Of a stretch of 64,000 nt of DNA, positions 1-64,000 are shown in pieces. The stretch is from an uncultured Gammaproteobacteria bacterium. GTDB taxonomy: Bacteria; Patescibacteriota; Patescibacteriia; UBA9934; GWF2-40-263. The notes under the pieces are model-generated. The model was not told the DNA's origin and did no database searches. It worked only from the letters and a program-made list of their open reading frames with translations. How positions within the stretch are numbered: the stretch's first letter is position 1; every line of letters begins with the position of its first letter. A program made the translations under genes and the position numbers. The DNA is taken from positions 9,033-73,032 of the forward strand of contig CAYNRK010000003.1 in NCBI GenBank assembly GCA_964399675.1, in the 5' to 3' direction.

Positions 1-231
1 TCCAAGCGTGTGCCAAAGGAAGTAGAAGGGAAAAAAGGCGCCAAAGACGAGAACATGATGGCTGCAATGAACAAGTCAATGAAATATTTTATGCCCGTAA
101 TCACAGTAGTGATTGGTGCATCTCTGCCTGCAGGGCTTACACTTTACTGGGTAACAGTTAATATTTTTTCTATTATTCAGCAATATCTCGTTTTCAATAA
201 AAAGAAAAAGCAGGAGAAAAAAGCGGAATAA
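1..231 (+). CDS. yidC: membrane protein insertase YidC, C-terminal fragment (gene begins upstream of window)
   Basis: Frame is open from base 1. Conserved YidC C-terminal motif ...LPAGLTLYWVTVNIFSIIQQ... followed by a Lys-rich tail; stop at 231. Confidence 0.7.
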   Translation, partial: SKRVPKEVEGKKGAKDENMMAAMNKSMKYFMPVITVVIGASLPAGLTLYWVTVNIFSIIQQYLVFNKKKKQEKKAE

Positions 232-277
232 CTATCCACAAGTCAACCAACCAATAGGCTGCTAAGATAGCTTCTGT

Positions 278-1213
278 ATGGAAGCTGAGCCAACAAATTT
301 GGAAGAATCAATCATGAAAACCCTTTGTTGGTTTTCTGTTTTTGATTACCCATTAAGTTTGTTTGAGGTTCACAAATGGTTGCTTGAACCAAATCAATCA
401 TATTCTCTTGAAGAGGTTATTGATTCGCTTGAATCAAGTAAGTGGTTGTCTGACAAGATAAAATCAAAGGATGGTTTTTATTCCCTTGCAAGCAAAAACA
501 TTTTTGATTCTGTAAAAAAACGACAGGCTCGATTTATTGATGCTGCGCGTAAGTATAAAAAACTCAAACGAGCTGCTCGTTTTTTTGCTGCGCTCCCTGG
601 GGTTCGGGCAGTGGCTGCTGCGAATACACTTAGTTGGTGGCACACAACCGAATCAAGCGACATTGATCTTTTTGTTGTAACACGTCCAGGCCATATTTGG
701 TCTTCTCGTTTTTATATGGTTTTACCTTTTCTTTTGGTGGGCAAGCGTCCAACTCACGATCATAACAACGAGCACGAGGACATTGATCCATTTTGTTTTA
801 CTTTTTTTTCAACACAAAATGCTTTGCAACTGGAGGAGATTGCCATAAGAGGGAAGGATTATTATTTGGCGTTTTGGACAAAAGCTCTTGTTCCGATTTT
901 TGATAAAGACAATTCTCTTGAAAAGGTTGGCAAAGTTAATTATTGGGCAACTCGTCTTTTGCCGCATGCAAAACAAAGTTGCGTTCATCATTCAATGAAG
1001 AATCACAAACGGTCATATCTACCTTTGCAAACAGGAGTTTTTGAGTCTTTGTTTCGTTTTGTTCAACAAAAAAGGCTTCCCAACCAATTACGCGACTGCG
1101 CAAACACAGATTCAGATGTTATTATTAACGACGATATGCTGAAGTTTCATGATAATGATAGGCGCGAAGAATATAGGGAAGAATATGAAAAAGTATTAGC
1201 AGCACAAATGTGA
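278..1213 (+). CDS. hypothetical protein; possible nucleotidyltransferase-fold motif (..ESSDIDLFVVT..)
   Basis: 311-aa ORF with host-like AT-rich codon usage. The hG..x(n)..SDIDLFVV pattern is reminiscent of Pol-beta-type NTases. No firm family assignment possible by eye. Confidence 0.4.
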   Translation: MEAEPTNLEESIMKTLCWFSVFDYPLSLFEVHKWLLEPNQSYSLEEVIDSLESSKWLSDKIKSKDGFYSLASKNIFDSVKKRQARFIDAARKYKKLKRAARFFAALPGVRAVAAANTLSWWHTTESSDIDLFVVTRPGHIWSSRFYMVLPFLLVGKRPTHDHNNEHEDIDPFCFTFFSTQNALQLEEIAIRGKDYYLAFWTKALVPIFDKDNSLEKVGKVNYWATRLLPHAKQSCVHHSMKNHKRSYLPLQTGVFESLFRFVQQKRLPNQLRDCANTDSDVIINDDMLKFHDNDRREEYREEYEKVLAAQM

Positions 1214-2487
1214 GAGATCGACTGTCAAATTATTTTTTATTTTTGTTTGTATTTCTTTTGCCGTGGCAAACGCGATGGATTTTTTCTGAACTCACAATTA
1301 ACGGGGATGTTACAGAGTATGGAAAGCTGGCTGTTTACGCCACAGAGATCTTGTTGCTTTTTGTAATGTTTTTGCGAGGCAGGCCGCAGATACTTCAAGG
1401 TGCTTACAATCCGGTTCGATATGGATATTTTATTCTTGCTGCAGGATTTTTCTCTGTCTCTTTAGCAGCAGGATTTGGTGTTGGTTTGATTCAGCTGTTG
1501 CACATCATTCTTGCGCTTTCGTTTTTTACAATCTTGTGTGATCAACGCACAAACGTTAAGCAAGTCATTATTGTTTTTTTAATTGGTTTGATTGTGCCGG
1601 TTGTTTTTGGTATTGCACAATTTTTTTCCGGAACAAATCCCGCCAGTTCCTATCTTGGAATGTCTTATCAAAATGCGCAGATTCCAGGTACAGCAGTTAT
1701 TGAAACCGAGGCCGGCAGATCGTTGCGAGCATACGGCAGCTTTTCACATCCAAATATTTTTGGTGGATATTTAATGGTTGGCATTCTTCTTATTGCCTGG
1801 ATTGTAAGATTTCAAACAACGCGCAATGCACATCTTCTTTCTGTTCCACTTATTTTGTTTGCGGTTTCTCTTATCTTTACTTTTTCAAGATCAGCCTGGC
1901 TTGGATTGATTTTATCTTTGCTTGTGCTTAGTGGACTTATGTTATGGCAAAGAAAAGTTCCTCCGCGCAGAGTTTTTCCAATTATGATTTTGGGACTTAT
2001 GAGCGTTCTTGTAACAATTAGTATTTTTAATTCCGAAGTTTATGCGCGGTTCAGGCCAGAGCTGCGCGTTGAAGCAATTTCAATTGAGGAGCGCGCATCT
2101 CAGTACACACACATTGATGACATTATTTTATCCAGACCTGTTTTTGGTGTTGGTCCTGGTGGTTATGTTTTTGCTCTTTCACAGTTAACTCCAAATCAGT
2201 CGGCCTGGTCTTATCAGCCGATTCACAACACATATCTTCTCATTCTTGCCGAGATTGGCGTGCTTGGTTTTTTTGGATTGTTTTGGTTTCTTATGTCCAT
2301 TGATAAAATCAGCAGCTCTGTTTCAAAAACAGCCGGTGGAATGTTTGCTTTTACATTAAGCCTTGCATTGTTTGTTGTTGGACTTTTTGATCATTATTTA
2401 TGGTCATCATGGGCAGGGCTTGCACTTTGCGCCTTATGTTTGGCACTTATTTTACGTTGGTCTTTAACTGAAAAGAAGGGCGAATAA
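1210..2487 (+). CDS. O-antigen ligase family (Wzy_C-like) polytopic membrane protein
   Basis: 425 aa, about 10 predicted TM helices. Characteristic ...FTFSRSAWLGLILSLLVL... motif of O-antigen ligase/Wzy_C proteins. 4-nt overlap with the upstream gene. Confidence 0.6.
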   Translation: MRDRLSNYFLFLFVFLLPWQTRWIFSELTINGDVTEYGKLAVYATEILLLFVMFLRGRPQILQGAYNPVRYGYFILAAGFFSVSLAAGFGVGLIQLLHIILALSFFTILCDQRTNVKQVIIVFLIGLIVPVVFGIAQFFSGTNPASSYLGMSYQNAQIPGTAVIETEAGRSLRAYGSFSHPNIFGGYLMVGILLIAWIVRFQTTRNAHLLSVPLILFAVSLIFTFSRSAWLGLILSLLVLSGLMLWQRKVPPRRVFPIMILGLMSVLVTISIFNSEVYARFRPELRVEAISIEERASQYTHIDDIILSRPVFGVGPGGYVFALSQLTPNQSAWSYQPIHNTYLLILAEIGVLGFFGLFWFLMSIDKISSSVSKTAGGMFAFTLSLALFVVGLFDHYLWSSWAGLALCALCLALILRWSLTEKKGE

Positions 2488-2565
2488 CTGATGTAAAACT
2501 TCCATATGGTAACTTTACATCAATTGTTTGGTTTGATATTTAGTTTGAGTAACTGGGAAATTCGG

Positions 2566-2594
2566 TTGACAAAACCGACTATTTAAGCTATAGT
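2566..2594 (+). promoter_or_regulatory. sigma70-like promoter TTGACA-17nt-TATAGT upstream of the high-GC ORF 2698..3579
   Basis: ttgacaaaaccgactatttaagctatagt is a perfect -35, 17-nt spacer and a near-consensus -10. It lies in AT-rich DNA immediately before the GC-rich island. Confidence 0.5.
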
Positions 2595-2697
2595 TCTCTT
2601 CTGTTCATTGCATAATCTAACTCTGACTTTTGTTGAAGGTGGCCTCACTTCGCTCACTAGGTGAGCTTTGAGGGGCCGCTTTTAACAAAGGCTACTC

Positions 2698-3579
2698 ATG
2701 ACAACCCGAGTTTCTCGGGCCGTGAACGCCGGCGGTTTCAAGGAGGGCTACTCCATTATGGAACGCCTTATCGAGATCAGACATACCGAACTCCACCCAA
2801 CCCTTCGCGCTCTCTCGAGTGCGGGTGTGACCGTCGATGACGCAACTTGGCTCCGTCGGGACGGCAATGCCGCACTGGTCGAAGCCTTCATTCGAAGGAC
2901 ACGCGATCAGTACCCCTTCAAGCAGAGTATCCGAGAACAGCTCGCTGCTCTGCATGAGCAGAACAATGCTGGTAACTGGGGTATCCCAATGGAGACGTTC
3001 TCTTACCTCGTCGCTAGAGCTCCGAAATGGCCCAAGGGTCGCGACGCGTATCGCTCGTTCCGCATCCGCTTTGGCGAGGGGGTCAAAGGTGTGGCCAAGA
3101 CCTTTGAAGCGCACGCTGCAGCCATGAAGCGTGTCTTCGGTAACAGGTTCTGGCGCTGGGATTCTCTTCTGTCCGGCAAGACCCCACACCAACGCAAGGG
3201 TGGCGAGGATGTGGAGCGTTTGCGTTTGCTCAACGGCAACGATACTCATCGTCCTACAGTCCAGTGGGTCATCATTCCGGATCTGTCGGTCCATCGCCAG
3301 CGTGAGGACATCACGTCCGTACGTAACCCTCTGTCCCTGGCGGACGAAGGGCTTGTGCTTGCGTGGCTCAACCCCAAGCGTGCCGAGGCTGTTGACTACG
3401 AGGAGTGGCCGGCCTGGTTCTGTGCTGGTTACGAGCTCAACGTTCCCGAGCACGACGAAGAGCCATGGCAGAGCGTGGTGGTCGTGGGTCGCAGCGGGGG
3501 CGATAGCGAGGCAAGTCTGAGCGCCTACTTGCGCAACGATTCCAACCCGAGCTGCTCGGTGCCTTGTCTCAAGAGGTAG
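2698..3579 (+). CDS. hypothetical protein encoded in a high-GC (~60%) island; probable horizontally acquired gene
   Basis: 293-aa ORF with balanced, protein-like composition. The fully overlapping antisense ORF 2692..3615 is Arg/Leu/Val-rich and typical of GC-rich antisense noise. A structured GC-rich 5' leader hairpin (gctcac-tag-gtgagc) lies at 2655-2669. Confidence 0.5.
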   Translation: MTTRVSRAVNAGGFKEGYSIMERLIEIRHTELHPTLRALSSAGVTVDDATWLRRDGNAALVEAFIRRTRDQYPFKQSIREQLAALHEQNNAGNWGIPMETFSYLVARAPKWPKGRDAYRSFRIRFGEGVKGVAKTFEAHAAAMKRVFGNRFWRWDSLLSGKTPHQRKGGEDVERLRLLNGNDTHRPTVQWVIIPDLSVHRQREDITSVRNPLSLADEGLVLAWLNPKRAEAVDYEEWPAWFCAGYELNVPEHDEEPWQSVVVVGRSGGDSEASLSAYLRNDSNPSCSVPCLKR

Positions 3580-3714
3580 TACCGAACTTGCCGCATCTGA
3601 GATTCGATCCAACAACGGGTCGCTCTCTTGGGTGCGGCTTTTCTATTGTTTTTGAGGCGATTCAAACTCCTTGACAAGAAGGCTTGTTTTAGGCAAGATA
3701 TTGGCGAATTCGAA

Positions 3715-3741
3715 TTAGCACTCTATTAGGGGGTTTGCTAA
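3715..3741 (+). promoter_or_regulatory. CIRCE-like HrcA operator (TTAGCACTC-N9-GTTTGCTAA) upstream of groES; possible -35 TTGACA at 3671-3676
   Basis: Left half-site is perfect TTAGCACTC with a 9-nt spacer; right half matches GAGTGCTAA at 7/9. Canonical position upstream of groESL. Confidence 0.6.
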
Positions 3742-3756
3742 TCATTTATTTTTAAG

Positions 3757-3897
3757 CCTGTGTCATTGCGAGTCCGGCAGAGTCGGGCAAGTCCCTGCAT
3801 CCTGTGTCATTGCGAGGCCTAAAAGGCCGAAGCAATCCTCGTATAACGAAGATTGCCGCGTCGCCCCGTCTGACGGGGCTCCTCGCAATGACACAGG
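3757..3897. repeat. nested palindromic repeat element (family GTCATTGCGAG / CTCGCAATGAC), two tandem 5' arms plus internal hairpins
   Basis: cctgtgtcattgcgag occurs at 3757 and 3801. Its exact reverse complement cctcgcaatgacacagg is at 3881-3897. Internal modules are gaagcaatcctcgtataacgaagattgc and gccccgtctgacggggc. Confidence 0.85.
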
Positions 3898-3930
3898 ACG
3901 CGAGATGCAAAGCAACGACAAAAACAAAAT

Positions 3931-5858
<1,928 letters not shown>

Positions 5859-5864
5859 TAGAAA

Positions 5865-5965
5865 TATATTGAAATAAGTGGAAACTAATTGAAATAAATG
5901 GAAATAGGTTGTATTCAATCTATTTCTATTTTATTTCTGCCTATTTCTACTTATTTCCATTTTTG
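5865..5965 (+). terminator. compound stem-loop / probable groESL terminator
   Basis: Inner hairpin gaaatag-N12-ctatttc is nested within a longer inverted repeat (tgaaataagtggaaa ... tttctacttatttcca), followed by TTTTTG. Confidence 0.45.
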
Positions 5966-5991
5966 TTAGAATGTTTATATAAACAAAAATT

Positions 5992-6312
5992 ATGACTTCA
6001 CAAAAAGCTCCAACAAAAGACGAGAAACTTTTAAGTGCAATTGGATATTTGGGCGTGCTTTGCATTGTGCCACTTATTCTAAAACGCAAAAGTGCATACG
6101 CACAGCATCATGGCAAGCAAGGTCTTGTGATTCTTATCGCATGGCTGATCCTTTGGGTAGGTAACATTATTCCGATTCTTGGCCAAATCGTTTGGGTTCT
6201 CGGATCCTTTGCGCTTCTCATCCTTGTTATTTTGGGCGTGATTAATGCTTTTAATGGCAGGATGTGGAAAATGCCGTATCTAGGATCGTTTGCCAAAAAA
6301 TTCAAGTTTTAA
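5992..6312 (+). CDS. small membrane protein (DUF4870-like; 3 TM)
   Basis: 106 aa. N-terminal ...LSAIGYLGVLCIVPLIL..KSAYAQHHGKQGLVI... resembles the DUF4870 family. Confidence 0.5.
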   Translation: MTSQKAPTKDEKLLSAIGYLGVLCIVPLILKRKSAYAQHHGKQGLVILIAWLILWVGNIIPILGQIVWVLGSFALLILVILGVINAFNGRMWKMPYLGSFAKKFKF

Positions 6313-6319
6313 TACTCTT

Positions 6320-6411
6320 GCGTCATTGCGAGGGAGCGAAGCGACCGAAGCAACCCCCGTGTACGGAGATTGCTTCGTCGGCCCGTCGGACGGACCTCCT
6401 CGCAACGACGC
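6320..6411. repeat. nested palindromic repeat element (same family) in the prfB 5' leader
   Basis: gcgtcattgcgaggg at 6320 and cctcctcgcaacgacgc at 6396-6411 form the inverted ends. Internal module is gaagcaacccccgtgtacggagattgcttc. It ends 10 nt before the prfB ATG. Confidence 0.85.
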
Positions 6412-6421
6412 ATTGAAAGAT

Positions 6422-7553
6422 ATGAAAGAACTTCTTAATCAGATTCAAGGCCTCCGAGCGCGCGCAGAGCGTACTTGGAGGTATCTTTGACCTTGATACA
6501 GTTGAAACAGAAATAAAGGTTTTTGAAAAAGAAATGGAAGCTACTGATTTTTGGAAAGATCAGGAGCATGCAAAACGAATTAGCAAACAAGCTGCAGCGC
6601 TTAGGTCTGAGCTTGATATGTGGAAAACATTTTTAGATGATGTTCGTGATCTTGAAAGTTTCACACGTTTAGCGCACGATCAGGATGATGTAATGCTTGA
6701 AGATGATATAAGAGATCAATTTAAGATTCTTGAGAAAAAGTTTTCACGACTGGAGTTTCAAACTCTTTTTTCCAGTGAATATGACGATAATCCTGCGATT
6801 GTTTCAATTCATGCGGGATCAGGCGGAACAGAGGCGCAGGATTGGACGCAAATACTTCTTCGGATGATCAGTCGATTTTGTGAGTCAAAGGATTGGGATG
6901 TGGTAATTTTGGACGAATCGCGTGCTGAAGATGTTGGTCTTAAAAAAGTTACAATTCGTGTTGAAGGACGGTATGCTTATGGATATTTGAAATCCGAAGC
7001 AGGTGTGCATAGATTGGTGCGAATTTCGCCATTTGATGCAGAGAAAATGCGTCACACAACATTTGCGCTTATGGAAGTGATTCCAGAACTTGAGGAAGTG
7101 GAGCTTGAACTTGATGAAAAAGATTTACGGATTGATACGTTTATGGCAAGTGGTCATGGTGGGCAAAGTGTGAACACAACTTATTCTGCAGTGCGGATTG
7201 TGCACGAGCCAACTAAGACTACGGCGACTTGTCAAAATGAACGGTCTCAACAACAAAACAAGGAAACAGCGCTTAAGGTTTTGAAATCAAAACTGTTTCA
7301 ATTACAAAAAAAAGAACAAGAGGAAGAGAAAAAGAAACTGCGAGGAGATTATGCAGCTGCTGAGTGGGGAAATCAGATTCGTTCGTATGTACTTCATCCA
7401 TACAAAATGGTAAAAGATCATAGGACAAATTATGAAACCCAGGATACAGAGGCAGTGCTTGACGGGGAGCTTGAGCCGTTTATGGAAGCTTATTTAAGAA
7501 CGCAATTAGAAAACTCAGATCGATTTGAAAAAGCTAACAAAGACGACGATTAA
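6422..7553 (+). CDS. prfB: peptide chain release factor 2 with programmed +1 ribosomal frameshift (ORF1 6422..6490 stops at TGA; shift at CTT-TGA-C, continuing at 6489)
   Basis: ORF1 MKELLNQIQGLRARAERTWRYL* ends in AGGAGGTATCTTTGAC, matching the E. coli RF2 frameshift cassette (SD-like + CUU UGA C). The +1 frame continues DLDTVETEIKVF...ASGHGGQSVNTTYSAVRIVHEPT with the GGQ motif. Confidence 0.9.
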
Positions 7554-7554
7554 T

Positions 7555-8484
7555 ATGCCAAAGTACAAAACAGCATTAGTAACAGGAGGGGCGGGATTTA
7601 TTGGATCGCACATTGTTGATGCGTTGATTCGTCGTCGAATCAAGGTTTATGTTGTTGACGATCTTTCAACCGGAAATAAGAGCAACTTAAACCCAAACGC
7701 GCACTTTACAAAGTTGTCGGTTGTAAATCCGCAGTTTGCAAAATATCTCAAACGTCTTAAGCCGGATATTATTTTTCACCTTGCAGCTCAAATTAATTTG
7801 AGAGATTCTCTTATTGATCCACCAACAGACGCGCGAGTGAATATAATGGGCACACTTACGCTTGCACATTTGGCTGGTGAGATTGGTGTGAAAAAGATTG
7901 TTTATTCATCAACGGGTGGGCCAATGTACCCTGAAAGCGCACGTCTTCCTTATTCTGAGAAAACTCCACCACAACCGATTTCTCCATATGGTATTTCAAA
8001 AAGGGCTGGGGAAATGTATTTGCATTATGCTTATCAGGTGCATGGAATTCCTTATGTTGCATTACGATATGCAAACGTTTATGGGCCGCGGCAAAATTCA
8101 AAAGGAGAGGCAGGGGTTGTTGCAATATTTTCAGAAAGCATGCTGAAAGGAAAGCCTGTAACTATTTTTGGAACAGGAAAGCAAACGCGCGATTTTGTTT
8201 TTATTGATGATGTTGTGCGTGCGAATCTTTTTGCAATGAATCGTGCAGTTGTTGGTGAGTTTAATATAAGTACTGGTCGACAAACAGATGTTAATACCAT
8301 TTTGAAAAAAATTAAAAACATTACTGATTACGAATTACCGGAAAGACGAAAGCCAGCAGTTGCCGGTGAAGTAATGCAATCAGCGCTGAGTTATAAAAAG
8401 GCTAAAAAGTTTTTAGGTTGGGAGCCAAAAGTGAAACTAAATGAAGGATTGACGAAAACAGTAAAATGGTTTAAGAATCGTTAA
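7555..8484 (+). CDS. NAD-dependent epimerase/dehydratase (UDP-sugar 4-epimerase family)
   Basis: Rossmann motif TGGAGFIGSHIV; catalytic YxxxK region (SPYGISKRAGE). The ATG at 7555 follows the prfB stop; the longer alternative start at 7525 overlaps prfB. Confidence 0.8.
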   Translation: MPKYKTALVTGGAGFIGSHIVDALIRRRIKVYVVDDLSTGNKSNLNPNAHFTKLSVVNPQFAKYLKRLKPDIIFHLAAQINLRDSLIDPPTDARVNIMGTLTLAHLAGEIGVKKIVYSSTGGPMYPESARLPYSEKTPPQPISPYGISKRAGEMYLHYAYQVHGIPYVALRYANVYGPRQNSKGEAGVVAIFSESMLKGKPVTIFGTGKQTRDFVFIDDVVRANLFAMNRAVVGEFNISTGRQTDVNTILKKIKNITDYELPERRKPAVAGEVMQSALSYKKAKKFLGWEPKVKLNEGLTKTVKWFKNR

Positions 8485-8486
8485 GC

Positions 8487-9095
8487 ATGTCAGTAAAAGA
8501 ATCAGATCTTCAAAAAGCTATTACAACCCTCCAGAACGGAGGTGTTGTTGTTTTTCCAACAGAGACTGCTTATGGATTAGCAGCTGATGCAACAAATAAG
8601 CATGCAGTTAATAAGATTTTTTCAATTAAACAAAGGCAACTTGAAAATAAACTTCCGCTTATTGCTGCAAGTAAACAAATGGTTGAAGAGTTTACAGAGG
8701 TTCCAGATTTGCTTAAAGAGCTTACTGATCAGTTTTGGCCTGGCCCACTTACAATTGCAATTAAGCCAAAACCCGGCATTTTTTCAGAAAACTTTATCAA
8801 TTCCGAAGGGCTGATTGCTATTCGGGTATCATCAAACAAAATCGCTCAAAAATTGTCTGATGGACTAGAAAAGCCTATTATCTCAACTTCTGCCAATATT
8901 TCCGGGCAACCTGCTTGTTACTCTGTTGATTCTGTGAAAGATCAGCTTAGTGCTCAAGCATTACAGCCAGACATGTATTTAGACGAGGGGGTGCTTGAAA
9001 AAAATAAACCTTCAACTATTGTAAAAGAGGAGAATGGAAAAATTGTCGTGGTTCGTCAGGGAGAGTTAGTTGTCCCAAACACATATGTTGCCTAA
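8487..9095 (+). CDS. tsaC: L-threonylcarbamoyladenylate synthase (YrdC/Sua5/TsaC family)
   Basis: 202 aa; YrdC-domain signature ...VVFPTETAYGLAADATN...AV.KIF.IK.R... Confidence 0.75.
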   Translation: MSVKESDLQKAITTLQNGGVVVFPTETAYGLAADATNKHAVNKIFSIKQRQLENKLPLIAASKQMVEEFTEVPDLLKELTDQFWPGPLTIAIKPKPGIFSENFINSEGLIAIRVSSNKIAQKLSDGLEKPIISTSANISGQPACYSVDSVKDQLSAQALQPDMYLDEGVLEKNKPSTIVKEENGKIVVVRQGELVVPNTYVA

Positions 9096-9858
9096 AGCAA
9101 AAAAAGAATTTGGACAGAATTTTTTACAGGACCAGTCTGCAATTCAAAAAGTTATTGATGCTGCAGAGATTCAAAAAGGGGAAACAGTTCTTGAGATTGG
9201 TCCGGGAACAGGGGTGATTACAGAAGCGCTTGTAAAAGCCGGTGCTAAAGTTACAGCTGTTGAAATAGATGAGAAACTAGTTGAATTGTTAAAAGAAAAA
9301 TTCGACAATCAAATCGAATTAATTAATGACGATATACTTGCTACTAACTACTTGCTACCTGCTACTTTTAAATTAGTATCTTCTTTACCCTACAACATCA
9401 CCTCAGACGTTTTAAAAAAATTTCTCACACAAGAACCCAAACCAAGCAAAATAATCTTTGTCCTTCAAAAAGAAGTTGTTGATCGCATTGTTGCCAAACC
9501 TTCGAAAATGAGTTTGCTTTCCGTGATGTGTCAGCTTTATGCCAGGTGTGGAAAAGTGGCGAACATAAAAGCTGGAGCATTTTATCCTGTTCCAAAAGTA
9601 GATTCCGCGATCATTAAACTTGATCCTTGTCCTAAAGAACAATTCAAAGATTATAATCCAGAGCAAGTTATAAAACTTGCAAAAGTTGGATTTTCTTCAA
9701 AACGCAAACAATTAAAGAATAATTTAGCTTCTTTTGTAAATTTAAACGTTGCACAAATTGGGGAAAAGCTTCAAGAAATCGGGTTAGATCCAAGGGTGCG
9801 GGCAGAGAACTTAACAGTGGAAAATTGGGTGCAACTTTCTCAGATTTTTCTGCTATAA
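9070..9858 (+). CDS. rsmA: 16S rRNA (adenine1518/1519-N6)-dimethyltransferase RsmA/KsgA
   Basis: ...FGQNFLQDQ...VLEIGPGTGVITEAL... is the SAM-binding motif typical of KsgA. Confidence 0.85.
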   Translation: MSQTHMLPKAKKEFGQNFLQDQSAIQKVIDAAEIQKGETVLEIGPGTGVITEALVKAGAKVTAVEIDEKLVELLKEKFDNQIELINDDILATNYLLPATFKLVSSLPYNITSDVLKKFLTQEPKPSKIIFVLQKEVVDRIVAKPSKMSLLSVMCQLYARCGKVANIKAGAFYPVPKVDSAIIKLDPCPKEQFKDYNPEQVIKLAKVGFSSKRKQLKNNLASFVNLNVAQIGEKLQEIGLDPRVRAENLTVENWVQLSQIFLL

Positions 9859-9874
9859 TGGGAAGGAAATCATT

Positions 9875-10591
9875 ATGGCCATAAAGAGATTGGGAAATAA
9901 ACCGACTCAGTCTTTGAGTACTGAGCAAAAGATTGCTTTTGCTCTATTGATGTTTCTTGGAATTGGTGGAATTTTATTTGGTTTTCAATCATTTGGTGCA
10001 AATCTGTCCCGTCCTATTCAACTTCAGATCGCTGAGTATTACACAGGCAAGGAGTATTTGAGTACTGATGAGCGTGAGACAAAAGAAAGGGAAGAAGCAA
10101 AAAATAAAGATACAGACAAAGACGGCATTTCAGATTACGACGAGTTATATATTTATAAAACCAGCCCATATCTTACTGACTCAGATTCTGATGGCTTTGA
10201 TGACAAAGCAGAAGTTTTCTCAGGCAATGATCCAAATTGTCCAACAGGTCGTGATTGCGGTCCTGGTGGTCAAGAGGAGGTTGGTAAGAAAGACAATCTT
10301 AAAGGTCTTGTTGAGGGAATAGGTAGTGGAGGAAACAAGATTTTGGAATCAGGACAAATGGAGCTTGAGAATGCACAAGACATTGAGTCTCTTTTTCGTG
10401 ATGCAACCATAGCTGAAATTCGCGAGGCTTTGATGGCAACCGGAATTTCAGAAGAGCAACTTTCAGAAATTGAAGATGATCAATTACAAGAAATGTTTTT
10501 TGGAGCAATTGACGATGCATCAGATGCCGGTGCCTTTGATACTCTTGCAGGAGATGATGTTAATTTACAGGAACTAGGTGCTGGGAACTAG
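9875..10591 (+). CDS. membrane-anchored protein with thrombospondin type-3-like Ca-binding Asp-rich repeats
   Basis: N-terminal TM helix; repeats DTDKDGISDYDE and DSDSDGFDDKAE (DxDxDGxxD); acidic C-terminus. Confidence 0.5.
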   Translation: MAIKRLGNKPTQSLSTEQKIAFALLMFLGIGGILFGFQSFGANLSRPIQLQIAEYYTGKEYLSTDERETKEREEAKNKDTDKDGISDYDELYIYKTSPYLTDSDSDGFDDKAEVFSGNDPNCPTGRDCGPGGQEEVGKKDNLKGLVEGIGSGGNKILESGQMELENAQDIESLFRDATIAEIREALMATGISEEQLSEIEDDQLQEMFFGAIDDASDAGAFDTLAGDDVNLQELGAGN

Positions 10592-10621
10592 GTGCTGGGA
10601 TTGCTTATTCCAGTTCCCAGC
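10572..10621 (+). repeat. tandem 15-nt direct repeat (gggaactaggtgct x2) plus hairpin gctggga-N14-tcccagc; weak terminator candidate
   Basis: Seen directly downstream of ORF 9875..10591. No clear U-tract follows. Confidence 0.35.
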
Positions 10622-10656
10622 TCCCAGGCCCCAGTACCTAGGCCTCAATTAGAATT

Positions 10657-13600
10657 ATGATTCACATAACGTCAAAAGCTAAGCGGCAATTCGCAGCGGC
10701 GTTTTTTGTGTTTGCAATAATTTTTTCATCAGCAATTGGAATTTTTGTTTCTTCAAACGAAGTGTTGGCCGATAGCCCAAACAAGATGGTACGAATTAAT
10801 GCAGCTGGTGCTATGGTTGCATGTCCTAAAGTAGCATCTCCTTCGCCTCCTTTGCCATGTGTTCCAGAATCCGTCTTGCTAACTTCCAAAGAAGCAGATG
10901 AAAACATGATCAAGCCAGCGCAAAGAATGATTATTGCTCAGGCTCTCATGAACCTCACACAATTTGTTCTTAACAGACTTGCTTACGAAGCAGCGGTTAT
11001 TGTTGCAGCTGGTGGAATAGGGCAAGATTCAATGTTCTACGAAAAAAGTCCCACAGAAGCATGGGGTGACTTTGGTCTTGATATTGCAGGAGAAGCAGTG
11101 GGAACTCTTTCGGATACATTAGAGGATACTTTTGGTTTTGGATTAGACTTGTGTAAACCCCCAAACCAACTTTTAAATTTAAATTTGGCCATTGGTTTTA
11201 AGCAGGAATATCAACCAGGTGACATAAAATGTGACATCATGAAGGTTGGACAAAATTGGAAAGAAGCCTTTACAAACACATTTGGTTTTTTGGAAAGTCC
11301 GGCAGCAATTAAGGAAGCAACTCTTACAAAATTTGCACAAAGCCTGCATCCAGGGCGAAACGAACTAAGTGCTTCAGCAGGCTTTGCGTTTAAAATTCAT
11401 GAAAAGGTTGAGGAAGAGAAACAAAGGAATTTTATTGAGCAAGCAAATAAGGATGGATACAAGGATGTAACCGATTTTGTTACTGGCAAAACCGAGACGC
11501 CTGCAGACACAATGCAAAAGCAATACGAAGAGACGCTTGCCGCCACTTCTGGGCACGAGTCAAGAGTTGATGTTAGTGAACTAATGAGTTGGGGAGATAT
11601 TGGTTTTGGTATGGCAGCTGCTGCTGGATCAACGTTTACAAATACTTTGCTCTCTAAGGTTCTTCAAAATGTTTATGATGGTTTGTTTCAAACAGAGCCT
11701 GACGACATTGATCCGTTTAATATAGAAAGTTTGGCAGGCTCAGGTAAAGAATCAGCACAGGACGCTCTTTCTGAACTTCTTGCAATAAACCCAATCAGTG
11801 TTTCAGATTACAATATATTAAATGAATTTAGTGTTTGTGCTGCATCAGGAGGAATAAATAGAGGGCTTAACAGCTGTGTTTTAGATTCAAGGTTTGCAGG
11901 AGCAATTACAAAAGCTCAAACCGGGCAAGCTCTTACTGTACAAGAAGCAATTGATGCAGGAGATCTTCATGGAGATTGGCCACTTATTTCACCAGAGGCT
12001 AAAGCATTAAATCAAGATCCTTTATGTTATAAGGAAGGGTATTGTTATGGAAATTTGGTAAAGCTAAGAAAGGCGCGAATTCTTCCAATTGGTTGGGAGC
12101 TTGCTGCGCAGAAAAACGATAAAGATAACCCAACCAAGCTTCAGGAAATCGTTGACGGTTTCAGTAAATGTAATGACAACGGAGAAATTGATGACACCTC
12201 AGATCATAAGTGGTGTCATTTAATTGATCCAAACTGGGTGATTAAATATCCTGAGACACAGTGTCGCGCTCAGGCAAACGGTGAGATTCGATTAAGTACA
12301 TATGTGCCCGGTCGCACAAGTGTTTGTGTGGATACTCCAAGCTGTATTGGTGAGGACAATGACGGAAAGTGCTCAGATGGGTTTGGTTATTGTGTGAGTG
12401 AGAAAAATGTTTGGCGTTTTCGTGGAAATGATTGTCCGGCGCAATATGCTTCCTGTCTTTCATTTACAAATACAACAACAAGTGCACAAAGTAATTGGCT
12501 TGTCCGTTCAGTGGACTTTAGTGTTTGTGGACAAAGCAATGCAGGGTGTCAATGGTACAGAACAAATAAGTTTCCAAATGATCAGGGAACAGTGGATGAT
12601 CCAACAGATGATGCGTATGAGTGGTTGGCAAAAGGGGAGACTTATTCAACTTTGAATAGAGATGGATTTTTAGATTACACAGTTGGTAATAACCGCGCTG
12701 CTCCAATGGCTTTGGATTATGTCTATGGAGGAGCACAATCTTTTGTTCACTACGCTTATCAAGATCGTCGTTATCTAACACACAGCGCACAGGCGTGCGA
12801 TGCAGAACAGGTTGGCTGTAGTGAATTGTATTCTGCAAAAGATTTGACCTTGAATATTTTACAAAATCCAAGTTTTGAAAAAGATGAGGATAATAATAAT
12901 ATTCCAGACGCCTGGCTACCAAATGATATAGCAAACGGAAATGAACTGTATTCCGGTCCTGAAACAAATCATGGAACAAATAGTTTGTCTTTAGAAGAAA
13001 ATGAAAGGTACATTCAAAGAGTTCCAATTACTGAAAACAATTTTTATACATTAACTTTTGATGCAAAAGCGCAAATAGATGTTCAAACAAATGTAATAGC
13101 AACAGTAACTCTTTTGGATTATCAAGGAGACAAATTAAATCTAGGTGGGCTTGTAATGCTTGGTGATTGCGATCCGGTCAATGATGATGTGGTAATGAGT
13201 AAAGTCATTAAAAATGAATGGACTAAACTAGAATGCACGTTTACAACACCGCCTGGTAGTAAAACAGCTTCTGTCTCTTTGAATAGAAGCGTTTCAAATG
13301 CTGATGTTGTTTATTTTGATACGTTTCAACTTGAGCTTGGAGAAAATTCAACTCCATTTACTATTGGTTATAACACAGAACCAAGCGGTGGCGAGCACAT
13401 AAAGCTTGCGCCCGGTTATCTTGGTTGTGATGGCATTGATGATCCAAAAGAATGTGAGGGTTATGCGCAAATGTGTCGAGCGCAAGATGTTGGATGTAAT
13501 TTATATTCTCCAAAAGACAATGGTCCTAATGTTCCGGCAATTACAACTGATCTTGATGTGTGTCCATCAGAGTGTGTTGGCTATACAACATTTAAACAAG

Positions 13601-16600
13601 AAAAAACAGATTGGGAGAATGAAAAATTCCCTGTGTATTTTATTGCTGATAAATCAACAGCTTGTCAGGAGCAAAATATTGGATGTGATAGTTTTACAAA
13701 CATCAACACAGTTGCAACCGGTGGGGAAGGGGTTGAGGCTTACACATATTTGCGAGCTTGTGTAACAGAGGGAATGACAAGCAATGCAGCAAATAAACAA
13801 GCTGCGGTTTTCTATACATGGGAAGGTTCTGATAAGGCTGGGTTCCAATTGAAGACATGGAATTTGCTTGAGTCAAACTATTTTCCAAATCCAGACACTT
13901 TGACTTTTGAAGAAAGTAATGTTGTTGAGACAAAGCCGTCTCTGGCACCATGTACAAAACCAGACGTTATTAATGAGGATGAAGTTGTGTGTGATGAGGA
14001 TGCAGCACATGTTAACAGCGAGGCAGTGAAGCAGAATTCAGATTGTGATGAACACGCGGACATTTTTACGAACCCAGACTGTCGTGAGTTCTTTGATTCA
14101 CAAGGAAACATTCACTATCGAGAATGGTCTGAGACTGTCACGGTTGATAACAGCTGCGCACCCTATCGAAAGAATGAGGGAGATCTAGCAAGCTGTAATG
14201 CTTCGGGTGGTTTTTGGACCAATCAAGGTTTCTGTAGATACTTTGGTCTTCAAAAAGAATCAAACAGTTGTCCTGTTTCAGAATCCGGTTGTCGAGAATA
14301 TACAGGTGGTGCAAGTCGAAACGCATCCACGATTATTAATGAGACTTTTGAAAATGAAGATTTTGGTCCGTTTGTTGAACTTTTATCAGCCCGAGTAACA
14401 GCAAGTATTAGCAACGAGTCTTTAGCCTATGCAGGTCATTCTGTAAGCGCTATTGCAAATGATGATAATGGTATTGCAACCTGGGATGCATATGTTGGCG
14501 GGGGAAATAAAAATACTCTTTGTACTGATCAACATCAAACTTATGATGCAGATAGAGGAATGTGTATTGCAGAAAATTCAGTTGATGCTGATTTAAAGTG
14601 TGAGGTTGCAGTTGGGAAAAATGGCTGTAGTCCAATTTCAGAATCGCTTGTTTCAGGAAAAACTTTTATTCTTAGGTTTTGGGCAAAAGGAAGCAGCGGG
14701 TTAAAAGTCGGGTTTAAGCATAGTAAAATGGGTCTTCAAGAGTATTCAGATTTAGTGGATACTGCAAATCAAGATGTGGGTCAAAATCAAATGGCCACAT
14801 TGCCACTTACCGGATCCTGGAAACTGTATGAGCTTGGGCCATTTGACAGCTCAAAGTCAGACTTCTTTTCAAATTTAGCAAAGTTGGTAATTTTTAAATC
14901 CGGAGGCGGTGATCGATTCTTTATTGACAACATAGAACTCATTCAGGTCGAAGACAATCTTGCGATTATAAAAGATTCCTGGGTTGTGCCTTCAACTTGC
15001 GATTCAGCACCAAACGGCTTGCCGGATCCACAGTACTATCTTGGTTGTAGAGCTTATAAAGACAAAGATCAAAAAGACGTGAACTTGTATCAGTTCTCAA
15101 GTTTGTGTTCTGAAGAAGTTGTTGGTTGTGAGGCTTTTTATCAAACCCAACAGTCTGCTTCTGCTTACAAACAGGTTTTCAATGCTCGTTGTCAATATGA
15201 TTCTGATAATAACATGAGCACTGATAATGTGAGCTCAAACGCTCAGGCTTGTGCTGTACAAGGTGTGACATATTGCACAATTCCGGCTTTCCAAAGTTTT
15301 TGTCTGTTTGATGCAACTCAAACATTCCCTGAAAAGCTTCCTTCAAGCGGCGATTTTAGAATTGTTTATGGACCTGAAACCACTATTGTAGATGCGGACA
15401 AGCCAGTCTATGCAGTTAATGATGAATCAGCTAGTTGTTCATCTGCTTTTGCAGGATGTCAGGAATTCGGAAAGCCAAAATTCGAACAGGACCTTTCGCA
15501 AGTCACAGAATTTGAGTCTGTGTATTTCATGAATACGCCGACAACTTATGGTGATGACTTGTGTGATGACGCAGCTCTTTTCTGTGAGGAGTATGAGTCA
15601 ACTTCTGAGGGGAATTTCTATTTTAAAGATCCAATAAGTAAGACTTGTGATTATAAAACAAATGTAAATATTCGAAACAAAAATTATTTAGGCTGGTTCC
15701 GTTCTAATTCAGATGAGCCGTGTTACTTCACGGATGATAACGGTAATGACAAATGGGATGATAATGAATCAGCACATATTGTAAGTGGTGAGAACATGGC
15801 CATGTGGTCAAATGGAGATGTGGATAATTATGATGGTTGGGTTGGAGTATGTGAAAATCAGTATGATATGTGTTCAGAGTTTGTTGATGTGGTTGATACC
15901 GGCGGTGGATTAAATCCTAATGGCGCTTCGTATTATTTCTTAGATGATAAGTCTCTTGATGAAAGTCACCTGCCAAGTACACAAAAATGTGATGGAAAAG
16001 CTGGTCAAAAGTTTGGTTGCGGTTTGTTTAACAATAAGACAAATCCAGAGCTTACGTTTAATACAAACGCATCTTATGTTGCATCCACTCATGCCGATGT
16101 GCTTCTTGATAAAGGAGCAAATGAGCTTATTGATCCAATCAATTGCAACATTGAGGATAATGGTAAATTTACGATTTCAGAGGCAAATAAACAAAAGTTG
16201 AATCTTATTTCCACGAACGTTGATTTGTGTACAAGTCGTTGTGAGTATCAAACAGATGAGGAGGACAGCTTAGAGACTTCGCTCACAACATTTCGTGGAA
16301 TAATTTGGGGCACACATTTTTATTATGAGAGGTCTTGTCTTGTAAATGAGGATTGTCCAAAACTTCAATCTGAAAATGGGGAAAATCTTAGTGGTACTTG
16401 TGGTGTTGCGGCAAGTCAATATCGTTCTGTTAATGACGCAAATACTGTTTTGAAAGTGAATCGTGATAGAACATGTGCTTCATGGTTGGAAGGTAGAATG
16501 GGTCGACAAAGTTGGAATACGCGTACAAATAAATGGGAAACAATTTATAGAGAATTGAAATATTGTGTTCCGGGCGTTGGTGAAAGATGCGAGATTGTCA

Positions 16601-19600
16601 GTAGAGATTCAACTATTTTATCTACCCTTGAATATTCAAAACGCGATGTTAACTGGTCTGGTGTTGATTACTCAGGATTTTCAATTCCAAATCAATTACC
16701 AGTTGAGCAATATTCACAAGAGAATTTAAATCCGGACAAATGGTGTAAGAGAGATGATGGTGATATTGAGTTGAATGAAAACGATCAAGTTAAAAGTTGT
16801 GATGATGAGTCAGATTGTAGCAATAATTATGAATGTAAAAAGGCATCAAAGACATTTATACTCGCTTACAACGCAGGTTCATGTGATAGGTCAGAGGTTG
16901 GTCAAGGCGGTGAATGTAAAATAGGGTTCTGTAGCGTTACAAAAGATTCTTGTGCTTTTGATGAAAATTGTGAGGGCAATGCGAATGAATGTGTGATTGG
17001 TTATTGCCAGGCTGTTGGAAATGTAGGATGTCCTGCAGGCGGCTGTGTTTGTGAATCAAATCCAGATTGTAATGGTGTGATGGCCGATGCTAATGGCAAT
17101 GGAATTGTAGATAATGCAGATTTGACAACTCCAATTTGCGATACAGTGCAACAATTGTGTGTTAACGAACTAATGCCAAATGCCAATAGTTGTGATTCAG
17201 GCTTGAACTCAAGTTGTGACAGCCCTGCTATTTGTAATGTAGCCTTTACGACCTCACAGGGTGCTTGCTTTAACGATAAATGTTTAACAGATATTGTGGA
17301 TACTAATGGTAATGGTTTTGCCAACTCACTAAATGTAGAAGTGGCCAACAAACAAAGTTGTCGTGGGTATCCTGAGATTGATTCACCATTTCCATTAAAA
17401 GTAGTGTCAACTTGGAGTGTTCCAACAAGAGCGGAAGTTGTAGATAGAGATGCTGATGTTTCGTATCAGTCAGAAGCAATTCAAAAAGAGTTTGCGCCTC
17501 AGAATGGTGTTGTGGAAGTAAAACCTGGTTCCAAACCTTTTAGCTATATTAATGGCTATGAAGAATCAAAAGTTTGTGAACCAAATAAAACAACCGGAAA
17601 AGTAACTGATGATTGTTTGTGTTCTTACGATAAGGTTGAGTACGGAGATGGTGTTGATTTTCATTATTATGAGATTGGTGCAAGTGCTGATGCTGCACCA
17701 CCACAAATTTGTCTTGGCGGACCTTTTGCTGGAATGAGTTGTACGGGAGATGAGCAGTGCATGGCTGATAATGTTGCAACAAACGGCACATGTGTTTCTT
17801 ACACAAAAGCACAGCAACTATATGGTTGGCCGGGATATTGTATTGAAAAAGACAGCTCGATTTCTTTGTATGCAAGCACTGACCAAACCGATCGTGCGTG
17901 TTTGACCTGGCTGCCGGTTGATCAGTTAAAAGGCGCAACAGATTTGTTTGCTAAGTACACAGGAGCTGGTTTTCCACCAAGTCAAACTTTGTATTGTGCA
18001 GAGGAAACTGTTGCATATGACATTGCAACAACAGATGTTGGATGTGCTGAGATTTTTCCTGGGGTTGGATATTGTGGATGGGATGAAGATGATGGCACGG
18101 ACGCTGAAATGATGGAGGATATTAATGATGATAATCCTCATGATGTCCTTGATTGTCCAAGTGGGTTTTTTGCAATTATGACAATGTGCGATGAGGAATT
18201 GGCTTTAAATGATTGTGAAAATGGTGATAATGATTATCCGTATTTCTGTGTTCCATATCACTCAAGCAAGATTGAAGATGGAAATGAAATTTTGTGCGAA
18301 CCACCAGATGATGCAACACACCACATTGCAGGTGGTTTTGTACAAGATATTTATGTTGTTCATGATGGCCCTTTTAAAACAAAATATAGCTATTATCAAA
18401 ACTGCACAGTAAGAGGGATTTTACATGAGCACATTGGAAATTATCTTGGTGACGGGGCAACTTCACCGGCCAATTATCCAAGCAGTTCGCCTGGAGATTT
18501 GAGGTATGATCTTGATTATAATTATATTCAGTATTCAGCATGCAAATCTTTGGTTGAGGTTGGAAAAGCAGGTTCACTTCCGGATAATGGTGAAATGAAG
18601 GTTTACAATGTGGGTTGGACAAATCGTTTGTGGGAGGAGAGTGAATATAATATAGAACCAGATGGGAATTTAAAGTTCAATTATTCATACTTAACTGATC
18701 CGTCTTTGTTTGGTCAGTCAAAGAGCTTGCAATCGATTTTAAATACAGATGATCCTGTCCCTCCAAGAGCAATAATGTGTAAGAAGGGTAATGAAGAGAA
18801 AGTGCCAGAAAATCAAGAAACAAGCGCTTGCCCTGCTGGTTTTAATGATTTTGAAGGTAACAGAGAAGCCAGGCCTTATTATGAAGTTAAGTTAGCGTCA
18901 TCTGGATTTGAAGCACCTGTAATAGAATATTGTAAAGAAGATGGTTGTGTTTGTGCTGATATTAAAGAATGTAATTGGCAAAATGATCCAGATCCAAATA
19001 ACCCAGGAAGACAAATTCTGTGTGGAATCCATAGGTGTAATGGAGGAATAAACAACGGTAACTTATGCGAAGATGTTAGTGATTGTCCTTCAAATAATGT
19101 TTGTGATGTAAACAACAATCTTCACACAGGCCAAAACTGGGCTTGTGGTTGGCAGATTTGTCACAAAGGGAAATGTCTTAAACCATGTCAGCTTCAAGGC
19201 GATAAGATTTGTATTGGTGGACCAAATGATCAACAAGACTGTGAAAATACTGCTTTTTGTAGACCAAATCAATGCTACAAAGGGGATTGTACTTCCAAAA
19301 TACCTAAGCCAGGAGGTAATCCAATGTCTGAGCTTGAAGAACCTGTAAAAGCAAAAGAGCGTTTGCAACAAATATTTGCGCGTTCGCTTAGTTTGTTTGA
19401 GTTTGATGATGGACGTTCAGCGATTGCTGACGAGGATTCTCATGTTGACGAAAGTAAAGGAGAATTTGAAGAACCGGATGATCTTAGTTCAGGTGAGGAC
19501 TGGCACTGGGATGTTCGAGCCATGGGAGATGAATATGAGGATGGAACGCCATATGGTCCTAAGGTTATGTCAGTTGGAGATTGTTTGAATACGTTATGTG

Positions 19601-20337
19601 AAGAAGGGCCTGAGGGCGAGTTTAATGTAAATGAAAAGAGTAGTGGAACAGTGAGTGGTGTTGACCAGTTAGGTGTTAGTGTGAGTTTCTTTACCAAAGC
19701 CAATCCAAATCAATTACCAATTCGACGTATTGTTGTTGACTGGGGTGCAGATTATAGTCCGATTGACCAATACTGGCCAACAGATAAACAGAGTGGCTCA
19801 ACAGCCCCTGATAACTTCTACAAAAATTACAGAGGAATTGATTCATCAAAACAAACTCCAATATGTAATGATAGTCCAAACAATTTTGGTGAAAGTTATG
19901 AGGCCTGTAATTCCGGTTATATCTCGTTTAAATATGATTACACTTGTACAAGATTTGATGTACAAACCCTGGAAGGTGAAGAAATGAAGCTGTGTAAAAC
20001 AGATGTAAATAATCGCCTTATAAATTCACCATGTACAGGAAATGCACCAGACACAGAGGTTCCTATTGCAGGTGCAGTTGGCGCGTGTGTGTTCCAACCA
20101 CGTGTGCATGTATTGGATAACTGGGGTTGGTGTACTGGGCATTGTGATGCAGGGGATGAAGATTTTGATAATGGTCCAGGGTGTTATTCTGGTAAAGGGC
20201 CTGTTGGTCCTGCGGAAATTAACGAGTGTAATATTGACGAGTGTCCAGGGAACGGTAATGGGTGTCCAGATTTTTTGGGCGGACTTACAAACCCATGGGT
20301 GAACTTTAATGGATATGTGATTGTAAGGCCGGAGTAG
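10657..20337 (+). CDS. giant (3226 aa) cysteine-rich secreted/surface protein with recurring C-x(4-7)-GC-x-x-[FYW] motifs
   Basis: Single uninterrupted ORF of 9.68 kb; N-terminal signal/TM (FAAAFFVFAIIFSSAIGIFVSS). Over 10 copies of motifs such as VGCSELYS, VGCNLYS, IGCDSFT, VGCEAFY, AGCQEFG, AGCQWYR, SGCREYT. Asp/Asn/Gly-rich. No recognisable enzymatic motifs. Confidence 0.8.
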   Translation: MIHITSKAKRQFAAAFFVFAIIFSSAIGIFVSSNEVLADSPNKMVRINAAGAMVACPKVASPSPPLPCVPESVLLTSKEADENMIKPAQRMIIAQALMNLTQFVLNRLAYEAAVIVAAGGIGQDSMFYEKSPTEAWGDFGLDIAGEAVGTLSDTLEDTFGFGLDLCKPPNQLLNLNLAIGFKQEYQPGDIKCDIMKVGQNWKEAFTNTFGFLESPAAIKEATLTKFAQSLHPGRNELSASAGFAFKIHEKVEEEKQRNFIEQANKDGYKDVTDFVTGKTETPADTMQKQYEETLAATSGHESRVDVSELMSWGDIGFGMAAAAGSTFTNTLLSKVLQNVYDGLFQTEPDDIDPFNIESLAGSGKESAQDALSELLAINPISVSDYNILNEFSVCAASGGINRGLNSCVLDSRFAGAITKAQTGQALTVQEAIDAGDLHGDWPLISPEAKALNQDPLCYKEGYCYGNLVKLRKARILPIGWELAAQKNDKDNPTKLQEIVDGFSKCNDNGEIDDTSDHKWCHLIDPNWVIKYPETQCRAQANGEIRLSTYVPGRTSVCVDTPSCIGEDNDGKCSDGFGYCVSEKNVWRFRGNDCPAQYASCLSFTNTTTSAQSNWLVRSVDFSVCGQSNAGCQWYRTNKFPNDQGTVDDPTDDAYEWLAKGETYSTLNRDGFLDYTVGNNRAAPMALDYVYGGAQSFVHYAYQDRRYLTHSAQACDAEQVGCSELYSAKDLTLNILQNPSFEKDEDNNNIPDAWLPNDIANGNELYSGPETNHGTNSLSLEENERYIQRVPITENNFYTLTFDAKAQIDVQTNVIATVTLLDYQGDKLNLGGLVMLGDCDPVNDDVVMSKVIKNEWTKLECTFTTPPGSKTASVSLNRSVSNADVVYFDTFQLELGENSTPFTIGYNTEPSGGEHIKLAPGYLGCDGIDDPKECEGYAQMCRAQDVGCNLYSPKDNGPNVPAITTDLDVCPSECVGYTTFKQEKTDWENEKFPVYFIADKSTACQEQNIGCDSFTNINTVATGGEGVEAYTYLRACVTEGMTSNAANKQAAVFYTWEGSDKAGFQLKTWNLLESNYFPNPDTLTFEESNVVETKPSLAPCTKPDVINEDEVVCDEDAAHVNSEAVKQNSDCDEHADIFTNPDCREFFDSQGNIHYREWSETVTVDNSCAPYRKNEGDLASCNASGGFWTNQGFCRYFGLQKESNSCPVSESGCREYTGGASRNASTIINETFENEDFGPFVELLSARVTASISNESLAYAGHSVSAIANDDNGIATWDAYVGGGNKNTLCTDQHQTYDADRGMCIAENSVDADLKCEVAVGKNGCSPISESLVSGKTFILRFWAKGSSGLKVGFKHSKMGLQEYSDLVDTANQDVGQNQMATLPLTGSWKLYELGPFDSSKSDFFSNLAKLVIFKSGGGDRFFIDNIELIQVEDNLAIIKDSWVVPSTCDSAPNGLPDPQYYLGCRAYKDKDQKDVNLYQFSSLCSEEVVGCEAFYQTQQSASAYKQVFNARCQYDSDNNMSTDNVSSNAQACAVQGVTYCTIPAFQSFCLFDATQTFPEKLPSSGDFRIVYGPETTIVDADKPVYAVNDESASCSSAFAGCQEFGKPKFEQDLSQVTEFESVYFMNTPTTYGDDLCDDAALFCEEYESTSEGNFYFKDPISKTCDYKTNVNIRNKNYLGWFRSNSDEPCYFTDDNGNDKWDDNESAHIVSGENMAMWSNGDVDNYDGWVGVCENQYDMCSEFVDVVDTGGGLNPNGASYYFLDDKSLDESHLPSTQKCDGKAGQKFGCGLFNNKTNPELTFNTNASYVASTHADVLLDKGANELIDPINCNIEDNGKFTISEANKQKLNLISTNVDLCTSRCEYQTDEEDSLETSLTTFRGIIWGTHFYYERSCLVNEDCPKLQSENGENLSGTCGVAASQYRSVNDANTVLKVNRDRTCASWLEGRMGRQSWNTRTNKWETIYRELKYCVPGVGERCEIVSRDSTILSTLEYSKRDVNWSGVDYSGFSIPNQLPVEQYSQENLNPDKWCKRDDGDIELNENDQVKSCDDESDCSNNYECKKASKTFILAYNAGSCDRSEVGQGGECKIGFCSVTKDSCAFDENCEGNANECVIGYCQAVGNVGCPAGGCVCESNPDCNGVMADANGNGIVDNADLTTPICDTVQQLCVNELMPNANSCDSGLNSSCDSPAICNVAFTTSQGACFNDKCLTDIVDTNGNGFANSLNVEVANKQSCRGYPEIDSPFPLKVVSTWSVPTRAEVVDRDADVSYQSEAIQKEFAPQNGVVEVKPGSKPFSYINGYEESKVCEPNKTTGKVTDDCLCSYDKVEYGDGVDFHYYEIGASADAAPPQICLGGPFAGMSCTGDEQCMADNVATNGTCVSYTKAQQLYGWPGYCIEKDSSISLYASTDQTDRACLTWLPVDQLKGATDLFAKYTGAGFPPSQTLYCAEETVAYDIATTDVGCAEIFPGVGYCGWDEDDGTDAEMMEDINDDNPHDVLDCPSGFFAIMTMCDEELALNDCENGDNDYPYFCVPYHSSKIEDGNEILCEPPDDATHHIAGGFVQDIYVVHDGPFKTKYSYYQNCTVRGILHEHIGNYLGDGATSPANYPSSSPGDLRYDLDYNYIQYSACKSLVEVGKAGSLPDNGEMKVYNVGWTNRLWEESEYNIEPDGNLKFNYSYLTDPSLFGQSKSLQSILNTDDPVPPRAIMCKKGNEEKVPENQETSACPAGFNDFEGNREARPYYEVKLASSGFEAPVIEYCKEDGCVCADIKECNWQNDPDPNNPGRQILCGIHRCNGGINNGNLCEDVSDCPSNNVCDVNNNLHTGQNWACGWQICHKGKCLKPCQLQGDKICIGGPNDQQDCENTAFCRPNQCYKGDCTSKIPKPGGNPMSELEEPVKAKERLQQIFARSLSLFEFDDGRSAIADEDSHVDESKGEFEEPDDLSSGEDWHWDVRAMGDEYEDGTPYGPKVMSVGDCLNTLCEEGPEGEFNVNEKSSGTVSGVDQLGVSVSFFTKANPNQLPIRRIVVDWGADYSPIDQYWPTDKQSGSTAPDNFYKNYRGIDSSKQTPICNDSPNNFGESYEACNSGYISFKYDYTCTRFDVQTLEGEEMKLCKTDVNNRLINSPCTGNAPDTEVPIAGAVGACVFQPRVHVLDNWGWCTGHCDAGDEDFDNGPGCYSGKGPVGPAEINECNIDECPGNGNGCPDFLGGLTNPWVNFNGYVIVRPE

Positions 20338-20347
20338 TTTTCTTCTT

Positions 20348-20412
20348 GCGTTATTGCGAAGCAATCTTCATATACGAAGATTGCTTCGGCCTTTCAGGCC
20401 TCGCAATGACGC
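20348..20412. repeat. palindromic repeat element (same family) directly after the giant gene; likely acts as its terminator
   Basis: gcgttattgcgaag ... cctcgcaatgacgc form the ends. Perfect 12-bp internal stem gaagcaatcttc-atatac-gaagattgcttc and hairpin ggcc-tttca-ggcc. Confidence 0.85.
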
Positions 20413-20486
20413 ATGAAGTTTTTTGTTTCAATTAGAAAACCCGGTTGCCGAAGCTACCGGGAGTGAAGAGGTTGCAGCGGCCGAAG

Positions 20487-21131
20487 CTACTGCTTGGTGA
20501 GCGTGCCTTCCGAGACGTTGCCGTTGGAGGCCTCGAGCTTGTAGGTGATCAAGGACAGGTCGTCCGAAATCGTGCCTTCGAGCGTGACCCCCGGCTTCTC
20601 GCCGTAGAACGCGGCGCCGGTCACATGGACCATGACGTTGAGTCCCATGTTCATGAAGACCCTGTCACCGTCGAGACCGGTCTCGACTGCGCGCACGCTG
20701 TCGTTCGAGCTGTCGACGTACGCGCCGTTCGGAGCCAGGCCCCAGGAGCCTTCCTCGGTCCAGTTGAGCTCCACGACTGTTCCGTTGTCGTCGGCGTTGG
20801 GCACGTACTCGCGCGGGGCAAACAGGTGGATCGGGCTCTCGAGCTCGATCTCGACCTGGTCGTCGATCTTGACGACCTTGACCTCGCAGGTGTCGGTTGC
20901 CTCGCAGGCAACGTCTCCCTTGACCAGGAAGTCACCGACGATGCCCGCTGGGGCGTTGGCGTTGAGGGTGACCGTGAAGAGCGGCTCGCCCGTGTCCGGG
21001 TTGATGCCGTCCTGTCGGGCCTGCTCGTCGTGTCGAGCAGCCTCGTCGGCCTCGCTGTTGTCGAGATCCGCACCACACCCCAGAGCCAGGCAAAGGGGCA
21101 GCAGTGCGATGAGAAGAGTTCGCTTGTTCAT
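20487..21131 (-). CDS. lipoprotein (signal peptide + lipobox LALGCG), high-GC island gene
   Basis: MNKRTLLIALLPLCLALGCGADLDNSEADE...; RBS GGAG 7 nt upstream of the ATG at 21131. The three other ORFs overlapping this interval look like GC-rich frame noise. Confidence 0.6.
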   Translation of the reverse strand: MNKRTLLIALLPLCLALGCGADLDNSEADEAARHDEQARQDGINPDTGEPLFTVTLNANAPAGIVGDFLVKGDVACEATDTCEVKVVKIDDQVEIELESPIHLFAPREYVPNADDNGTVVELNWTEEGSWGLAPNGAYVDSSNDSVRAVETGLDGDRVFMNMGLNVMVHVTGAAFYGEKPGVTLEGTISDDLSLITYKLEASNGNVSEGTLTKQ

Positions 21132-21453
21132 CGCTTTACTCCGGTTTCTGCCCCGTTTCCTACTCCAGCCTTGTGCTGAAAGCAGGGCGCGGGTAAACAC
21201 ACTTCTGTATATATTACAAGGGTTTTTTTAAATTTTGTCAAGTCTAAATATGGGATCTTTGCGAATTTTAGGTAAATCGTAAAGAATTTTGTGGATATTC
21301 TCTGGATAAAATTTCAAACAAATTTTTTAAAAACAATCAAGCTTTCATTTAAAATTTTTCTTGGCTCTGATATATTGACATTAGGCGAGAAACGTGATAA
21401 AAAATCGCCTCGTTCCTTTCAACAAACAACCTACAGGAACGGAAGGGAGTAGT

Positions 21454-22398
21454 ATGAAAAACTTGCTGTGCCTCGCGCTTATGGCGCTCGCCCTGATTTG
21501 GGGTAGCACAGCGAGTGCTACCTGCAAGTCATCCACCATCATCGAGGAGCTCGCAGAAGCCGAAAGCAAAGGCGAGACGGCTTTTGCAGACATGGATCTG
21601 GACGGTCTGCGTGCTCAGGCAAAGAAAGCTCGTGAGATCCTCGCGTGTCTTTCCGAGCCGGTCAATTCAAAGCACGCGGCTGCGTTCCATCGTCTGATGG
21701 CACTCGAAGCGTTCACACATCAGAACGACGATCGTGTGATCGCTGAGTTTCACGCAGCTCGTAAGCTCGATCCCGGCTACCAGTTCCCAGAGGATGTGGC
21801 TGGTGAAGACCATCCGGTTCGCGAGCTCTACAAACGAGCCGCAACAGCCGAAGACGGTGAGCTGCAAACGGTCTACCCACCCAAGGGTGGGTACGCAACC
21901 GTTGGTGGTGTGCGTGGTGCTCCGCGTCCGGAAAAGACGCCGGTCATCATCCAGGTCTTTACCAAGCGTGGAAAGATCAAGGGGACGCACTACATCGAGT
22001 CAGGCAAGTCGCTTGGCAAACTCGGTAAGCCTCCGGTCAAGCTTGTGGCCAAGGTCATCCCACCTTTGCCACCGGAAGGCTGGGCAAAGCCGAATCGTTG
22101 GTACTACACTGCAGCAGCTTCGGCTGCTCTGGCTGGAGTTCTCTACGCTGCGGCACTTCAGCAGAAGTCGGAATTCGAAGACACAAGCGGGACTGACACT
22201 GCGTCGTCCGACAAGGACCTTGCAGGCTACAAGTCGCGCGCAAACGGATTGGGCTACGCTTCTGTAGCTCTTGGCAGCTTGGGTGTCATTGCCACTGGCA
22301 TTGGCTTTACCTTGCAGCTCAACTTCAGCGGAGACGAGAAGGCCACAAAGGTCTCGTTCACCCCAAGCATGGGCAGGGGGTTTGCCAATGTTCGATGA
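21454..22398 (+). CDS. secreted protein (signal peptide MKNLLCLALMALALIWGSTASA), high-GC island gene
   Basis: RBS GGGAGT precedes the ATG at 21454. AT-rich promoter-like TTGACA at 21377. C-terminal TM-like segment. The stop overlaps the start of the downstream kinase gene (ATGTTCGATGA). Confidence 0.6.
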   Translation: MKNLLCLALMALALIWGSTASATCKSSTIIEELAEAESKGETAFADMDLDGLRAQAKKAREILACLSEPVNSKHAAAFHRLMALEAFTHQNDDRVIAEFHAARKLDPGYQFPEDVAGEDHPVRELYKRAATAEDGELQTVYPPKGGYATVGGVRGAPRPEKTPVIIQVFTKRGKIKGTHYIESGKSLGKLGKPPVKLVAKVIPPLPPEGWAKPNRWYYTAAASAALAGVLYAAALQQKSEFEDTSGTDTASSDKDLAGYKSRANGLGYASVALGSLGVIATGIGFTLQLNFSGDEKATKVSFTPSMGRGFANVR

Positions 22399-24265
22399 TC
22401 CAGAAGTCCTGATGGGCATGATCCGAGCTCATGGTCGCTTTGAGCCGATCAAGATGGTTGGCGAAGGCGGAATGGGTACCGTGGTCAAGGTTCGCGATCC
22501 TCGCCTGAGGGCAATTCGTGCCATGAAGGTGATCAATCCGGACATGGCTGATCACGATCTGGTCAAGCGTCGGTTTGAGGCTGAGGCAGCCTTGACCGAC
22601 AAGGTGACACATCCCAATATCGTGCGCGTGTACGACATTGGTGAGCTCACACATCCTGACACCGGGATCGAGTTCTTGTACATTGTCATCGAATGGGTCG
22701 ATGGTGGTTCGCTTGCGGATCACATCGAGGCGTTTGGGGCAATGCCGGAACAACAGGCTCTTGCGGTCACGATCGCGATCCTGAATGGGCTCGGGTGTGC
22801 GCACGAAGCCGGTGTTATTCATCGCGACATCAAGCCGGACAACATCCTGCTTACTTCAGGGGAGGTCTCCAAGATCGCGGACTTTGGCATTGCTCAAGGT
22901 CAGGACGCTACTCACAAAACCCGGTCTGGTATCGCACTAGGAACCATTGGGTTCATGCCTCCTGAGCAGATGATCGACGCAGCTTCTGTGGACGCTCGCG
23001 CTGATCTCTACGCCGTAGGGATGACTCTGTGGAACATGCTTAGCGGCAAAAGGCCGCCGAGCGATAATCTGGTCTGGTATCTCAATTTCCTGAGCGAAGC
23101 TTGGGTCATGGAGGGAATCGATCACCAGCTGGTTGCAGTCCTCAAAAGGGCCTGTGCAGAAAAGCCGGCGGGTCGATACCAGAGCTGTGCAGAGCTTGTC
23201 CAGGTTCTCACACAAGCGCTTGGCTCGTTCGGCGCACTCAGTCAAGGCACCCCTCTTCTGGGCAGCATGCCTGAGATGGTGGTCGAGGCAACCGGCCTTG
23301 TTCCAGGTGTGGCCAGGATGGTGGCTGCAATCGATGCGGTTGATGACGACCTGCCGTTTGAGCCACCTGCTGGTTCGGTCAGGCTTCAGCCTTCAGGGGG
23401 ACAGGTCGACGCCACTGTTCGGAATCCTGCCACTGAGATAGCTGGATCCCCACCTCTTCTTGTCAGCAGCACACCTCCACCGAGCGTGAGTTCTCAGCCT
23501 AGTGTGCGCGCAGCAACAGATCCGCACAGGGATCTTGCGTACGCACACACCCACGTGGCTTCAGCAGACAGCGTGCCCAGCACTGGAACGCTTGCAGAAG
23601 CTGCTGGTGAGACCATTCGCAATGGTGACCTCGATGTGCCAGGCTCTGTCACCAAGGGGCGACGTTCAGCCGGAATCCTGGCTGTGGCAGCGCTTGCGCT
23701 GCTTGGTGGCCTGGCTTCGCTCGCGGTCTTCGGTATTCCGCGGCTCACCAGCGAGTCACCTGGACATGCTGCTACTCAGACTGATCCGCAGGTGACTCAG
23801 CCAACCGCGCCGGTTGCTCGTGCAGTCATCACACCACAGCCGGCAACACCTCTCGAAGAGGTGCCAAAGCCTGAGCGTCCATCAGTTGCATCTGGGTACG
23901 GTGCAAAGGTGGCGAGTGGCAAAGCACCAGAGATCAGTGTGGGGCCAAAGGAAGAGGTTCCCAAGCCTGCTTCAAAGGCAAAGAAGAAGGCCAGGAAGAA
24001 GCGCAAGAAGCGCAAAAAGGCCAAGGCAGCTGTTGAGGCAAAGGTCCGTGTTGGACTCAAGCTTCCAGCAAATGACCCGGCCAAGGTCTGGTTGGTTGGC
24101 AAAGCTGGTACGTCCAAGTTGCCGGCCAAGGTGCCTCCTGGCACTTACAAGGTCAAGGCCAAGTTCAAGGATCGGCCACCCAAGGTGGTCATCTCCTCAT
24201 ACACGGTTCAGGCCGGCAGCACGCCGCGCCTGAAGTGCTCATCCTCGTTTGCACGCTGCAAGTGA
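22388..24265 (+). CDS. Hanks-type Ser/Thr protein kinase with Pro-rich linker, single TM helix and Lys-rich C-terminal tail
   Basis: Gly-loop VGEGGMGTVVKV, catalytic HRDIKPDNILL, DFG (KIADFGIAQ). TM segment AGILAVAALALLGGLASLAVFG; KKKARKKRKKRKKAK tail. GC about 60%. Confidence 0.85.
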   Translation: MFDDPEVLMGMIRAHGRFEPIKMVGEGGMGTVVKVRDPRLRAIRAMKVINPDMADHDLVKRRFEAEAALTDKVTHPNIVRVYDIGELTHPDTGIEFLYIVIEWVDGGSLADHIEAFGAMPEQQALAVTIAILNGLGCAHEAGVIHRDIKPDNILLTSGEVSKIADFGIAQGQDATHKTRSGIALGTIGFMPPEQMIDAASVDARADLYAVGMTLWNMLSGKRPPSDNLVWYLNFLSEAWVMEGIDHQLVAVLKRACAEKPAGRYQSCAELVQVLTQALGSFGALSQGTPLLGSMPEMVVEATGLVPGVARMVAAIDAVDDDLPFEPPAGSVRLQPSGGQVDATVRNPATEIAGSPPLLVSSTPPPSVSSQPSVRAATDPHRDLAYAHTHVASADSVPSTGTLAEAAGETIRNGDLDVPGSVTKGRRSAGILAVAALALLGGLASLAVFGIPRLTSESPGHAATQTDPQVTQPTAPVARAVITPQPATPLEEVPKPERPSVASGYGAKVASGKAPEISVGPKEEVPKPASKAKKKARKKRKKRKKAKAAVEAKVRVGLKLPANDPAKVWLVGKAGTSKLPAKVPPGTYKVKAKFKDRPPKVVISSYTVQAGSTPRLKCSSSFARCK

Positions 24266-24285
24266 GAGATCGGGCACAACTCTCA

Positions 24286-24308
24286 GCGAGACTTCGGTCT
24301 CGCTTTTC
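24286..24308 (+). terminator. rho-independent terminator (agcgagac-ttcg-gtctcgct-TTTT)
   Basis: Perfect 8-bp stem with UUCG loop and U-tract, 20 nt after the kinase stop. Confidence 0.7.
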
Positions 24309-24385
24309 AATTACCCTCCGTCGCCCTTTGGGCTTTGATGGGCAAGCTTCACTTTTTTTGAGAAATCGGGCAATATAGGGGGCGT

Positions 24386-25645
24386 ATGATTGATTTAAAA
24401 CTTATTCTTGAGCAACCAGAAATGGTTGAAACTAATAACAAAAATAGAGGTATTGAGCTTGATGTTCAATCTGCTGTTAAGCTTGCAAAAAAACGATCTG
24501 TGCAAATGGAAGAGGTTCAGGTGCTTCGAACTCAAGCTAATGAGATTGCAGGACAAACTTCCAAAGCAAGCGATTCAGATCGCCCAGAACTTGTTAAAAA
24601 AGGAAAAGCGCTCAAGGCAGAGATTAAAATCGCTGAGACAGCACTTTCCAAAGTTGAAGAGGCTTTGAACAACGAACTTCTAAAATACCCAAACGTTTTG
24701 CGTGAGGATGTGCCAATTGGTAGGGATGAGTCAGTTAATGAGGTTATTGAAACTGTTGGCAAACCAACAGAACTTTCTTTTGAACCAAAAGATCATTTGG
24801 AACTTGGCGAGGCATTGGGAATTATTGATATGGAGCGTGCAGCAAAAGTTTCTGGAGCTCGGTTTGTGTATCTTAAAGGCGACGCTGTGCTGTTAGAGTT
24901 TGCGCTTGTTAATCTTGCGCTTGAAATTGCTACAAAGCATGGTTTTGTTCCTGTTATTCCTCCGCATCTTATTTCAACAAAAGCAATGGGTGCTATGGGA
25001 TATTTGGCACATGGTGGGGAAGAGGAGATCTATCATTTGAAAAACGATGACGCAGTGCTTATTGGAACGTCCGAGCAGGTGATTGGTCCAATGCATATGG
25101 ATGAAATTCTTGATGAAAAAAAGTTACCGCTTCGTTATGTTGGTTTTTCACCGTGTTATCGTCGTGAAGCTGGAAGTTATGGAAAAGATACGCGCGGTAT
25201 TTTGCGCATGCACCAATTTGATAAAGTGGAAATGTTTAGTTTTACTTCACCTGAAAAATCTGATGAAGAGCATGAGCTAATATTGTCTGTTCAAAAAGAA
25301 CTTATGGATGAACTAAAGCTTCCATATCAAGTTGTAAGACTAAGTTCTGGTGATACCGGTGCTCCGTCGGCTCGAACATATGATATTGAAACCTGGATTC
25401 CATCTCAAAAAACTTATCGAGAAACTCATTCAACTTCTAATACAACAGATTTTCAAACACGACGTCTTGGTACACGTATTAAGAAAAAAGGAAAAAACGA
25501 ATTTGCACATGCGCTTAATGGAACAGCTTTTGCAATTGGCAGAACATTGATTGCAATTCTTGAAAACAATCAACAAGAAGATGGTTCGGTTTTAGTGCCA
25601 GAGGTTTTGCAAAAGTGGATAGGAAAAGACAAGTTAGTTTCATGA
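24386..25645 (+). CDS. serS: seryl-tRNA synthetase
   Basis: N-terminal coiled-coil arm; class II motifs ...FSPCYRREAGSYGKDTRGILRMHQFDKVEMF...GRTLIAILENNQ. AT-rich, host-like codon usage. Confidence 0.93.
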   Translation: MIDLKLILEQPEMVETNNKNRGIELDVQSAVKLAKKRSVQMEEVQVLRTQANEIAGQTSKASDSDRPELVKKGKALKAEIKIAETALSKVEEALNNELLKYPNVLREDVPIGRDESVNEVIETVGKPTELSFEPKDHLELGEALGIIDMERAAKVSGARFVYLKGDAVLLEFALVNLALEIATKHGFVPVIPPHLISTKAMGAMGYLAHGGEEEIYHLKNDDAVLIGTSEQVIGPMHMDEILDEKKLPLRYVGFSPCYRREAGSYGKDTRGILRMHQFDKVEMFSFTSPEKSDEEHELILSVQKELMDELKLPYQVVRLSSGDTGAPSARTYDIETWIPSQKTYRETHSTSNTTDFQTRRLGTRIKKKGKNEFAHALNGTAFAIGRTLIAILENNQQEDGSVLVPEVLQKWIGKDKLVS

Positions 25646-25714
25646 TGTTATACACACAATTATTTCCGGATTTTGGCGGACAAAAAAACAAACTAAGTTC
25701 AGCTAAAAAAAGGT

Positions 25715-25743
25715 ATGACAAAACTTGTCATGTCGAAATGACA
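25715..25743. promoter_or_regulatory. operator-like alternating inverted repeats ATGACA-N5-TGTCAT-N6-ATGACA
   Basis: atgacaaaacttgtcatgtcgaaatgaca, seen directly in the intergenic region upstream of the M23/T4SS-like gene block. Confidence 0.4.
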
Positions 25744-25772
25744 TAAACAAAAAAATCGCTAAAATTAGCCAA

Positions 25773-25801
25773 AAATCACTTGACTTTCAAGTGATTTTTT
25801 G
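25773..25801 (+). terminator. rho-independent terminator (aatcacttg-actt-tcaagtgatt-TTTTT)
   Basis: 9-10 bp stem followed by a U-tract, downstream of serS. Confidence 0.6.
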
Positions 25802-26001
25802 ATGTCCTGAAATTAGACAGGAGGAAAAAAGCTTGTCGCCGGCCAAAAACACCTGTCATGTGCGAGGGGAAATCGCATGGCAAATAAGAACGATTTTTCT
25901 TCGGCATCGTGGATGTTTGGCTGATAAGGACTATGTCCTAAGTGGGACTCACTTGGAAGGGAGCAACCTGTGAGTCAATCCCGCATTTTTTACGAAGGTG
26001 C

Positions 26002-26041
26002 GGGGTCAACCACGTCGCTCGCGAGCGACGTGGTCAACCCC
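26002..26041. promoter_or_regulatory. 40-bp near-perfect palindrome (ggggtcaacc-cacgtcgctcgcgagcgacgtg-gtcaacccc) with a third GTCAACC copy inverted at 26082-26088
   Basis: The 22-bp core cacgtcgctcgcgagcgacgtg is exactly self-complementary. It lies in the GC-rich leader about 95 bp upstream of the M23 peptidase start. Confidence 0.5.
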
Positions 26042-26136
26042 ACTCGGATCGGTGCGCACAGGCCTAGTGCACCGTCCGAGGTGGTTGACCAAAAAGGTCA
26101 GTCTGGCTCGATTGTACCTTACAACAGGAGAGAGGC

Positions 26137-28125
26137 ATGAACACGCTCAGAATTCGGTTTTTCTTTTACTTCCTCTGTGCTCAGGCCTTCTTGGCGTTTG
26201 TGATGATCATGATGGCCTGCACAGAGTCGGTGGATGTCTCCTCAAGAGAGCATTCATTCGAAGGTGGTGGTGTCTACAGGACAACGATCCATCTTCCCGG
26301 TTCGCCAGCAGTGGAGCTTCAGTGCGTGCAAGGTGTTGGCGGTTCCTACTCGCACACTTCTCGATCGACCTACTACGATATCGATCTTGACACCTCGAAC
26401 ATCCGTGATGAGAGCGTGTACGCGCCGGCTGATGGGATCGCTTTCGTTCATATGCACAACTCGCATATGAACTTTGGAAAGCATGTGAACATTGACCTGG
26501 GCGATGGCACGTACGTGGTGATTGCGCACATGTCAAAGATCGTGGTCTCTGACAACGCTGAAGTGGCAACCGGACAGCTACTAGGGCTTGAAGGATGCAC
26601 TGGATCCTGCACAGGCGATCACATTCATGTCGGTCTTCACAGAGGGAATGCGGCTCAACCTGCGCAGTATGGTGAGTCTGTTCCTGTTCGATACCATGTA
26701 GCGGATAACACAGAGCCGCGCGGACACAAGCCGCTTGATGTTGAAGAGACGGTCTGTGGTCTCCGAGCATTCGGAGACAACCAAAACGGGCAGTTCTATA
26801 CCTCTGCACTTGACGTAACGCTTTTCCATCCAAACGGCACGCTTGTGAAGACGTCAAACAACGCACGTGTGTATCTCATTGACAACGGTCAATTGCGACA
26901 CATTGCAAACGAACGAACGTTTCACTCATACGGCTACAGTTTCATGGACGTTGCCATCATTTCAGATGAAGAACGCTCATGTTACCCCGAGGGTCCCGTG
27001 CTTGACCTTGTGGGTATGGTGGATGCTGTTACGGATGACAACGATCAGATTTGGCTACTGGTTGGTCCAAGGCAAAGGAGCGACCGGTATCGTATCCGCG
27101 TCAGAAACGAAGCGTTTGAGCAGGTGCTTGAGTCCTGGGGAGTCAACGTTGGTCTTCAAGGACCTCGACAGGTTCGCTCAAATGCACGCGAGCTTGCTCA
27201 GTGGCCTGTGAGATCCGGAACAGCTCGATTCCGAGATGGAAGTCTTGTCAGAGAGCAAGATCGTTCGGATGTCTATCTGATCTCAGACTCTGTTGCGCTT
27301 CCGATTGCGAACTGGCAGACGTATCTGCGTCTTGGGTTTTACGATCGACAAGTGCTCATGGTTGGAAACGGTGAGCTAGCACAGGTTCAGCGAGCAGCTG
27401 GCAATTGCCTGGTGGGCAGCAACTGCTTGGACGGATACAACATCAGTGTGTGCGGAAACGACTTGAGGCTGGATCTCAGGCATGAGTCAGACACCAGCGG
27501 CGATCTACAAGTTGCTGGATTTCGTGAAAACGAAAACGAGGAACACAATGGCGAAAAAGAAGAGCAAGAAGGTGATGGGGAGAGTGAGGAGGAGGTGGTT
27601 GCAGGTACCACTCTGGACGAAAGCGAGGATGAAGAACGTGAGATTGAAGCAGGTGTAACTCCTCTTTGCAACGGCCAGGACGCATGCCTACACGACAACG
27701 ACGGTGATGACAAGGCCGAGTTCCTTCTGATGCGAAATCATCAGTGGTTGAATCCGGACTTGCACGATGAGTTCGCGGTTGTTTACGGCAACGGAGGTTG
27801 CTTTAACAATCGTTTCGAGCCAGGTGACGTTTTCTATCCAAGAGACGGTTACTACTGGATCGATTTCACTGTCTTTGACAGACCGTGCAGCAGTGAGCTC
27901 ACACTCATCTCTGTGGTCGGCACTGACGGCGAAGATCCACGTCCTTCAATGGACAACTGGTACTGGTGGCAGAATGCACCGTTCTGTTCGCAAGGCTCCA
28001 TGCTTTGCAATCTCATGAACAACGGTGTGCCATGGGAAGAGTGGTTGGTTTCGGTTGCCTGGCATCCGGATCAAGGCCTCTTGCCAAACGGCAACGGCTT
28101 CACACGAAATACTCAGCTTCACTGA
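26137..28125 (+). CDS. secreted M23-family (LytM-like) peptidoglycan metalloendopeptidase, high-GC gene with acidic E/D-rich region
   Basis: Signal peptide. HxxxD (SHTSRSTYYDIDLD) and HxH (GDHIHVGLH) zinc-site motifs typical of M23. RBS AGGAGAGAGG. GC about 55%, against about 38% in flanking genes. Confidence 0.7.
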   Translation: MNTLRIRFFFYFLCAQAFLAFVMIMMACTESVDVSSREHSFEGGGVYRTTIHLPGSPAVELQCVQGVGGSYSHTSRSTYYDIDLDTSNIRDESVYAPADGIAFVHMHNSHMNFGKHVNIDLGDGTYVVIAHMSKIVVSDNAEVATGQLLGLEGCTGSCTGDHIHVGLHRGNAAQPAQYGESVPVRYHVADNTEPRGHKPLDVEETVCGLRAFGDNQNGQFYTSALDVTLFHPNGTLVKTSNNARVYLIDNGQLRHIANERTFHSYGYSFMDVAIISDEERSCYPEGPVLDLVGMVDAVTDDNDQIWLLVGPRQRSDRYRIRVRNEAFEQVLESWGVNVGLQGPRQVRSNARELAQWPVRSGTARFRDGSLVREQDRSDVYLISDSVALPIANWQTYLRLGFYDRQVLMVGNGELAQVQRAAGNCLVGSNCLDGYNISVCGNDLRLDLRHESDTSGDLQVAGFRENENEEHNGEKEEQEGDGESEEEVVAGTTLDESEDEEREIEAGVTPLCNGQDACLHDNDGDDKAEFLLMRNHQWLNPDLHDEFAVVYGNGGCFNNRFEPGDVFYPRDGYYWIDFTVFDRPCSSELTLISVVGTDGEDPRPSMDNWYWWQNAPFCSQGSMLCNLMNNGVPWEEWLVSVAWHPDQGLLPNGNGFTRNTQLH

Positions 28126-28229
28126 GTTTCGTCTCGCTGGACTCGGTAACTTGTCCAGCTTTTCTATTTAAAAAACATCCCCAATTTTTCTGCATATCCG
28201 AAAGGATTTATGATATAATTTCAACGGTT

Positions 28230-31163
28230 ATGCAAAACCTTTTTTTCCGTTTGATTGAAACGCTTTTGTTGTTATCTAAGCGTTTGAAATCGTTTACAAA
28301 CCGCAAGAGGAAACAAGCGGGAATTTTTGGTTTAATTACCTTTGTCGGTGTGTTTGTTGCAGCAAGGCCGGTGTTTGCTCAAACATCTGAGCCAGGTGTA
28401 TTGGCTTGGTTTTTTGAATTAATTGGAAATCTAGCCATTGCAATTGCAGGATTCCTTTCTCAAATGGTTGTCGCAATTATAAACGCGATCATACCGGTCA
28501 TGCTTTACAATGATTTCTCAAACAACCCAATTGTAAGTGCTGGTTGGGCAATTATGAGAGACACTGTGAACATGTTCTTTGTTATCATTCTTATCATTGT
28601 TGCTTTTGGAACTATTTTTGGACACTCTCGTTTTCAGTGGCAGCAGCAGATTCCAAAGCTCATGATCTTTGCGATTGTTATCAATTTTTCAAAAACACTT
28701 TGTGGACTCATGATTGATTTTGGACAGATCATCATGCTTACGTTTGCAAATGCACTTCAGGAAATTGCTGCCGGTAACTTTATACAACTTCTCGGACTAG
28801 GTGATATTTATTCAGTTAGTACTGCAACAGACAAAATGCAGAACCAAGGTGGTACAAGTGCATTTGACTGGATGGCAGCAGGCCTTGGTGCTGCATTTAT
28901 TATGTTGATAGTTTTTGTAACCATGGTGCTTTTGCTTGTGATTTTGTTGTATCGCATTGTGATGCTTTGGATTATGATCGTGCTTGCACCTCTTGCCTGG
29001 TTTGTTGGTGGGGCTGGTGGGGCAAATGGGATTGTGCGGTCCAATGCATATGCACAATGGTGGGAACGATTTAAGTGCTTGGTTGCAATTGGTCCTGTTC
29101 TTACGTTTTTTTTATGGCTAACTCTTGCTGTTGCCGGTGCCGGTAATGTTGCGCGCTCGACCGGTTTTAATGTTGGGTCTCCAACAGGGATTAAAAATCC
29201 ATCCGCCATTCTCTCTACAATTTTTGAGCTTGACAGATTTATTAGTTTTATAATTGGAATTGCCATGATCTACGCAGGTTTTGAAGCAGCTCAGCAGTTG
29301 TGTTCTTCAATGTCCGGATCGTTTTTGGGTAAGCAGCTTTCAGGCAAGTCACCGTTTAAAGCACCTGTTGTTAGGGGTGCTGCTGGAGCTGGTGCAAAAG
29401 TTGGTGCATGGGGTGCAAGACAGGCGTATAGACCAATTGGCGCTGCTGGCCGCGGTGTTCGACGTTCATTAGGTGCTGCTCTTGATCAAAAACAAAGCAC
29501 AGGGGGTCGTTGGAAATATACAAAACCATTTACAAGAAAAGGACGTGCTGATATTGCAAGAGCAGCAGTTGGTAAAGCACCAAAACCACTTCAGAAATTA
29601 ATTGCACCTGTTGTGCAAGGATATGCAACTGGTCAAGAACAAAAAACACGCGATGATGTTGCAAAAGCCGCAGAAAAATACAAAGACAGAGACAAATCAG
29701 TTAAGGTTGATCAATTGGAACGATTTGCTGAAGGTGGTGCCAGTACACTTACAGGCGGAAAGAATGAAGCAATGGGTCTTATGATGGAGGCTATGGGTGA
29801 TAAGGAAATGATGAAGCAGCTTAGGGCTTCGGGCGCTGGTGAAAAACTTTGGGAAGAAAACGGAGAGGATCTTAAGCGTGTATATGCCAGCGATTCAGCG
29901 TCAATGGATAAGATTGAAAAGTTTGAAAAAGAAAATGCTGATATAACCGGAGCAACTCATCTTATTAATGACGAACAAGATGTTCGCGATCTTTCAGATC
30001 AGGCTGTGGCAGATGGTGATGTAAGAGCAGCTATGAGAAGTAAGCAGATGAGGTATAAGGGTCAAGTGATGAATATGGAAGATGCTGCAGAGCAAGGTGC
30101 TTTCGGTGCTCGCAAACAAGCGATTGTACAAGAAGCAATGGCTGGTGGTAGTGGTAAAGGAGCTTTGTATGATCGCATGAGCAACAGAGAATTATCAAGA
30201 GTATCAACAGAGGCCCTTCTTTCAAGTGCTTCAGTTGCGACTCTTGCACGTGCGATGAAAGTAGCTACCCAACAAGGCAATGCCGGTCGTGCAGATGCGC
30301 TAAGCGCCGGTATTGCATCGGGTTCTACAGGCGCAGATTCAAATATGCAAATGGCAGACGGAAGAGATGCATTAGAGAGTGCTCAGTGGTCGTTCGAAGA
30401 TGTTCTTGCTGATGAAAGTGTTCCAGATACAGATCGAGCAAGAGTAGAGGACGTAGCCGGTCGTAATGCCGAACGATTGGAGGCTGCACAACAGACAAGT
30501 GCACCAATACTTGGCGAACATCCTGATCAATATGCTGATTCTGTTGTTTTGGCAGAAGAGGAAAGAACAACGCAATTGGTGGGTTATGATGCAATTCAGC
30601 CAATGAGCGCAGCTGCAATCGGGCAGAAATATGTTAAACGAGCCGGATTTGCTGATCAAAGTCAAGAAGAGGTTGGAAGAGCATTGCATGCGGCAGGAAA
30701 CACTGCAGATGCTGTTGATCAAGAAGCAGAAGGACAAAAGAAAGAGATTGCAGAAGCATCACCTGATATGAATCCTATTCTAACTGAATTTCAAAGATTA
30801 ACTGAGGAAATTGGAGGTCTTAGAGAATCGATCGAGACGCAGGTAGAGTCAGAGATGGCGCCAGAGACACAACAACTGGATGCGATTCAAAACCAACTTG
30901 CTTCTAGTGCTTTGGAGGGAGACCAAAGAGAAAAATATAAGATACAAGCCAAGGAAATAGCCAAGGCAATTAATCAGCGACGCTCTGAAGTTACTGATGG
31001 GACACAAATTATGAATTTAATGCGTCAGAAAGCTGCTTTGCAGATTCCTCCTGAACACAAAGATCTTACAGCCAGGATTGTGAAAACAAGTCAGGATAGG
31101 AGGGTTGCCCAAGCTACTGGTGCTGCACTTGAAGATGTTGGAAGAAAAAAGCGTGAAACATGA
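28230..31163 (+). CDS. VirB6/TrbL-like polytopic membrane protein with long hydrophilic C-terminal extension (T4SS-like component)
   Basis: Start at the ATG at 28230, preceded by TATAAT at 28214. The longer ORF-track start at 27966 runs back into the 3' end of the GC-rich M23 gene. At least 6 TM helices (..IVLAPLAWFVGGAGG..), then about 550 aa of charged coiled-coil-like sequence. Confidence 0.5.
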   Translation: MQNLFFRLIETLLLLSKRLKSFTNRKRKQAGIFGLITFVGVFVAARPVFAQTSEPGVLAWFFELIGNLAIAIAGFLSQMVVAIINAIIPVMLYNDFSNNPIVSAGWAIMRDTVNMFFVIILIIVAFGTIFGHSRFQWQQQIPKLMIFAIVINFSKTLCGLMIDFGQIIMLTFANALQEIAAGNFIQLLGLGDIYSVSTATDKMQNQGGTSAFDWMAAGLGAAFIMLIVFVTMVLLLVILLYRIVMLWIMIVLAPLAWFVGGAGGANGIVRSNAYAQWWERFKCLVAIGPVLTFFLWLTLAVAGAGNVARSTGFNVGSPTGIKNPSAILSTIFELDRFISFIIGIAMIYAGFEAAQQLCSSMSGSFLGKQLSGKSPFKAPVVRGAAGAGAKVGAWGARQAYRPIGAAGRGVRRSLGAALDQKQSTGGRWKYTKPFTRKGRADIARAAVGKAPKPLQKLIAPVVQGYATGQEQKTRDDVAKAAEKYKDRDKSVKVDQLERFAEGGASTLTGGKNEAMGLMMEAMGDKEMMKQLRASGAGEKLWEENGEDLKRVYASDSASMDKIEKFEKENADITGATHLINDEQDVRDLSDQAVADGDVRAAMRSKQMRYKGQVMNMEDAAEQGAFGARKQAIVQEAMAGGSGKGALYDRMSNRELSRVSTEALLSSASVATLARAMKVATQQGNAGRADALSAGIASGSTGADSNMQMADGRDALESAQWSFEDVLADESVPDTDRARVEDVAGRNAERLEAAQQTSAPILGEHPDQYADSVVLAEEERTTQLVGYDAIQPMSAAAIGQKYVKRAGFADQSQEEVGRALHAAGNTADAVDQEAEGQKKEIAEASPDMNPILTEFQRLTEEIGGLRESIETQVESEMAPETQQLDAIQNQLASSALEGDQREKYKIQAKEIAKAINQRRSEVTDGTQIMNLMRQKAALQIPPEHKDLTARIVKTSQDRRVAQATGAALEDVGRKKRET

Positions 31164-31196
31164 TTGAAAGAAAGTTATGCAACTTAAAAAATCAAC

Positions 31197-32834
31197 ATGA
31201 CTGACACTTCGTCACAACAGACCCAACAAGTTAGCGAGGAGGTTCGTGAGTATTTGTGGTCTGATGAAGTGTATAAAAGATATGCAGAGACTGCTTTGAA
31301 TCATGGGTTAACAAATGGTTTGCGTGGTGTTGGGTCTATTATGTTGCAGCTTGTTGAAGGAAAGTTGCAAATAAATGATTTGCCTGGAAAGTTGGTTGAG
31401 GTTTTAAAGGTTGATGCAGAAGCTGCAAAGCGAATAAGTCTTGAGCTTGCGCAAACAGTTCTCGTTCAAATCGCTGATAGCATTTCAGGGCTTGATGAAG
31501 TTGTTTTGGTCTGGGGGGGAGAATTGCCAGAGACTAAAGAAAAGCCGGAAAAATTTGTAGATAATTATTTGAAAGGTTTAATTGGTCTTTCAGATAAACA
31601 CATGCATGATCGGTTTGCGTCGTTTTTGGTGAAGCTTATTCGCAAGGAGCGCTCACATGATGAAACAGTCCAGATGATGATGCGGCCAATTAAAGTTGCG
31701 GGATTGGGCCTTGGACAAGTTGAGGCGGAAAAGTTGTTGGATCAGTTTGGGGAGAAAGTTAAGGGGGTTGAGTTTGAGGGGGAAGAGGTCCGAGAGGTAA
31801 AAGAGGTCCGAGAGGGAGAAGATGTTTTGACAGAGCCTGTTGTTGAGGCGTTTGGTGTAGAAGATGCGCGGGAAATTGAGGAAATAAAAAAGTCAGGACC
31901 GGATCTTTCACCTCCAGATAATTTTGAATCAGTGGAAGAAGTTGTTGATACTATCTGTGATCATGAAGTTTTTGATCTTTCAGATAATGTATTAAATAGT
32001 CGGTGTAAAAAAATTATTGATTCCAGAGTACGAGGAGTTAGAGATGCATTTGAAACAAGGAAAAAGTTAGAGCGGCCTACTGATAAAGGCGGGCTTGGGC
32101 TTTCCGGGAGAAAATTAGCAGATATGATGGAGTTTTTAGAAAAGAGTTTGCAAGTGTATCAGAAGAGTCATACAAAACATGTTGAAACAAAGAGAGCTGA
32201 GCATGGTGCAACTCAACAAGAACAAAAACAGCAAAAAGAACAACTCAAGAAAAAAGAAGAGCAAGTTTTGTCAAAGCGATATGCGTCCTTAACCGGCAAG
32301 GCTCCGACAGAGTCAGTAAAGCCGGCAGCCCCACCTCTTGGACGAGCAAGTGTTTCAGTTTCAGCTCAACAACAAATTAATCAGCAAGAAGAAAAAATCA
32401 ACACACAGCGAGTTAGGGGTGCGATTGAAAGTGCAAAAGCTAAGCAGCCTGCAAAGCCTCAGCCAAAAAAGGTTAAGCCAAACATGTCTGATGTTAAATT
32501 TGAGCGAAGGCTTTCAAGTCCCATTGATGAACTTCGTACCATGGATCTAAAAGATTTTAGACGTTTAGCTTCAGATGCTGCGCAAGCAGCTACAAAGATT
32601 AAGGACAAAGTACGTTTAATGGAAGATCAGGGTTATGAAAAAAAGATTGAAGCAATCAAAGCTTGGCGTGAGTCACCTGTGAATCAATTATATGTTAAGT
32701 ATTCGCGTGAGGCACTTCTTAATGGCAAAGCACTTGCAGATGTTTTAAAAAGCCATCAAGACGTTGGCAAGGACGCACTTACTGACAAAGAACTTAAAGC
32801 AATAATGAAGATTAATACGGACTTGCGTTTCTAG
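31197..32834 (+). CDS. hypothetical hydrophilic K/E-rich protein in the T4SS-like locus
   Basis: 545-aa ORF with no TM segments and a coiled-coil-like middle. Tightly packed between the VirB6-like and VirB3-like genes. Confidence 0.5.
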   Translation: MTDTSSQQTQQVSEEVREYLWSDEVYKRYAETALNHGLTNGLRGVGSIMLQLVEGKLQINDLPGKLVEVLKVDAEAAKRISLELAQTVLVQIADSISGLDEVVLVWGGELPETKEKPEKFVDNYLKGLIGLSDKHMHDRFASFLVKLIRKERSHDETVQMMMRPIKVAGLGLGQVEAEKLLDQFGEKVKGVEFEGEEVREVKEVREGEDVLTEPVVEAFGVEDAREIEEIKKSGPDLSPPDNFESVEEVVDTICDHEVFDLSDNVLNSRCKKIIDSRVRGVRDAFETRKKLERPTDKGGLGLSGRKLADMMEFLEKSLQVYQKSHTKHVETKRAEHGATQQEQKQQKEQLKKKEEQVLSKRYASLTGKAPTESVKPAAPPLGRASVSVSAQQQINQQEEKINTQRVRGAIESAKAKQPAKPQPKKVKPNMSDVKFERRLSSPIDELRTMDLKDFRRLASDAAQAATKIKDKVRLMEDQGYEKKIEAIKAWRESPVNQLYVKYSREALLNGKALADVLKSHQDVGKDALTDKELKAIMKINTDLRF

Positions 32835-32838
32835 ATGT

Positions 32839-33273
32839 ATGCCAGAGCAGTTCACAATCCCACAATTTATTGAGTCAGAAGATAAAATTTTTGGGCCTGT
32901 AACAGCCAGGCAATTTATTATTGTCATGGTTGTTGGGCTTGTAGAGTTTATTTTGTTTAAGGCGATTTCTTTTGTCATATTCTTACTGATAGGTATTCCG
33001 TTTTTTGCTCTTGGAATGATTTTCGCATTTGCCAAAGTCAATGGTCAGCCTTTTCACTACTTTATGTTAAACTTAATTCAGACATTTAAAAAACCATCAC
33101 TGCGAGTTTGGGATAAGACCCTGACGGATTCTGAAATTAAATTTATTATAAAAAAGGTTGAGGAGATTCCACCTGAAGCGCCAAAACGAAAAACAAGATT
33201 AGGTAAATCAAGACTTCAAGAACTTACCCTTGTTGTGAATACAGGCGGTGTATATAAACCAGACGAGAACTAG
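32839..33273 (+). CDS. small two-TM membrane protein (VirB3/PrgI-like) immediately preceding VirB4
   Basis: 144 aa with a hydrophobic hairpin (FIIVMVVGLVEFILF / FVIFLLIGIPFFALGMIFAF). Positioned as in Gram-positive-type T4SS operons. Confidence 0.4.
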   Translation: MPEQFTIPQFIESEDKIFGPVTARQFIIVMVVGLVEFILFKAISFVIFLLIGIPFFALGMIFAFAKVNGQPFHYFMLNLIQTFKKPSLRVWDKTLTDSEIKFIIKKVEEIPPEAPKRKTRLGKSRLQELTLVVNTGGVYKPDEN

Positions 33274-33274
33274 T

Positions 33275-33955
33275 ATGCAATCCAAAAAACTTGCAAAACC
33301 AAAACCAGGACCATCAACGCAGCGCTTTCTTGACATTGCTGAGATTCGAGACGACTTGGTTGTACTAAAAGACGGAACAGTTCGCGGTTTGCTTTTGGTT
33401 TCCAGTATTAACTTCGCACTCAAGTCTGTTGATGAACAAGAGGCAGTTATTCAGGCTTACATGATGTTTCTTAATGGTCTGGAATATCCGATTCAGATTG
33501 TGATTCAATCGCGTCGCATGAACATTGATCCATATATGCAACGGCTTGCAGAACAGCAACGGGCAACTGGGAATGATTTACTTCGTGCGCAAATTTCAGA
33601 TTACAGAAATTTTGTTCAGGAACTTGTTGAACTTGGACAGATAATGCAAAAGCGATTTTATATGGTTGTGCCTTATGATCCTGTTTCTGACAAGAAAAAG
33701 AATTTCTGGACGAGATTTTCCTCGGTTCTTTCACCAGCAGCTTCTTCAAAACTAAACAAAAAACAATTTGAAGAGCGGGCTGAACAACTGTCTCGTCGAA
33801 TTAATGTTGTTATTGGTCAACTCAATGGCATGGGGCTTGCGTCTGTTCGTATGGACACGCAAAGTCTTATTGAGCTTTATTATAATGCTTATAATCCAGA
33901 TCTTTTTGAAAGTGAGAAGCTGGCAGATCTGTCACAAATTCGTCACGAAGAATAA
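33275..33955 (+). CDS. VirB4/TrbE-family N-terminal domain, separated from the ATPase part by a single in-frame TAA
   Basis: ...DIAEIRDDLVVLKDGTVRGLLLVSSINFALKSVDEQEAVIQAYMMFLNGLEYPIQIVIQSRRMNI... matches the CagE/TrbE/VirB4 N-terminal pattern. It is in the same reading frame as 33959..36043. Confidence 0.55.
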   Translation: MQSKKLAKPKPGPSTQRFLDIAEIRDDLVVLKDGTVRGLLLVSSINFALKSVDEQEAVIQAYMMFLNGLEYPIQIVIQSRRMNIDPYMQRLAEQQRATGNDLLRAQISDYRNFVQELVELGQIMQKRFYMVVPYDPVSDKKKNFWTRFSSVLSPAASSKLNKKQFEERAEQLSRRINVVIGQLNGMGLASVRMDTQSLIELYYNAYNPDLFESEKLADLSQIRHEE

Positions 33956-33958
33956 TCT

Positions 33959-36043
33959 ATGCCACTTGATATAGGACAAGTAAAAAAAGCCATGCCAGCA
34001 CCGGCTCCAAAGAAACCAGTTAAATTAAAGCCGGAAGAGGTAAAGGTTAAGCAAGAAAAGCTCGTTTTAGAAGAGGAGCGAATTTATCGTCGGGGTGTTG
34101 TAACTGTTAAAGATGTTATTGCTCCTGCGGCATTTCAAGTCAATCCAAGGCACCTTTTACTTTCAGGTGTTTATGTGCAAACGCTTTTCATTATTACTTA
34201 CCCGCGTCACATTGGTATTGGTTGGGCAACGCCGCTTATTAATTTGAATAAAACTTTTGATGTTGCAATGTTTTTTTATCCACTCAAAGCAAACATTGTA
34301 CTCAAACAGCTTCAGAAAAAAGTTGGTGTGTTTGAGGCAAAGGTTCTGGGTGATGCTGAAAAAGGTGCGCCGCGTGATCCAATTGCTGAGACTGCATTAC
34401 GTGACATTGAGGCGCTTCGCGATGCACTTACGCAAGGGATTGAACATTTTTTCCAATTTGCTTTTTACATTACAATTTACGCAAAGAGTCAGGACGAACT
34501 TGATAAATATGCACAAGAAGTTGAAGCGCTGTTTGGGAGCAAGTTGATTTATACAAAGACTGGTTTTTATCAAACCGAACAAGGATTTAATTCCACAATC
34601 CCGCTTGGTAATGATGAGATCATGATTACCTATAACATGAACACATCGCCAATAGCAGCATCCTTCCCGTTTGTGAGTTCTGATGTTTCTTCTGATGATG
34701 GAATTTTGTATGGGATTAATAGACACAACAACTCGCTTATCTTGTTTGATCGGTTTAGTTTGCAAAACGCTAACTCGGTTGTGTTTGCTACTTCTGGTGC
34801 TGGAAAGTCCTATGCTATTAAACTTGAGATTTTGCGAAGCTTGATGATGGGAACAGATGTGATTGTGATTGATCCTGAAATGGAATATAAAGATTTGTCT
34901 GACGCAACCGGAGGAACATATATTAATGTGTCACTTGCTTCGGATGCAAAAGTTAATCCGTTTGATTTGCCGCGCGCGGTTGGAGAGGGTACAAAAGTTG
35001 AAGATATAATTAGAAGCGCTGTTATTACTCTTAAGGGTCTTTTGCGTATTATGATCGGAAAGCCGCAAGGGGCTTCCGGCACTCTTGGTTTCACACCAGA
35101 GGAAGATTCCATGCTTGACCAAGCGCTTATTGAGACATTTGCGAAAAAAGACATCACACCTGATATTACGGATTTATCCAATGTAGAAGCTCCGATTTTT
35201 TCTGATTTTCAAGATGTGCTTGAAGGTATGGAAGGGGCTGATGATTTAGTAGCACGGTTGCGCAAATATACTGAAGGTACATTTTCCGGACTTCTTAATT
35301 CTCCAACAACTGTTGAGATGGATAATCAGCTTGTAGTCTTTTCTGTGCGAGATTTAGAAGATGAGCTTAGGCCTGTTGGAATTTATTCCATTGTTAATTA
35401 TATTTGGAATGTTGTGCGTTCTGTGCGAAAGAAGCGAATCATGGTTATTGATGAGGCTTGGTGGCTGATGCAACAGGAAGATTCTGCTAAGTTTATTTTT
35501 GCACTTGTAAAGCGTTGTAGAAAATACTTCATGGGAGTCACAACAATCACGCAAGATGTTAATGACTTTTTGCGCTCGCCTTATGGTCAGGCGATTGTAA
35601 CAAACTCCTCGCTCCAAATTTTGCTTAAGCAATCTACGTCCGCGATTGATCTCGTTCAAAAGACGTTTAATTTAACGGATGGAGAAAAGTATTTACTTTT
35701 GGAATCAGGTATTGGAGAAGGAATTTTCTTTGCCGGACAAAAGCACGCGGCAATTAAAATTATTGCTTCTTATACTGAAGATCAAATTGTTACAACAAAT
35801 CCGGCACAGCTTTTGGAGATTGAAGAGGCAAAGAAAGAGTTTGAGGCGCAGCTTGAAGAGAAGGGTGGAGGAGAGGTAGCCCCAGGCTTTAGCCTGGGCG
35901 AAGATGTCGAAGGGGAGGAAAAGATTACAGTTAATGAAGCTCAAAAAGAAGCGCAAGCACAAGACGCTGCTTCAGCACTTTTGTCACAAGAAGATGCCGG
36001 CAAAGCCGAAGCAGATAAAATTCGCGATTCACTTACCATATGA
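33959..36043 (+). CDS. VirB4/TraC-like conjugative-transfer ATPase, C-terminal ATPase portion
   Basis: Walker A VFATSGAGKSYAIK; Walker B RIMVIDEAWWLM (DEAW); 694 aa. Together with the preceding ORF, about 930 aa. Confidence 0.75.
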   Translation: MPLDIGQVKKAMPAPAPKKPVKLKPEEVKVKQEKLVLEEERIYRRGVVTVKDVIAPAAFQVNPRHLLLSGVYVQTLFIITYPRHIGIGWATPLINLNKTFDVAMFFYPLKANIVLKQLQKKVGVFEAKVLGDAEKGAPRDPIAETALRDIEALRDALTQGIEHFFQFAFYITIYAKSQDELDKYAQEVEALFGSKLIYTKTGFYQTEQGFNSTIPLGNDEIMITYNMNTSPIAASFPFVSSDVSSDDGILYGINRHNNSLILFDRFSLQNANSVVFATSGAGKSYAIKLEILRSLMMGTDVIVIDPEMEYKDLSDATGGTYINVSLASDAKVNPFDLPRAVGEGTKVEDIIRSAVITLKGLLRIMIGKPQGASGTLGFTPEEDSMLDQALIETFAKKDITPDITDLSNVEAPIFSDFQDVLEGMEGADDLVARLRKYTEGTFSGLLNSPTTVEMDNQLVVFSVRDLEDELRPVGIYSIVNYIWNVVRSVRKKRIMVIDEAWWLMQQEDSAKFIFALVKRCRKYFMGVTTITQDVNDFLRSPYGQAIVTNSSLQILLKQSTSAIDLVQKTFNLTDGEKYLLLESGIGEGIFFAGQKHAAIKIIASYTEDQIVTTNPAQLLEIEEAKKEFEAQLEEKGGGEVAPGFSLGEDVEGEEKITVNEAQKEAQAQDAASALLSQEDAGKAEADKIRDSLTI

Positions 36044-36633
36044 TTACACCTGAAAAACGACGAACTATTATAGTATTGATCATTGTTTTGCTCTTTTTAA
36101 TTTTCTTTTTTACTGGTTTTTTTCTTTTAACAAGATCAACAGACTCTCCTGCGTCGTTGCGAGGAGCCGAAGGCGACGAAGCAATCTCCGTAACTGAAGA
36201 ACAAATGCTTGAATCAGAAAAAAATAATCAAGAGACCCGATTAGAGCAAGAACAAGCAGAACGCAATGAAACAAGTAATGTTACTTCACTATCCAAAACT
36301 TTTGTTGAGCGTTATGGAAGTTATTCAACAGAAGCGAATTTCCAAAATCTTAGAGATGTTTTACCACTCATGACTTCTTCGTTTGCTGCAAGAACCGAGC
36401 AATTTATTTCAACTGCTAAAACACCTTCTGAATATTATGGAGTGAGCACTGATGTGATTACAGTTAATGTTGAGGTGATGGAAGAGGATGAATCCGCCAT
36501 AGTTCTTATAACAACACAAAGAGAAGAGGCAAAAGGATTGCCCGGTAATGTATCAATAAAATATCAGGATGTTCGTGTGGAATATTTATTTGAATCTGGT
36601 TCATGGAAAGTCAACTCAGCCGATTGGTTGTAG
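36040..36633 (+). CDS. bitopic membrane protein (N-terminal TM + ~150-aa external domain); possible VirB8-like component
   Basis: TM segment IIVLIIVLLFLIFFFTGFFLL followed by a soluble domain. 4-nt overlap with the VirB4 stop. Confidence 0.4.
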   Translation: MITPEKRRTIIVLIIVLLFLIFFFTGFFLLTRSTDSPASLRGAEGDEAISVTEEQMLESEKNNQETRLEQEQAERNETSNVTSLSKTFVERYGSYSTEANFQNLRDVLPLMTSSFAARTEQFISTAKTPSEYYGVSTDVITVNVEVMEEDESAIVLITTQREEAKGLPGNVSIKYQDVRVEYLFESGSWKVNSADWL

Positions 36634-37292
36634 AAAGCGTTTTCCCGCGTTTTTGCGTTGGGTGCCGGAGGGAAGGGTCGCTGTGGTGTGAGATTTGCGA
36701 TGAACTTCAGGTTCAATTTTTTTTATCTCCATCATGTCCGTTTTGTTCACGCAAAGGTTCTAATAGAACTTGTCAGGATTGTAAGTCCTACACATATCTC
36801 GATGGACTAACAGCAATGGGGCCGTACGCGAATACAAAAATTAAAGAAGCAATTAAATTGTGGAAGTATTATCAGGACAGATTTATTGAACCAATAATTT
36901 TTAAGTGGCTGCAACAGGAGCTGTCAAGAATGAATCTTCCAATCATGCCGTTTTATGCAACGCACGTTCCACTGCATTTTAAAAAAGAACGAGAGCGTGG
37001 CTTTGATCAGGCAAGGTGTGTTGCTGAGTGGACTGAAAAGCTGTTTGGGATTTTTGTTGAAGATTTGCTTGTAAGGCAGGTTCGTACAGTCTCACAAGCC
37101 AGACAGGAAACAAGAAAGATAGGGGAGTTGGATCACATTTTTGAAATCCATCCGGATGTAGTTGAGGTTCCAGAAAATATCTTGTTATGTGATGATGTGT
37201 TTACATCCGGTGCTACAATGGACGCAGCTGCCAGGCGTCTCAAGGAGTCTGGGGCTAAAATGGTTTGGGGGTTTGTGGTTGCAAGGAAATAA
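36603..37292 (+). CDS. comFC: competence protein ComFC (zinc-finger + phosphoribosyltransferase domain)
   Basis: N-terminal Cys clusters (CVGCRREGSLWCEICDELQ...CPFCSRKGSNRTCQDCKSY). PRTase motif LLCDDVFTSGATMDAA. Confidence 0.75.
   Translation: MESQLSRLVVESVFPRFCVGCRREGSLWCEICDELQVQFFLSPSCPFCSRKGSNRTCQDCKSYTYLDGLTAMGPYANTKIKEAIKLWKYYQDRFIEPIIFKWLQQELSRMNLPIMPFYATHVPLHFKKERERGFDQARCVAEWTEKLFGIFVEDLLVRQVRTVSQARQETRKIGELDHIFEIHPDVVEVPENILLCDDVFTSGATMDAAARRLKESGAKMVWGFVVARK
37263..37286 (+). repeat. left copy of a 25-bp direct repeat (gtttgggggtttgtggttgcaagg), forming the 3' end of comFC
   Basis: About 21/24 nt identical to 38163..38187. Encodes VWGFVVARK*. Confidence 0.7.
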
Positions 37293-37314
37293 GTTTAATT
37301 CTCCAAAAATAACT

Positions 37315-38154
37315 ATGTCTAAAAAAGGCAACTCAATTATACTTTTTCATGAAAAACAAGTTCGTCGTTATTGGGATGAGGAAGATGAACTTTGGTATTT
37401 TTCGATTGTGGATGTTCTTGAAGTTTTAACAGGAAATACAAGACCGAGAAAATATTGGAATGATTTAAAAAAGAAGCTGTTGCTTGAGGGCAGTCAGTTG
37501 TCCGAAAAAATCGGACAACTGAAAATGCAGTCATCTGATGGAAAATTTTATAAAACTGATGTTTTGGATACGGAAAATTTATTGAGACTTATTCAATCGG
37601 TGCCGTCTCCAAAAGCAGAGCCATTGAAACTTTGGCTTGCCCAAGTTGGTTACGAGCGAATTGAAGAAACCGAAGATCCTGAACTTGCTTTTGACCGAGC
37701 AATGCAAACCTATTTGCAAAAAGGCTATTCCAAAGACTGGATAAATCAAAGACTTAAAACAATCGAAGTTCGCAAAGAACTCACAGATGAGTGGAAAGAA
37801 CGAGGAGTTAAAGAAGGTTTAGAATTTGCTATTTTGACGGATGAAATTACCAAAGCTTGGTCTGGAAAGTCTGTAAAACAGTACAAAAAGTTTAAAGATC
37901 TTAAAAAGCAAAACTTGAGAGACAACATGACCAATCTTGAACTTATTTTGAACATGCTTGCCGAAGCGACAACGACCGAAATTTCAAAAGAAAAAGAGCC
38001 AAAGACTTTATTGGAAAGCAAGGGAATTGCAAGAGAGGGAGGAGAGACAGCAGGAAAAGCAAGAAAAGATATTGAAAAGAAAATAGGGAAAAATGTTATT
38101 TCTTCCAAAAGCGTAAAAGAGTTAAAAAATTCAAAACAAGATCTACTTCAGTAA
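37315..38154 (+). CDS. Bro-N domain protein (phage antirepressor / DinD-like)
   Basis: N-terminal ...ILFHEKQVRRYWDEEDELWYFSIVDVLEVLTG... matches the Bro-N pattern. The ATG at 37315 follows the comFC stop. Confidence 0.6.
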   Translation: MSKKGNSIILFHEKQVRRYWDEEDELWYFSIVDVLEVLTGNTRPRKYWNDLKKKLLLEGSQLSEKIGQLKMQSSDGKFYKTDVLDTENLLRLIQSVPSPKAEPLKLWLAQVGYERIEETEDPELAFDRAMQTYLQKGYSKDWINQRLKTIEVRKELTDEWKERGVKEGLEFAILTDEITKAWSGKSVKQYKKFKDLKKQNLRDNMTNLELILNMLAEATTTEISKEKEPKTLLESKGIAREGGETAGKARKDIEKKIGKNVISSKSVKELKNSKQDLLQ

Positions 38155-38162
38155 TTTTAGAA

Positions 38163-38187
38163 GTTTGGGGATTTGCAGTTGCAAAGG
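38163..38187 (+). repeat. right copy of the 25-bp direct repeat (gtttggggatttgcagttgcaaagg)
   Basis: Duplicates the 3' end of comFC just after the Bro-N gene; would encode VWGFAVAKGS*. Confidence 0.7.
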
Positions 38188-38234
38188 GTTCGTGATTCAG
38201 TTATTGTAATTTTATTAAGAGATTTTAATCACTT

Positions 38235-39155
38235 TTGATTCATAGTATTTATTTTCATATGCCTGAACCACGATCAATGTTACCTGCAATCGAACCAGAG
38301 CCACGATCGCAAACAGACCTGGAAATAGGGCGAGATTTAGCTTCTTATAAACTTCTTTTTCAAGAAGCAGGGTTAGATCCCGATACTATTGATACTCGGC
38401 TGTTGGAACGCTTTGCATTACTTGATGAGAAAACCCCGGTTCTTGATGATGAGCGTTTGATGATGCAATACGCAGATAAGGTTTTTGATTATTGCGACAG
38501 AGTTGACTCAGAAAATGCTATGGATGTGTATGGTCGTCGTGTTGTTAGGCTTGGAACCCTGCTTGCAGATATTGGAAAAACAGGGCCATTAGATGCAACA
38601 CCGGAACAGCAAACGCTTGTTACTGAAATGTATGCTATTGATGAACCGTTTGACGGAAATAAATCAGTTACAGAATATTTAGAAACTTTTTTTCCTAATG
38701 AATATCAAGCAAGGATGGAAACATTTAAAACCCTTAAACTAGATCCAGACATGACCATGCGCGATTTTTGGAACATGCATGCTAAATGGAGTTTTGATCT
38801 TGTTTCAATGGGTAAGGCGCCTGATGAGATTGCTTATACAGCAGCAATTCATCATTTGCTTGAAGGGGTTGATCCGGTTGGTATCGATAAAAATGGAGAA
38901 TTTATTGGTTTACAAAAACCACGGCCGATTGATCAAAGAGAAATTTTTGTGATCTTGCTTGATAAGTATGATGCACGCAGACGCAGAGGTGGGGTTGATC
39001 ACGCAACCGCAATCGCGTATCTATATGATCGTGTGACAAATAACAATGTACTCGACAGTCTTCCTCAGCGAGTACGAGCACAGTTTATGAGTTGTATCGA
39101 CGATCTGGCTGAAGCACTTAAGTCAACAGAAGGGCAAGTTGAAGTGCCTCAATAA
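38235..39155 (+). CDS. hypothetical protein
   Basis: 306-aa ORF with host-like composition; no recognisable motif. Confidence 0.45.
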   Translation: MIHSIYFHMPEPRSMLPAIEPEPRSQTDLEIGRDLASYKLLFQEAGLDPDTIDTRLLERFALLDEKTPVLDDERLMMQYADKVFDYCDRVDSENAMDVYGRRVVRLGTLLADIGKTGPLDATPEQQTLVTEMYAIDEPFDGNKSVTEYLETFFPNEYQARMETFKTLKLDPDMTMRDFWNMHAKWSFDLVSMGKAPDEIAYTAAIHHLLEGVDPVGIDKNGEFIGLQKPRPIDQREIFVILLDKYDARRRRGGVDHATAIAYLYDRVTNNNVLDSLPQRVRAQFMSCIDDLAEALKSTEGQVEVPQ

Positions 39156-39164
39156 ATCATAAAA

Positions 39165-39195
39165 ACACCAGACTAATAAGTCTGGTGTTTTTATG
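39165..39195 (+). terminator. rho-independent terminator (caccagac-taataa-gtctggtg-TTTTTAT)
   Basis: Perfect 8-bp stem plus a U-tract, 10 nt after the stop. Confidence 0.75.
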
Positions 39196-39258
39196 GCGGA
39201 GGGGGGCAAGGAAAGGGTCTTGATTTTTTAATCAATCCAGAGTATTCTATCCGCACCT

Positions 39259-39352
39259 GGAGAGGTACCCAAGCGGCTCAAGGGGACGGTTTGCTAAACC
39301 GTTAGATCGGATTATATCCGGTGCGAGGGTTCGAATCCCTCCCTCTCCGCCA
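39259..39352 (+). tRNA. tRNA-Ser (anticodon GCU), long variable arm, encoded CCA
   Basis: Acceptor ggagagg/cctctcc; anticodon stem-loop acggt-ttGCTaa-accgt; T-arm gttcgaatc; CCA end. Confidence 0.85.
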
Positions 39353-39450
39353 CCCTACGCTTCAACAGTATTATTTATTGTTGAAGCGTAGGGTGTCACC
39401 CGAAGCCTTGGCGAAGGGTGGCCTGAGTGCAGACTAAGTGTTGAAGCTTC
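39353..39450. other. two long hairpins (ccctacgcttcaac-N-gttgaagcgtaggg; cacccgaagc...gcttcgggtg) between tRNA-Ser and the GIY-YIG gene
   Basis: Inverted repeats of 14 and 10 bp read directly. The first abuts the tRNA 3' end. Confidence 0.5.
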
Positions 39451-39459
39451 GGGTGGCCT

Positions 39460-39711
39460 TTGGCCATTAAGTATATGTATTACGTATATCTTCTACGACT
39501 TGCAGATGGTAGTTATTACACAGGAAGCACTCCGGATCTCAAAAAACGTCTAGTAGAGCACGATGGTGGGAAAGCAATATCGACTTCGAATTTGAGGCCG
39601 ATAAAGCTCGTCTGGTATTGTGCGTTTCCAACCCGGATTCAGGCTAGAAGATTTGAGTCGTATCTTAAGACTGGATCTGGGCAGGCGTTTCGAAACAAAA
39701 GAATAGTTTAA
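39460..39711 (+). CDS. GIY-YIG nuclease superfamily small protein (UPF0213/YhbQ-like)
   Basis: YVYLLRLADGSYYTGSTPDLKKRLVEH is a textbook GIY-x10-YTG...R..EH motif. 83 aa. Confidence 0.75.
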   Translation: MAIKYMYYVYLLRLADGSYYTGSTPDLKKRLVEHDGGKAISTSNLRPIKLVWYCAFPTRIQARRFESYLKTGSGQAFRNKRIV

Positions 39712-39714
39712 TAC

Positions 39715-39803
39715 GGAGAGGTGGCCGAGTGGTCGATGGCGCTGGTCTTGAAAACCAGTAGGGTTAATAGCTCTCGTGGGTTCGAATCCCACCCTCTCCG
39801 CCA
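39715..39803 (+). tRNA. tRNA-Ser (anticodon UGA), long variable arm, encoded CCA
   Basis: Same acceptor stem ggagagg; anticodon stem-loop ctggt-ctTGAaa-accag; T-loop ttcgaatc; CCA. Confidence 0.85.
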
Positions 39804-39816
39804 GTATGAAAAATAA

Positions 39817-39840
39817 AAGAAACCTCTGGGTTTCTTTTTG
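39817..39840 (+). terminator. rho-independent terminator (agaaacc-tctg-ggtttct-TTTTG)
   Basis: Stem-loop plus U-tract directly after tRNA-Ser(UGA). Confidence 0.6.
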
Positions 39841-39853
39841 AATTACTCTTGTT

Positions 39854-40378
39854 TTGATGATAAACTATGTGCGTATGCCTGAGAATCCACAAAAGCAAAA
39901 GATTGATATTGGTGCGCCGCTTCTTGCATGGGAAGTGGACGAATATCCAAAATATATTAGGTCTAGATCGTGGTACATTATCATGGTAGTTTTTGGTGCT
40001 GCGCTTATTATCTATTCAATTGCTACTGCTAATTTTTTGTTTGCGATTATTGTGCTCATGACAGGGGTTATCATGCTTCTTTCAACGTTTAAAAATCCAG
40101 GTCGGGTTAGTATTCTTATTACAACAACAGGTCTTGTTGTAAGTGATATGTATTATGATTTTGAGGCGATTTCGGATTTTTCAATTGTTTACGAACCACC
40201 AGAGATAAAGAATCTTTACTTTGATTTTGTTTCGCCATGGCAACCAATTTTATCTATTCCGCTTGAAGAAATGAACCCAAATGATGTGCGCGAGTATTTA
40301 CTTCCGTTTTGTGCTGAAAACTTGGAGCGCACAGAAGAGGAGTTGACAGACATGGTTCGCAGGTTGTATAAGTTGTAA
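39854..40378 (+). CDS. hypothetical membrane protein (two TM helices)
   Basis: 174-aa ORF with hydrophobic segments WYIIMVVFGAALIIYSIATANFLFAIIVLMTGVIMLL. Confidence 0.5.
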   Translation: MMINYVRMPENPQKQKIDIGAPLLAWEVDEYPKYIRSRSWYIIMVVFGAALIIYSIATANFLFAIIVLMTGVIMLLSTFKNPGRVSILITTTGLVVSDMYYDFEAISDFSIVYEPPEIKNLYFDFVSPWQPILSIPLEEMNPNDVREYLLPFCAENLERTEEELTDMVRRLYKL

Positions 40379-40384
40379 ACCTAG

Positions 40385-40461
40385 GCGCCCGTAGCTCAGC
40401 TGGATAGAGCATCGGCTTGCGGAGCCGGAGGTCGTAGGTTCGAATCCTGCCGGGCGCACCA
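40385..40461 (+). tRNA. tRNA-Arg (anticodon read as GCG; G37), encoded CCA
   Basis: gcgcccgtagctcagctggatagagc-a-tcggc-ttGCGga-gccgg-aggtc-gtaggttcgaatcctgc-cgggcgc-acca. Closely resembles the E. coli tRNA-Arg backbone. Confidence 0.8.
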
Positions 40462-40475
40462 GTTTATTGTGTAAA

Positions 40476-40504
40476 TTTACCGAAGCTTAGCTTCGGTATT
40501 TTGT
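40476..40504 (+). terminator. rho-independent terminator (taccgaagc-ttag-cttcggta-TTTTG)
   Basis: Perfect 8-bp stem plus a U-tract after tRNA-Arg. Confidence 0.7.
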
Positions 40505-40523
40505 TATGTTATGATGCTGACAT

Positions 40524-42527
40524 ATGGGGCTTCATTTGAATTCATCAGTTGCTGAACTTCCGGGAATTGGCGGAAAGGCAGAAAAAGACCTTAAGAATCT
40601 CGGGATTATTAGTATTAGAGATCTTTTGTGGTATGTGCCATTTCGATACGATGATTACTCTTTAAGCAAACCTATTAATGAATTGAGAAGCGGGGATCAG
40701 GTTACGCTGACCGGAGAAGTAACTTCCATTCATAGTCGACTAGCAAAAAACAAGAAAGTAACAATTACAGAAGCTGAATTTGAAACTGGTGAGGGATCAA
40801 TTAAAGTTATTTGGTTTAATCAACCTTATTTGGAAAAGCAGTTGAAACCAGGTCGTAGAATTTCATTGGCCGGGCGTATTGATCATAGATTTGGTATGTC
40901 ACTTATGAATCCTATTTATGAACCAGAAGGTAAACAAATTCATACCGGACGGATCGTTCCGGTTTATGGTTTGTCCGGGTCGCTTACAATGCGACGTTTG
41001 AGAGCTGCCATACACACCGCACTTAACGCAACTGATGAGATGGACGATTGGATTCCAAAAGATATTCTTGATAAGGAATCGTTTCCAGTTTTGTCAGATG
41101 CTATTGCAAACGTTCACTTTCCAGAAAGCCAAGAGGTTCTAAATCGATCAATTGAGCGCATAAAGTTTGGTGAGCTTTTTTTGCATCAACTCATGTTTGC
41201 AGAAATTAGAGAGGATAGAAAAAAACGTTCAACTCATTCGATTGCCACTGATGAATCTTACTTGAAACAATTTGTTGCTCAACTGCCGTTTGAGTTAACA
41301 AAAGCTCAGCGTGTTTCTGCTTGGGAGATTGTTCAGGATATTTCTTCTGTGATTCCGATGAACCGTTTGTTGGAAGGAGATGTTGGATCTGGAAAAACTG
41401 TTGTCGCAGCTATTGCAGCAGCACAGGTTTTAAAACACGGTCACTCAGTTGCGTATTTAGCCCCAACAGAAATATTAGCTGAGCAACAATACGAAGTTTT
41501 ATCTGACACATTAAAAGATTTTTCCGTTGGTCTTCGGACTCGAACACAAAAGGAAGATGTTAAAGGCTCGTCTGTATGCATTGTTGGAACACACGCGCTT
41601 TTGCAAGAGGGGATTAAGATTCCAAATCTAGCTTTGGTCATTGTTGATGAACAGCACAGGTTTGGAGTGAAGCAGCGGCACGCTCTTCTTGAAAGAGATC
41701 CCGCCCCCCATCTTCTTTCAATGACCGCAACGCCAATTCCGAGATCATTGGCGCTTTCACTTTATGGAGATCTTGATCTTTCAATTTTAAACGAACTTCC
41801 AAAAGGCAGAAAACCTGTTGCAACAGCAATTGTAGAAAAGTCTCACCAACCAGGAATGTGGTCCCACATAAAATCACAAATAAGTTACGGCCGTCAGTTA
41901 TTTGTGATTTGTCCTCTTATTGATCCTTCAGATAAACTTGGTTCGAAATCAGTAACTGATGCAGAAAAAGAGCTAAAAAGCGGATCTTTAAAAGAGTTTT
42001 CAATTGAAGTTTTACATGGCAAACTTAAAACAGAAGAAAAGCAGGAGAGGATGAAAAGTTTTCAAAAAGGAAAGACTGATGTGTTGATTTCAACAACAGT
42101 GGTTGAGGTTGGGGTTGATATTCCAAATGCTTCCACAATGGTCATTCTTGGCGCAGAACGATTTGGACTTGCCCAACTACATCAATTAAGAGGACGTGTT
42201 GGTCGGTCAGATGTTCAATCTTATTGTTATCTTTTACCTGACACATTATCTTCAATTTCAGAAAAACGTTTGAAAGCAATGGTTGAAACAACAGACGGAT
42301 TTAAACTTGCAGAAGTTGATTTGGAACTTCGTGGACCTGGGAATATTTTTGGAAATTCACAATCAGGTTTTCCGGATTTTCGTTTAGCTACAGTTGCAGA
42401 TGTGGAACTTATGAAAAAAGCGCATGATTGGTCTGATCTAATACTCAAAGATGATCCTGAACTTGAAAACAATCCTTTGCTTAGACAAAAAGTAAAAACA
42501 GACTTTGCGTCTGTTCACTTGGAATAA
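40524..42527 (+). CDS. recG: ATP-dependent DNA helicase RecG
   Basis: Wedge/OB N-terminus. Helicase motifs DVGSGKTVVAAIA, VIVDEQHRFGV, HQLRGRVGRSD. 667 aa. Confidence 0.92.
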   Translation: MGLHLNSSVAELPGIGGKAEKDLKNLGIISIRDLLWYVPFRYDDYSLSKPINELRSGDQVTLTGEVTSIHSRLAKNKKVTITEAEFETGEGSIKVIWFNQPYLEKQLKPGRRISLAGRIDHRFGMSLMNPIYEPEGKQIHTGRIVPVYGLSGSLTMRRLRAAIHTALNATDEMDDWIPKDILDKESFPVLSDAIANVHFPESQEVLNRSIERIKFGELFLHQLMFAEIREDRKKRSTHSIATDESYLKQFVAQLPFELTKAQRVSAWEIVQDISSVIPMNRLLEGDVGSGKTVVAAIAAAQVLKHGHSVAYLAPTEILAEQQYEVLSDTLKDFSVGLRTRTQKEDVKGSSVCIVGTHALLQEGIKIPNLALVIVDEQHRFGVKQRHALLERDPAPHLLSMTATPIPRSLALSLYGDLDLSILNELPKGRKPVATAIVEKSHQPGMWSHIKSQISYGRQLFVICPLIDPSDKLGSKSVTDAEKELKSGSLKEFSIEVLHGKLKTEEKQERMKSFQKGKTDVLISTTVVEVGVDIPNASTMVILGAERFGLAQLHQLRGRVGRSDVQSYCYLLPDTLSSISEKRLKAMVETTDGFKLAEVDLELRGPGNIFGNSQSGFPDFRLATVADVELMKKAHDWSDLILKDDPELENNPLLRQKVKTDFASVHLE

Positions 42528-42528
42528 T

Positions 42529-43815
42529 TTATTTTAAGTCTTTTACGTGTTTGATTTCTTTTGGGCCATGGATTGAGTTGATGCCAAGCCGTTCGGCTTC
42601 TTTTTTTCGCTTGTCCAAAAATGGAACTGGACGAACTTCACCGCCTAAACCAACTTCGCCAAGAAACATTGTTGCTTGATCAAAAGATGTGTTCAAGAGT
42701 GCACTGGTGATTGCCGCACAGACAGCAAGGTCTGCAGCAGGTTCCTTGAGCCGCATGCCACCTATCACATTGATATATACATCCTGATCAGAGAGTTTAA
42801 GACCAGCACGTTTTGAAAGAATTGCAATCATCATTTGTAATCGATTGTGATCAAAGCCCGAAGCCTTTCTCACAGGTGTTCCATATGCGGATTTATCAAC
42901 CAGTGCCTGCACTTCAACCAGAAAGACACGAGAACCTTCAACAGTTGCGGTGACAACAGATCCTGGAACCTCAACTCTGTCTTTTAAAAATTGTGCAGAA
43001 GGATTCTCAACTGGCAGAAGTCCTGTTGAAGCCATTTCAAAAACTCCAATTTCATCTGTTGGGCCAAAACGATTTTTTGTTGAAACTAGAAAACGATAAC
43101 TGTGGGTTGCGTCTCCATCCAAAGAAAGCACAACATCAACCAAATGCTCAAGAGTTTTTGGGCCTGCAACAGAACCATCTTTTGTTACTTGACCAACAAG
43201 CAGAATCGTAATGCCTGAACGTTTACAGAATTCTAGTAATAGAGAAGTTGCGTAGCGCACAAGAGCTGGTGTTCCAGGGGCGCTATCCATTGAAAGGGAA
43301 GTCAAAGTCTGAACAGAATCAATTACAACAAAATCGGGTTTTTCTTTTTCCATTGTTGCAACAAGTATTTCAACCGGTTTTACTTCAAGGTAAAGAATTT
43401 TTTCATTTACTCCACCCAAACGTTCAAATCTGGATCTGAGCTGAGATCCGGATTCTTCACCAGATACATAAAGCGACTCTTTGCCTTGTTTTCCCAGGTC
43501 TCTAACAATTCCTGCTACAAGAGTTGATTTTCCAATACCAGGCTCACCAGAGAGCAATACAAGCGATCCTGGTACAAGTCCACCTCCAATAACCCTGTCA
43601 ATTTCTTGAACACCAACTGTAAATCGATTATTGGATTGATTAGAAATTTGTTTTTGAAGTTCGACCACTTCAGCTGCTGGAGTTTTTTGAATCACAGAAG
43701 AAGACGACCCTTTAATGGTCGCCTCCTCCTTTTTTAAAGTTCCCCAGCTGTCACATTCCAGACATTTGCCAGACCACTTGATTGATTGTGCATCACAAGT
43801 ACCGCAGATATACAT
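42529..43815 (-). CDS. radA: DNA repair protein RadA/Sms
   Basis: N-terminal Zn-finger CGTCDAQSIKWSGKCLEC; Walker A LLSGEPGIGKSTL; KNRFGPTDEIGVFEM motif; Lon-like C-terminal domain. Confidence 0.93.
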   Translation of the reverse strand: MYICGTCDAQSIKWSGKCLECDSWGTLKKEEATIKGSSSSVIQKTPAAEVVELQKQISNQSNNRFTVGVQEIDRVIGGGLVPGSLVLLSGEPGIGKSTLVAGIVRDLGKQGKESLYVSGEESGSQLRSRFERLGGVNEKILYLEVKPVEILVATMEKEKPDFVVIDSVQTLTSLSMDSAPGTPALVRYATSLLLEFCKRSGITILLVGQVTKDGSVAGPKTLEHLVDVVLSLDGDATHSYRFLVSTKNRFGPTDEIGVFEMASTGLLPVENPSAQFLKDRVEVPGSVVTATVEGSRVFLVEVQALVDKSAYGTPVRKASGFDHNRLQMMIAILSKRAGLKLSDQDVYINVIGGMRLKEPAADLAVCAAITSALLNTSFDQATMFLGEVGLGGEVRPVPFLDKRKKEAERLGINSIHGPKEIKHVKDLK

Positions 43816-43818
43816 AGT

Positions 43819-44991
43819 TTAACCGGTAGGTTTTTTTAGCTCAGCTTTCATTTTATCCCAATCAAACTTAACACATGGACCAGTAACAATATCTTTTCTG
43901 TGTTTTTCTTGAGTGAGTCCAATTCGATTCCAATCCAAGTTTCTTGGATCAGCATGTCCAATTGCACAATGTCCAATTATATGATCATCATCAAAAGGTA
44001 CGTTTGTGAAAGATGTTAAGGTTCGTAGGAGTATGTTAAGAGATTTATATTGCTCATCTGTCCAAGTGCATTTTGAACTCTTCTCTCTGCTCTTTACAAT
44101 TTCATAAGACGCACCACAGCTGTTTGCAAGATCAATTCCAATGGAATATGAATTGATGCCTGCAGCGTGATATGCTGTTTTTTCGATTCCCATTGTTTGA
44201 ATAACTTCACCATCTCTTCCAATAACATAATGAGTTGAAAGACCCCTCTTTTTTAGGACTGCAATTGTTTGTTTGGCTGTACGAGCACCCTCATGAAGCA
44301 CAATATATTTTACTTTTTTAAAATCTCTATTACAGCCATAGTTGTCTAATTCAGTATTGAAAGTGCCCCCAGTAATTGAAGTCGCATCTACAGAAGGTTG
44401 TTTCCCCCGACACGGTTGTCCTTTTGGATATTTTTTTGGTGGAGGTGGAGCAGGCCATGGAGGAGGCATGTCATGGACATGAATTTGATCAACAACCAAA
44501 GCATCAAAGAAAATAAGTTCTGGGTTAACAACATAAAGAATTGTGTAAACACTAAAAAGAAGAACAACTCCAGTTACTGCATCTTTGATTCGTTTTTTTG
44601 CTTTGCCAGTGTCTGTGCCACCTGAGGCCAGTACGTATTGCAATCCACCTATCATTATCATGACAATTGCGATGACCACTGAAATACCAATCAGATATCG
44701 ATATGCAGCAGTAACATAATCACCTATAAAGGAAACAACAATTTTGTCATCTTTTAAAAGAACATTTGAAAATTTTAGTCCTGGAATGTCAACATTTAAA
44801 TCCGGTGTTATGAAATCAACCACTTCAGTATCCGTTGATGCGCTTGCAGAAACAGAGGTGCTAACTGCCGGAGATGCTGCTGGATCAGGGTCAACCGCTG
44901 AAACTGACAAAGGCAAAATCATGATGATTAACATCACAATTGCCAGTGAATTTTTTTTATCAAGTTTTAACATTTTGGTGGGAATGGACAC
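43819..44991 (-). CDS. membrane-anchored N-acetylmuramoyl-L-alanine amidase (Amidase_2/PGRP domain) with N-terminal two-TM pilin-like module
   Basis: C-terminal ...KYIVLHEGART...HYVIGRDGEVIQ...AYHAAGINSYSIGIDL... The N-terminal ~120 aa are paralogous to the adjacent gene (..YRYLIGISVVIAIVMIMIGGLQYVLASGGTDTGKAKKRIKDAVTGVVLL..). Confidence 0.65.
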   Translation of the reverse strand: MSIPTKMLKLDKKNSLAIVMLIIMILPLSVSAVDPDPAASPAVSTSVSASASTDTEVVDFITPDLNVDIPGLKFSNVLLKDDKIVVSFIGDYVTAAYRYLIGISVVIAIVMIMIGGLQYVLASGGTDTGKAKKRIKDAVTGVVLLFSVYTILYVVNPELIFFDALVVDQIHVHDMPPPWPAPPPPKKYPKGQPCRGKQPSVDATSITGGTFNTELDNYGCNRDFKKVKYIVLHEGARTAKQTIAVLKKRGLSTHYVIGRDGEVIQTMGIEKTAYHAAGINSYSIGIDLANSCGASYEIVKSREKSSKCTWTDEQYKSLNILLRTLTSFTNVPFDDDHIIGHCAIGHADPRNLDWNRIGLTQEKHRKDIVTGPCVKFDWDKMKAELKKPTG

Positions 44992-46124
44992 GATGCCCCT
45001 TTACATCGACAAGAAGTTCCGCCTTTTCCTTTAAGTTCAAAGTGCCAGAGTTCTTTTGAATATCTTACAAAACCAGCCTCAGCCATGATTTCGGCTAAAA
45101 GTTTTCCTGGATCTTCAAATTCTGAATTGTTCTGCACTCTTTTGGATGTTGGTGTGATTTTTTTTGCACCATCTGCAAGGTAAAGATCTATTGCAATACC
45201 ACTTCCATGATTTGATCCGCCTGGATAAGCAACAAGACTTCCGATTTCTTTTATTGCTTTTTCTCGTTTTACTGGATCTTCAATTTTGTATCTATTACAC
45301 ACCATTTTTATTTGTGTTTTAAGCGGCCTAAAACCACTGTAAGCTACAAGAAGATACTCTGTATCATAAAAAAAACCTTCACCTTTCTTTTTTGCAATCT
45401 CTCCGGCACGAGCCAATGCCGTTATCAATTCTTCTGTTCCTCTTGTGCCTGAACTATTTTTTAAACCAGTTGAGTTTGGGATTCTACGAGTTAGTTTTGG
45501 GTCAATTGTTTTTTCAGTACTTGTGGGCCAGGAGCTTGGATCTGGATGGTCATTACACCATTTTAAACATTCTGCTTTGGATTTACATACTGCTGATTTA
45601 TAAAGTTCGCTTCCTTTTTCTGCAACATCACCTGGCTCTTCAAAAACTTCAATAGGTATTCTCTCGATACGTTCAAGTCTAAGCGGACCAAACAAAACAA
45701 GGGATGGATTAACTGTATACAAGATCAAATAAACACTTAAGAGAAGTACAACACCGGTTGCGGCGTCTTTAATTCTTTTTTTAGCTTTACCCGTGTCTGT
45801 GCCACCTGAGGCAAGAACATACTGCAGACCACCAATCATGAGCATTACAATGGCAATGATGGATGAGATGCCGATCAGATAACGGTACATTGCAGAGACA
45901 TAGTCTCCTAGAAAATTAACTTCGAACTCACCACCTCTTGTAATAACGTCTGTAAATTTGAGTCCTGGAATATCAACATTCAGTGTCGGTGAAACAAAGG
46001 TTGGTGCAGCTTCTGCTGTTGTGCCCGGTTTTGCGGCTATGGTTACTGAAGCAAACGAAAAGAAAATGATCAGAGCGATCATTATTCCTAAATTTATACG
46101 AATAAGTAGTTTAACTAATGTCAT
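44967..46124 (-). CDS. membrane-anchored M15-family (VanY-like) D,D-/L,D-peptidase with the same N-terminal two-TM pilin-like module
   Basis: C-terminal SNHGSGIAIDL and ELWHFE motifs (Zn-binding H/D/H of M15). N-terminal module ..YRYLIGISSIIAIVMLMIGGLQYVLASGGTDTGKAKKRIKDAATGVVLL.. is paralogous to 43819..44991. Confidence 0.65.
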   Translation of the reverse strand: MTLVKLLIRINLGIMIALIIFFSFASVTIAAKPGTTAEAAPTFVSPTLNVDIPGLKFTDVITRGGEFEVNFLGDYVSAMYRYLIGISSIIAIVMLMIGGLQYVLASGGTDTGKAKKRIKDAATGVVLLLSVYLILYTVNPSLVLFGPLRLERIERIPIEVFEEPGDVAEKGSELYKSAVCKSKAECLKWCNDHPDPSSWPTSTEKTIDPKLTRRIPNSTGLKNSSGTRGTEELITALARAGEIAKKKGEGFFYDTEYLLVAYSGFRPLKTQIKMVCNRYKIEDPVKREKAIKEIGSLVAYPGGSNHGSGIAIDLYLADGAKKITPTSKRVQNNSEFEDPGKLLAEIMAEAGFVRYSKELWHFELKGKGGTSCRCKGASCPFPPKC

Positions 46125-46780
46125 TTAATAACAGCTAATTGAGTTTGGACAACTTCTAAGAGACGTTCCAAAGTAACAGCTCCCACCAGGATTTCATCTC
46201 CAATGTACAATATTGGAGATGCTGCAATGCCCAAAGCGATTCCTTCTTCAAAATCTTTTCTTATAATCGGAAGAGTTTCACTGCTTGCATAGCAAGATTG
46301 GAACTTGTCCATATTTAACTCAAGGTCTGTTGCGATTTCTGTGTATTGGAGATCAGAAAGAAAAGTTTGTCTTTTAAACAGCATGTCATGATAATCCCAG
46401 AACCTTCCTTGTTCCTGGGCACAGTGAGCTGCAATGGCGGCTGGTGTGGCTTGCTTATGCACGGAATCATTTGGGAGATTCTTCCATACTAGTCTTAAGT
46501 CATCGGGGTAAGTGTTTAACACGATTTCAAGAGGGGTTTGAATATCACCACAGGCAATACATTCAAAATCGCTAAACTCAACAATTGTCAGTTTTGCGTT
46601 AGGTGATCCTTTTGATGGATTGATAAATGTTACAATCGGTGCATCCAACTTTTCTTCCGAAGCTTCTTGTCTTATTGCCTCAAAGTCAATTTCAATAGGC
46701 TGAATACGAATATAAAAAAGAATTAGGACAAAGACGGCCACGCCAGAGAAGATAAGGTAGGCAAGTGTTTTATGATTCAT
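46121..46780 (-). CDS. thioredoxin-fold DsbA-like thiol:disulfide oxidoreductase, membrane-anchored
   Basis: N-terminal TM segment; CxxC active site (FSDFECIACGD); DsbA-like length. Confidence 0.6.
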   Translation of the reverse strand: MNHKTLAYLIFSGVAVFVLILFYIRIQPIEIDFEAIRQEASEEKLDAPIVTFINPSKGSPNAKLTIVEFSDFECIACGDIQTPLEIVLNTYPDDLRLVWKNLPNDSVHKQATPAAIAAHCAQEQGRFWDYHDMLFKRQTFLSDLQYTEIATDLELNMDKFQSCYASSETLPIIRKDFEEGIALGIAASPILYIGDEILVGAVTLERLLEVVQTQLAVIK

Positions 46781-46782
46781 AG

Positions 46783-48006
46783 TTATTTGAGTCTAATGTA
46801 CTCAAGTTGTCCGGTTGCAAGACTTGTGAAGTAAAGAGTTGATTCGTCTTTGCTTACGGAAAGATTTTTCATGGAAGTATCATTTTCTGGAACAGCAATA
46901 GCAACTGAACGGCCTGTTGTTAAATTAATTTTGTAGACTGTGTCAGGGAGATCTTCATAAAGAGATCGTTGCAGTCCGGCATTGTTTGGAAGTCCGCGGG
47001 GGATTGCACAATAGATTGTTGTTGATGATCCCCAGGTACATTTGTCAATCCATGTGTTTAGGCCAAGGCTTCGTCTGTTTTCACCCATGCTTGAGGATGA
47101 AGCATTAACAATCCAAAGAAGTGGCTTGTATTGACTATAATTTCCGGAAACTGAATACAAAAGCTGTTTGCCGTTTGATGACCATTTTGATTCAAAGCCT
47201 AAACCTTCCACAATAAGACCTTTGAAGTTTTCACCTTTTTTTCCAACCGGGATAATCATTTTTCGATCAAGGTCTGCTGAGATTGTTCCGGCAGTATCAG
47301 CAAAGGCAACAACCTGATCGTTTGGCGACCAATTTACTTGTACCTTGTCAGCATTTGTTCCGAGCGCTTGCAGATTTTTTACATTTGATCCATTGGCACT
47401 GGTGCTTATGAGATATCGATTATTTGGATCAAGAGCAATGCTTTTTGCTGCGATTTCATCTTTGACCGGCGAGAAGTCAAATTCCTCCCAGTGGCTTGGT
47501 AAAGTTACCTGTGTTTCATTTTCAAAATCGTAAACAATATTTGAACCATCTGGAAATTCCATTACTGCCTTGTCAGCATCTTTGTTCCAATCGAGTGACT
47601 CCACTTCAGGAAATTGTTTATCAGAGAGTGCAATAACATTACCGTCTTTATCTATGGTGTAGAATCGACCATCGTTAGGGTCATAATAATTCACGTTCTG
47701 TCCATCGCTTGCGATTGTTGTGTTAAAAACTTCCGCTGTTGTTAAAACAGTTGTTTGCGTAAGACCTCCTTGTGCCACTTCATCTGCTTCAACAAGCCCA
47801 GCTTCTTCTTCGTCAATGTCTTCTAGTTCAAACTCTGGAGAGCCTTCAAGCGCGCCTGGTAATTCTCCGGCCATACCTTCTTCTTCGGTTATGACTTCAG
47901 GTTGTTGTTCTGGGGCAAAGAACATGTAATAAAGCGCTCCGCCAATAATTATGACAGAGATAATAAAACCAACAACGATGAGGATTTTTTTGAGATTAAA
48001 ATTCAT
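46783..48006 (-). CDS. secreted/anchored protein with PD40/TolB-like beta-propeller repeats
   Basis: N-terminal TM after MNFNLKKILIVVGFIISVIIIGG, so the start is placed at 48006. The longer ORF-track start at 48093 would overlap the upstream gene. Repeats of the SPNDQVVAF / SSNGKQLLY type. Confidence 0.45.
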   Translation of the reverse strand: MNFNLKKILIVVGFIISVIIIGGALYYMFFAPEQQPEVITEEEGMAGELPGALEGSPEFELEDIDEEEAGLVEADEVAQGGLTQTTVLTTAEVFNTTIASDGQNVNYYDPNDGRFYTIDKDGNVIALSDKQFPEVESLDWNKDADKAVMEFPDGSNIVYDFENETQVTLPSHWEEFDFSPVKDEIAAKSIALDPNNRYLISTSANGSNVKNLQALGTNADKVQVNWSPNDQVVAFADTAGTISADLDRKMIIPVGKKGENFKGLIVEGLGFESKWSSNGKQLLYSVSGNYSQYKPLLWIVNASSSSMGENRRSLGLNTWIDKCTWGSSTTIYCAIPRGLPNNAGLQRSLYEDLPDTVYKINLTTGRSVAIAVPENDTSMKNLSVSKDESTLYFTSLATGQLEYIRLK

Positions 48007-48821
48007 AGAATGCCAATATAATTTAAAATACCAGCCCCAAGAGCAACAGGTACCCAGATGGGGAAGGTGACTGCCAACATTGCAATAATGCACAATAAGA
48101 GAAGAGCCAGGTCTGCTGCTATTACAATGCTGGTAATAATCATTTTTGATTTATCCAGTTTATCCATAAGAGGTATTGGCTGCCATTCAATGGGATCAAT
48201 AACAATACTTTTGCCTTTTGTATACCACCATCCATACCATGTCTCAACGTTTAGATATCCTAAAGAGAGAACTTGAATAACAAAAGTGACAATAATGCCT
48301 ACGCCTGCGGTACCAATATCCAAGACAGCACAGATTGCATTTACGATAAAATTTGCCCCGCGTATAATTAGTTTTTTCACCTGCTTTTTCACCTGTTTTC
48401 TAACTTCACTTTTTACAGCGTCTTTGGCAGTGCCTTTTACATCTTTGGCAAGATTTACACCTTGTCGGGCAGCTTTTAGTTGTCCAAGTTTACTTCCTTT
48501 ATCTCTGGCTGTTTCAAATTGTTTTTTAATTTCTTCAGCTTGTTTTTTCAAGACCTCCATTCCTGTTGGTTGCCGGCTCTGTGTTTTTGGAAGTTGGGGT
48601 AAAGTTGTGTTGATGGCGTTAGGCGCTTTGGCTTGCTGAGCTTTTCTCTGAGCTTGTTGTCGGCCTTGCATGAGTTGGCTCCGCCATGTTGGTGTTTGTA
48701 CGTCTACTTTATTGGGCTGTGAAATTGTTTCTGTTTTTGGTTTTGTTTGAGTATTCAAAGCAGCAGCCCGACTTGCACCAGGATTTTGTGGGGCAGTTGC
48801 AGCTGCAGCTTGAATAGCCAT
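48003..48821 (-). CDS. hypothetical membrane protein (Q/K-rich N-terminal half, 3 C-terminal TM helices)
   Basis: 272-aa ORF translationally coupled (ATGA) with the downstream gene. Confidence 0.45.
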   Translation of the reverse strand: MAIQAAAATAPQNPGASRAAALNTQTKPKTETISQPNKVDVQTPTWRSQLMQGRQQAQRKAQQAKAPNAINTTLPQLPKTQSRQPTGMEVLKKQAEEIKKQFETARDKGSKLGQLKAARQGVNLAKDVKGTAKDAVKSEVRKQVKKQVKKLIIRGANFIVNAICAVLDIGTAGVGIIVTFVIQVLSLGYLNVETWYGWWYTKGKSIVIDPIEWQPIPLMDKLDKSKMIITSIVIAADLALLLLCIIAMLAVTFPIWVPVALGAGILNYIGIL

Positions 48822-48822
48822 A

Positions 48823-51321
48823 CTATTTAGTTCGGGTTTGTGGTTTTGTGACCACTACTTTACCCCCTTTAAGAGTTACAGAAAGTTTATCAGGATTATC
48901 TTTTTTAGTTAGACGTTCAGCAATTTTTGTTTCAACATGCGACTGGATGTGTTGGCGAATGTTGCGCGCTCCATAACGAGTGTCAGCAAGCTTTGCAATA
49001 AACGGCATAATCTGTTTTTGTACGGCCAGGTTTATGCCTTTGAATTGCATTCGATTGACAAGTTCTTTCATTTGCTTGTTACAGATTTGTTCAAGAGTTT
49101 TTTGAGAAAGTGGTTGAAACACGCAAACGTGATCAATTCGATTGAGCATTTCAGGACGGAAGCGTTCCTCCAGTTCTTTGCGCAAATCTTGATTCAACTC
49201 AATTGTTTTAGCACTTTCACCTTCAATAAATCCCATTGACCCTCGTTCAAATCGTTCAAGCCCAACATTAGATGTCATTACAATAATTGTGTTTTTAAAA
49301 TTAACTTTGCGTCCGGTTGCGTCTGTTAAATCTCCTTCTTCTAAAATTTGTAAAAGTAAATTTTGAACGTCTGTATGTGCTTTTTCAATCTCATCAAACA
49401 AAATTACAGAATATGGACGCTGTTTAATCCTGTCAGTTAAATTCGCTTGTTCTTTATAACCAACATATCCGGCTGGAGCACCAATGAGTTTTGACATTGT
49501 AAAACCTTCGGAGTATTCAGACATGTCAAGACGAATCAAATTCTTTTTTCCGTGAAAAATAGTTTCAGCAACAGCTTTTGCAAGTTCGGTTTTTCCAACA
49601 CCAGAAGGCCCCAAAAACATAAATGAAGCAAGAGGCCTGGCTTGATGTGCAATGCCTGTTTTGGCTCGACGTAAAGCACCGCCAACATCACCCAACACTT
49701 CATCTTGTCCAATAACATGTTGTCTTAGTTGATTTTCAATACCTCTTAAACGCTCTTTGTCTTCTTCTAAAATATCAGTCAGTGGAATGCCTGTTGCTTT
49801 TGAAATCACTTCTGAAATTTCTTTTCCAGTGATTTTTGGTACAGGCAAATTTGAATCAAGCCGATTAATAAGCAATGATGCTGACATTTCTTCTTCCTCT
49901 TCTTTTAATTTGATTGCATCTAAAAATCGTTCTTCAACAACAGCTTGTCGTTTTGTGTCTCGTACGTTTTCAAGTTTGTTTTCAAGCAATTTTCGTTTTT
50001 CAATAGGTCCTGGTTCTGCTGCGTGAACTCGTGTTGCTGCAGAGGCTTCGTCTAAAAGATCAATTGCTTTGTCTGGCAAATGTTTGTCTTGGATATATCT
50101 AACTGAAAGTTTTACAGCTTGATCAATGGCATGAGGGGTGATGTGAACGCCGTGGAATTTTTCATAATACGGAGCAATGCCTTGAAGAATTTCAATGGTT
50201 TTTTCTTCTGAAGGTTCTTCAACATGCACAGACTGAAATCGGCGTTCAAGCGCACTGTCTGATTCAATGTGTTTTTTATATTCAGCAGTTGTGGTCGCTC
50301 CAATACATCGAATGTCTCCGCGAGACAAAGCTGGTTTAAGCATGTTTGCTGCATCCATTGAACCAGACGCAGCACCAGCTCCAACAATTGTGTGAAGTTC
50401 ATCTATGAAAAGGAGGATGTCTGGATTTGCAGTCACCTCATCTATTATTTGACGCAAGCGCCCTTCAAACTCACCTCGATACATTGTGCCGGCAATTACA
50501 AGCGCCATGTCAATGGCAAATATACGTTTGTTTTGAAGAGCTGGTGGAATTTGACCATGTAAGATTTTTTTTGCAAGACCTTCTACAATAGCTGTTTTTC
50601 CAACCCCTGGCTCACCGAGCAAAAGGGGATTGTTTTTTGTTCGACGGCACAGAACCTGCATAAGCCGTTCGATTTCCAACTCTCGTCCAATAACTGGGTC
50701 AATTTTTTTCTGGATTTCTTTTGAGGTAAGTTCTCTGCCAAAAAATTCAAGAGCCGCCACTTTATTTTCCGGACCTTCATTGGCAACGGTTGCTGCTTGT
50801 TCTTTTGGTTGATTTAGCAGACTACTTTCCTGGTTTATATTGCTTGCAAGATCTGGAAATTTAGAAGTACTTTTTAAAACAATTGATAATTGTTGGCGAA
50901 TTTCTTTTTGATCAACATTGCGCTTGTTAAGAAAGGTTTCAATAATTGGATTTTTAATTTGTACAATACCGGAGAGCAAGTGCTCGGTTCCAACATATTT
51001 GTGTCCATAAATATTGGCACTCAGTACGGCCTTTTCAACAATACGTTTTGCATCATCTGACAAATGAAGCGTGAGATTGTCAGAGACATTAACTCCCGGA
51101 GTTACGGTTTGAACCGCTCCAATAAGTTTGCGCAAATCAACTGATTTGAGTCCAACTTTTTTAAGAATTTCTGCACCAATGCAACCGCGCTGTGTTCCAA
51201 GAGCCCACAAAAGATGCTCGGGTTGAATGGTTTGTTGGTTTGTTTCAACAACAAAACACAGTGCTCTGGTAAGAACGTTTTTAAGGTGGGAGCTGAATTT
51301 TTCAACAATGTCTTGAGGCAT
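48823..51321 (-). CDS. clpC: Clp/Hsp100 AAA+ chaperone, ClpC-like (two AAA modules, Clp_N repeats, short UVR-like middle domain)
   Basis: Clp_N repeats (..EHLLWALG..); Walker [19 protein letters not shown] and [18 protein letters not shown]; [11 protein letters not shown] sensor motif. Short linker rather than a long ClpB M-domain. Confidence 0.85.
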
Positions 51322-51340
51322 ACGTCATTGCTCTTCCTTT

Positions 51341-51519
51341 GTGTCTCGCACACTGCGTCGTTGCGAGCCCCCTTTCGTGAAAAGGGGCGAAGCAATCTCC
51401 GTATAGAATTATGGGGGACAGTCACGTTGTATATAATTTCGGCAGTACTCACTTTGTTCCGTGCTGGCGAAATTATATACAACGTACCTGTTGTGGAGAT
51501 CCTGATGGTTCGTCGGAGG
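51341..51519. repeat. composite palindromic repeat cluster in the clpC upstream/5' leader region (modules A-H-G-B-M3)
   Basis: gtgtctcgcacactgcgtcgttgcgagc + cccctttcgtgaaaagggg + cgaagcaatctccgtatagaatt + 22-bp inverted repeat acgttgtatataatttcggcag...ctggcgaaattatatacaacgt + gttgtggagatcctg + ggttcgtcggagg. Confidence 0.85.
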
Positions 51520-51529
51520 ATTAATGGTG

Positions 51530-52414
51530 TTAGATCATTTGTTTTAGCTTTGAAATTCTATCTGTAATCGGCGGATGTGTACTAAAGATTCGTTCGAATT
51601 TTTTCTTGGTTACATGTGGATCAAACGGATTGGCAAGAAACATGTGTGCTGTTGCATGGTTTGCTTTTCGAAGCGGTCGGTCGTGTTTTGCGATTTTTTC
51701 AAGAGCTGAGGCAAGGCCTTCCGGATAGCGAGTTAGAAGTGCAGCGGATGCGTCTGCCAAGTATTCGCGTGAACGTGAGACAGCGAGTTTAATAAGTTCA
51801 GCAAACAAAGGGGATAAGACGGCAAGTACCAGACCTATTAACACGAGGACTCCAGCGGATTTTGAATCACTGTCTCGTCTTCCAAAAAGCATTGATCGCA
51901 TCATCCAATCTGAGAGAAGAAGAATCACTCCAACCAGTACAACCACAATGGTCATTACGCGAATATCATAGTTTTTAATATGCGAGAGTTCATGGGCAAG
52001 TACGCCCTCAAGTTCCTGTTTGCTCATTATTTTGGCAAGTCCTGTTGTTACAGCAATAGAAGCGTGTTCAGGATCACGACCTGTTGCAAATGCATTTGGA
52101 GATGGGTCGTTTATTACATACACTTTTGGCATTGCAAGCCCGGCTGTAATAGACAGATTTTCAACAAGCCGATAAAGCTCTGGTGCGTCTTTTTTTTGAA
52201 TTTGTTTTGCCCCAGCGCTTATGAGCGCAACCTTGTCACCTTTGAAGTATCCGGTAAGTGTCATAATGACTGAGATGATCACTGCAAGTATGATTCCAAT
52301 ACTTGGATCGCCCATGTATTCACCAAATGCCCAGCCAAGCAGTACGATAACCACAGTGAAGAGAAACATCAGAATCCACGTCTTTCGTTTGTTTGCCTCA
52401 ATCTGTTCGTACAT
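51530..52414 (-). CDS. htpX: zinc metalloprotease HtpX (M48)
   Basis: HExxH (AHELSHIKNYD), four TM segments, conserved C-terminal glutamate region; 294 aa. Confidence 0.88.
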   Translation of the reverse strand: MYEQIEANKRKTWILMFLFTVVIVLLGWAFGEYMGDPSIGIILAVIISVIMTLTGYFKGDKVALISAGAKQIQKKDAPELYRLVENLSITAGLAMPKVYVINDPSPNAFATGRDPEHASIAVTTGLAKIMSKQELEGVLAHELSHIKNYDIRVMTIVVVLVGVILLLSDWMMRSMLFGRRDSDSKSAGVLVLIGLVLAVLSPLFAELIKLAVSRSREYLADASAALLTRYPEGLASALEKIAKHDRPLRKANHATAHMFLANPFDPHVTKKKFERIFSTHPPITDRISKLKQMI

Positions 52415-52418
52415 GCAA

Positions 52419-52970
52419 TTAGAACTTCACTTCAGGTTTTTCTAACTCAACATCAGGTGCATCAAAGAAATCTTTTTTCTTAAAACCAAACAGTCCAGCA
52501 ATTGTGTTAGCTGGAAAGACCTGAATCTTTGTAATGAATGTCTGAACGTTTGAGTTGTAAAAACGTCTGGACGCTTGGATTTTATCTTCCGCATCTGTGA
52601 GTTCATGTTGTAGGTGGAGAAAATTTTCCGAAGCTTGTAGTTGCGGGTAATTTTCAGAAACAGCAAAAAGTGATTTTAAAGTTTCAGAAAGCATGTTTTC
52701 TTTTTCAGCATGGTCTTTCATTGATTTGGCTTGCATTGCTTCTGTACGAGCTTGTGTTACTTTTGTAAAAACAGAATCTTCATGCTTTGCATAGCCTTTA
52801 ACAGTACTGACAATATTTGGAATCAAGTCATAACGACGTTTGAGCTGAACTTCAATATCTGACCAAGCTTCATCCACACGATTACGCGCACGAATGAGCG
52901 AGTTGTATGTTAGAATGATCCAAAACGCAACCAGGATCAGAATTATCACGATAACCCAAATAAATTCCAT
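52419..52970 (-). CDS. lemA: LemA family protein
   Basis: N-terminal TM plus ..LTYNSLIRARNRVDEAWSDIEVQLKRRYDLIPN.. (LemA signature). Confidence 0.8.
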   Translation of the reverse strand: MEFIWVIVIILILVAFWIILTYNSLIRARNRVDEAWSDIEVQLKRRYDLIPNIVSTVKGYAKHEDSVFTKVTQARTEAMQAKSMKDHAEKENMLSETLKSLFAVSENYPQLQASENFLHLQHELTDAEDKIQASRRFYNSNVQTFITKIQVFPANTIAGLFGFKKKDFFDAPDVELEKPEVKF

Positions 52971-53043
52971 AATTTTAATTCAAAAAATTAAGGTTTCTTA
53001 ATCAAATAATACGAGGTTTTTATCCTAAAGTCAAAGAAAAATT

Positions 53044-54414
53044 ATGAATGTTCCAAAGCATATTTTCAAGAAATACGATATTCGCGGGCTTATTGATGAA
53101 GAGGTTACTCCAGAGCTTGCTGAATCAATAGGAAAGGCGTTTGGAACTTTTTTAAAAAATGAAAATCAAGGCAAAACACTGACAGTTGCTGTTGGCAGAG
53201 ATATGCGCGACAGCTCACCTGGTTTTCAAGATAATGTAATGACAGGGTTAACTTCTGTTGGCGTAAATATTAAAGACGTCGGACTTGTTTCAACCCCGGC
53301 TTTTTATTTTTCTATCGGGCATCTTGGGGTTGATGGGGGAATGATGGTTTCAGCTTCTCATAATCCGGCAAAGTATAATGGTTTTAAACTTGCGCGCGAG
53401 AAAGCTGTTCCTGTAAGTGGTGATACAGGTATTTTAGACATAAGGGATTTAGTAATTGAAAACACATTTGAAAATGCAAAAGTGTCGGGCCAAATAGAAG
53501 TTGTTAATGGAATGCCTGAGCTTGCTACAAAAGCTGAGTTTGAACATGCCGGCTCGCCAACTATTTCAGGTTTAAAAATTGTTGCTGATACAGCAAACGG
53601 AATGGGTGCTCAGTATTTAGATGAACTTTTCAAACTTATCGATTGTAAAGTTACTAAAATGTATTGGAGTTTTGACGGTTCGTTTCCAAACCATGAGGCT
53701 GATCCGTTTAAGCCAGAGAATACTGAAGCAATCAGGGCAAAGGTTAAAGAGCTTGGAGCCGATGTTGGGATAACAACCGACGGCGATGGTGACAGGTTGT
53801 TTTTTATTGATAACACCGGAGAGGTTGTTGACCCAGCGATTCTGCGCGGTCTTCTTTCGCAGATTGTTCTTCGTTCAAATCCGGGAGCAACGATTTGTTA
53901 TGATATCCGTCCTGGAAAAATAACAAAGGACATGATTGAAGAGTCAGGAGGCAAACCTTCGATTACAAGGGTTGGGCATTCTCTTATTAAAGAACAGATG
54001 ATGAAAGAAGGCGCTGTGTTTGGCGGCGAATCTTCCGGTCACTTCTTTTATAAGTTTAATACAGGTGTTTATGAGGGGCCTGTGACTGTTGTGGCTCAGC
54101 TGTTAAACGAGATGATTCAGCAGAAAAAAACACTATCAGAAATTGTAAAGCCACTGAATCGATATTTTCATTCAGGTGAAATTAATTTTATTGTGGATGA
54201 TAAGGATGCTACGATTGCAAAAATTAAAGCAGTTTTTTCTGATGGAGAACTCAGCGAACTGGACGGAATTTCAATTGCTTATGACGATTTTTGGCTTAAT
54301 GTTCGTCCTTCTAATACAGAGCCAAAATTACGAATGAATCTTGAGGCTGTTGATGAGAAGACAATGCAAGAGCGTCGCGATCAGATTATTGAATTGATTC
54401 AAGGAAACAAGTAA
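53044..54414 (+). CDS. alpha-D-phosphohexomutase (phosphomannomutase/phosphoglucomutase family)
   Basis: Active-site MMVSASHNPAKYNGFKL; metal-binding TDGDGDR; 456 aa. Confidence 0.85.
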   Translation: MNVPKHIFKKYDIRGLIDEEVTPELAESIGKAFGTFLKNENQGKTLTVAVGRDMRDSSPGFQDNVMTGLTSVGVNIKDVGLVSTPAFYFSIGHLGVDGGMMVSASHNPAKYNGFKLAREKAVPVSGDTGILDIRDLVIENTFENAKVSGQIEVVNGMPELATKAEFEHAGSPTISGLKIVADTANGMGAQYLDELFKLIDCKVTKMYWSFDGSFPNHEADPFKPENTEAIRAKVKELGADVGITTDGDGDRLFFIDNTGEVVDPAILRGLLSQIVLRSNPGATICYDIRPGKITKDMIEESGGKPSITRVGHSLIKEQMMKEGAVFGGESSGHFFYKFNTGVYEGPVTVVAQLLNEMIQQKKTLSEIVKPLNRYFHSGEINFIVDDKDATIAKIKAVFSDGELSELDGISIAYDDFWLNVRPSNTEPKLRMNLEAVDEKTMQERRDQIIELIQGNK

Positions 54415-54418
54415 GCTG

Positions 54419-55621
54419 GTGTATATGTCTATTGATACTGACCCAAAGAAAATTGAAGAATTATTAACGCGGGGGGTGGAGAATGTTTACCCGTCGAGGA
54501 AGTTTTTGGAAGATGCGTTAAAGAGTGGCAAACAGCTATCACTTTATGTTGGCATTGATCCAACCGGAGCTGATCTTCACATTGGTCACAGTATTTTTCT
54601 TAAAAAGATGAAACAGTTTCAAGATTTGGGTCACAAGATTATTATGTTGATTGGAGACTTTACTGGAATGATTGGGGATCCAACGGATAAGTCGGCGACC
54701 CGTGTGCGATTGACTCGCGAGCAGGTTCTTGAGAATTCAAAGACTTACAAAAAACAAGCAAGTAAAATTATTGATTTTAAGGGAAAAAATGCAGCGGAGA
54801 TTAAACATAACAGTGAGTGGTTATCGAAGTTGACATTGGCAGAGCTTATTGATATTGGGTCGCATTTTACGATTCAACAGATGCTTGCCCGCGACATGTT
54901 CCGTCGAAGACTCAAAGAAGATAAGGAAATAGGATGGCATGAATTCGTCTATCCAATCATGCAAGGTTACGATTGCGTTGCAATGGATGTTGATGGCGAG
55001 CTTGGTGGGAATGATCAGATGTTTAACATGCTTGCCGGTCGGACGCTTATGAAAGCAATTAAGAATAAGGAAAAGTTTGTGCTCACAACAAAGTTGCTTA
55101 TTGATCCAACTGGAAAGAAAATGGGTAAGTCAGAAGGGAACATGATTCGGTTGAATGATTCAGCTGACGAGATGTTTGGAAAAGTAATGAGCTGGCCGGA
55201 TGAGTTGATTCTTAGTGGGTTTGAACTTGTAACAGATGTTGCAATGGATGAAATTAAATCAATTGAAAAAGAAATGAAAAAAGGTGCGAACCCGCGGGAC
55301 ATAAAGGCACGACTTGCCAGGGAAGTGGTTACGGGATTTTATAATGAAAAAGATGCGCAAGCAGCTTCTGATCGGTTTGATCAACAATTTAAAGAAGGAG
55401 ATAAGCCAGAGGAGATTCCAGAATTCAAAATTAAAAAAGACATGACAATTATTGATGTACTTGTGGGGTCAGGGCTTGCCAAATCAAAGTCAGAAGCAAG
55501 AAGACTTATTGATGGAAAAGGAGTGAAAGTAGACGATAAGGTTGTTGAAGATTATGAACACAAAGTTGATTCAAATCAGGTTGTTCAAAAAGGAAAGAGG
55601 CATTTTATTAAATTGATTTAA
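54419..55621 (+). CDS. tyrS: tyrosyl-tRNA synthetase (with C-terminal S4 domain)
   Basis: HIGH motif (DLHIGHSIF), KMSKS (KMGKSEGN); 400 aa. The ATG at 54425 is the likely start (ORF track begins at the GTG at 54419). Confidence 0.92.
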   Translation: MYMSIDTDPKKIEELLTRGVENVYPSRKFLEDALKSGKQLSLYVGIDPTGADLHIGHSIFLKKMKQFQDLGHKIIMLIGDFTGMIGDPTDKSATRVRLTREQVLENSKTYKKQASKIIDFKGKNAAEIKHNSEWLSKLTLAELIDIGSHFTIQQMLARDMFRRRLKEDKEIGWHEFVYPIMQGYDCVAMDVDGELGGNDQMFNMLAGRTLMKAIKNKEKFVLTTKLLIDPTGKKMGKSEGNMIRLNDSADEMFGKVMSWPDELILSGFELVTDVAMDEIKSIEKEMKKGANPRDIKARLAREVVTGFYNEKDAQAASDRFDQQFKEGDKPEEIPEFKIKKDMTIIDVLVGSGLAKSKSEARRLIDGKGVKVDDKVVEDYEHKVDSNQVVQKGKRHFIKLI

Positions 55622-55623
55622 TA

Positions 55624-55687
55624 CTAACAATTCGCCACTAAGTGGCGAATTGTTAGTGGAAAACGCGTCACAGAGCGCGTTTTTTTG
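55624..55687 (+). terminator. tandem rho-independent terminators after tyrS
   Basis: ctaacaattcgccact-aagt-ggcgaattgttag, then aacgcg-tcacagag-cgcgtTTTTTTG. Confidence 0.7.
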
Positions 55688-55734
55688 TTTATCAAAATTG
55701 GTACAAAAACAAATTCAATCTGTGTGAATGAGGG

Positions 55735-55763
55735 TTGACAAAATCGTTGTTTTGTGGTAGTAT
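55735..55763 (+). promoter_or_regulatory. strong sigma70-like promoter TTGACA-17nt-TAGTAT driving the candidate sRNA
   Basis: ttgacaaaatcgttgttttgtggtagtat, read directly. Confidence 0.6.
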
Positions 55764-55769
55764 TTCACC

Positions 55770-56003
55770 GTTGGCTTCGGCTGACCCTTGTTGTTGGATG
55801 GCCCCAGGTTTACCCAAAACCTGGCGCATTGCGGGCAACCGTGATCCACAACTTGGTTTTTCCTATACTACCTACTTGTCCGTGCAACTTCCTGGCTCCT
55901 TGCCGCAAGCGTTCCGTGCTCTACCCACGAGCCGCAACGCAACTAAAAAGCGGCCCTACTACTCCCCCATTGACTAGTAAAGTTGATGGGGGCACTTTTT
56001 TTA
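55770..56003 (+). ncRNA. candidate structured small RNA (~230 nt) bounded by promoter and terminator; identity unknown
   Basis: GC-enriched (~50%) relative to the surroundings. Internal hairpins (ccaggttt-accc-aaacctgg etc.). Ends with cccccattgac-tagtaa-agttgatggggg + TTTTTTT. No convincing ORF; the ORF-track 55754..56323 reading frame is low complexity. Confidence 0.45.
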
Positions 56004-56020
56004 AATTTCTAGAACTAAAC

Positions 56021-57604
56021 TTAACTAAACAACCAGTTTTCATCATGCAATCCAACTGCTTTGAACTGGTCAGTCATTTTTTTCTTGTCATCATCACCCT
56101 GCATGAAATCCAAATAGCATTCCTTAAACGCTCTTTGCATCACTGTCTTTGGATCAGATTGGGCTGTTGTTTGTTTCTTGGTTTTTGCATTTCTAAGTCG
56201 CTTTGCATCAAGGAAATCCATAAGAGCCAACAAGTTGTCTCTTGTAAACACATAAGGTTCTGGCCTTCCTTTTCCAATGGTTTTGTCGTGAGCCATTTTT
56301 TCTATTTGTGCATGGAATTTTGAAAGGGCAATAATCATTTCTTTAAATCTTGGAATGCGTTTAAGAAGTTTATATGTTGGGTCTGCATCATCTCCTTGAT
56401 ATTCTTGTCCGTCAATATTAACTTTTGGTTGAGTTCCAAAAGCAGCAAAGTTCATCATTGCCTCATAACTTTTTTCATCCGGTCTTTCCACAAAAAGATA
56501 ACCAGTCCAACGGCGTTTTTCAGCAGGAGTAAGAGGTTCGCGGCCAGCATATGATGATGGGTTTGATGCTCCAAAGACGCGGAAATCTGGATGCATTTCA
56601 TGATCAGCCCCTTCACCAACAGACTCTCCTTTATTTTCTGAAAGAACAAGCCATGGTTTTCGTTCAAGCGCAGAGTTCATTCGCTCACGAACAGAAGCTT
56701 CACTAAGCATGAGCTCGTCACAAAGAAGCCATGCACCTGTTTTCATTGCTCTTGGTAACATCCCATCTTGCCATCGCCACTCAGGAACCTGGATTCCTTC
56801 TTCTGAAGCAACCATTTGGGATTCTGTAAGAGACAGTTCACGTTGTTCACCTGCTGCAGTATTAATAATAGCTTGTGATTTTGCTGACAAGTTTTCAACG
56901 TGCATTAAAAGTTTTTCAAATTCTAATTGAACTTGCCCATCGTTTGGTACAAATTTTCCAATAAGCTCGGATGTATCTGTTTGTCCTGAAAAATTTAAGC
57001 GCAATAGTTCATGATTTGTGATTGCTGCTAAATATTCAATTGGGCTTGTTTTTGCAACTCCGGTTTCTCCTTCCAACAACAGAGGCTTTTTCAGATCAAC
57101 AGCTGTTGCGATTTTGTGAAGAGTTTTCAGTGTGTGTTCGTCCAAAGTAAAGTGTTCAAACTTTTTCATTGATGGAACCATTGGTCCGCCATCTGGGTTG
57201 TATGGAATTTCAGTGTCAAGAACATAAACAACACCTTCGGCTTTATTAATTTCAATTGGAAGTGGAGTTTCTCGTTTTTTTTCAACTGCCATTGGAACAC
57301 CTTCTTCTTTTAGTGGTTTGACAAATAATTTTCCTTTGCGTTCACCCGGTTTGGTATCAATGGTTACTTGTACATCATAAGGAACACCAGGGGTTGGTTC
57401 AAAATTATAATCTGGATCTGGGAGTAAAATTTTGTGCTCAGGAGTACCTGAAACAAAAAATTCAGTAGTTGCTTTTCCTCTGCGTCTTGACCTTCTTTCC
57501 CTACTTTCAAAAACAACACCTGTAAGCACATTTCCAACAGTTGCTTCTCTGCGTTCTGTGGATCCTGTGCCAGGCTCTCGGTCTGGTCTTTCTGGGTCAA
57601 CCAT
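56021..57604 (-). CDS. MoxR/AAA_5-family AAA+ ATPase with ~170-aa N-terminal extension
   Basis: Walker A LLLEGETGVAKTS; Walker B LLCDELMLSEA (DE-I/L-N-x-A type); 527 aa. Last gene of a three-gene minus-strand operon. Confidence 0.7.
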   Translation of the reverse strand: MVDPERPDREPGTGSTERREATVGNVLTGVVFESRERRSRRRGKATTEFFVSGTPEHKILLPDPDYNFEPTPGVPYDVQVTIDTKPGERKGKLFVKPLKEEGVPMAVEKKRETPLPIEINKAEGVVYVLDTEIPYNPDGGPMVPSMKKFEHFTLDEHTLKTLHKIATAVDLKKPLLLEGETGVAKTSPIEYLAAITNHELLRLNFSGQTDTSELIGKFVPNDGQVQLEFEKLLMHVENLSAKSQAIINTAAGEQRELSLTESQMVASEEGIQVPEWRWQDGMLPRAMKTGAWLLCDELMLSEASVRERMNSALERKPWLVLSENKGESVGEGADHEMHPDFRVFGASNPSSYAGREPLTPAEKRRWTGYLFVERPDEKSYEAMMNFAAFGTQPKVNIDGQEYQGDDADPTYKLLKRIPRFKEMIIALSKFHAQIEKMAHDKTIGKGRPEPYVFTRDNLLALMDFLDAKRLRNAKTKKQTTAQSDPKTVMQRAFKECYLDFMQGDDDKKKMTDQFKAVGLHDENWLFS

Positions 57605-57607
57605 ATA

Positions 57608-58051
57608 TTATTCAAGTCTTAAAATTGATGAAATAAGGGGTTGTAGCTGAATATCAGTTGGTTCAACATTAACAAGTAAAATAAGAAGCAGCGCTCCTTT
57701 TGGAAGAGGGTTTATTATAGTTGGCTCTTCATGTCCTGCAAGATGTACGTTCAAATGTCCTTCTTTAATGTTATGTAATTGACTGAGAATTTTTCCAGGC
57801 AATTGGCTTGTGATTACAAGTGCAGTAGCTTGGGCTTTCTCAAGCCTGCGAGCAAGAACTTCAAGCAGTTCATCAGGATGTTGGTCATCTTTGATTTCAA
57901 GCAAACTTGCACCAGTAGTAATTAGCAAGGCTTTTACAGCTTCTTTGTGTTCGTTTGGTGTGATAATTGTTCCAAACGCAAATCCTTCACCACGTTTCAT
58001 GGTAAGGCCATCTAAATAGTCTTTTAGATATTCTTTTTGTTCTTCATTCAT
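57608..58051 (-). CDS. hypothetical 147-aa protein between the VWA and AAA+ genes
   Basis: ORF tightly spaced: 6 nt to the upstream gene, 3 nt to the downstream gene. Confidence 0.45.
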   Translation of the reverse strand: MNEEQKEYLKDYLDGLTMKRGEGFAFGTIITPNEHKEAVKALLITTGASLLEIKDDQHPDELLEVLARRLEKAQATALVITSQLPGKILSQLHNIKEGHLNVHLAGHEEPTIINPLPKGALLLILLVNVEPTDIQLQPLISSILRLE

Positions 58052-58057
58052 AGTTTT

Positions 58058-60340
58058 TTACCAATCGCTTTCATCATACCATGGGTCATCATCTTCGTCT
58101 CTTTCCTTTCTTTCGCTTCTTTTTCTTTCGAGTTCTGGTTTATTGGCTTCAAGCATAGCTTGAAATGATTCTGGTGAGATGATCATGCCTTGCACAATTT
58201 TACCCAATTGTTCTGCCAGGTCTTTTACTGAAAGGTTTGGAAATGCAACAGGATAATAATCTTCTACATGCTCTGTTCCTGAGCCAAGTCCAAGTCCGGC
58301 GAGTTTCTGATTGGTTTCAGTAGTTATGGTTTCAACTGCATCATCTAAATCTTCTGCTGTACTATGTCTTCCCGCAGGTTGTCCGTCTGAAAGAACTGTA
58401 AGGAATTTATGCTTTGCAACTTGTTTTTTCAAACGCTTTGACGCTTCAAGAAGACAAGGGCCATCATCATTATATCCTGATTGATTGTGCCCACCAGGAT
58501 TTTCACTATTGACTTCTTTTAACATTCCTGCCATTCTGTTTCTTATTTCATCTGTTAGTTCTTCATCAAAATTTTTAAAAGGTATGATTTCATCTTGGAA
58601 ACCAAGGATTTCACATTTGATACCAAGTCGACTTAATACTTCTGCAAGTATAATTACCCCCTTGAATGTTTCTCCAATTGTTCCTGGGTCATCATCATAA
58701 CCGGCCATTGACCCAGACAGATCAACTAAAATTGTAAAGGCAAAATCATTAACTTTTGGGATGTCTTTTGATTCCCAAAATTTTGCCGGCAAATCTTTGG
58801 CCCCGGCTGCTCTTGCTGCAATAAAATTGAAAAGCGCGCGAATGTTTGGTTTTGTACCAGAGCTTTTAAGTGTTGTCTTTTTCTTACGCTGCGGGTAAAA
58901 AACTTGATATAGTTCGCGGTGTAGTTGATCTTCAAATTCTCTGACTTGCTCGTAATTCTCATCGTAAACGCTTTTTTGATCAAGAGCCGCTTGTTCTTCT
59001 TCAATCAGTTCGCGCAATGCTTCTGCGTCTGCTTCATCTTGTGCGCGCTGTTTTGCCTCTGCTTTTGCGCTTGCTTGTTTGGCATCCTTGTCTGCAACTG
59101 CAGCATGAGTTGGAAGAGGACTATCTTCCATTGCTCCTTCAAACAATTTTGTAATAATGTCTTCAATTTTTTCAAGCGCCTTTTTAATAAGTTTTTCAAT
59201 CTTTTCTCTTTGTTCTTTTTCCAGCTCATCAAATATTTCTAATAGCTTTTCTTCAAGCTCTTCTGAAAAAGTATCAGCAGGTACAGGAAGTTTGTTGTAG
59301 CCACCAACAATATCTGCAAAAGTATCAATTTGATCAAGCATTACACTTGAGGTATTTGGTTTGTCATCTATAAGACTAAGTTCTTCGTTGGTTTTTTGTG
59401 CATGGCCTTCTGCCTTTTTTCGAATAACAGGATACAGTTTGTGCAAAAGTTCATAGAAAAGTTCCAGTGGCAACTCAGTAAGCCGATCTCTTTCCTCTCC
59501 TGTACGATCTTCAACAGGTGTTCTATCAATTGTTCTGGATTGTTCAATAAGAAAAAGACTTACTTGTCTGAGTCTTTCGGTTTTCATGTCTTGTTCTGCA
59601 AGTTCTTTAACATGCGGAAAAATTTCTTTGTAAGTAGCTTTGTAACGTTCTTTTGCCAGCGCGATCTTTTTTTCATCATCGTCCTTTGTGTTTGGAATCT
59701 CACGTTCTATTCTTTCAACAGTAGTTCGAATTGCTTCATAATGTTCAAGTGCAATAGAACTTTTTGCATTCCGTTGTTCTTCAATGTAATGCGGATCATG
59801 AACAATTATTCCGTCTAATTGAGCAAAGTGCGGCACATAACCAAGAAGATCTAGCGCGCTTCCTTCTAGTTCGCCTTCTCTTGCAAGCGTTCGTCGCATT
59901 TGATCAACCCAAAGCCCTGCTCCAGCAAACCTATCTCTTACAACCTGATCTGTTGGACGTTCTTCAACAGCTCGTAAAAGAGAAACTAATCCAAGTTCTT
60001 TGGCTGCTTCTTCAGGGAAAAAAGAAAAGTCTGTAATAAGAGCATGACCGGCTTCGTGTGCAATGCTTCCCAAAAGCACTCCTTCTTCTTCGGTTCCAGC
60101 ACGTTCCAGAACCTCTTCTGGGTCAAAGAAAATTTCACGTGTTGAAGTATCGATGTACCATAATTTATCTCCGCCCTTTCCTTGTTTAACAACAACACCT
60201 TTTTCACCGGAAATAGTTTGCGCAAGTGCCTGGAGCCGACCTTGCCAACTTCGAAGAGTTGCTTTTTCTTCATCAGTAAATACACGCGGCTCAGAAGCCT
60301 CGCCAATTCTGTCTCTTGTTTCAGTGCTTGTTGGTGTCAT
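58058..60340 (-). CDS. VWA-domain protein with N-terminal HExxH (zincin-like, DUF2201_N-type) region and long coiled-coil linker
   Basis: N-terminal SIAHEAGHALI (HExxH). C-terminal VWA/MIDAS motif ILVDLSGSM...(DxSxS)...SDGQP. 760 aa; E/K-rich middle. Confidence 0.7.
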   Translation of the reverse strand: MTPTSTETRDRIGEASEPRVFTDEEKATLRSWQGRLQALAQTISGEKGVVVKQGKGGDKLWYIDTSTREIFFDPEEVLERAGTEEEGVLLGSIAHEAGHALITDFSFFPEEAAKELGLVSLLRAVEERPTDQVVRDRFAGAGLWVDQMRRTLAREGELEGSALDLLGYVPHFAQLDGIIVHDPHYIEEQRNAKSSIALEHYEAIRTTVERIEREIPNTKDDDEKKIALAKERYKATYKEIFPHVKELAEQDMKTERLRQVSLFLIEQSRTIDRTPVEDRTGEERDRLTELPLELFYELLHKLYPVIRKKAEGHAQKTNEELSLIDDKPNTSSVMLDQIDTFADIVGGYNKLPVPADTFSEELEEKLLEIFDELEKEQREKIEKLIKKALEKIEDIITKLFEGAMEDSPLPTHAAVADKDAKQASAKAEAKQRAQDEADAEALRELIEEEQAALDQKSVYDENYEQVREFEDQLHRELYQVFYPQRKKKTTLKSSGTKPNIRALFNFIAARAAGAKDLPAKFWESKDIPKVNDFAFTILVDLSGSMAGYDDDPGTIGETFKGVIILAEVLSRLGIKCEILGFQDEIIPFKNFDEELTDEIRNRMAGMLKEVNSENPGGHNQSGYNDDGPCLLEASKRLKKQVAKHKFLTVLSDGQPAGRHSTAEDLDDAVETITTETNQKLAGLGLGSGTEHVEDYYPVAFPNLSVKDLAEQLGKIVQGMIISPESFQAMLEANKPELERKRSERKERDEDDDPWYDESDW

Positions 60341-60416
60341 AAGTCAACTTCCATTTTACTTGTAAAAGACCTTCGAGTAAATTTCTTGCCCAAAAGAGAG
60401 AAAACCGTTATCATTT

Positions 60417-61502
60417 ATGCTGATTATGGGGACCATTCTTTTATTTATTATTGTTTTGTCTCTGCTTGTATTTGTCCATGAATTGGGCCATTTTTTAATT
60501 GCAAAAAAAATGAAAATGCGTGTAGAGGAGTTTGGATTTGGGTTTCCACCTCGATTGTTTGGGATAAAAAAAGGCCAGACAACCTATTCAATCAACTGGA
60601 TTCCGCTTGGTGGGTTTGTGCGAATCAAAGGTGAGTCCGGGGATCATAAAGACCATGAGGATAGTTTTGCGTCAAAAACCGTGTGGCAGCGATTTATTGT
60701 GCTTGTTGCAGGGGTTGTAATGAATTTGTTTTTGGCCGGGGTGTTGTTGTCGATTGGGTTCATGATTGGCTTGCCAAGTATTATTAATGAGCATTTGCCA
60801 GCAAGTGCGCGTATTACAGATCAACAGATAGGTGTGATGACGGTTTGGCAAAATTCACCGGCTGAAAAAGCCGGGATTGAAATTGGAGAGACCATTGTGT
60901 CAATTAATGAAAAGACTTTTGTTTCATCAGATGATGCTCGTGAATTTATTAAGCTAAAAGGGGAAGAGGAGATTAGCTTGCTTGTAAAAGACAGCAATGA
61001 GAAAGCAAGAATTGTTTTACTTAATTCTGAATCACTTGAGAACACGGAAATTTCAGGGGTTGGTTTAGGTCTTGCTACAGTTGGAAGAGTTTCATTTTCA
61101 CCTGGCAGAGCTGTGTTGCAAGGGTTTGAAGCAACAGCACAATATACTGTTCAAATTGTTTTGGCATTTTATGATTTGATTAAAGGGTTGATTCTTGGTC
61201 AGGGTACAACCATTGATCTTTCGGGTCCGGTTGGCATTGCTGTTTTAACAGGAGAGGTTGCTGCGCTTGGATTTGTTTATCTTTTGCAATTTACCGCGCT
61301 GTTGTCCATTAACTTGGCAATCATTAATATTTTCCCATTTCCTGCGCTTGATGGCGGTCGTTTGTTGTTTTTGGCAATTGAAAAATTGCGCGGAAAGGCA
61401 GTTGATGAGAAACTAGAAGCAGTGGTGCATAACCTTGGATTCGCGTTTTTGATGATTTTGGTGATTCTTGTAACATATCGGGACATTATCAATTTTTTCT
61501 AA
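60417..61502 (+). CDS. rseP: RseP-type site-2 protease (M50) with PDZ domain
   Basis: HExxH in TM1 (VFVHELGHFLIAKK); PDZ-like middle; C-terminal LDGG motif (NIFPFPALDGGRLLF). Confidence 0.88.
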   Translation: MLIMGTILLFIIVLSLLVFVHELGHFLIAKKMKMRVEEFGFGFPPRLFGIKKGQTTYSINWIPLGGFVRIKGESGDHKDHEDSFASKTVWQRFIVLVAGVVMNLFLAGVLLSIGFMIGLPSIINEHLPASARITDQQIGVMTVWQNSPAEKAGIEIGETIVSINEKTFVSSDDAREFIKLKGEEEISLLVKDSNEKARIVLLNSESLENTEISGVGLGLATVGRVSFSPGRAVLQGFEATAQYTVQIVLAFYDLIKGLILGQGTTIDLSGPVGIAVLTGEVAALGFVYLLQFTALLSINLAIINIFPFPALDGGRLLFLAIEKLRGKAVDEKLEAVVHNLGFAFLMILVILVTYRDIINFF

Positions 61503-61508
61503 CCACAA

Positions 61509-61537
61509 GTCTGCCCGCACCTGAGCTGCGGGCAGAC
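61509..61537 (+). terminator. hairpin gtctgcccgca-cctgagc-tgcgggcagac immediately after rseP (terminator candidate; no U-tract)
   Basis: Perfect 11-bp stem, read directly. Confidence 0.45.
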
Positions 61538-61539
61538 CA

Positions 61540-61978
61540 CACCCTGCGTCGTTGCGAGGCCTGTTAGACGGGTCGAAGCAATTTCCGTGTCTCGCACACT
61601 GCGTCGTTGCGAGCCCCCTTTCGTGAAACGGGGCGAAGCCCGTCCGAACGGCCGCAAGGCCGGGCGGGCAATCTCCGTAAAGAATTCCCTCGTGTCCTGC
61701 ACCTTGTGTCATTGCGAGCGAAGCGAAGCAATCTTCGTAAAGAATTATGGGGGACAGTCACGTTGTATATAATTTCGGCAGTACTCACTATCGTTCCGTG
61801 CTGGCGAAATTATATACAACGTACCTGTTGTGGAGATGCTGGGGGTTCGTCGGAGAATTGCGTAGGACAGTCACGTTTTGTCATCTCGACCGAGGCGCTA
61901 GCCGAGCGGAGAGATCCCGAATATCAGAGATCCCTCGGCTTCGGCCCGTCGGACGGGCCTTCGCTCGAGATGACACAA
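61540..61978. repeat. large composite palindromic repeat cluster (~440 bp; at least 3 tandem A-type units + B unit + C-type unit) filling the rseP-pheS intergenic region
   Basis: ctgcgtcgttgcgaggc..., gtgtctcgcacactgcgtcgttgcgagccccctttcgtgaaacgggg..., tgtcattgcgagcgaagcgaagcaatcttcgtaaagaatt, B-unit 22-bp inverted repeat, ggttcgtcggaga, then the C-type unit tgtcatctcgaccgagg...cgctcgagatgaca. Confidence 0.9.
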
Positions 61979-62000
61979 TAATACGGAGGATTATGTATAT

Positions 62001-63056
62001 ATGAAAAAGGATTTAGAACAACTTAAAAAAGATTTTGAAAAGTTGGTTGATAAAGCAACTGACAGAGATTCTTTGGAGGAATTGAAGAATCAGTTTTTGG
62101 GTCGTAAAGGAAAGTTTAAAAAACTCATGAAAGAAGTTGCGTCTTTGGCCAATGATGAGCGAAAAGTAGTTGGGAAGATTGGGAATGAAATTAAAGAATC
62201 TATTGAGAGTGCGTATGGAGACAAGGAAAAGCAGATAAAAAGTCAGGAGGCTGTGTTGCGCGAACAGGATGAACAGATTGATATTACAGAGCCAGGACGT
62301 TTTAATGAGGAAGGGCATTTGCATCCTGTGAGTAAGGCCATTGAAGAGATCGAGGATATATTTGCTCGAATTGGATTTACTGCTGTGCGAGCACCTGAAA
62401 TTGATTGGGATTATTATGCGTTTGAATCTCTGAACATGCCAAAAGATCATCCAGCGCGCGATGATTGGGAAACGTTTTTTATTGATGCACCAGAAGGGAA
62501 AAAGAAAAAACAGGGCAAGCTTGTGCTTACACCACATACATCAAACTCACAGGTGCGCACAATGGAAACTCAAGAACCACCGATTCGCATGATAAATATT
62601 GGTCGTTGTTACAGACGTCAGATCGACATTAGTCACACACCAATGTTTCATCAGTTTGAAGGTATGATGATTGATAAAGGGGTAAGTGTTGCGCATTTAA
62701 AAGGTATTCTGGATTATTTTGCTAAAACTTACTTTGGTCCGGATCGTCGTACGCGTTTGCGTCCGCATCACTTCCGTTTTACTGAACCAAGTTTTGAAGT
62801 TGATATTAGTTGTGATGCTTGTGGTGGAGATGAAAAGGGCAATTGTCGGCTTTGTAAAGCAGGTTGGCTTGAACTTGGTGGTGCTGGCATGACACACCCA
62901 AATGTAATTAAAGCTGGTGGTTTGGATCCTGAAGTTTATACAGGGTTTGCATTTGGTTGGGGAATTGAAAGGACTTTAATGATGAGGGCTGGTATCAAGA
63001 TTCATGATATAAGAATTTTATATAAAAACGATTTGCGATTCGTGAGGCAGTTTTAA
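62001..63056 (+). CDS. pheS: phenylalanyl-tRNA synthetase alpha subunit
   Basis: Class II motifs ..FRFTEPSFEVD.., GWLELGGAGM, FGWGIERTLM; RBS GGAGGA at 61985. Confidence 0.93.
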   Translation: MKKDLEQLKKDFEKLVDKATDRDSLEELKNQFLGRKGKFKKLMKEVASLANDERKVVGKIGNEIKESIESAYGDKEKQIKSQEAVLREQDEQIDITEPGRFNEEGHLHPVSKAIEEIEDIFARIGFTAVRAPEIDWDYYAFESLNMPKDHPARDDWETFFIDAPEGKKKKQGKLVLTPHTSNSQVRTMETQEPPIRMINIGRCYRRQIDISHTPMFHQFEGMMIDKGVSVAHLKGILDYFAKTYFGPDRRTRLRPHHFRFTEPSFEVDISCDACGGDEKGNCRLCKAGWLELGGAGMTHPNVIKAGGLDPEVYTGFAFGWGIERTLMMRAGIKIHDIRILYKNDLRFVRQF

Positions 63057-63057
63057 C

Positions 63058-63368
63058 ATTGTCATCTCGACCGAGGTTCCTGCCGAGCGGAGAGATCTCG
63101 AAGATTGCTTCGTAGAGGATTTTGGGTGACAGTCACGTTGTATATAATTTCGGCAGTACTCGCGTGGCTCCGTGCTGGCGAAATTATATACAACGTACCT
63201 GTTGTGGAGATCCTGAATGTTCGTTGGAGGATTGTGAAAGGCTTTTGGGATCATGCCATTTCCCCGCGTCGTTGCGAGCCCCCTACGTGAAAAGGGGCGA
63301 AGCAATCTCCGTAGAGAATTATATACAACGTACCTGTTGTGGAGATGCTGGGGGTTCGTCGGAGGTTT
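63058..63368. repeat. composite palindromic repeat cluster (C-unit, B-unit, A/H-unit, partial B/M3) between pheS and pheT
   Basis: attgtcatctcgaccgagg...gagatctcgaagattgcttcgta; gacagtcacgttgtatataatttcggcag...ctggcgaaattatatacaacgt; gcgtcgttgcgagccccctacgtgaaaagggg; ...ggttcgtcggagg. Confidence 0.9.
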
Positions 63369-63386
63369 AAAAAAAGTAAAAGCGAT

Positions 63387-64000
63387 ATGAACATACTTAC
63401 TTCCTACAATTGGTTAAAAGAGTATTTGGACACTGATTTGTCTCCAGGAGAATTTGCTGCAGCTACAACCAATGCTGGAAATTCTGTTGAAAGGACAAAA
63501 AATATTGGAGAGGGGTTGGAGGGGGTTGTGGTTGGGGAAATTAAAAGTATTGATAAACATCCAGATGCTAATAAGTTGAGTGTTGCTAAAGTTGATGTTG
63601 GAAAAAAAGACAACCTGCAGATTATTTTTGGGCAAATGGTTGAGATGGAAGTTGGATTTAAAATTCCTGTTGCGGTTGCTCCAATGACAATGCCTAATGG
63701 AAATGAAATAAAGAAAACAAAGTTGCGTGGGGAAGTTTCAGAGGGGATGCTTTGTCTTGATCAGGAATTAGGTTTTTCCGACAAAGGAGTTAGTATTAGA
63801 TTTTTTGATGAGTCTGTTAAAAACGGAACTTCAATAGTTGATGCGCTTGAACTTGATGATGTGATTTTTGATATTGAGGTGACTTCAAACAGGCCTGACT
63901 GTAGAAGTATTATTGGTCAAGCTCGTGAGGGTGGGGCAGCAATTGGAGGTGGATTTAAAATGCCACAAGTTTCTATTCCAAAAGCAAAAGAAACTCCTTC
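63387..64000 (+). CDS. pheT: phenylalanyl-tRNA synthetase beta subunit, N-terminal part (continues beyond window)
   Basis: MNILTSYNWLKEYLDTDLSPGEFAAATTNAGNSVE... is the PheT N-terminus, followed by a tRNA-binding OB domain (VVVGEIKSIDKHPDANKLSVAKVDVG). The frame is open to the window end. Absent from the ORF track because no stop lies within the window. Confidence 0.85.
   Translation, partial: MNILTSYNWLKEYLDTDLSPGEFAAATTNAGNSVERTKNIGEGLEGVVVGEIKSIDKHPDANKLSVAKVDVGKKDNLQIIFGQMVEMEVGFKIPVAVAPMTMPNGNEIKKTKLRGEVSEGMLCLDQELGFSDKGVSIRFFDESVKNGTSIVDALELDDVIFDIEVTSNRPDCRSIIGQAREGGAAIGGGFKMPQVSIPKAKETP

Follow-up and report, generated by a model that had tools for sequence, protein, structure and literature searches.

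A Patescibacteria operon for a AAA+ motor, a zincin-VWA adaptor and a pseudo-AAA+ protein, with possible coupling of protein remodelling to proteolysis

Identification of the operon

The three genes described here constitute an operon that is a member of an uncharacterised bacterial motor-adaptor family, in which a AAA+ ATPase is paired with a VWA-domain adaptor and, judging from the sequence motifs retained in the adaptor, remodelling is possibly coupled to proteolysis. The operon belongs to an uncultured Patescibacteria (CPR) bacterium and occupies positions 56021-60340 on the minus strand of the window (the whole 64,000-nucleotide stretch of DNA that was analyzed). As proposed in the first-pass annotation, it comprises three tightly packed open reading frames (ORFs) of 760, 147 and 527 amino acids, and the intergenic gaps of 6 nt and 3 nt make an operon very likely. 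Gene calls on 16 public contigs, the longest of 264 kb, include the identical genes, and the many homologues found for each protein indicate that these are genuine genes and not chance ORFs. A promoter-like site, TTTACT-17-TAAAAT, lies 5' of the operon (60353-60381; all features given here are on the minus strand), although the consensus scan that found it is by itself weak evidence. The positions of the HEAGH, MIDAS, Walker A and Walker B motifs discussed below were checked by translation.

The ATPase motor

The motor gene (56021-57604) encodes a single-module AAA+ ATPase of the AAA_5 (dynein/midasin-related) type, as indicated by Pfam (AAA_5, 5e-14) and by PDB and profile matches. When the single 527-aa sequence was compared with the PDB, each AAA module of midasin was matched (total 2.4e-90, best module 65.5 bits), and CbbQ reached 25.8 bits in the same comparison. 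A profile of the ATPase family gave 538 bits with midasin over seven modules or stretches (~77 bits per module), followed by CobS (37 bits), CbbQ (30 bits) and NorQ (29 bits). By sequence comparison, the AAA modules of midasin/Rea1 are by far the nearest solved relatives of the ATPase, with CobS, CbbQ and NorQ coming next. The initial label of a MoxR-class ATPase was right about the clade (MoxR/dynein-midasin) and about both Walker motifs, but the solved bacterial MoxR-type ATPases are much more distant from this protein than the midasin modules are.

The Walker A motif GETGVAKTS (residues 179-187; 57044-57070) has G179, T181, K185 and T186 invariant in the family alignment A1, as are the Walker B residues D296-E297 (56714-56719) and the conserved Arg residues. 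Between the two Walker motifs lies an insert of ~55 aa (56780-56947). Residues 165-368 align continuously with Rea1 1307-1513, which places the insert at the position of that of midasin AAA4; it is absent from some family members, whose alignments are split (loci L044-L051 and L075-L083). One bacterial relative (P0110) carries two tandem AAA modules.

The N-terminal region (residues 1-140; 57185-57604) consists in A1 of a beta-rich, lineage-specific part (1-100) and a pre-AAA segment (104-150) kept family-wide, with no Pfam match and no detectable relation to other accessory domains. The N-terminal extension noted previously is present, but spans about 100-145 aa instead of ~170 aa. The C-terminal stretch, formerly described as a ~150-aa extension, is also there (residues 371-527; 56024-56494; conserved IGK...YVFTR(R/D) block); by analogy with CobS, which has extra C-terminal sequence on its ATPase lid, we infer that it is a normal AAA+ lid (small) subdomain with extra helices. 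The CobS_S-CobT_N crystal complex suggests that the N-domain of the adaptor likely docks on this lid.

The zincin-VWA adaptor

The adaptor gene (58058-60340) encodes a 760-aa protein with an M48-like zincin N-domain, a charged linker, a CobT-type VWA/MIDAS domain and an acidic C-terminal tail. Pfam matched it to CobT_C, a VWA domain (2e-6); a DUF2201_N/DUF2201 assignment, once considered, was not borne out, Pfam returning no match to it. The translations confirmed the zincin-like HEAGH site and the C-terminal MIDAS VWA domain that had been read in this protein.

In the AlphaFold2 model (pLDDT 84, pTM 0.80), the N-domain (residues ~20-215; 59696-60283) consists of a helix, a three-stranded sheet and further helices, which Foldseek searches relate to the gluzincin (M48-like) fold. 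Phage CobT/VWFA proteins ranked on top in BFVD (E 5e-5), and minigluzincins were the best, although weak, matches in the PDB (E 0.5, probability 0.9); profile searches of the N-domain against the PDB gave no sequence relative. Canonical CobT_N is M48C-like and has the same topology (bioRxiv 10.64898/2026.07.21.739949). The protease-like N-terminus had been regarded as atypical, but its M48-like fold is common to CobT-type adaptors, and what is unusual is the retained HExxH...E.

The zinc-binding/catalytic motif HEAGH (H95, E96 and H99; residues 95-99; 60044-60058) and E126 (59963-59965) are invariant in alignments A2 (46 sequences) and A6 (42 sequences). Over all 57 sequences, H95 is conserved in 86%, E96 in 95% and H99 in 100%, the first His of HExxH being lost in a few Myxococcota members. 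E126 sits in model helix 118-137, the one after the HExxH helix, and is a candidate third zinc ligand in the gluzincin pattern. HExxH together with a Glu on a zincin fold is a hallmark of peptidases. In canonical CobT, no active site has been reported and the fold serves purely for docking (bioRxiv 10.64898/2026.07.21.739949); the HExxH motif could therefore serve metal binding or structure instead.

The charged linker (residues 216-515; 58796-59695) has 22% acidic and 17% basic residues, with an acidic excess over residues 260-470, and is mostly helical, with a model helix at 222-272. The ~250-aa E/K-rich coiled coil first suggested for it is supported as a charged region but not as one continuous coil; prolines interrupt it and short conserved motifs occur within it. 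Its length and sequence differ among homologues, and an 'LPVPxDK(L/F)S' motif is kept in close relatives.

The VWA domain (residues 516-725; 58166-58795) has an intact MIDAS (D540, S542, S544, D652 and T689), made up of DLSGS at residues 540-544 (58709-58723) plus D652-G653 and T689. Across 56 aligned sequences, D540, S542, S544, D652 and G653 are conserved in 100% and T689 in 96%. The VWA profile scored 96 bits with the CobT VWA in the PDB, 56 with NorD and 47 with the midasin MIDAS domain. The acidic C-terminal tail (...DEDDDPWYDESDW; 58061-58165) is not kept in close homologues; by analogy with the NorD C-terminus (PMC13036017), it is a possible ATPase-contact element.

The pseudo-AAA+ protein

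The middle gene (57608-58051) encodes a 147-aa protein that had been listed as an unknown and can now be assigned a fold. Its AlphaFold2 model (pLDDT 97.2, pTM 0.90) shows the alpha/beta core of a AAA+ protein, with P-loop, Walker B and lid all missing, and solely AAA+ ATPases were found among the 50 PDB matches listed by Foldseek, including RuvB (3e-5), NSF, clamp-loader delta, NorQ, CbbQ and dynein. On the strength of this model, the protein is a degenerate AAA+ core and, lacking both Walker A and Walker B, a predicted pseudo-ATPase. No sequence-level link to the ATPase family was detected by hhalign (probability 1%). Relatives amounted to 49 representatives among 1.84 billion proteins, 47 of them 140-176 aa long. 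In all six loci where the three components were detected, this gene sits between the VWA and AAA genes, and in a seventh, incomplete locus it is directly upstream of the ATPase gene.

Proposed machine and comparison with known systems

With moderate confidence, we read the operon as a motor-adaptor protein remodeller of the CobS-CobT/NorQ-NorD/CbbQ-CbbO/midasin kind, possibly with MIDAS-targeted proteolysis in trans. The analysis establishes which domains are present, that their motifs are intact, how the genes are linked and how the family is distributed; we infer how the parts dock, that the N-domain is a peptidase, what the pseudo-AAA+ protein does and that there is a protein client. The 527-aa protein would form an ATP-hydrolysing AAA+ hexamer, with the M48-like N-domain of the adaptor docked on its lid and the VWA domain on the ring face. 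The MIDAS metal site would grip a client protein through one of its acidic residues, and as ATP drives the VWA relative to the N-domain, the charged linker would be stretched together with the captured client. Because HExxH and the Glu are invariant, cleavage of that client, or of the adaptor itself, would probably take place at the HExxH site of the N-domain; if so, the operon would encode a metalloprotease that is assembled in trans, depends on ATP and is targeted through MIDAS. The pseudo-AAA+ protein, predicted to be unable to bind nucleotide, would most likely take part in the ATPase assembly or cap it, with a regulatory or structural function like that of clamp-loader delta subunits or of the inactive AAA+ module in Mg-chelatase BchD.

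CobS-CobT of aerobic cobaltochelatase and the phage CobS/CobT-like pairs share with this operon the M48C-like N-domain, the long charged disordered/helical linker and the CobT_C-type VWA with MIDAS, and in them, too, the adaptor gene adjoins a gene for an AAA_5-type ATPase. In the CobSTN structures, the M48C-like CobT_N binds the CobS lid, the VWA lies on the ring and the effector is held between the two CobT domains (bioRxiv 10.64898/2026.07.21.739949). The present operon differs in lacking CobN, in its extra pseudo-AAA+ gene, in an ATPase at 37 bits from CobS against ~77 bits per midasin module, and in its invariant HExxH...E, which the one phage CobT examined, from phage nickie, does not have. 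The nickie CobS scored 22 bits against the ATPase family profile. Orthology to CobS-CobT is excluded, all NCBIfam scores being far under the equivalog cut-offs (GvpN 34 vs 267, CobS 15 vs 559, CobT 21 vs 759).

A chelatase-type or metal-insertion chaperone system resembling CobST, NorQD and CoxDE would load metal into a metalloprotein, HExxH...E holding the metal transiently without proteolysis. The VWA and the overall adaptor architecture are indeed nearest to CobT, and metal insertion is common among the characterised AAA+/VWA pairs of the clade, many of which insert metals (PMC13036017; bioRxiv 10.64898/2026.07.21.739949). In PHROGs, too, the proteins nearest to the ATPase are phage CobS-like and labelled 'porphyrin biosynthesis' (8e-23). 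This explanation is nonetheless unlikely, given that no CobN/ChlH-like gene occurs in the window, no metalloenzyme gene is conserved beside the pair in 80 loci, the CobS and CobT scores are those just given, and a zincin fold with HExxH and Glu points to a peptidase. The Patescibacteria, from which the host comes, are moreover sparse in biosynthetic capacity.

The remodeller that we favor, possibly coupled to proteolysis, also has counterparts in NorQ-NorD and CbbQ-CbbO (CbbQ/GvpN/NorQ subfamily, MoxR), in which a AAA+ hexamer works with one VWA adaptor built of N-domain, linker and MIDAS; in NorQD, ATP-driven VWA rotation stretches the linker (PMC13036017). Sequence matches to these pairs are weak but significant, far below the midasin or CobT scores, and our operon differs from them in having no CbbQ_C domain and an N-domain that folds differently and carries a peptidase motif. 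Neither NOR nor Rubisco genes were found around the pair, and orthology to RavA-ViaA, NorQ-NorD or CbbQ-CbbO is excluded, no such family being matched in Pfam or NCBIfam. The earlier expectation that MoxR and VWA partners form remodelling or insertion machines was correct.

Mg-chelatase BchI-BchD is a machine in which an active AAA+ subunit works with an inactive AAA+ module and a VWA, and the present operon encodes the same three elements. BchD has its dead AAA+ module fused to linker and VWA, whereas the 147-aa protein stands free and has no lid; a BchH/ChlH partner is absent and no Mg_chelatase family match was found in Pfam.

Family distribution and genomic context

The ATPase and VWA genes are near-obligately linked, being adjacent (phmmer, within 3 kb) in at least 57 of 80 related loci, with a further eight linked loci recovered by clustering. 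Linked pairs occur in Patescibacteria, Myxococcota, Verrucomicrobiota, Planctomycetota and Acidobacteriota, and a survey of 185,579 species genomes gave 122 confirmed matches to the family. What accompanies the pair as a third component varies with the locus: a pseudo-AAA+ protein, a HEAT-repeat protein, a small protein of ~150 aa, or else an N-terminal fusion. Over the 80 loci no other neighbouring gene and no metabolic or defence neighbourhood is conserved, and clear orthology to a housekeeping pair in a conserved metabolic setting, the first-pass annotation's ground for rejecting its reading, was not found.

A rival reading is a midasin-like machine for releasing an assembly factor from a large complex (ribosome, secretion or pilus apparatus), whereby the MIDAS would grip the factor and the ATPase would pull, with the zincin motif playing an incidental part. 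The remodeller of the eukaryotic pre-60S ribosome, midasin (Rea1/Mdn1), resembles our system in its AAA+ modules, with the insert placed as in AAA4, and in partnering a MIDAS/VWA domain with a preceding acidic region, which the net-acidic linker parallels; the HEAT-repeat proteins that accompany the pair in other clades point to contacts with a scaffold. Midasin differs in having six AAA modules per polypeptide against one; in our bacterial system the VWA domain is on a separate protein and has closer relatives in CobT and NorD than in the midasin MIDAS, and midasin is not known to have a zincin domain. Linkage to ribosomal or assembly genes is no greater than chance, and the rarity of the family argues against a core assembly role, making this reading very improbable.

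A conflict or defence function had also been proposed; in an NTP-dependent anti-phage system of this kind, ATPase and VWA would sense the invader and the zincin would serve as effector protease. Ternary MoxR-vWA conflict systems do share the same-clade AAA+, the vWA and a variable third gene, and rare metallopeptidase domains occur in the effector position of, occasionally fused to, their vWA proteins (Kaur, Burroughs, Iyer & Aravind 2020, PMC7159879). The patchy phyletic distribution and varying genomic context of the family suggest horizontal mobility, and architecturally related CobT/CobS pairs are present in phages. The proposal is unsupported and unlikely, however, as PADLOC returned no significant match for the three proteins and sporadic single matches without enrichment of defence genes in 148 flanking ORFs, and no relatives of the ATPase family were found in IMG/VR (2.9 million viral contigs) or phage records. 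Neither a VMAP-like or effector-associated domain nor a toxin partner was seen, the third gene here is a pseudo-AAA+ or HEAT-repeat protein, and the HExxH site is conserved rather than diversifying.

Also at odds with a conflict role, the operon lies in the host lineage within a housekeeping block containing aaRS, RseP, HtpX and ClpB genes and syntenic with an Uhrbacteria genome. The nearby protein-quality-control genes (RseP, HtpX, LemA and a ClpB/ClpC-type ATPase) speak for the remodeller reading, although they form a neighbourhood common to just one related genome (L004).

Organization and genomic setting of the operon

The three open reading frames of the operon lie on the minus strand and encode a 760-aa VWA protein that we term the adaptor (58058-60340), a 147-aa protein (57608-58051) and a 527-aa ATPase (56021-57604), exactly where the first-pass annotation had placed them. 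Only 6 and 3 nt separate the genes, so that they almost certainly form one transcription unit, and a weakly supported promoter-like site was found 13 nt upstream of the first start codon. The motifs that had been read from the sequence were also borne out, namely HEAGH at residues 95-99 and the MIDAS motif DLSGS at 540-544 of the adaptor (with D652-G653 and T689), and Walker A GETGVAKTS at 179-187 and Walker B D296-E297 of the ATPase.

The identical three genes were called in 16 public metagenome-assembly contigs, the longest of 264 kb. In the lineage of the window the operon is flanked by RseP, PheS and PheT on one side and by TyrRS, phosphomannomutase, LemA, HtpX and ClpB on the other, and the nearest genome found to share this order is a Candidatus Uhrbacteria MAG (locus L004). 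The retention of the operon in small Patescibacteria genomes implies that it is useful to these cells.

A dispersed intergenic repeat of about 135-250 nt was observed in at least three copies (51341-51524, 61587-61861 and 63059-63370), parts of which are 88-98% identical. Each copy carries a hairpin with 31-nt arms that are 87% complementary, giving the repeat a REP- or MITE-like appearance. Two copies lie 10.3 kb apart and bracket the block from HtpX to RseP with the operon inside; the syntenic Uhrbacteria locus argues against this repeat-flanked block being a mobile cassette. Additionally, the interval that separates TyrRS from the 3' end of the ATPase gene contains a candidate small RNA (55735-56001, plus strand). 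A near-consensus promoter (TTGACA-17 nt-TAGTAT, preceded by a TG) leads into about 200 nt of non-coding sequence of higher GC content, which is followed by a strong intrinsic terminator (a 12-bp stem at 55964-55992 and a T run); the folding z is -3.2. This candidate had no Rfam match and no obvious counterpart at the equivalent place in L004.

A midasin-like ATPase

The 527-aa protein matched Pfam AAA_5 (PF07728; 5e-14, 52.9 bits versus a cut-off of 22), with weaker matches to AAA_3 and dynein AAA_7. AAA_5 was matched by all 18 aligned homologues scanned, and dynein AAA_6 by 11 of these as well. Together with the intact Walker motifs, this above-cut-off match places the ATPase in the AAA_5 (dynein/midasin-related) group of the helix-2-insert/MoxR clade, in agreement with the earlier MoxR/AAA_5 assignment. 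The Walker A and Walker B motifs do not vary within the family, nor do the sensor-1 Asn and the arginines R355 and R365, and on this basis the ATPase should be active.

When the ATPase was compared with all PDB sequences, midasin (Rea1/Mdn1) was the best match by a wide margin, with each of its AAA modules aligning. The best module, AAA4, scored 65.5 bits over query residues 165-368, a stretch that spans an insert of about 55 residues between Walker A and Walker B. Beyond midasin, the single-sequence scores were 25.8 bits for CbbQ and marginal for NorQ and CobS, and the family profile scored 538 bits against midasin over seven stretches, compared with 37 for CobS, 30 for CbbQ, 29 for NorQ and 28 for MoxR 2r44. 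The ATPase was also far below the cut-offs of the NCBIfam equivalogs GvpN (TIGR02640; 34.2 bits versus 266.8), CobS (TIGR01650; 14.8 bits, E 0.012, versus 558.55) and MadB. The similarity to the midasin module is the strongest seen for any bacterial ATPase with a solved relative. However, the relationship is one of sequence similarity of the module only, as midasin combines six AAA modules, a linker, a D/E-rich region and the MIDAS in one polypeptide, whereas the operon encodes a single module and carries the VWA domain on a separate protein. The ATPase similarity would fit a release factor acting in the manner of midasin, but the rarity of the family does not, and we consider this explanation highly unlikely.

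A tandem form of the module also exists. On a Logan contig (SRR17843154; L084), the bacterial 740-aa protein P0110 (4116-6338) contains two tandem AAA modules of the ATPase family, with Pfam AAA_5 matched twice together with the midasin lid model AAA_lid_7. The next gene (6411-7457) encodes an N-domain bearing the same HExxH...ED.R motif as the adaptor. Concatenation of a midasin-like module thus already occurs in bacteria. Taken together, this tandem protein and the midasin similarity suggest the family as a candidate bacterial source of the midasin motor, on the evidence of similarity scores against solved structures only. These observations make the prokaryotic origin of midasin and dynein motors, a long-standing question, more directly testable.

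Outside the AAA core, the first ~100 residues are beta-rich and lineage-specific, and residues 104-150 are conserved family-wide. The C-terminal extension that had been noted earlier (residues ~371-527) contains a conserved IGK...YVFTR block, but it is better read, by analogy with CobS, as a probable lid with extra helices. In CobS, the enlarged lid is the docking site of the N-domain of CobT, CobT_N (bioRxiv 10.64898/2026.07.21.739949).

A CobT-like adaptor with a preserved zincin site

The C-terminus of the adaptor was identified as a VWA domain of the CobT_C type (PF11775; 28.1 bits versus a cut-off of 21). Its profile scored 96 bits against the VWA domain of CobT amongst solved structures, followed by NorD (56) and the MIDAS domain of midasin (47). 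The MIDAS residues D540, S542, S544, D652 and G653 are conserved in 100% of 56 family members, and T689 in 96%. The middle of the protein (residues 216-515) is charged, with a net acidic centre; prolines interrupt it, and its length varies among homologues. The E/K-rich coiled coil proposed for this part in the first-pass annotation remains putative.

The N-domain was modelled with AlphaFold2 from a 7-sequence alignment (residues 1-275; pLDDT 84, pTM 0.80). The model opens with a long helix and a three-stranded sheet, after which nine helices follow, and its predicted topology is that of a zincin of the gluzincin type, with HExxH on the active-site helix (86-102) and E126 on a following helix (118-137). 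H95, E96, H99 and E126 show no variation across two alignments, one of 46 and one of 42 sequences, that cover several phyla, and in the full 57-sequence set H95 is replaced in a few Myxococcota members. No sequence relative of the N-domain was found by profile search of the PDB and Pfam gave no match in this domain of the window protein, whilst weak SprT-like matches were detected in three adaptor-family members. The DUF2201_N/DUF2201 families (PF13203/PF09967), which had been suggested earlier, found no support, as neither matched the window protein at E <= 1 nor was among the families listed for 46 adaptor-family members scanned at E <= 0.1. In a Foldseek search of the PDB, the minigluzincins abylysin, selecase and jannalysin ranked first, without significance (E 0.5, probability 0.9). 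Against predicted viral structures (BFVD), the top matches were the N-terminal parts of 600-800-aa phage proteins annotated as CobT or VWFA (E 5e-5 to 1e-3), with SprT-like and M48 peptidases lower in the ranking.

According to a 2026 preprint on CobSTN, the N-domain and the VWA domain of CobT are joined by a disordered linker of about 90 residues; within the complex, CobT_N contacts the lid of CobS and the VWA domain the face of the ring, with CobN positioned between the two CobT domains (bioRxiv 10.64898/2026.07.21.739949). Compared with CobT_N by published description, the adaptor has the same kind of N-terminal part, namely an M48C-like domain made up of a helix, a three-stranded sheet and about 8 helices, with a long linker behind it. 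With its predicted zincin topology, linker and CobT-type VWA domain, the 760-aa protein is thus built like CobT, although it scored 20.7 bits versus a cut-off of 759 for the CobT equivalog (TIGR01651). The invariance of HExxH...E in the adaptor is suggestive of a working peptidase in the N-domain, whereas in CobT this fold acts for docking only, and no active site is mentioned in the CobT preprint (bioRxiv 10.64898/2026.07.21.739949).

The CobT-like adaptor would fit a metal-insertion chaperone, but no CobN-like or metalloenzyme partner was seen, and we regard this alternative as unlikely. Neither the ten largest other ORFs of the window nor 148 flanking ORFs of related loci included a CobN/ChlH-type family, and NOR, Rubisco and gas-vesicle genes were likewise absent from both sets. 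The operon proteins had no match to the RavA (LARA/C-terminal), CbbQ_C or NorD families. Orthology to RavA-ViaA, NorQ-NorD or CbbQ-CbbO in a metabolic context, which had been named earlier as the refuting outcome, was therefore not found.

A pseudo-AAA+ protein encoded between adaptor and ATPase

The family of the 147-aa protein comprised 49 representatives among 1.84 billion cluster representatives, of which 47 are 140-176 aa long and two are shorter. An AlphaFold2 model built from the alignment of these 49 members (pLDDT 97.2, pTM 0.90) matched AAA+ ATPases only, among the 50 Foldseek PDB matches listed. These included RuvB (3e-5, TM-score 0.63-0.68), NSF, clamp-loader delta, papillomavirus E1, NorQ, CbbQ and dynein, the best having query-normalised TM-scores of 0.6-0.68. 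The predicted fold is a five-stranded AAA+ core with an N-terminal helix alpha0 and a beta-hairpin between alpha3 and beta4. Sequence-level searches gave no link to AAA+ proteins, with an hhalign probability of 1% against the ATPase family, so that the relationship is visible from structure only. A marginal PDB profile match to HtpG (E 0.04) was treated as chance.

The protein lacks the Walker A motif GxxxxGK[ST], since its beta1-alpha1 loop is reduced to one residue ('TPN'; strand 25-31, helix 33-45). It also lacks the Walker B motif hhhhDE, with beta3 and the next residues reading ALVITSQ, and no lid is present in the model. These three features identify it as a pseudo-ATPase. A conserved C-terminal 'CR(L/I/V)' motif was considered as an Arg finger and rejected, because the Arg is found by eye in ~60% of the aligned members shown and sits in strand beta5. 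The gene lies between the VWA and ATPase genes in all six loci in which the three were detected (L004, L005, L006, L007, L019 and L027) and directly upstream of the ATPase gene in the truncated locus L013; in locus L028, a similar 157-aa ORF was recognized by eye in the same position.

Distribution of the family and its variable third gene

A scan of one genome per GTDB species yielded 122 confirmed ATPase matches, and 80 loci were kept. A word-indexed search returned 6 matches with the full 760-aa query and 2 with a concatenated 147-aa and N-domain query; the ORFs of the 80 loci were used instead. Within 3 kb of the ATPase, phmmer located a VWA partner with both N-domain and VWA domain in 57 of the 80 loci, to which BLAST clustering added 8, and most of the remaining loci are truncated contigs. 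The phyla represented include Patescibacteria, Myxococcota, Verrucomicrobiota, Planctomycetota and Acidobacteriota. Public names of family proteins are only 'AAA family ATPase', 'MoxR-like ATPase' and 'hypothetical protein', and no description of this ATPase/VWA family was found in the literature.

Five arrangements were distinguished. Patescibacteria-type loci carry VWA, pseudo-AAA+ and ATPase genes in this order, and Myxococcota encode a ~900-1000-aa ATPase with a ~550-aa N-terminal extension followed by the VWA protein. In Verrucomicrobiota and others, a ~720-820-aa weakly HEAT-like protein precedes ATPase and VWA, and in Verrucomicrobiota and Planctomycetota this first position can be held by a ~150-aa unrelated small protein. 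Finally, loci L015, L017, L018 and others encode the VWA protein, a ~700-aa HEAT-repeat protein (HEAT_2 1e-29 to 1e-36) and the ATPase. The N-terminal extension of the ATPase, the C-terminal extensions that some ATPases carry and the ~150-aa proteins encoded by the third gene in Verrucomicrobiota loci showed no homology to one another. HEAT-repeat third genes of ~700-800 aa were located at 5644-7725 in L017, 5710-7758 in L018, 5564-7666 in L038 and 5556-7703 in L074 (HEAT_2 up to 7.5e-36), and in these systems the HEAT-repeat protein may act as effector or as a platform for client binding.

The patchy distribution and variable third gene would fit a conflict system, as had been proposed for ternary MoxR-VWA operons, but defence models, genomic context and phage association lend this no support, making it an improbable account of the operon. 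The three operon proteins had no significant PADLOC match, although PADLOC may not model all systems described in the ternary MoxR-vWA paper, and the third gene proved to encode a pseudo-AAA+ protein; a VMAP or effector-associated-domain partner was not seen. Amongst the 148 immediately flanking ORFs, PADLOC matches were sporadic and every Pfam family occurred at most twice, and no other gene family was present in more than 4 of the 80 loci.

A phage origin of the ATPase was rejected, as a tblastn search of 50,697 phage records gave no match and relatives were also lacking in IMG/VR. The VWA domain alone matched CobT-like phage genes, at 25-28% identity. One of these widespread phage pairs occurs in Pseudomonas phage nickie (L085; MG018927.1, 49981-53382), in which cobT (694 aa, with an extremely acidic G/D/E linker) and cobS (408 aa) sit in the replication module between DNA ligase and DnaE, with no cobalamin-pathway gene among the 8 annotated genes of the 8.6-kb stretch covered. 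The nickie CobT has no HExxH at all, unlike the adaptor, in which it is kept.

Altogether, the operon is neither an orthologue of RavA-ViaA, NorQD, CbbQO, GvpN or CobST nor a member of DUF2201 or of any catalogued defence system. What sets it apart is a midasin-like motor of a single module, an adaptor that resembles CobT but preserves a zincin site, and a free pseudo-AAA+ subunit.

Proposed mechanism and significance

Metal insertion (CobST, NorQD), the repair of Rubisco (CbbQO) and the maturation of ribosomes (midasin) are all powered by AAA+/VWA pairs, and to our knowledge most bacterial pairs have no known client. The best-supported reading of the operon is a motor-adaptor remodeller. It encodes an AAA+ motor with competent motifs and an adaptor of CobT architecture with an intact MIDAS, and the two genes are near-obligately linked. 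The earlier view of MoxR and VWA proteins as chaperone or insertion systems is upheld in this respect, with the operon probably working like the CobST/NorQD/midasin class. By analogy with CobSTN and NorQD, the N-domain would dock on the ATPase lid and the VWA domain on the ring, and ATP-driven motion would strain the linker and whatever the MIDAS and the N-domain hold between them. For the pseudo-AAA+ protein, association with the ATPase assembly is most plausible, by comparison with the dead AAA+ modules of BchD and clamp loaders. Also added by the family is a dead AAA+ core that stands alone as a dedicated third subunit. The HEAT-repeat third protein of other clades recalls domain VI of CobN, an alpha-solenoid that forms the largest interface with CobT (bioRxiv 10.64898/2026.07.21.739949).

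The intact zincin site suggests that remodelling by this motor-adaptor pair is coupled to proteolysis, and hints at a real peptidase as the ancestor of the CobT docking domain. If the N-domain were a working peptidase, the machine would be a protease that is assembled in trans and driven by an AAA+ motor. At its most far-reaching, the family would be a free-living bacterial counterpart of midasin, with a single-module motor (tandem-duplicated in some bacteria) and a separate acidic-linker/MIDAS protein, and at the same time a new class of in-trans ATP-dependent protease with a working M48-like site and the stock of the midasin/dynein motor. That all of this should hold jointly seems to us quite unlikely.

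Other features of the window

Elsewhere, the window, which is part of a Patescibacteria (CPR) chromosome, encodes GroEL, RecG, RadA, aminoacyl-tRNA synthetases and a giant 3226-aa protein (10657-20337, plus strand) with no Pfam match at E <= 1e-5; giant proteins without assigned function are often seen in Patescibacteria genomes. Between ~20000 and 28000, patches of 0.52-0.58 GC, versus a background of 0.39-0.42, overlap a Ser/Thr protein kinase (22271-24265) and an M23 peptidase-domain protein (26137-28125), and a VirB4/TraG-like ATPase is encoded at 33959-36043. The ~20000-28000 region may represent horizontally acquired or type IV secretion/pilus-related DNA.
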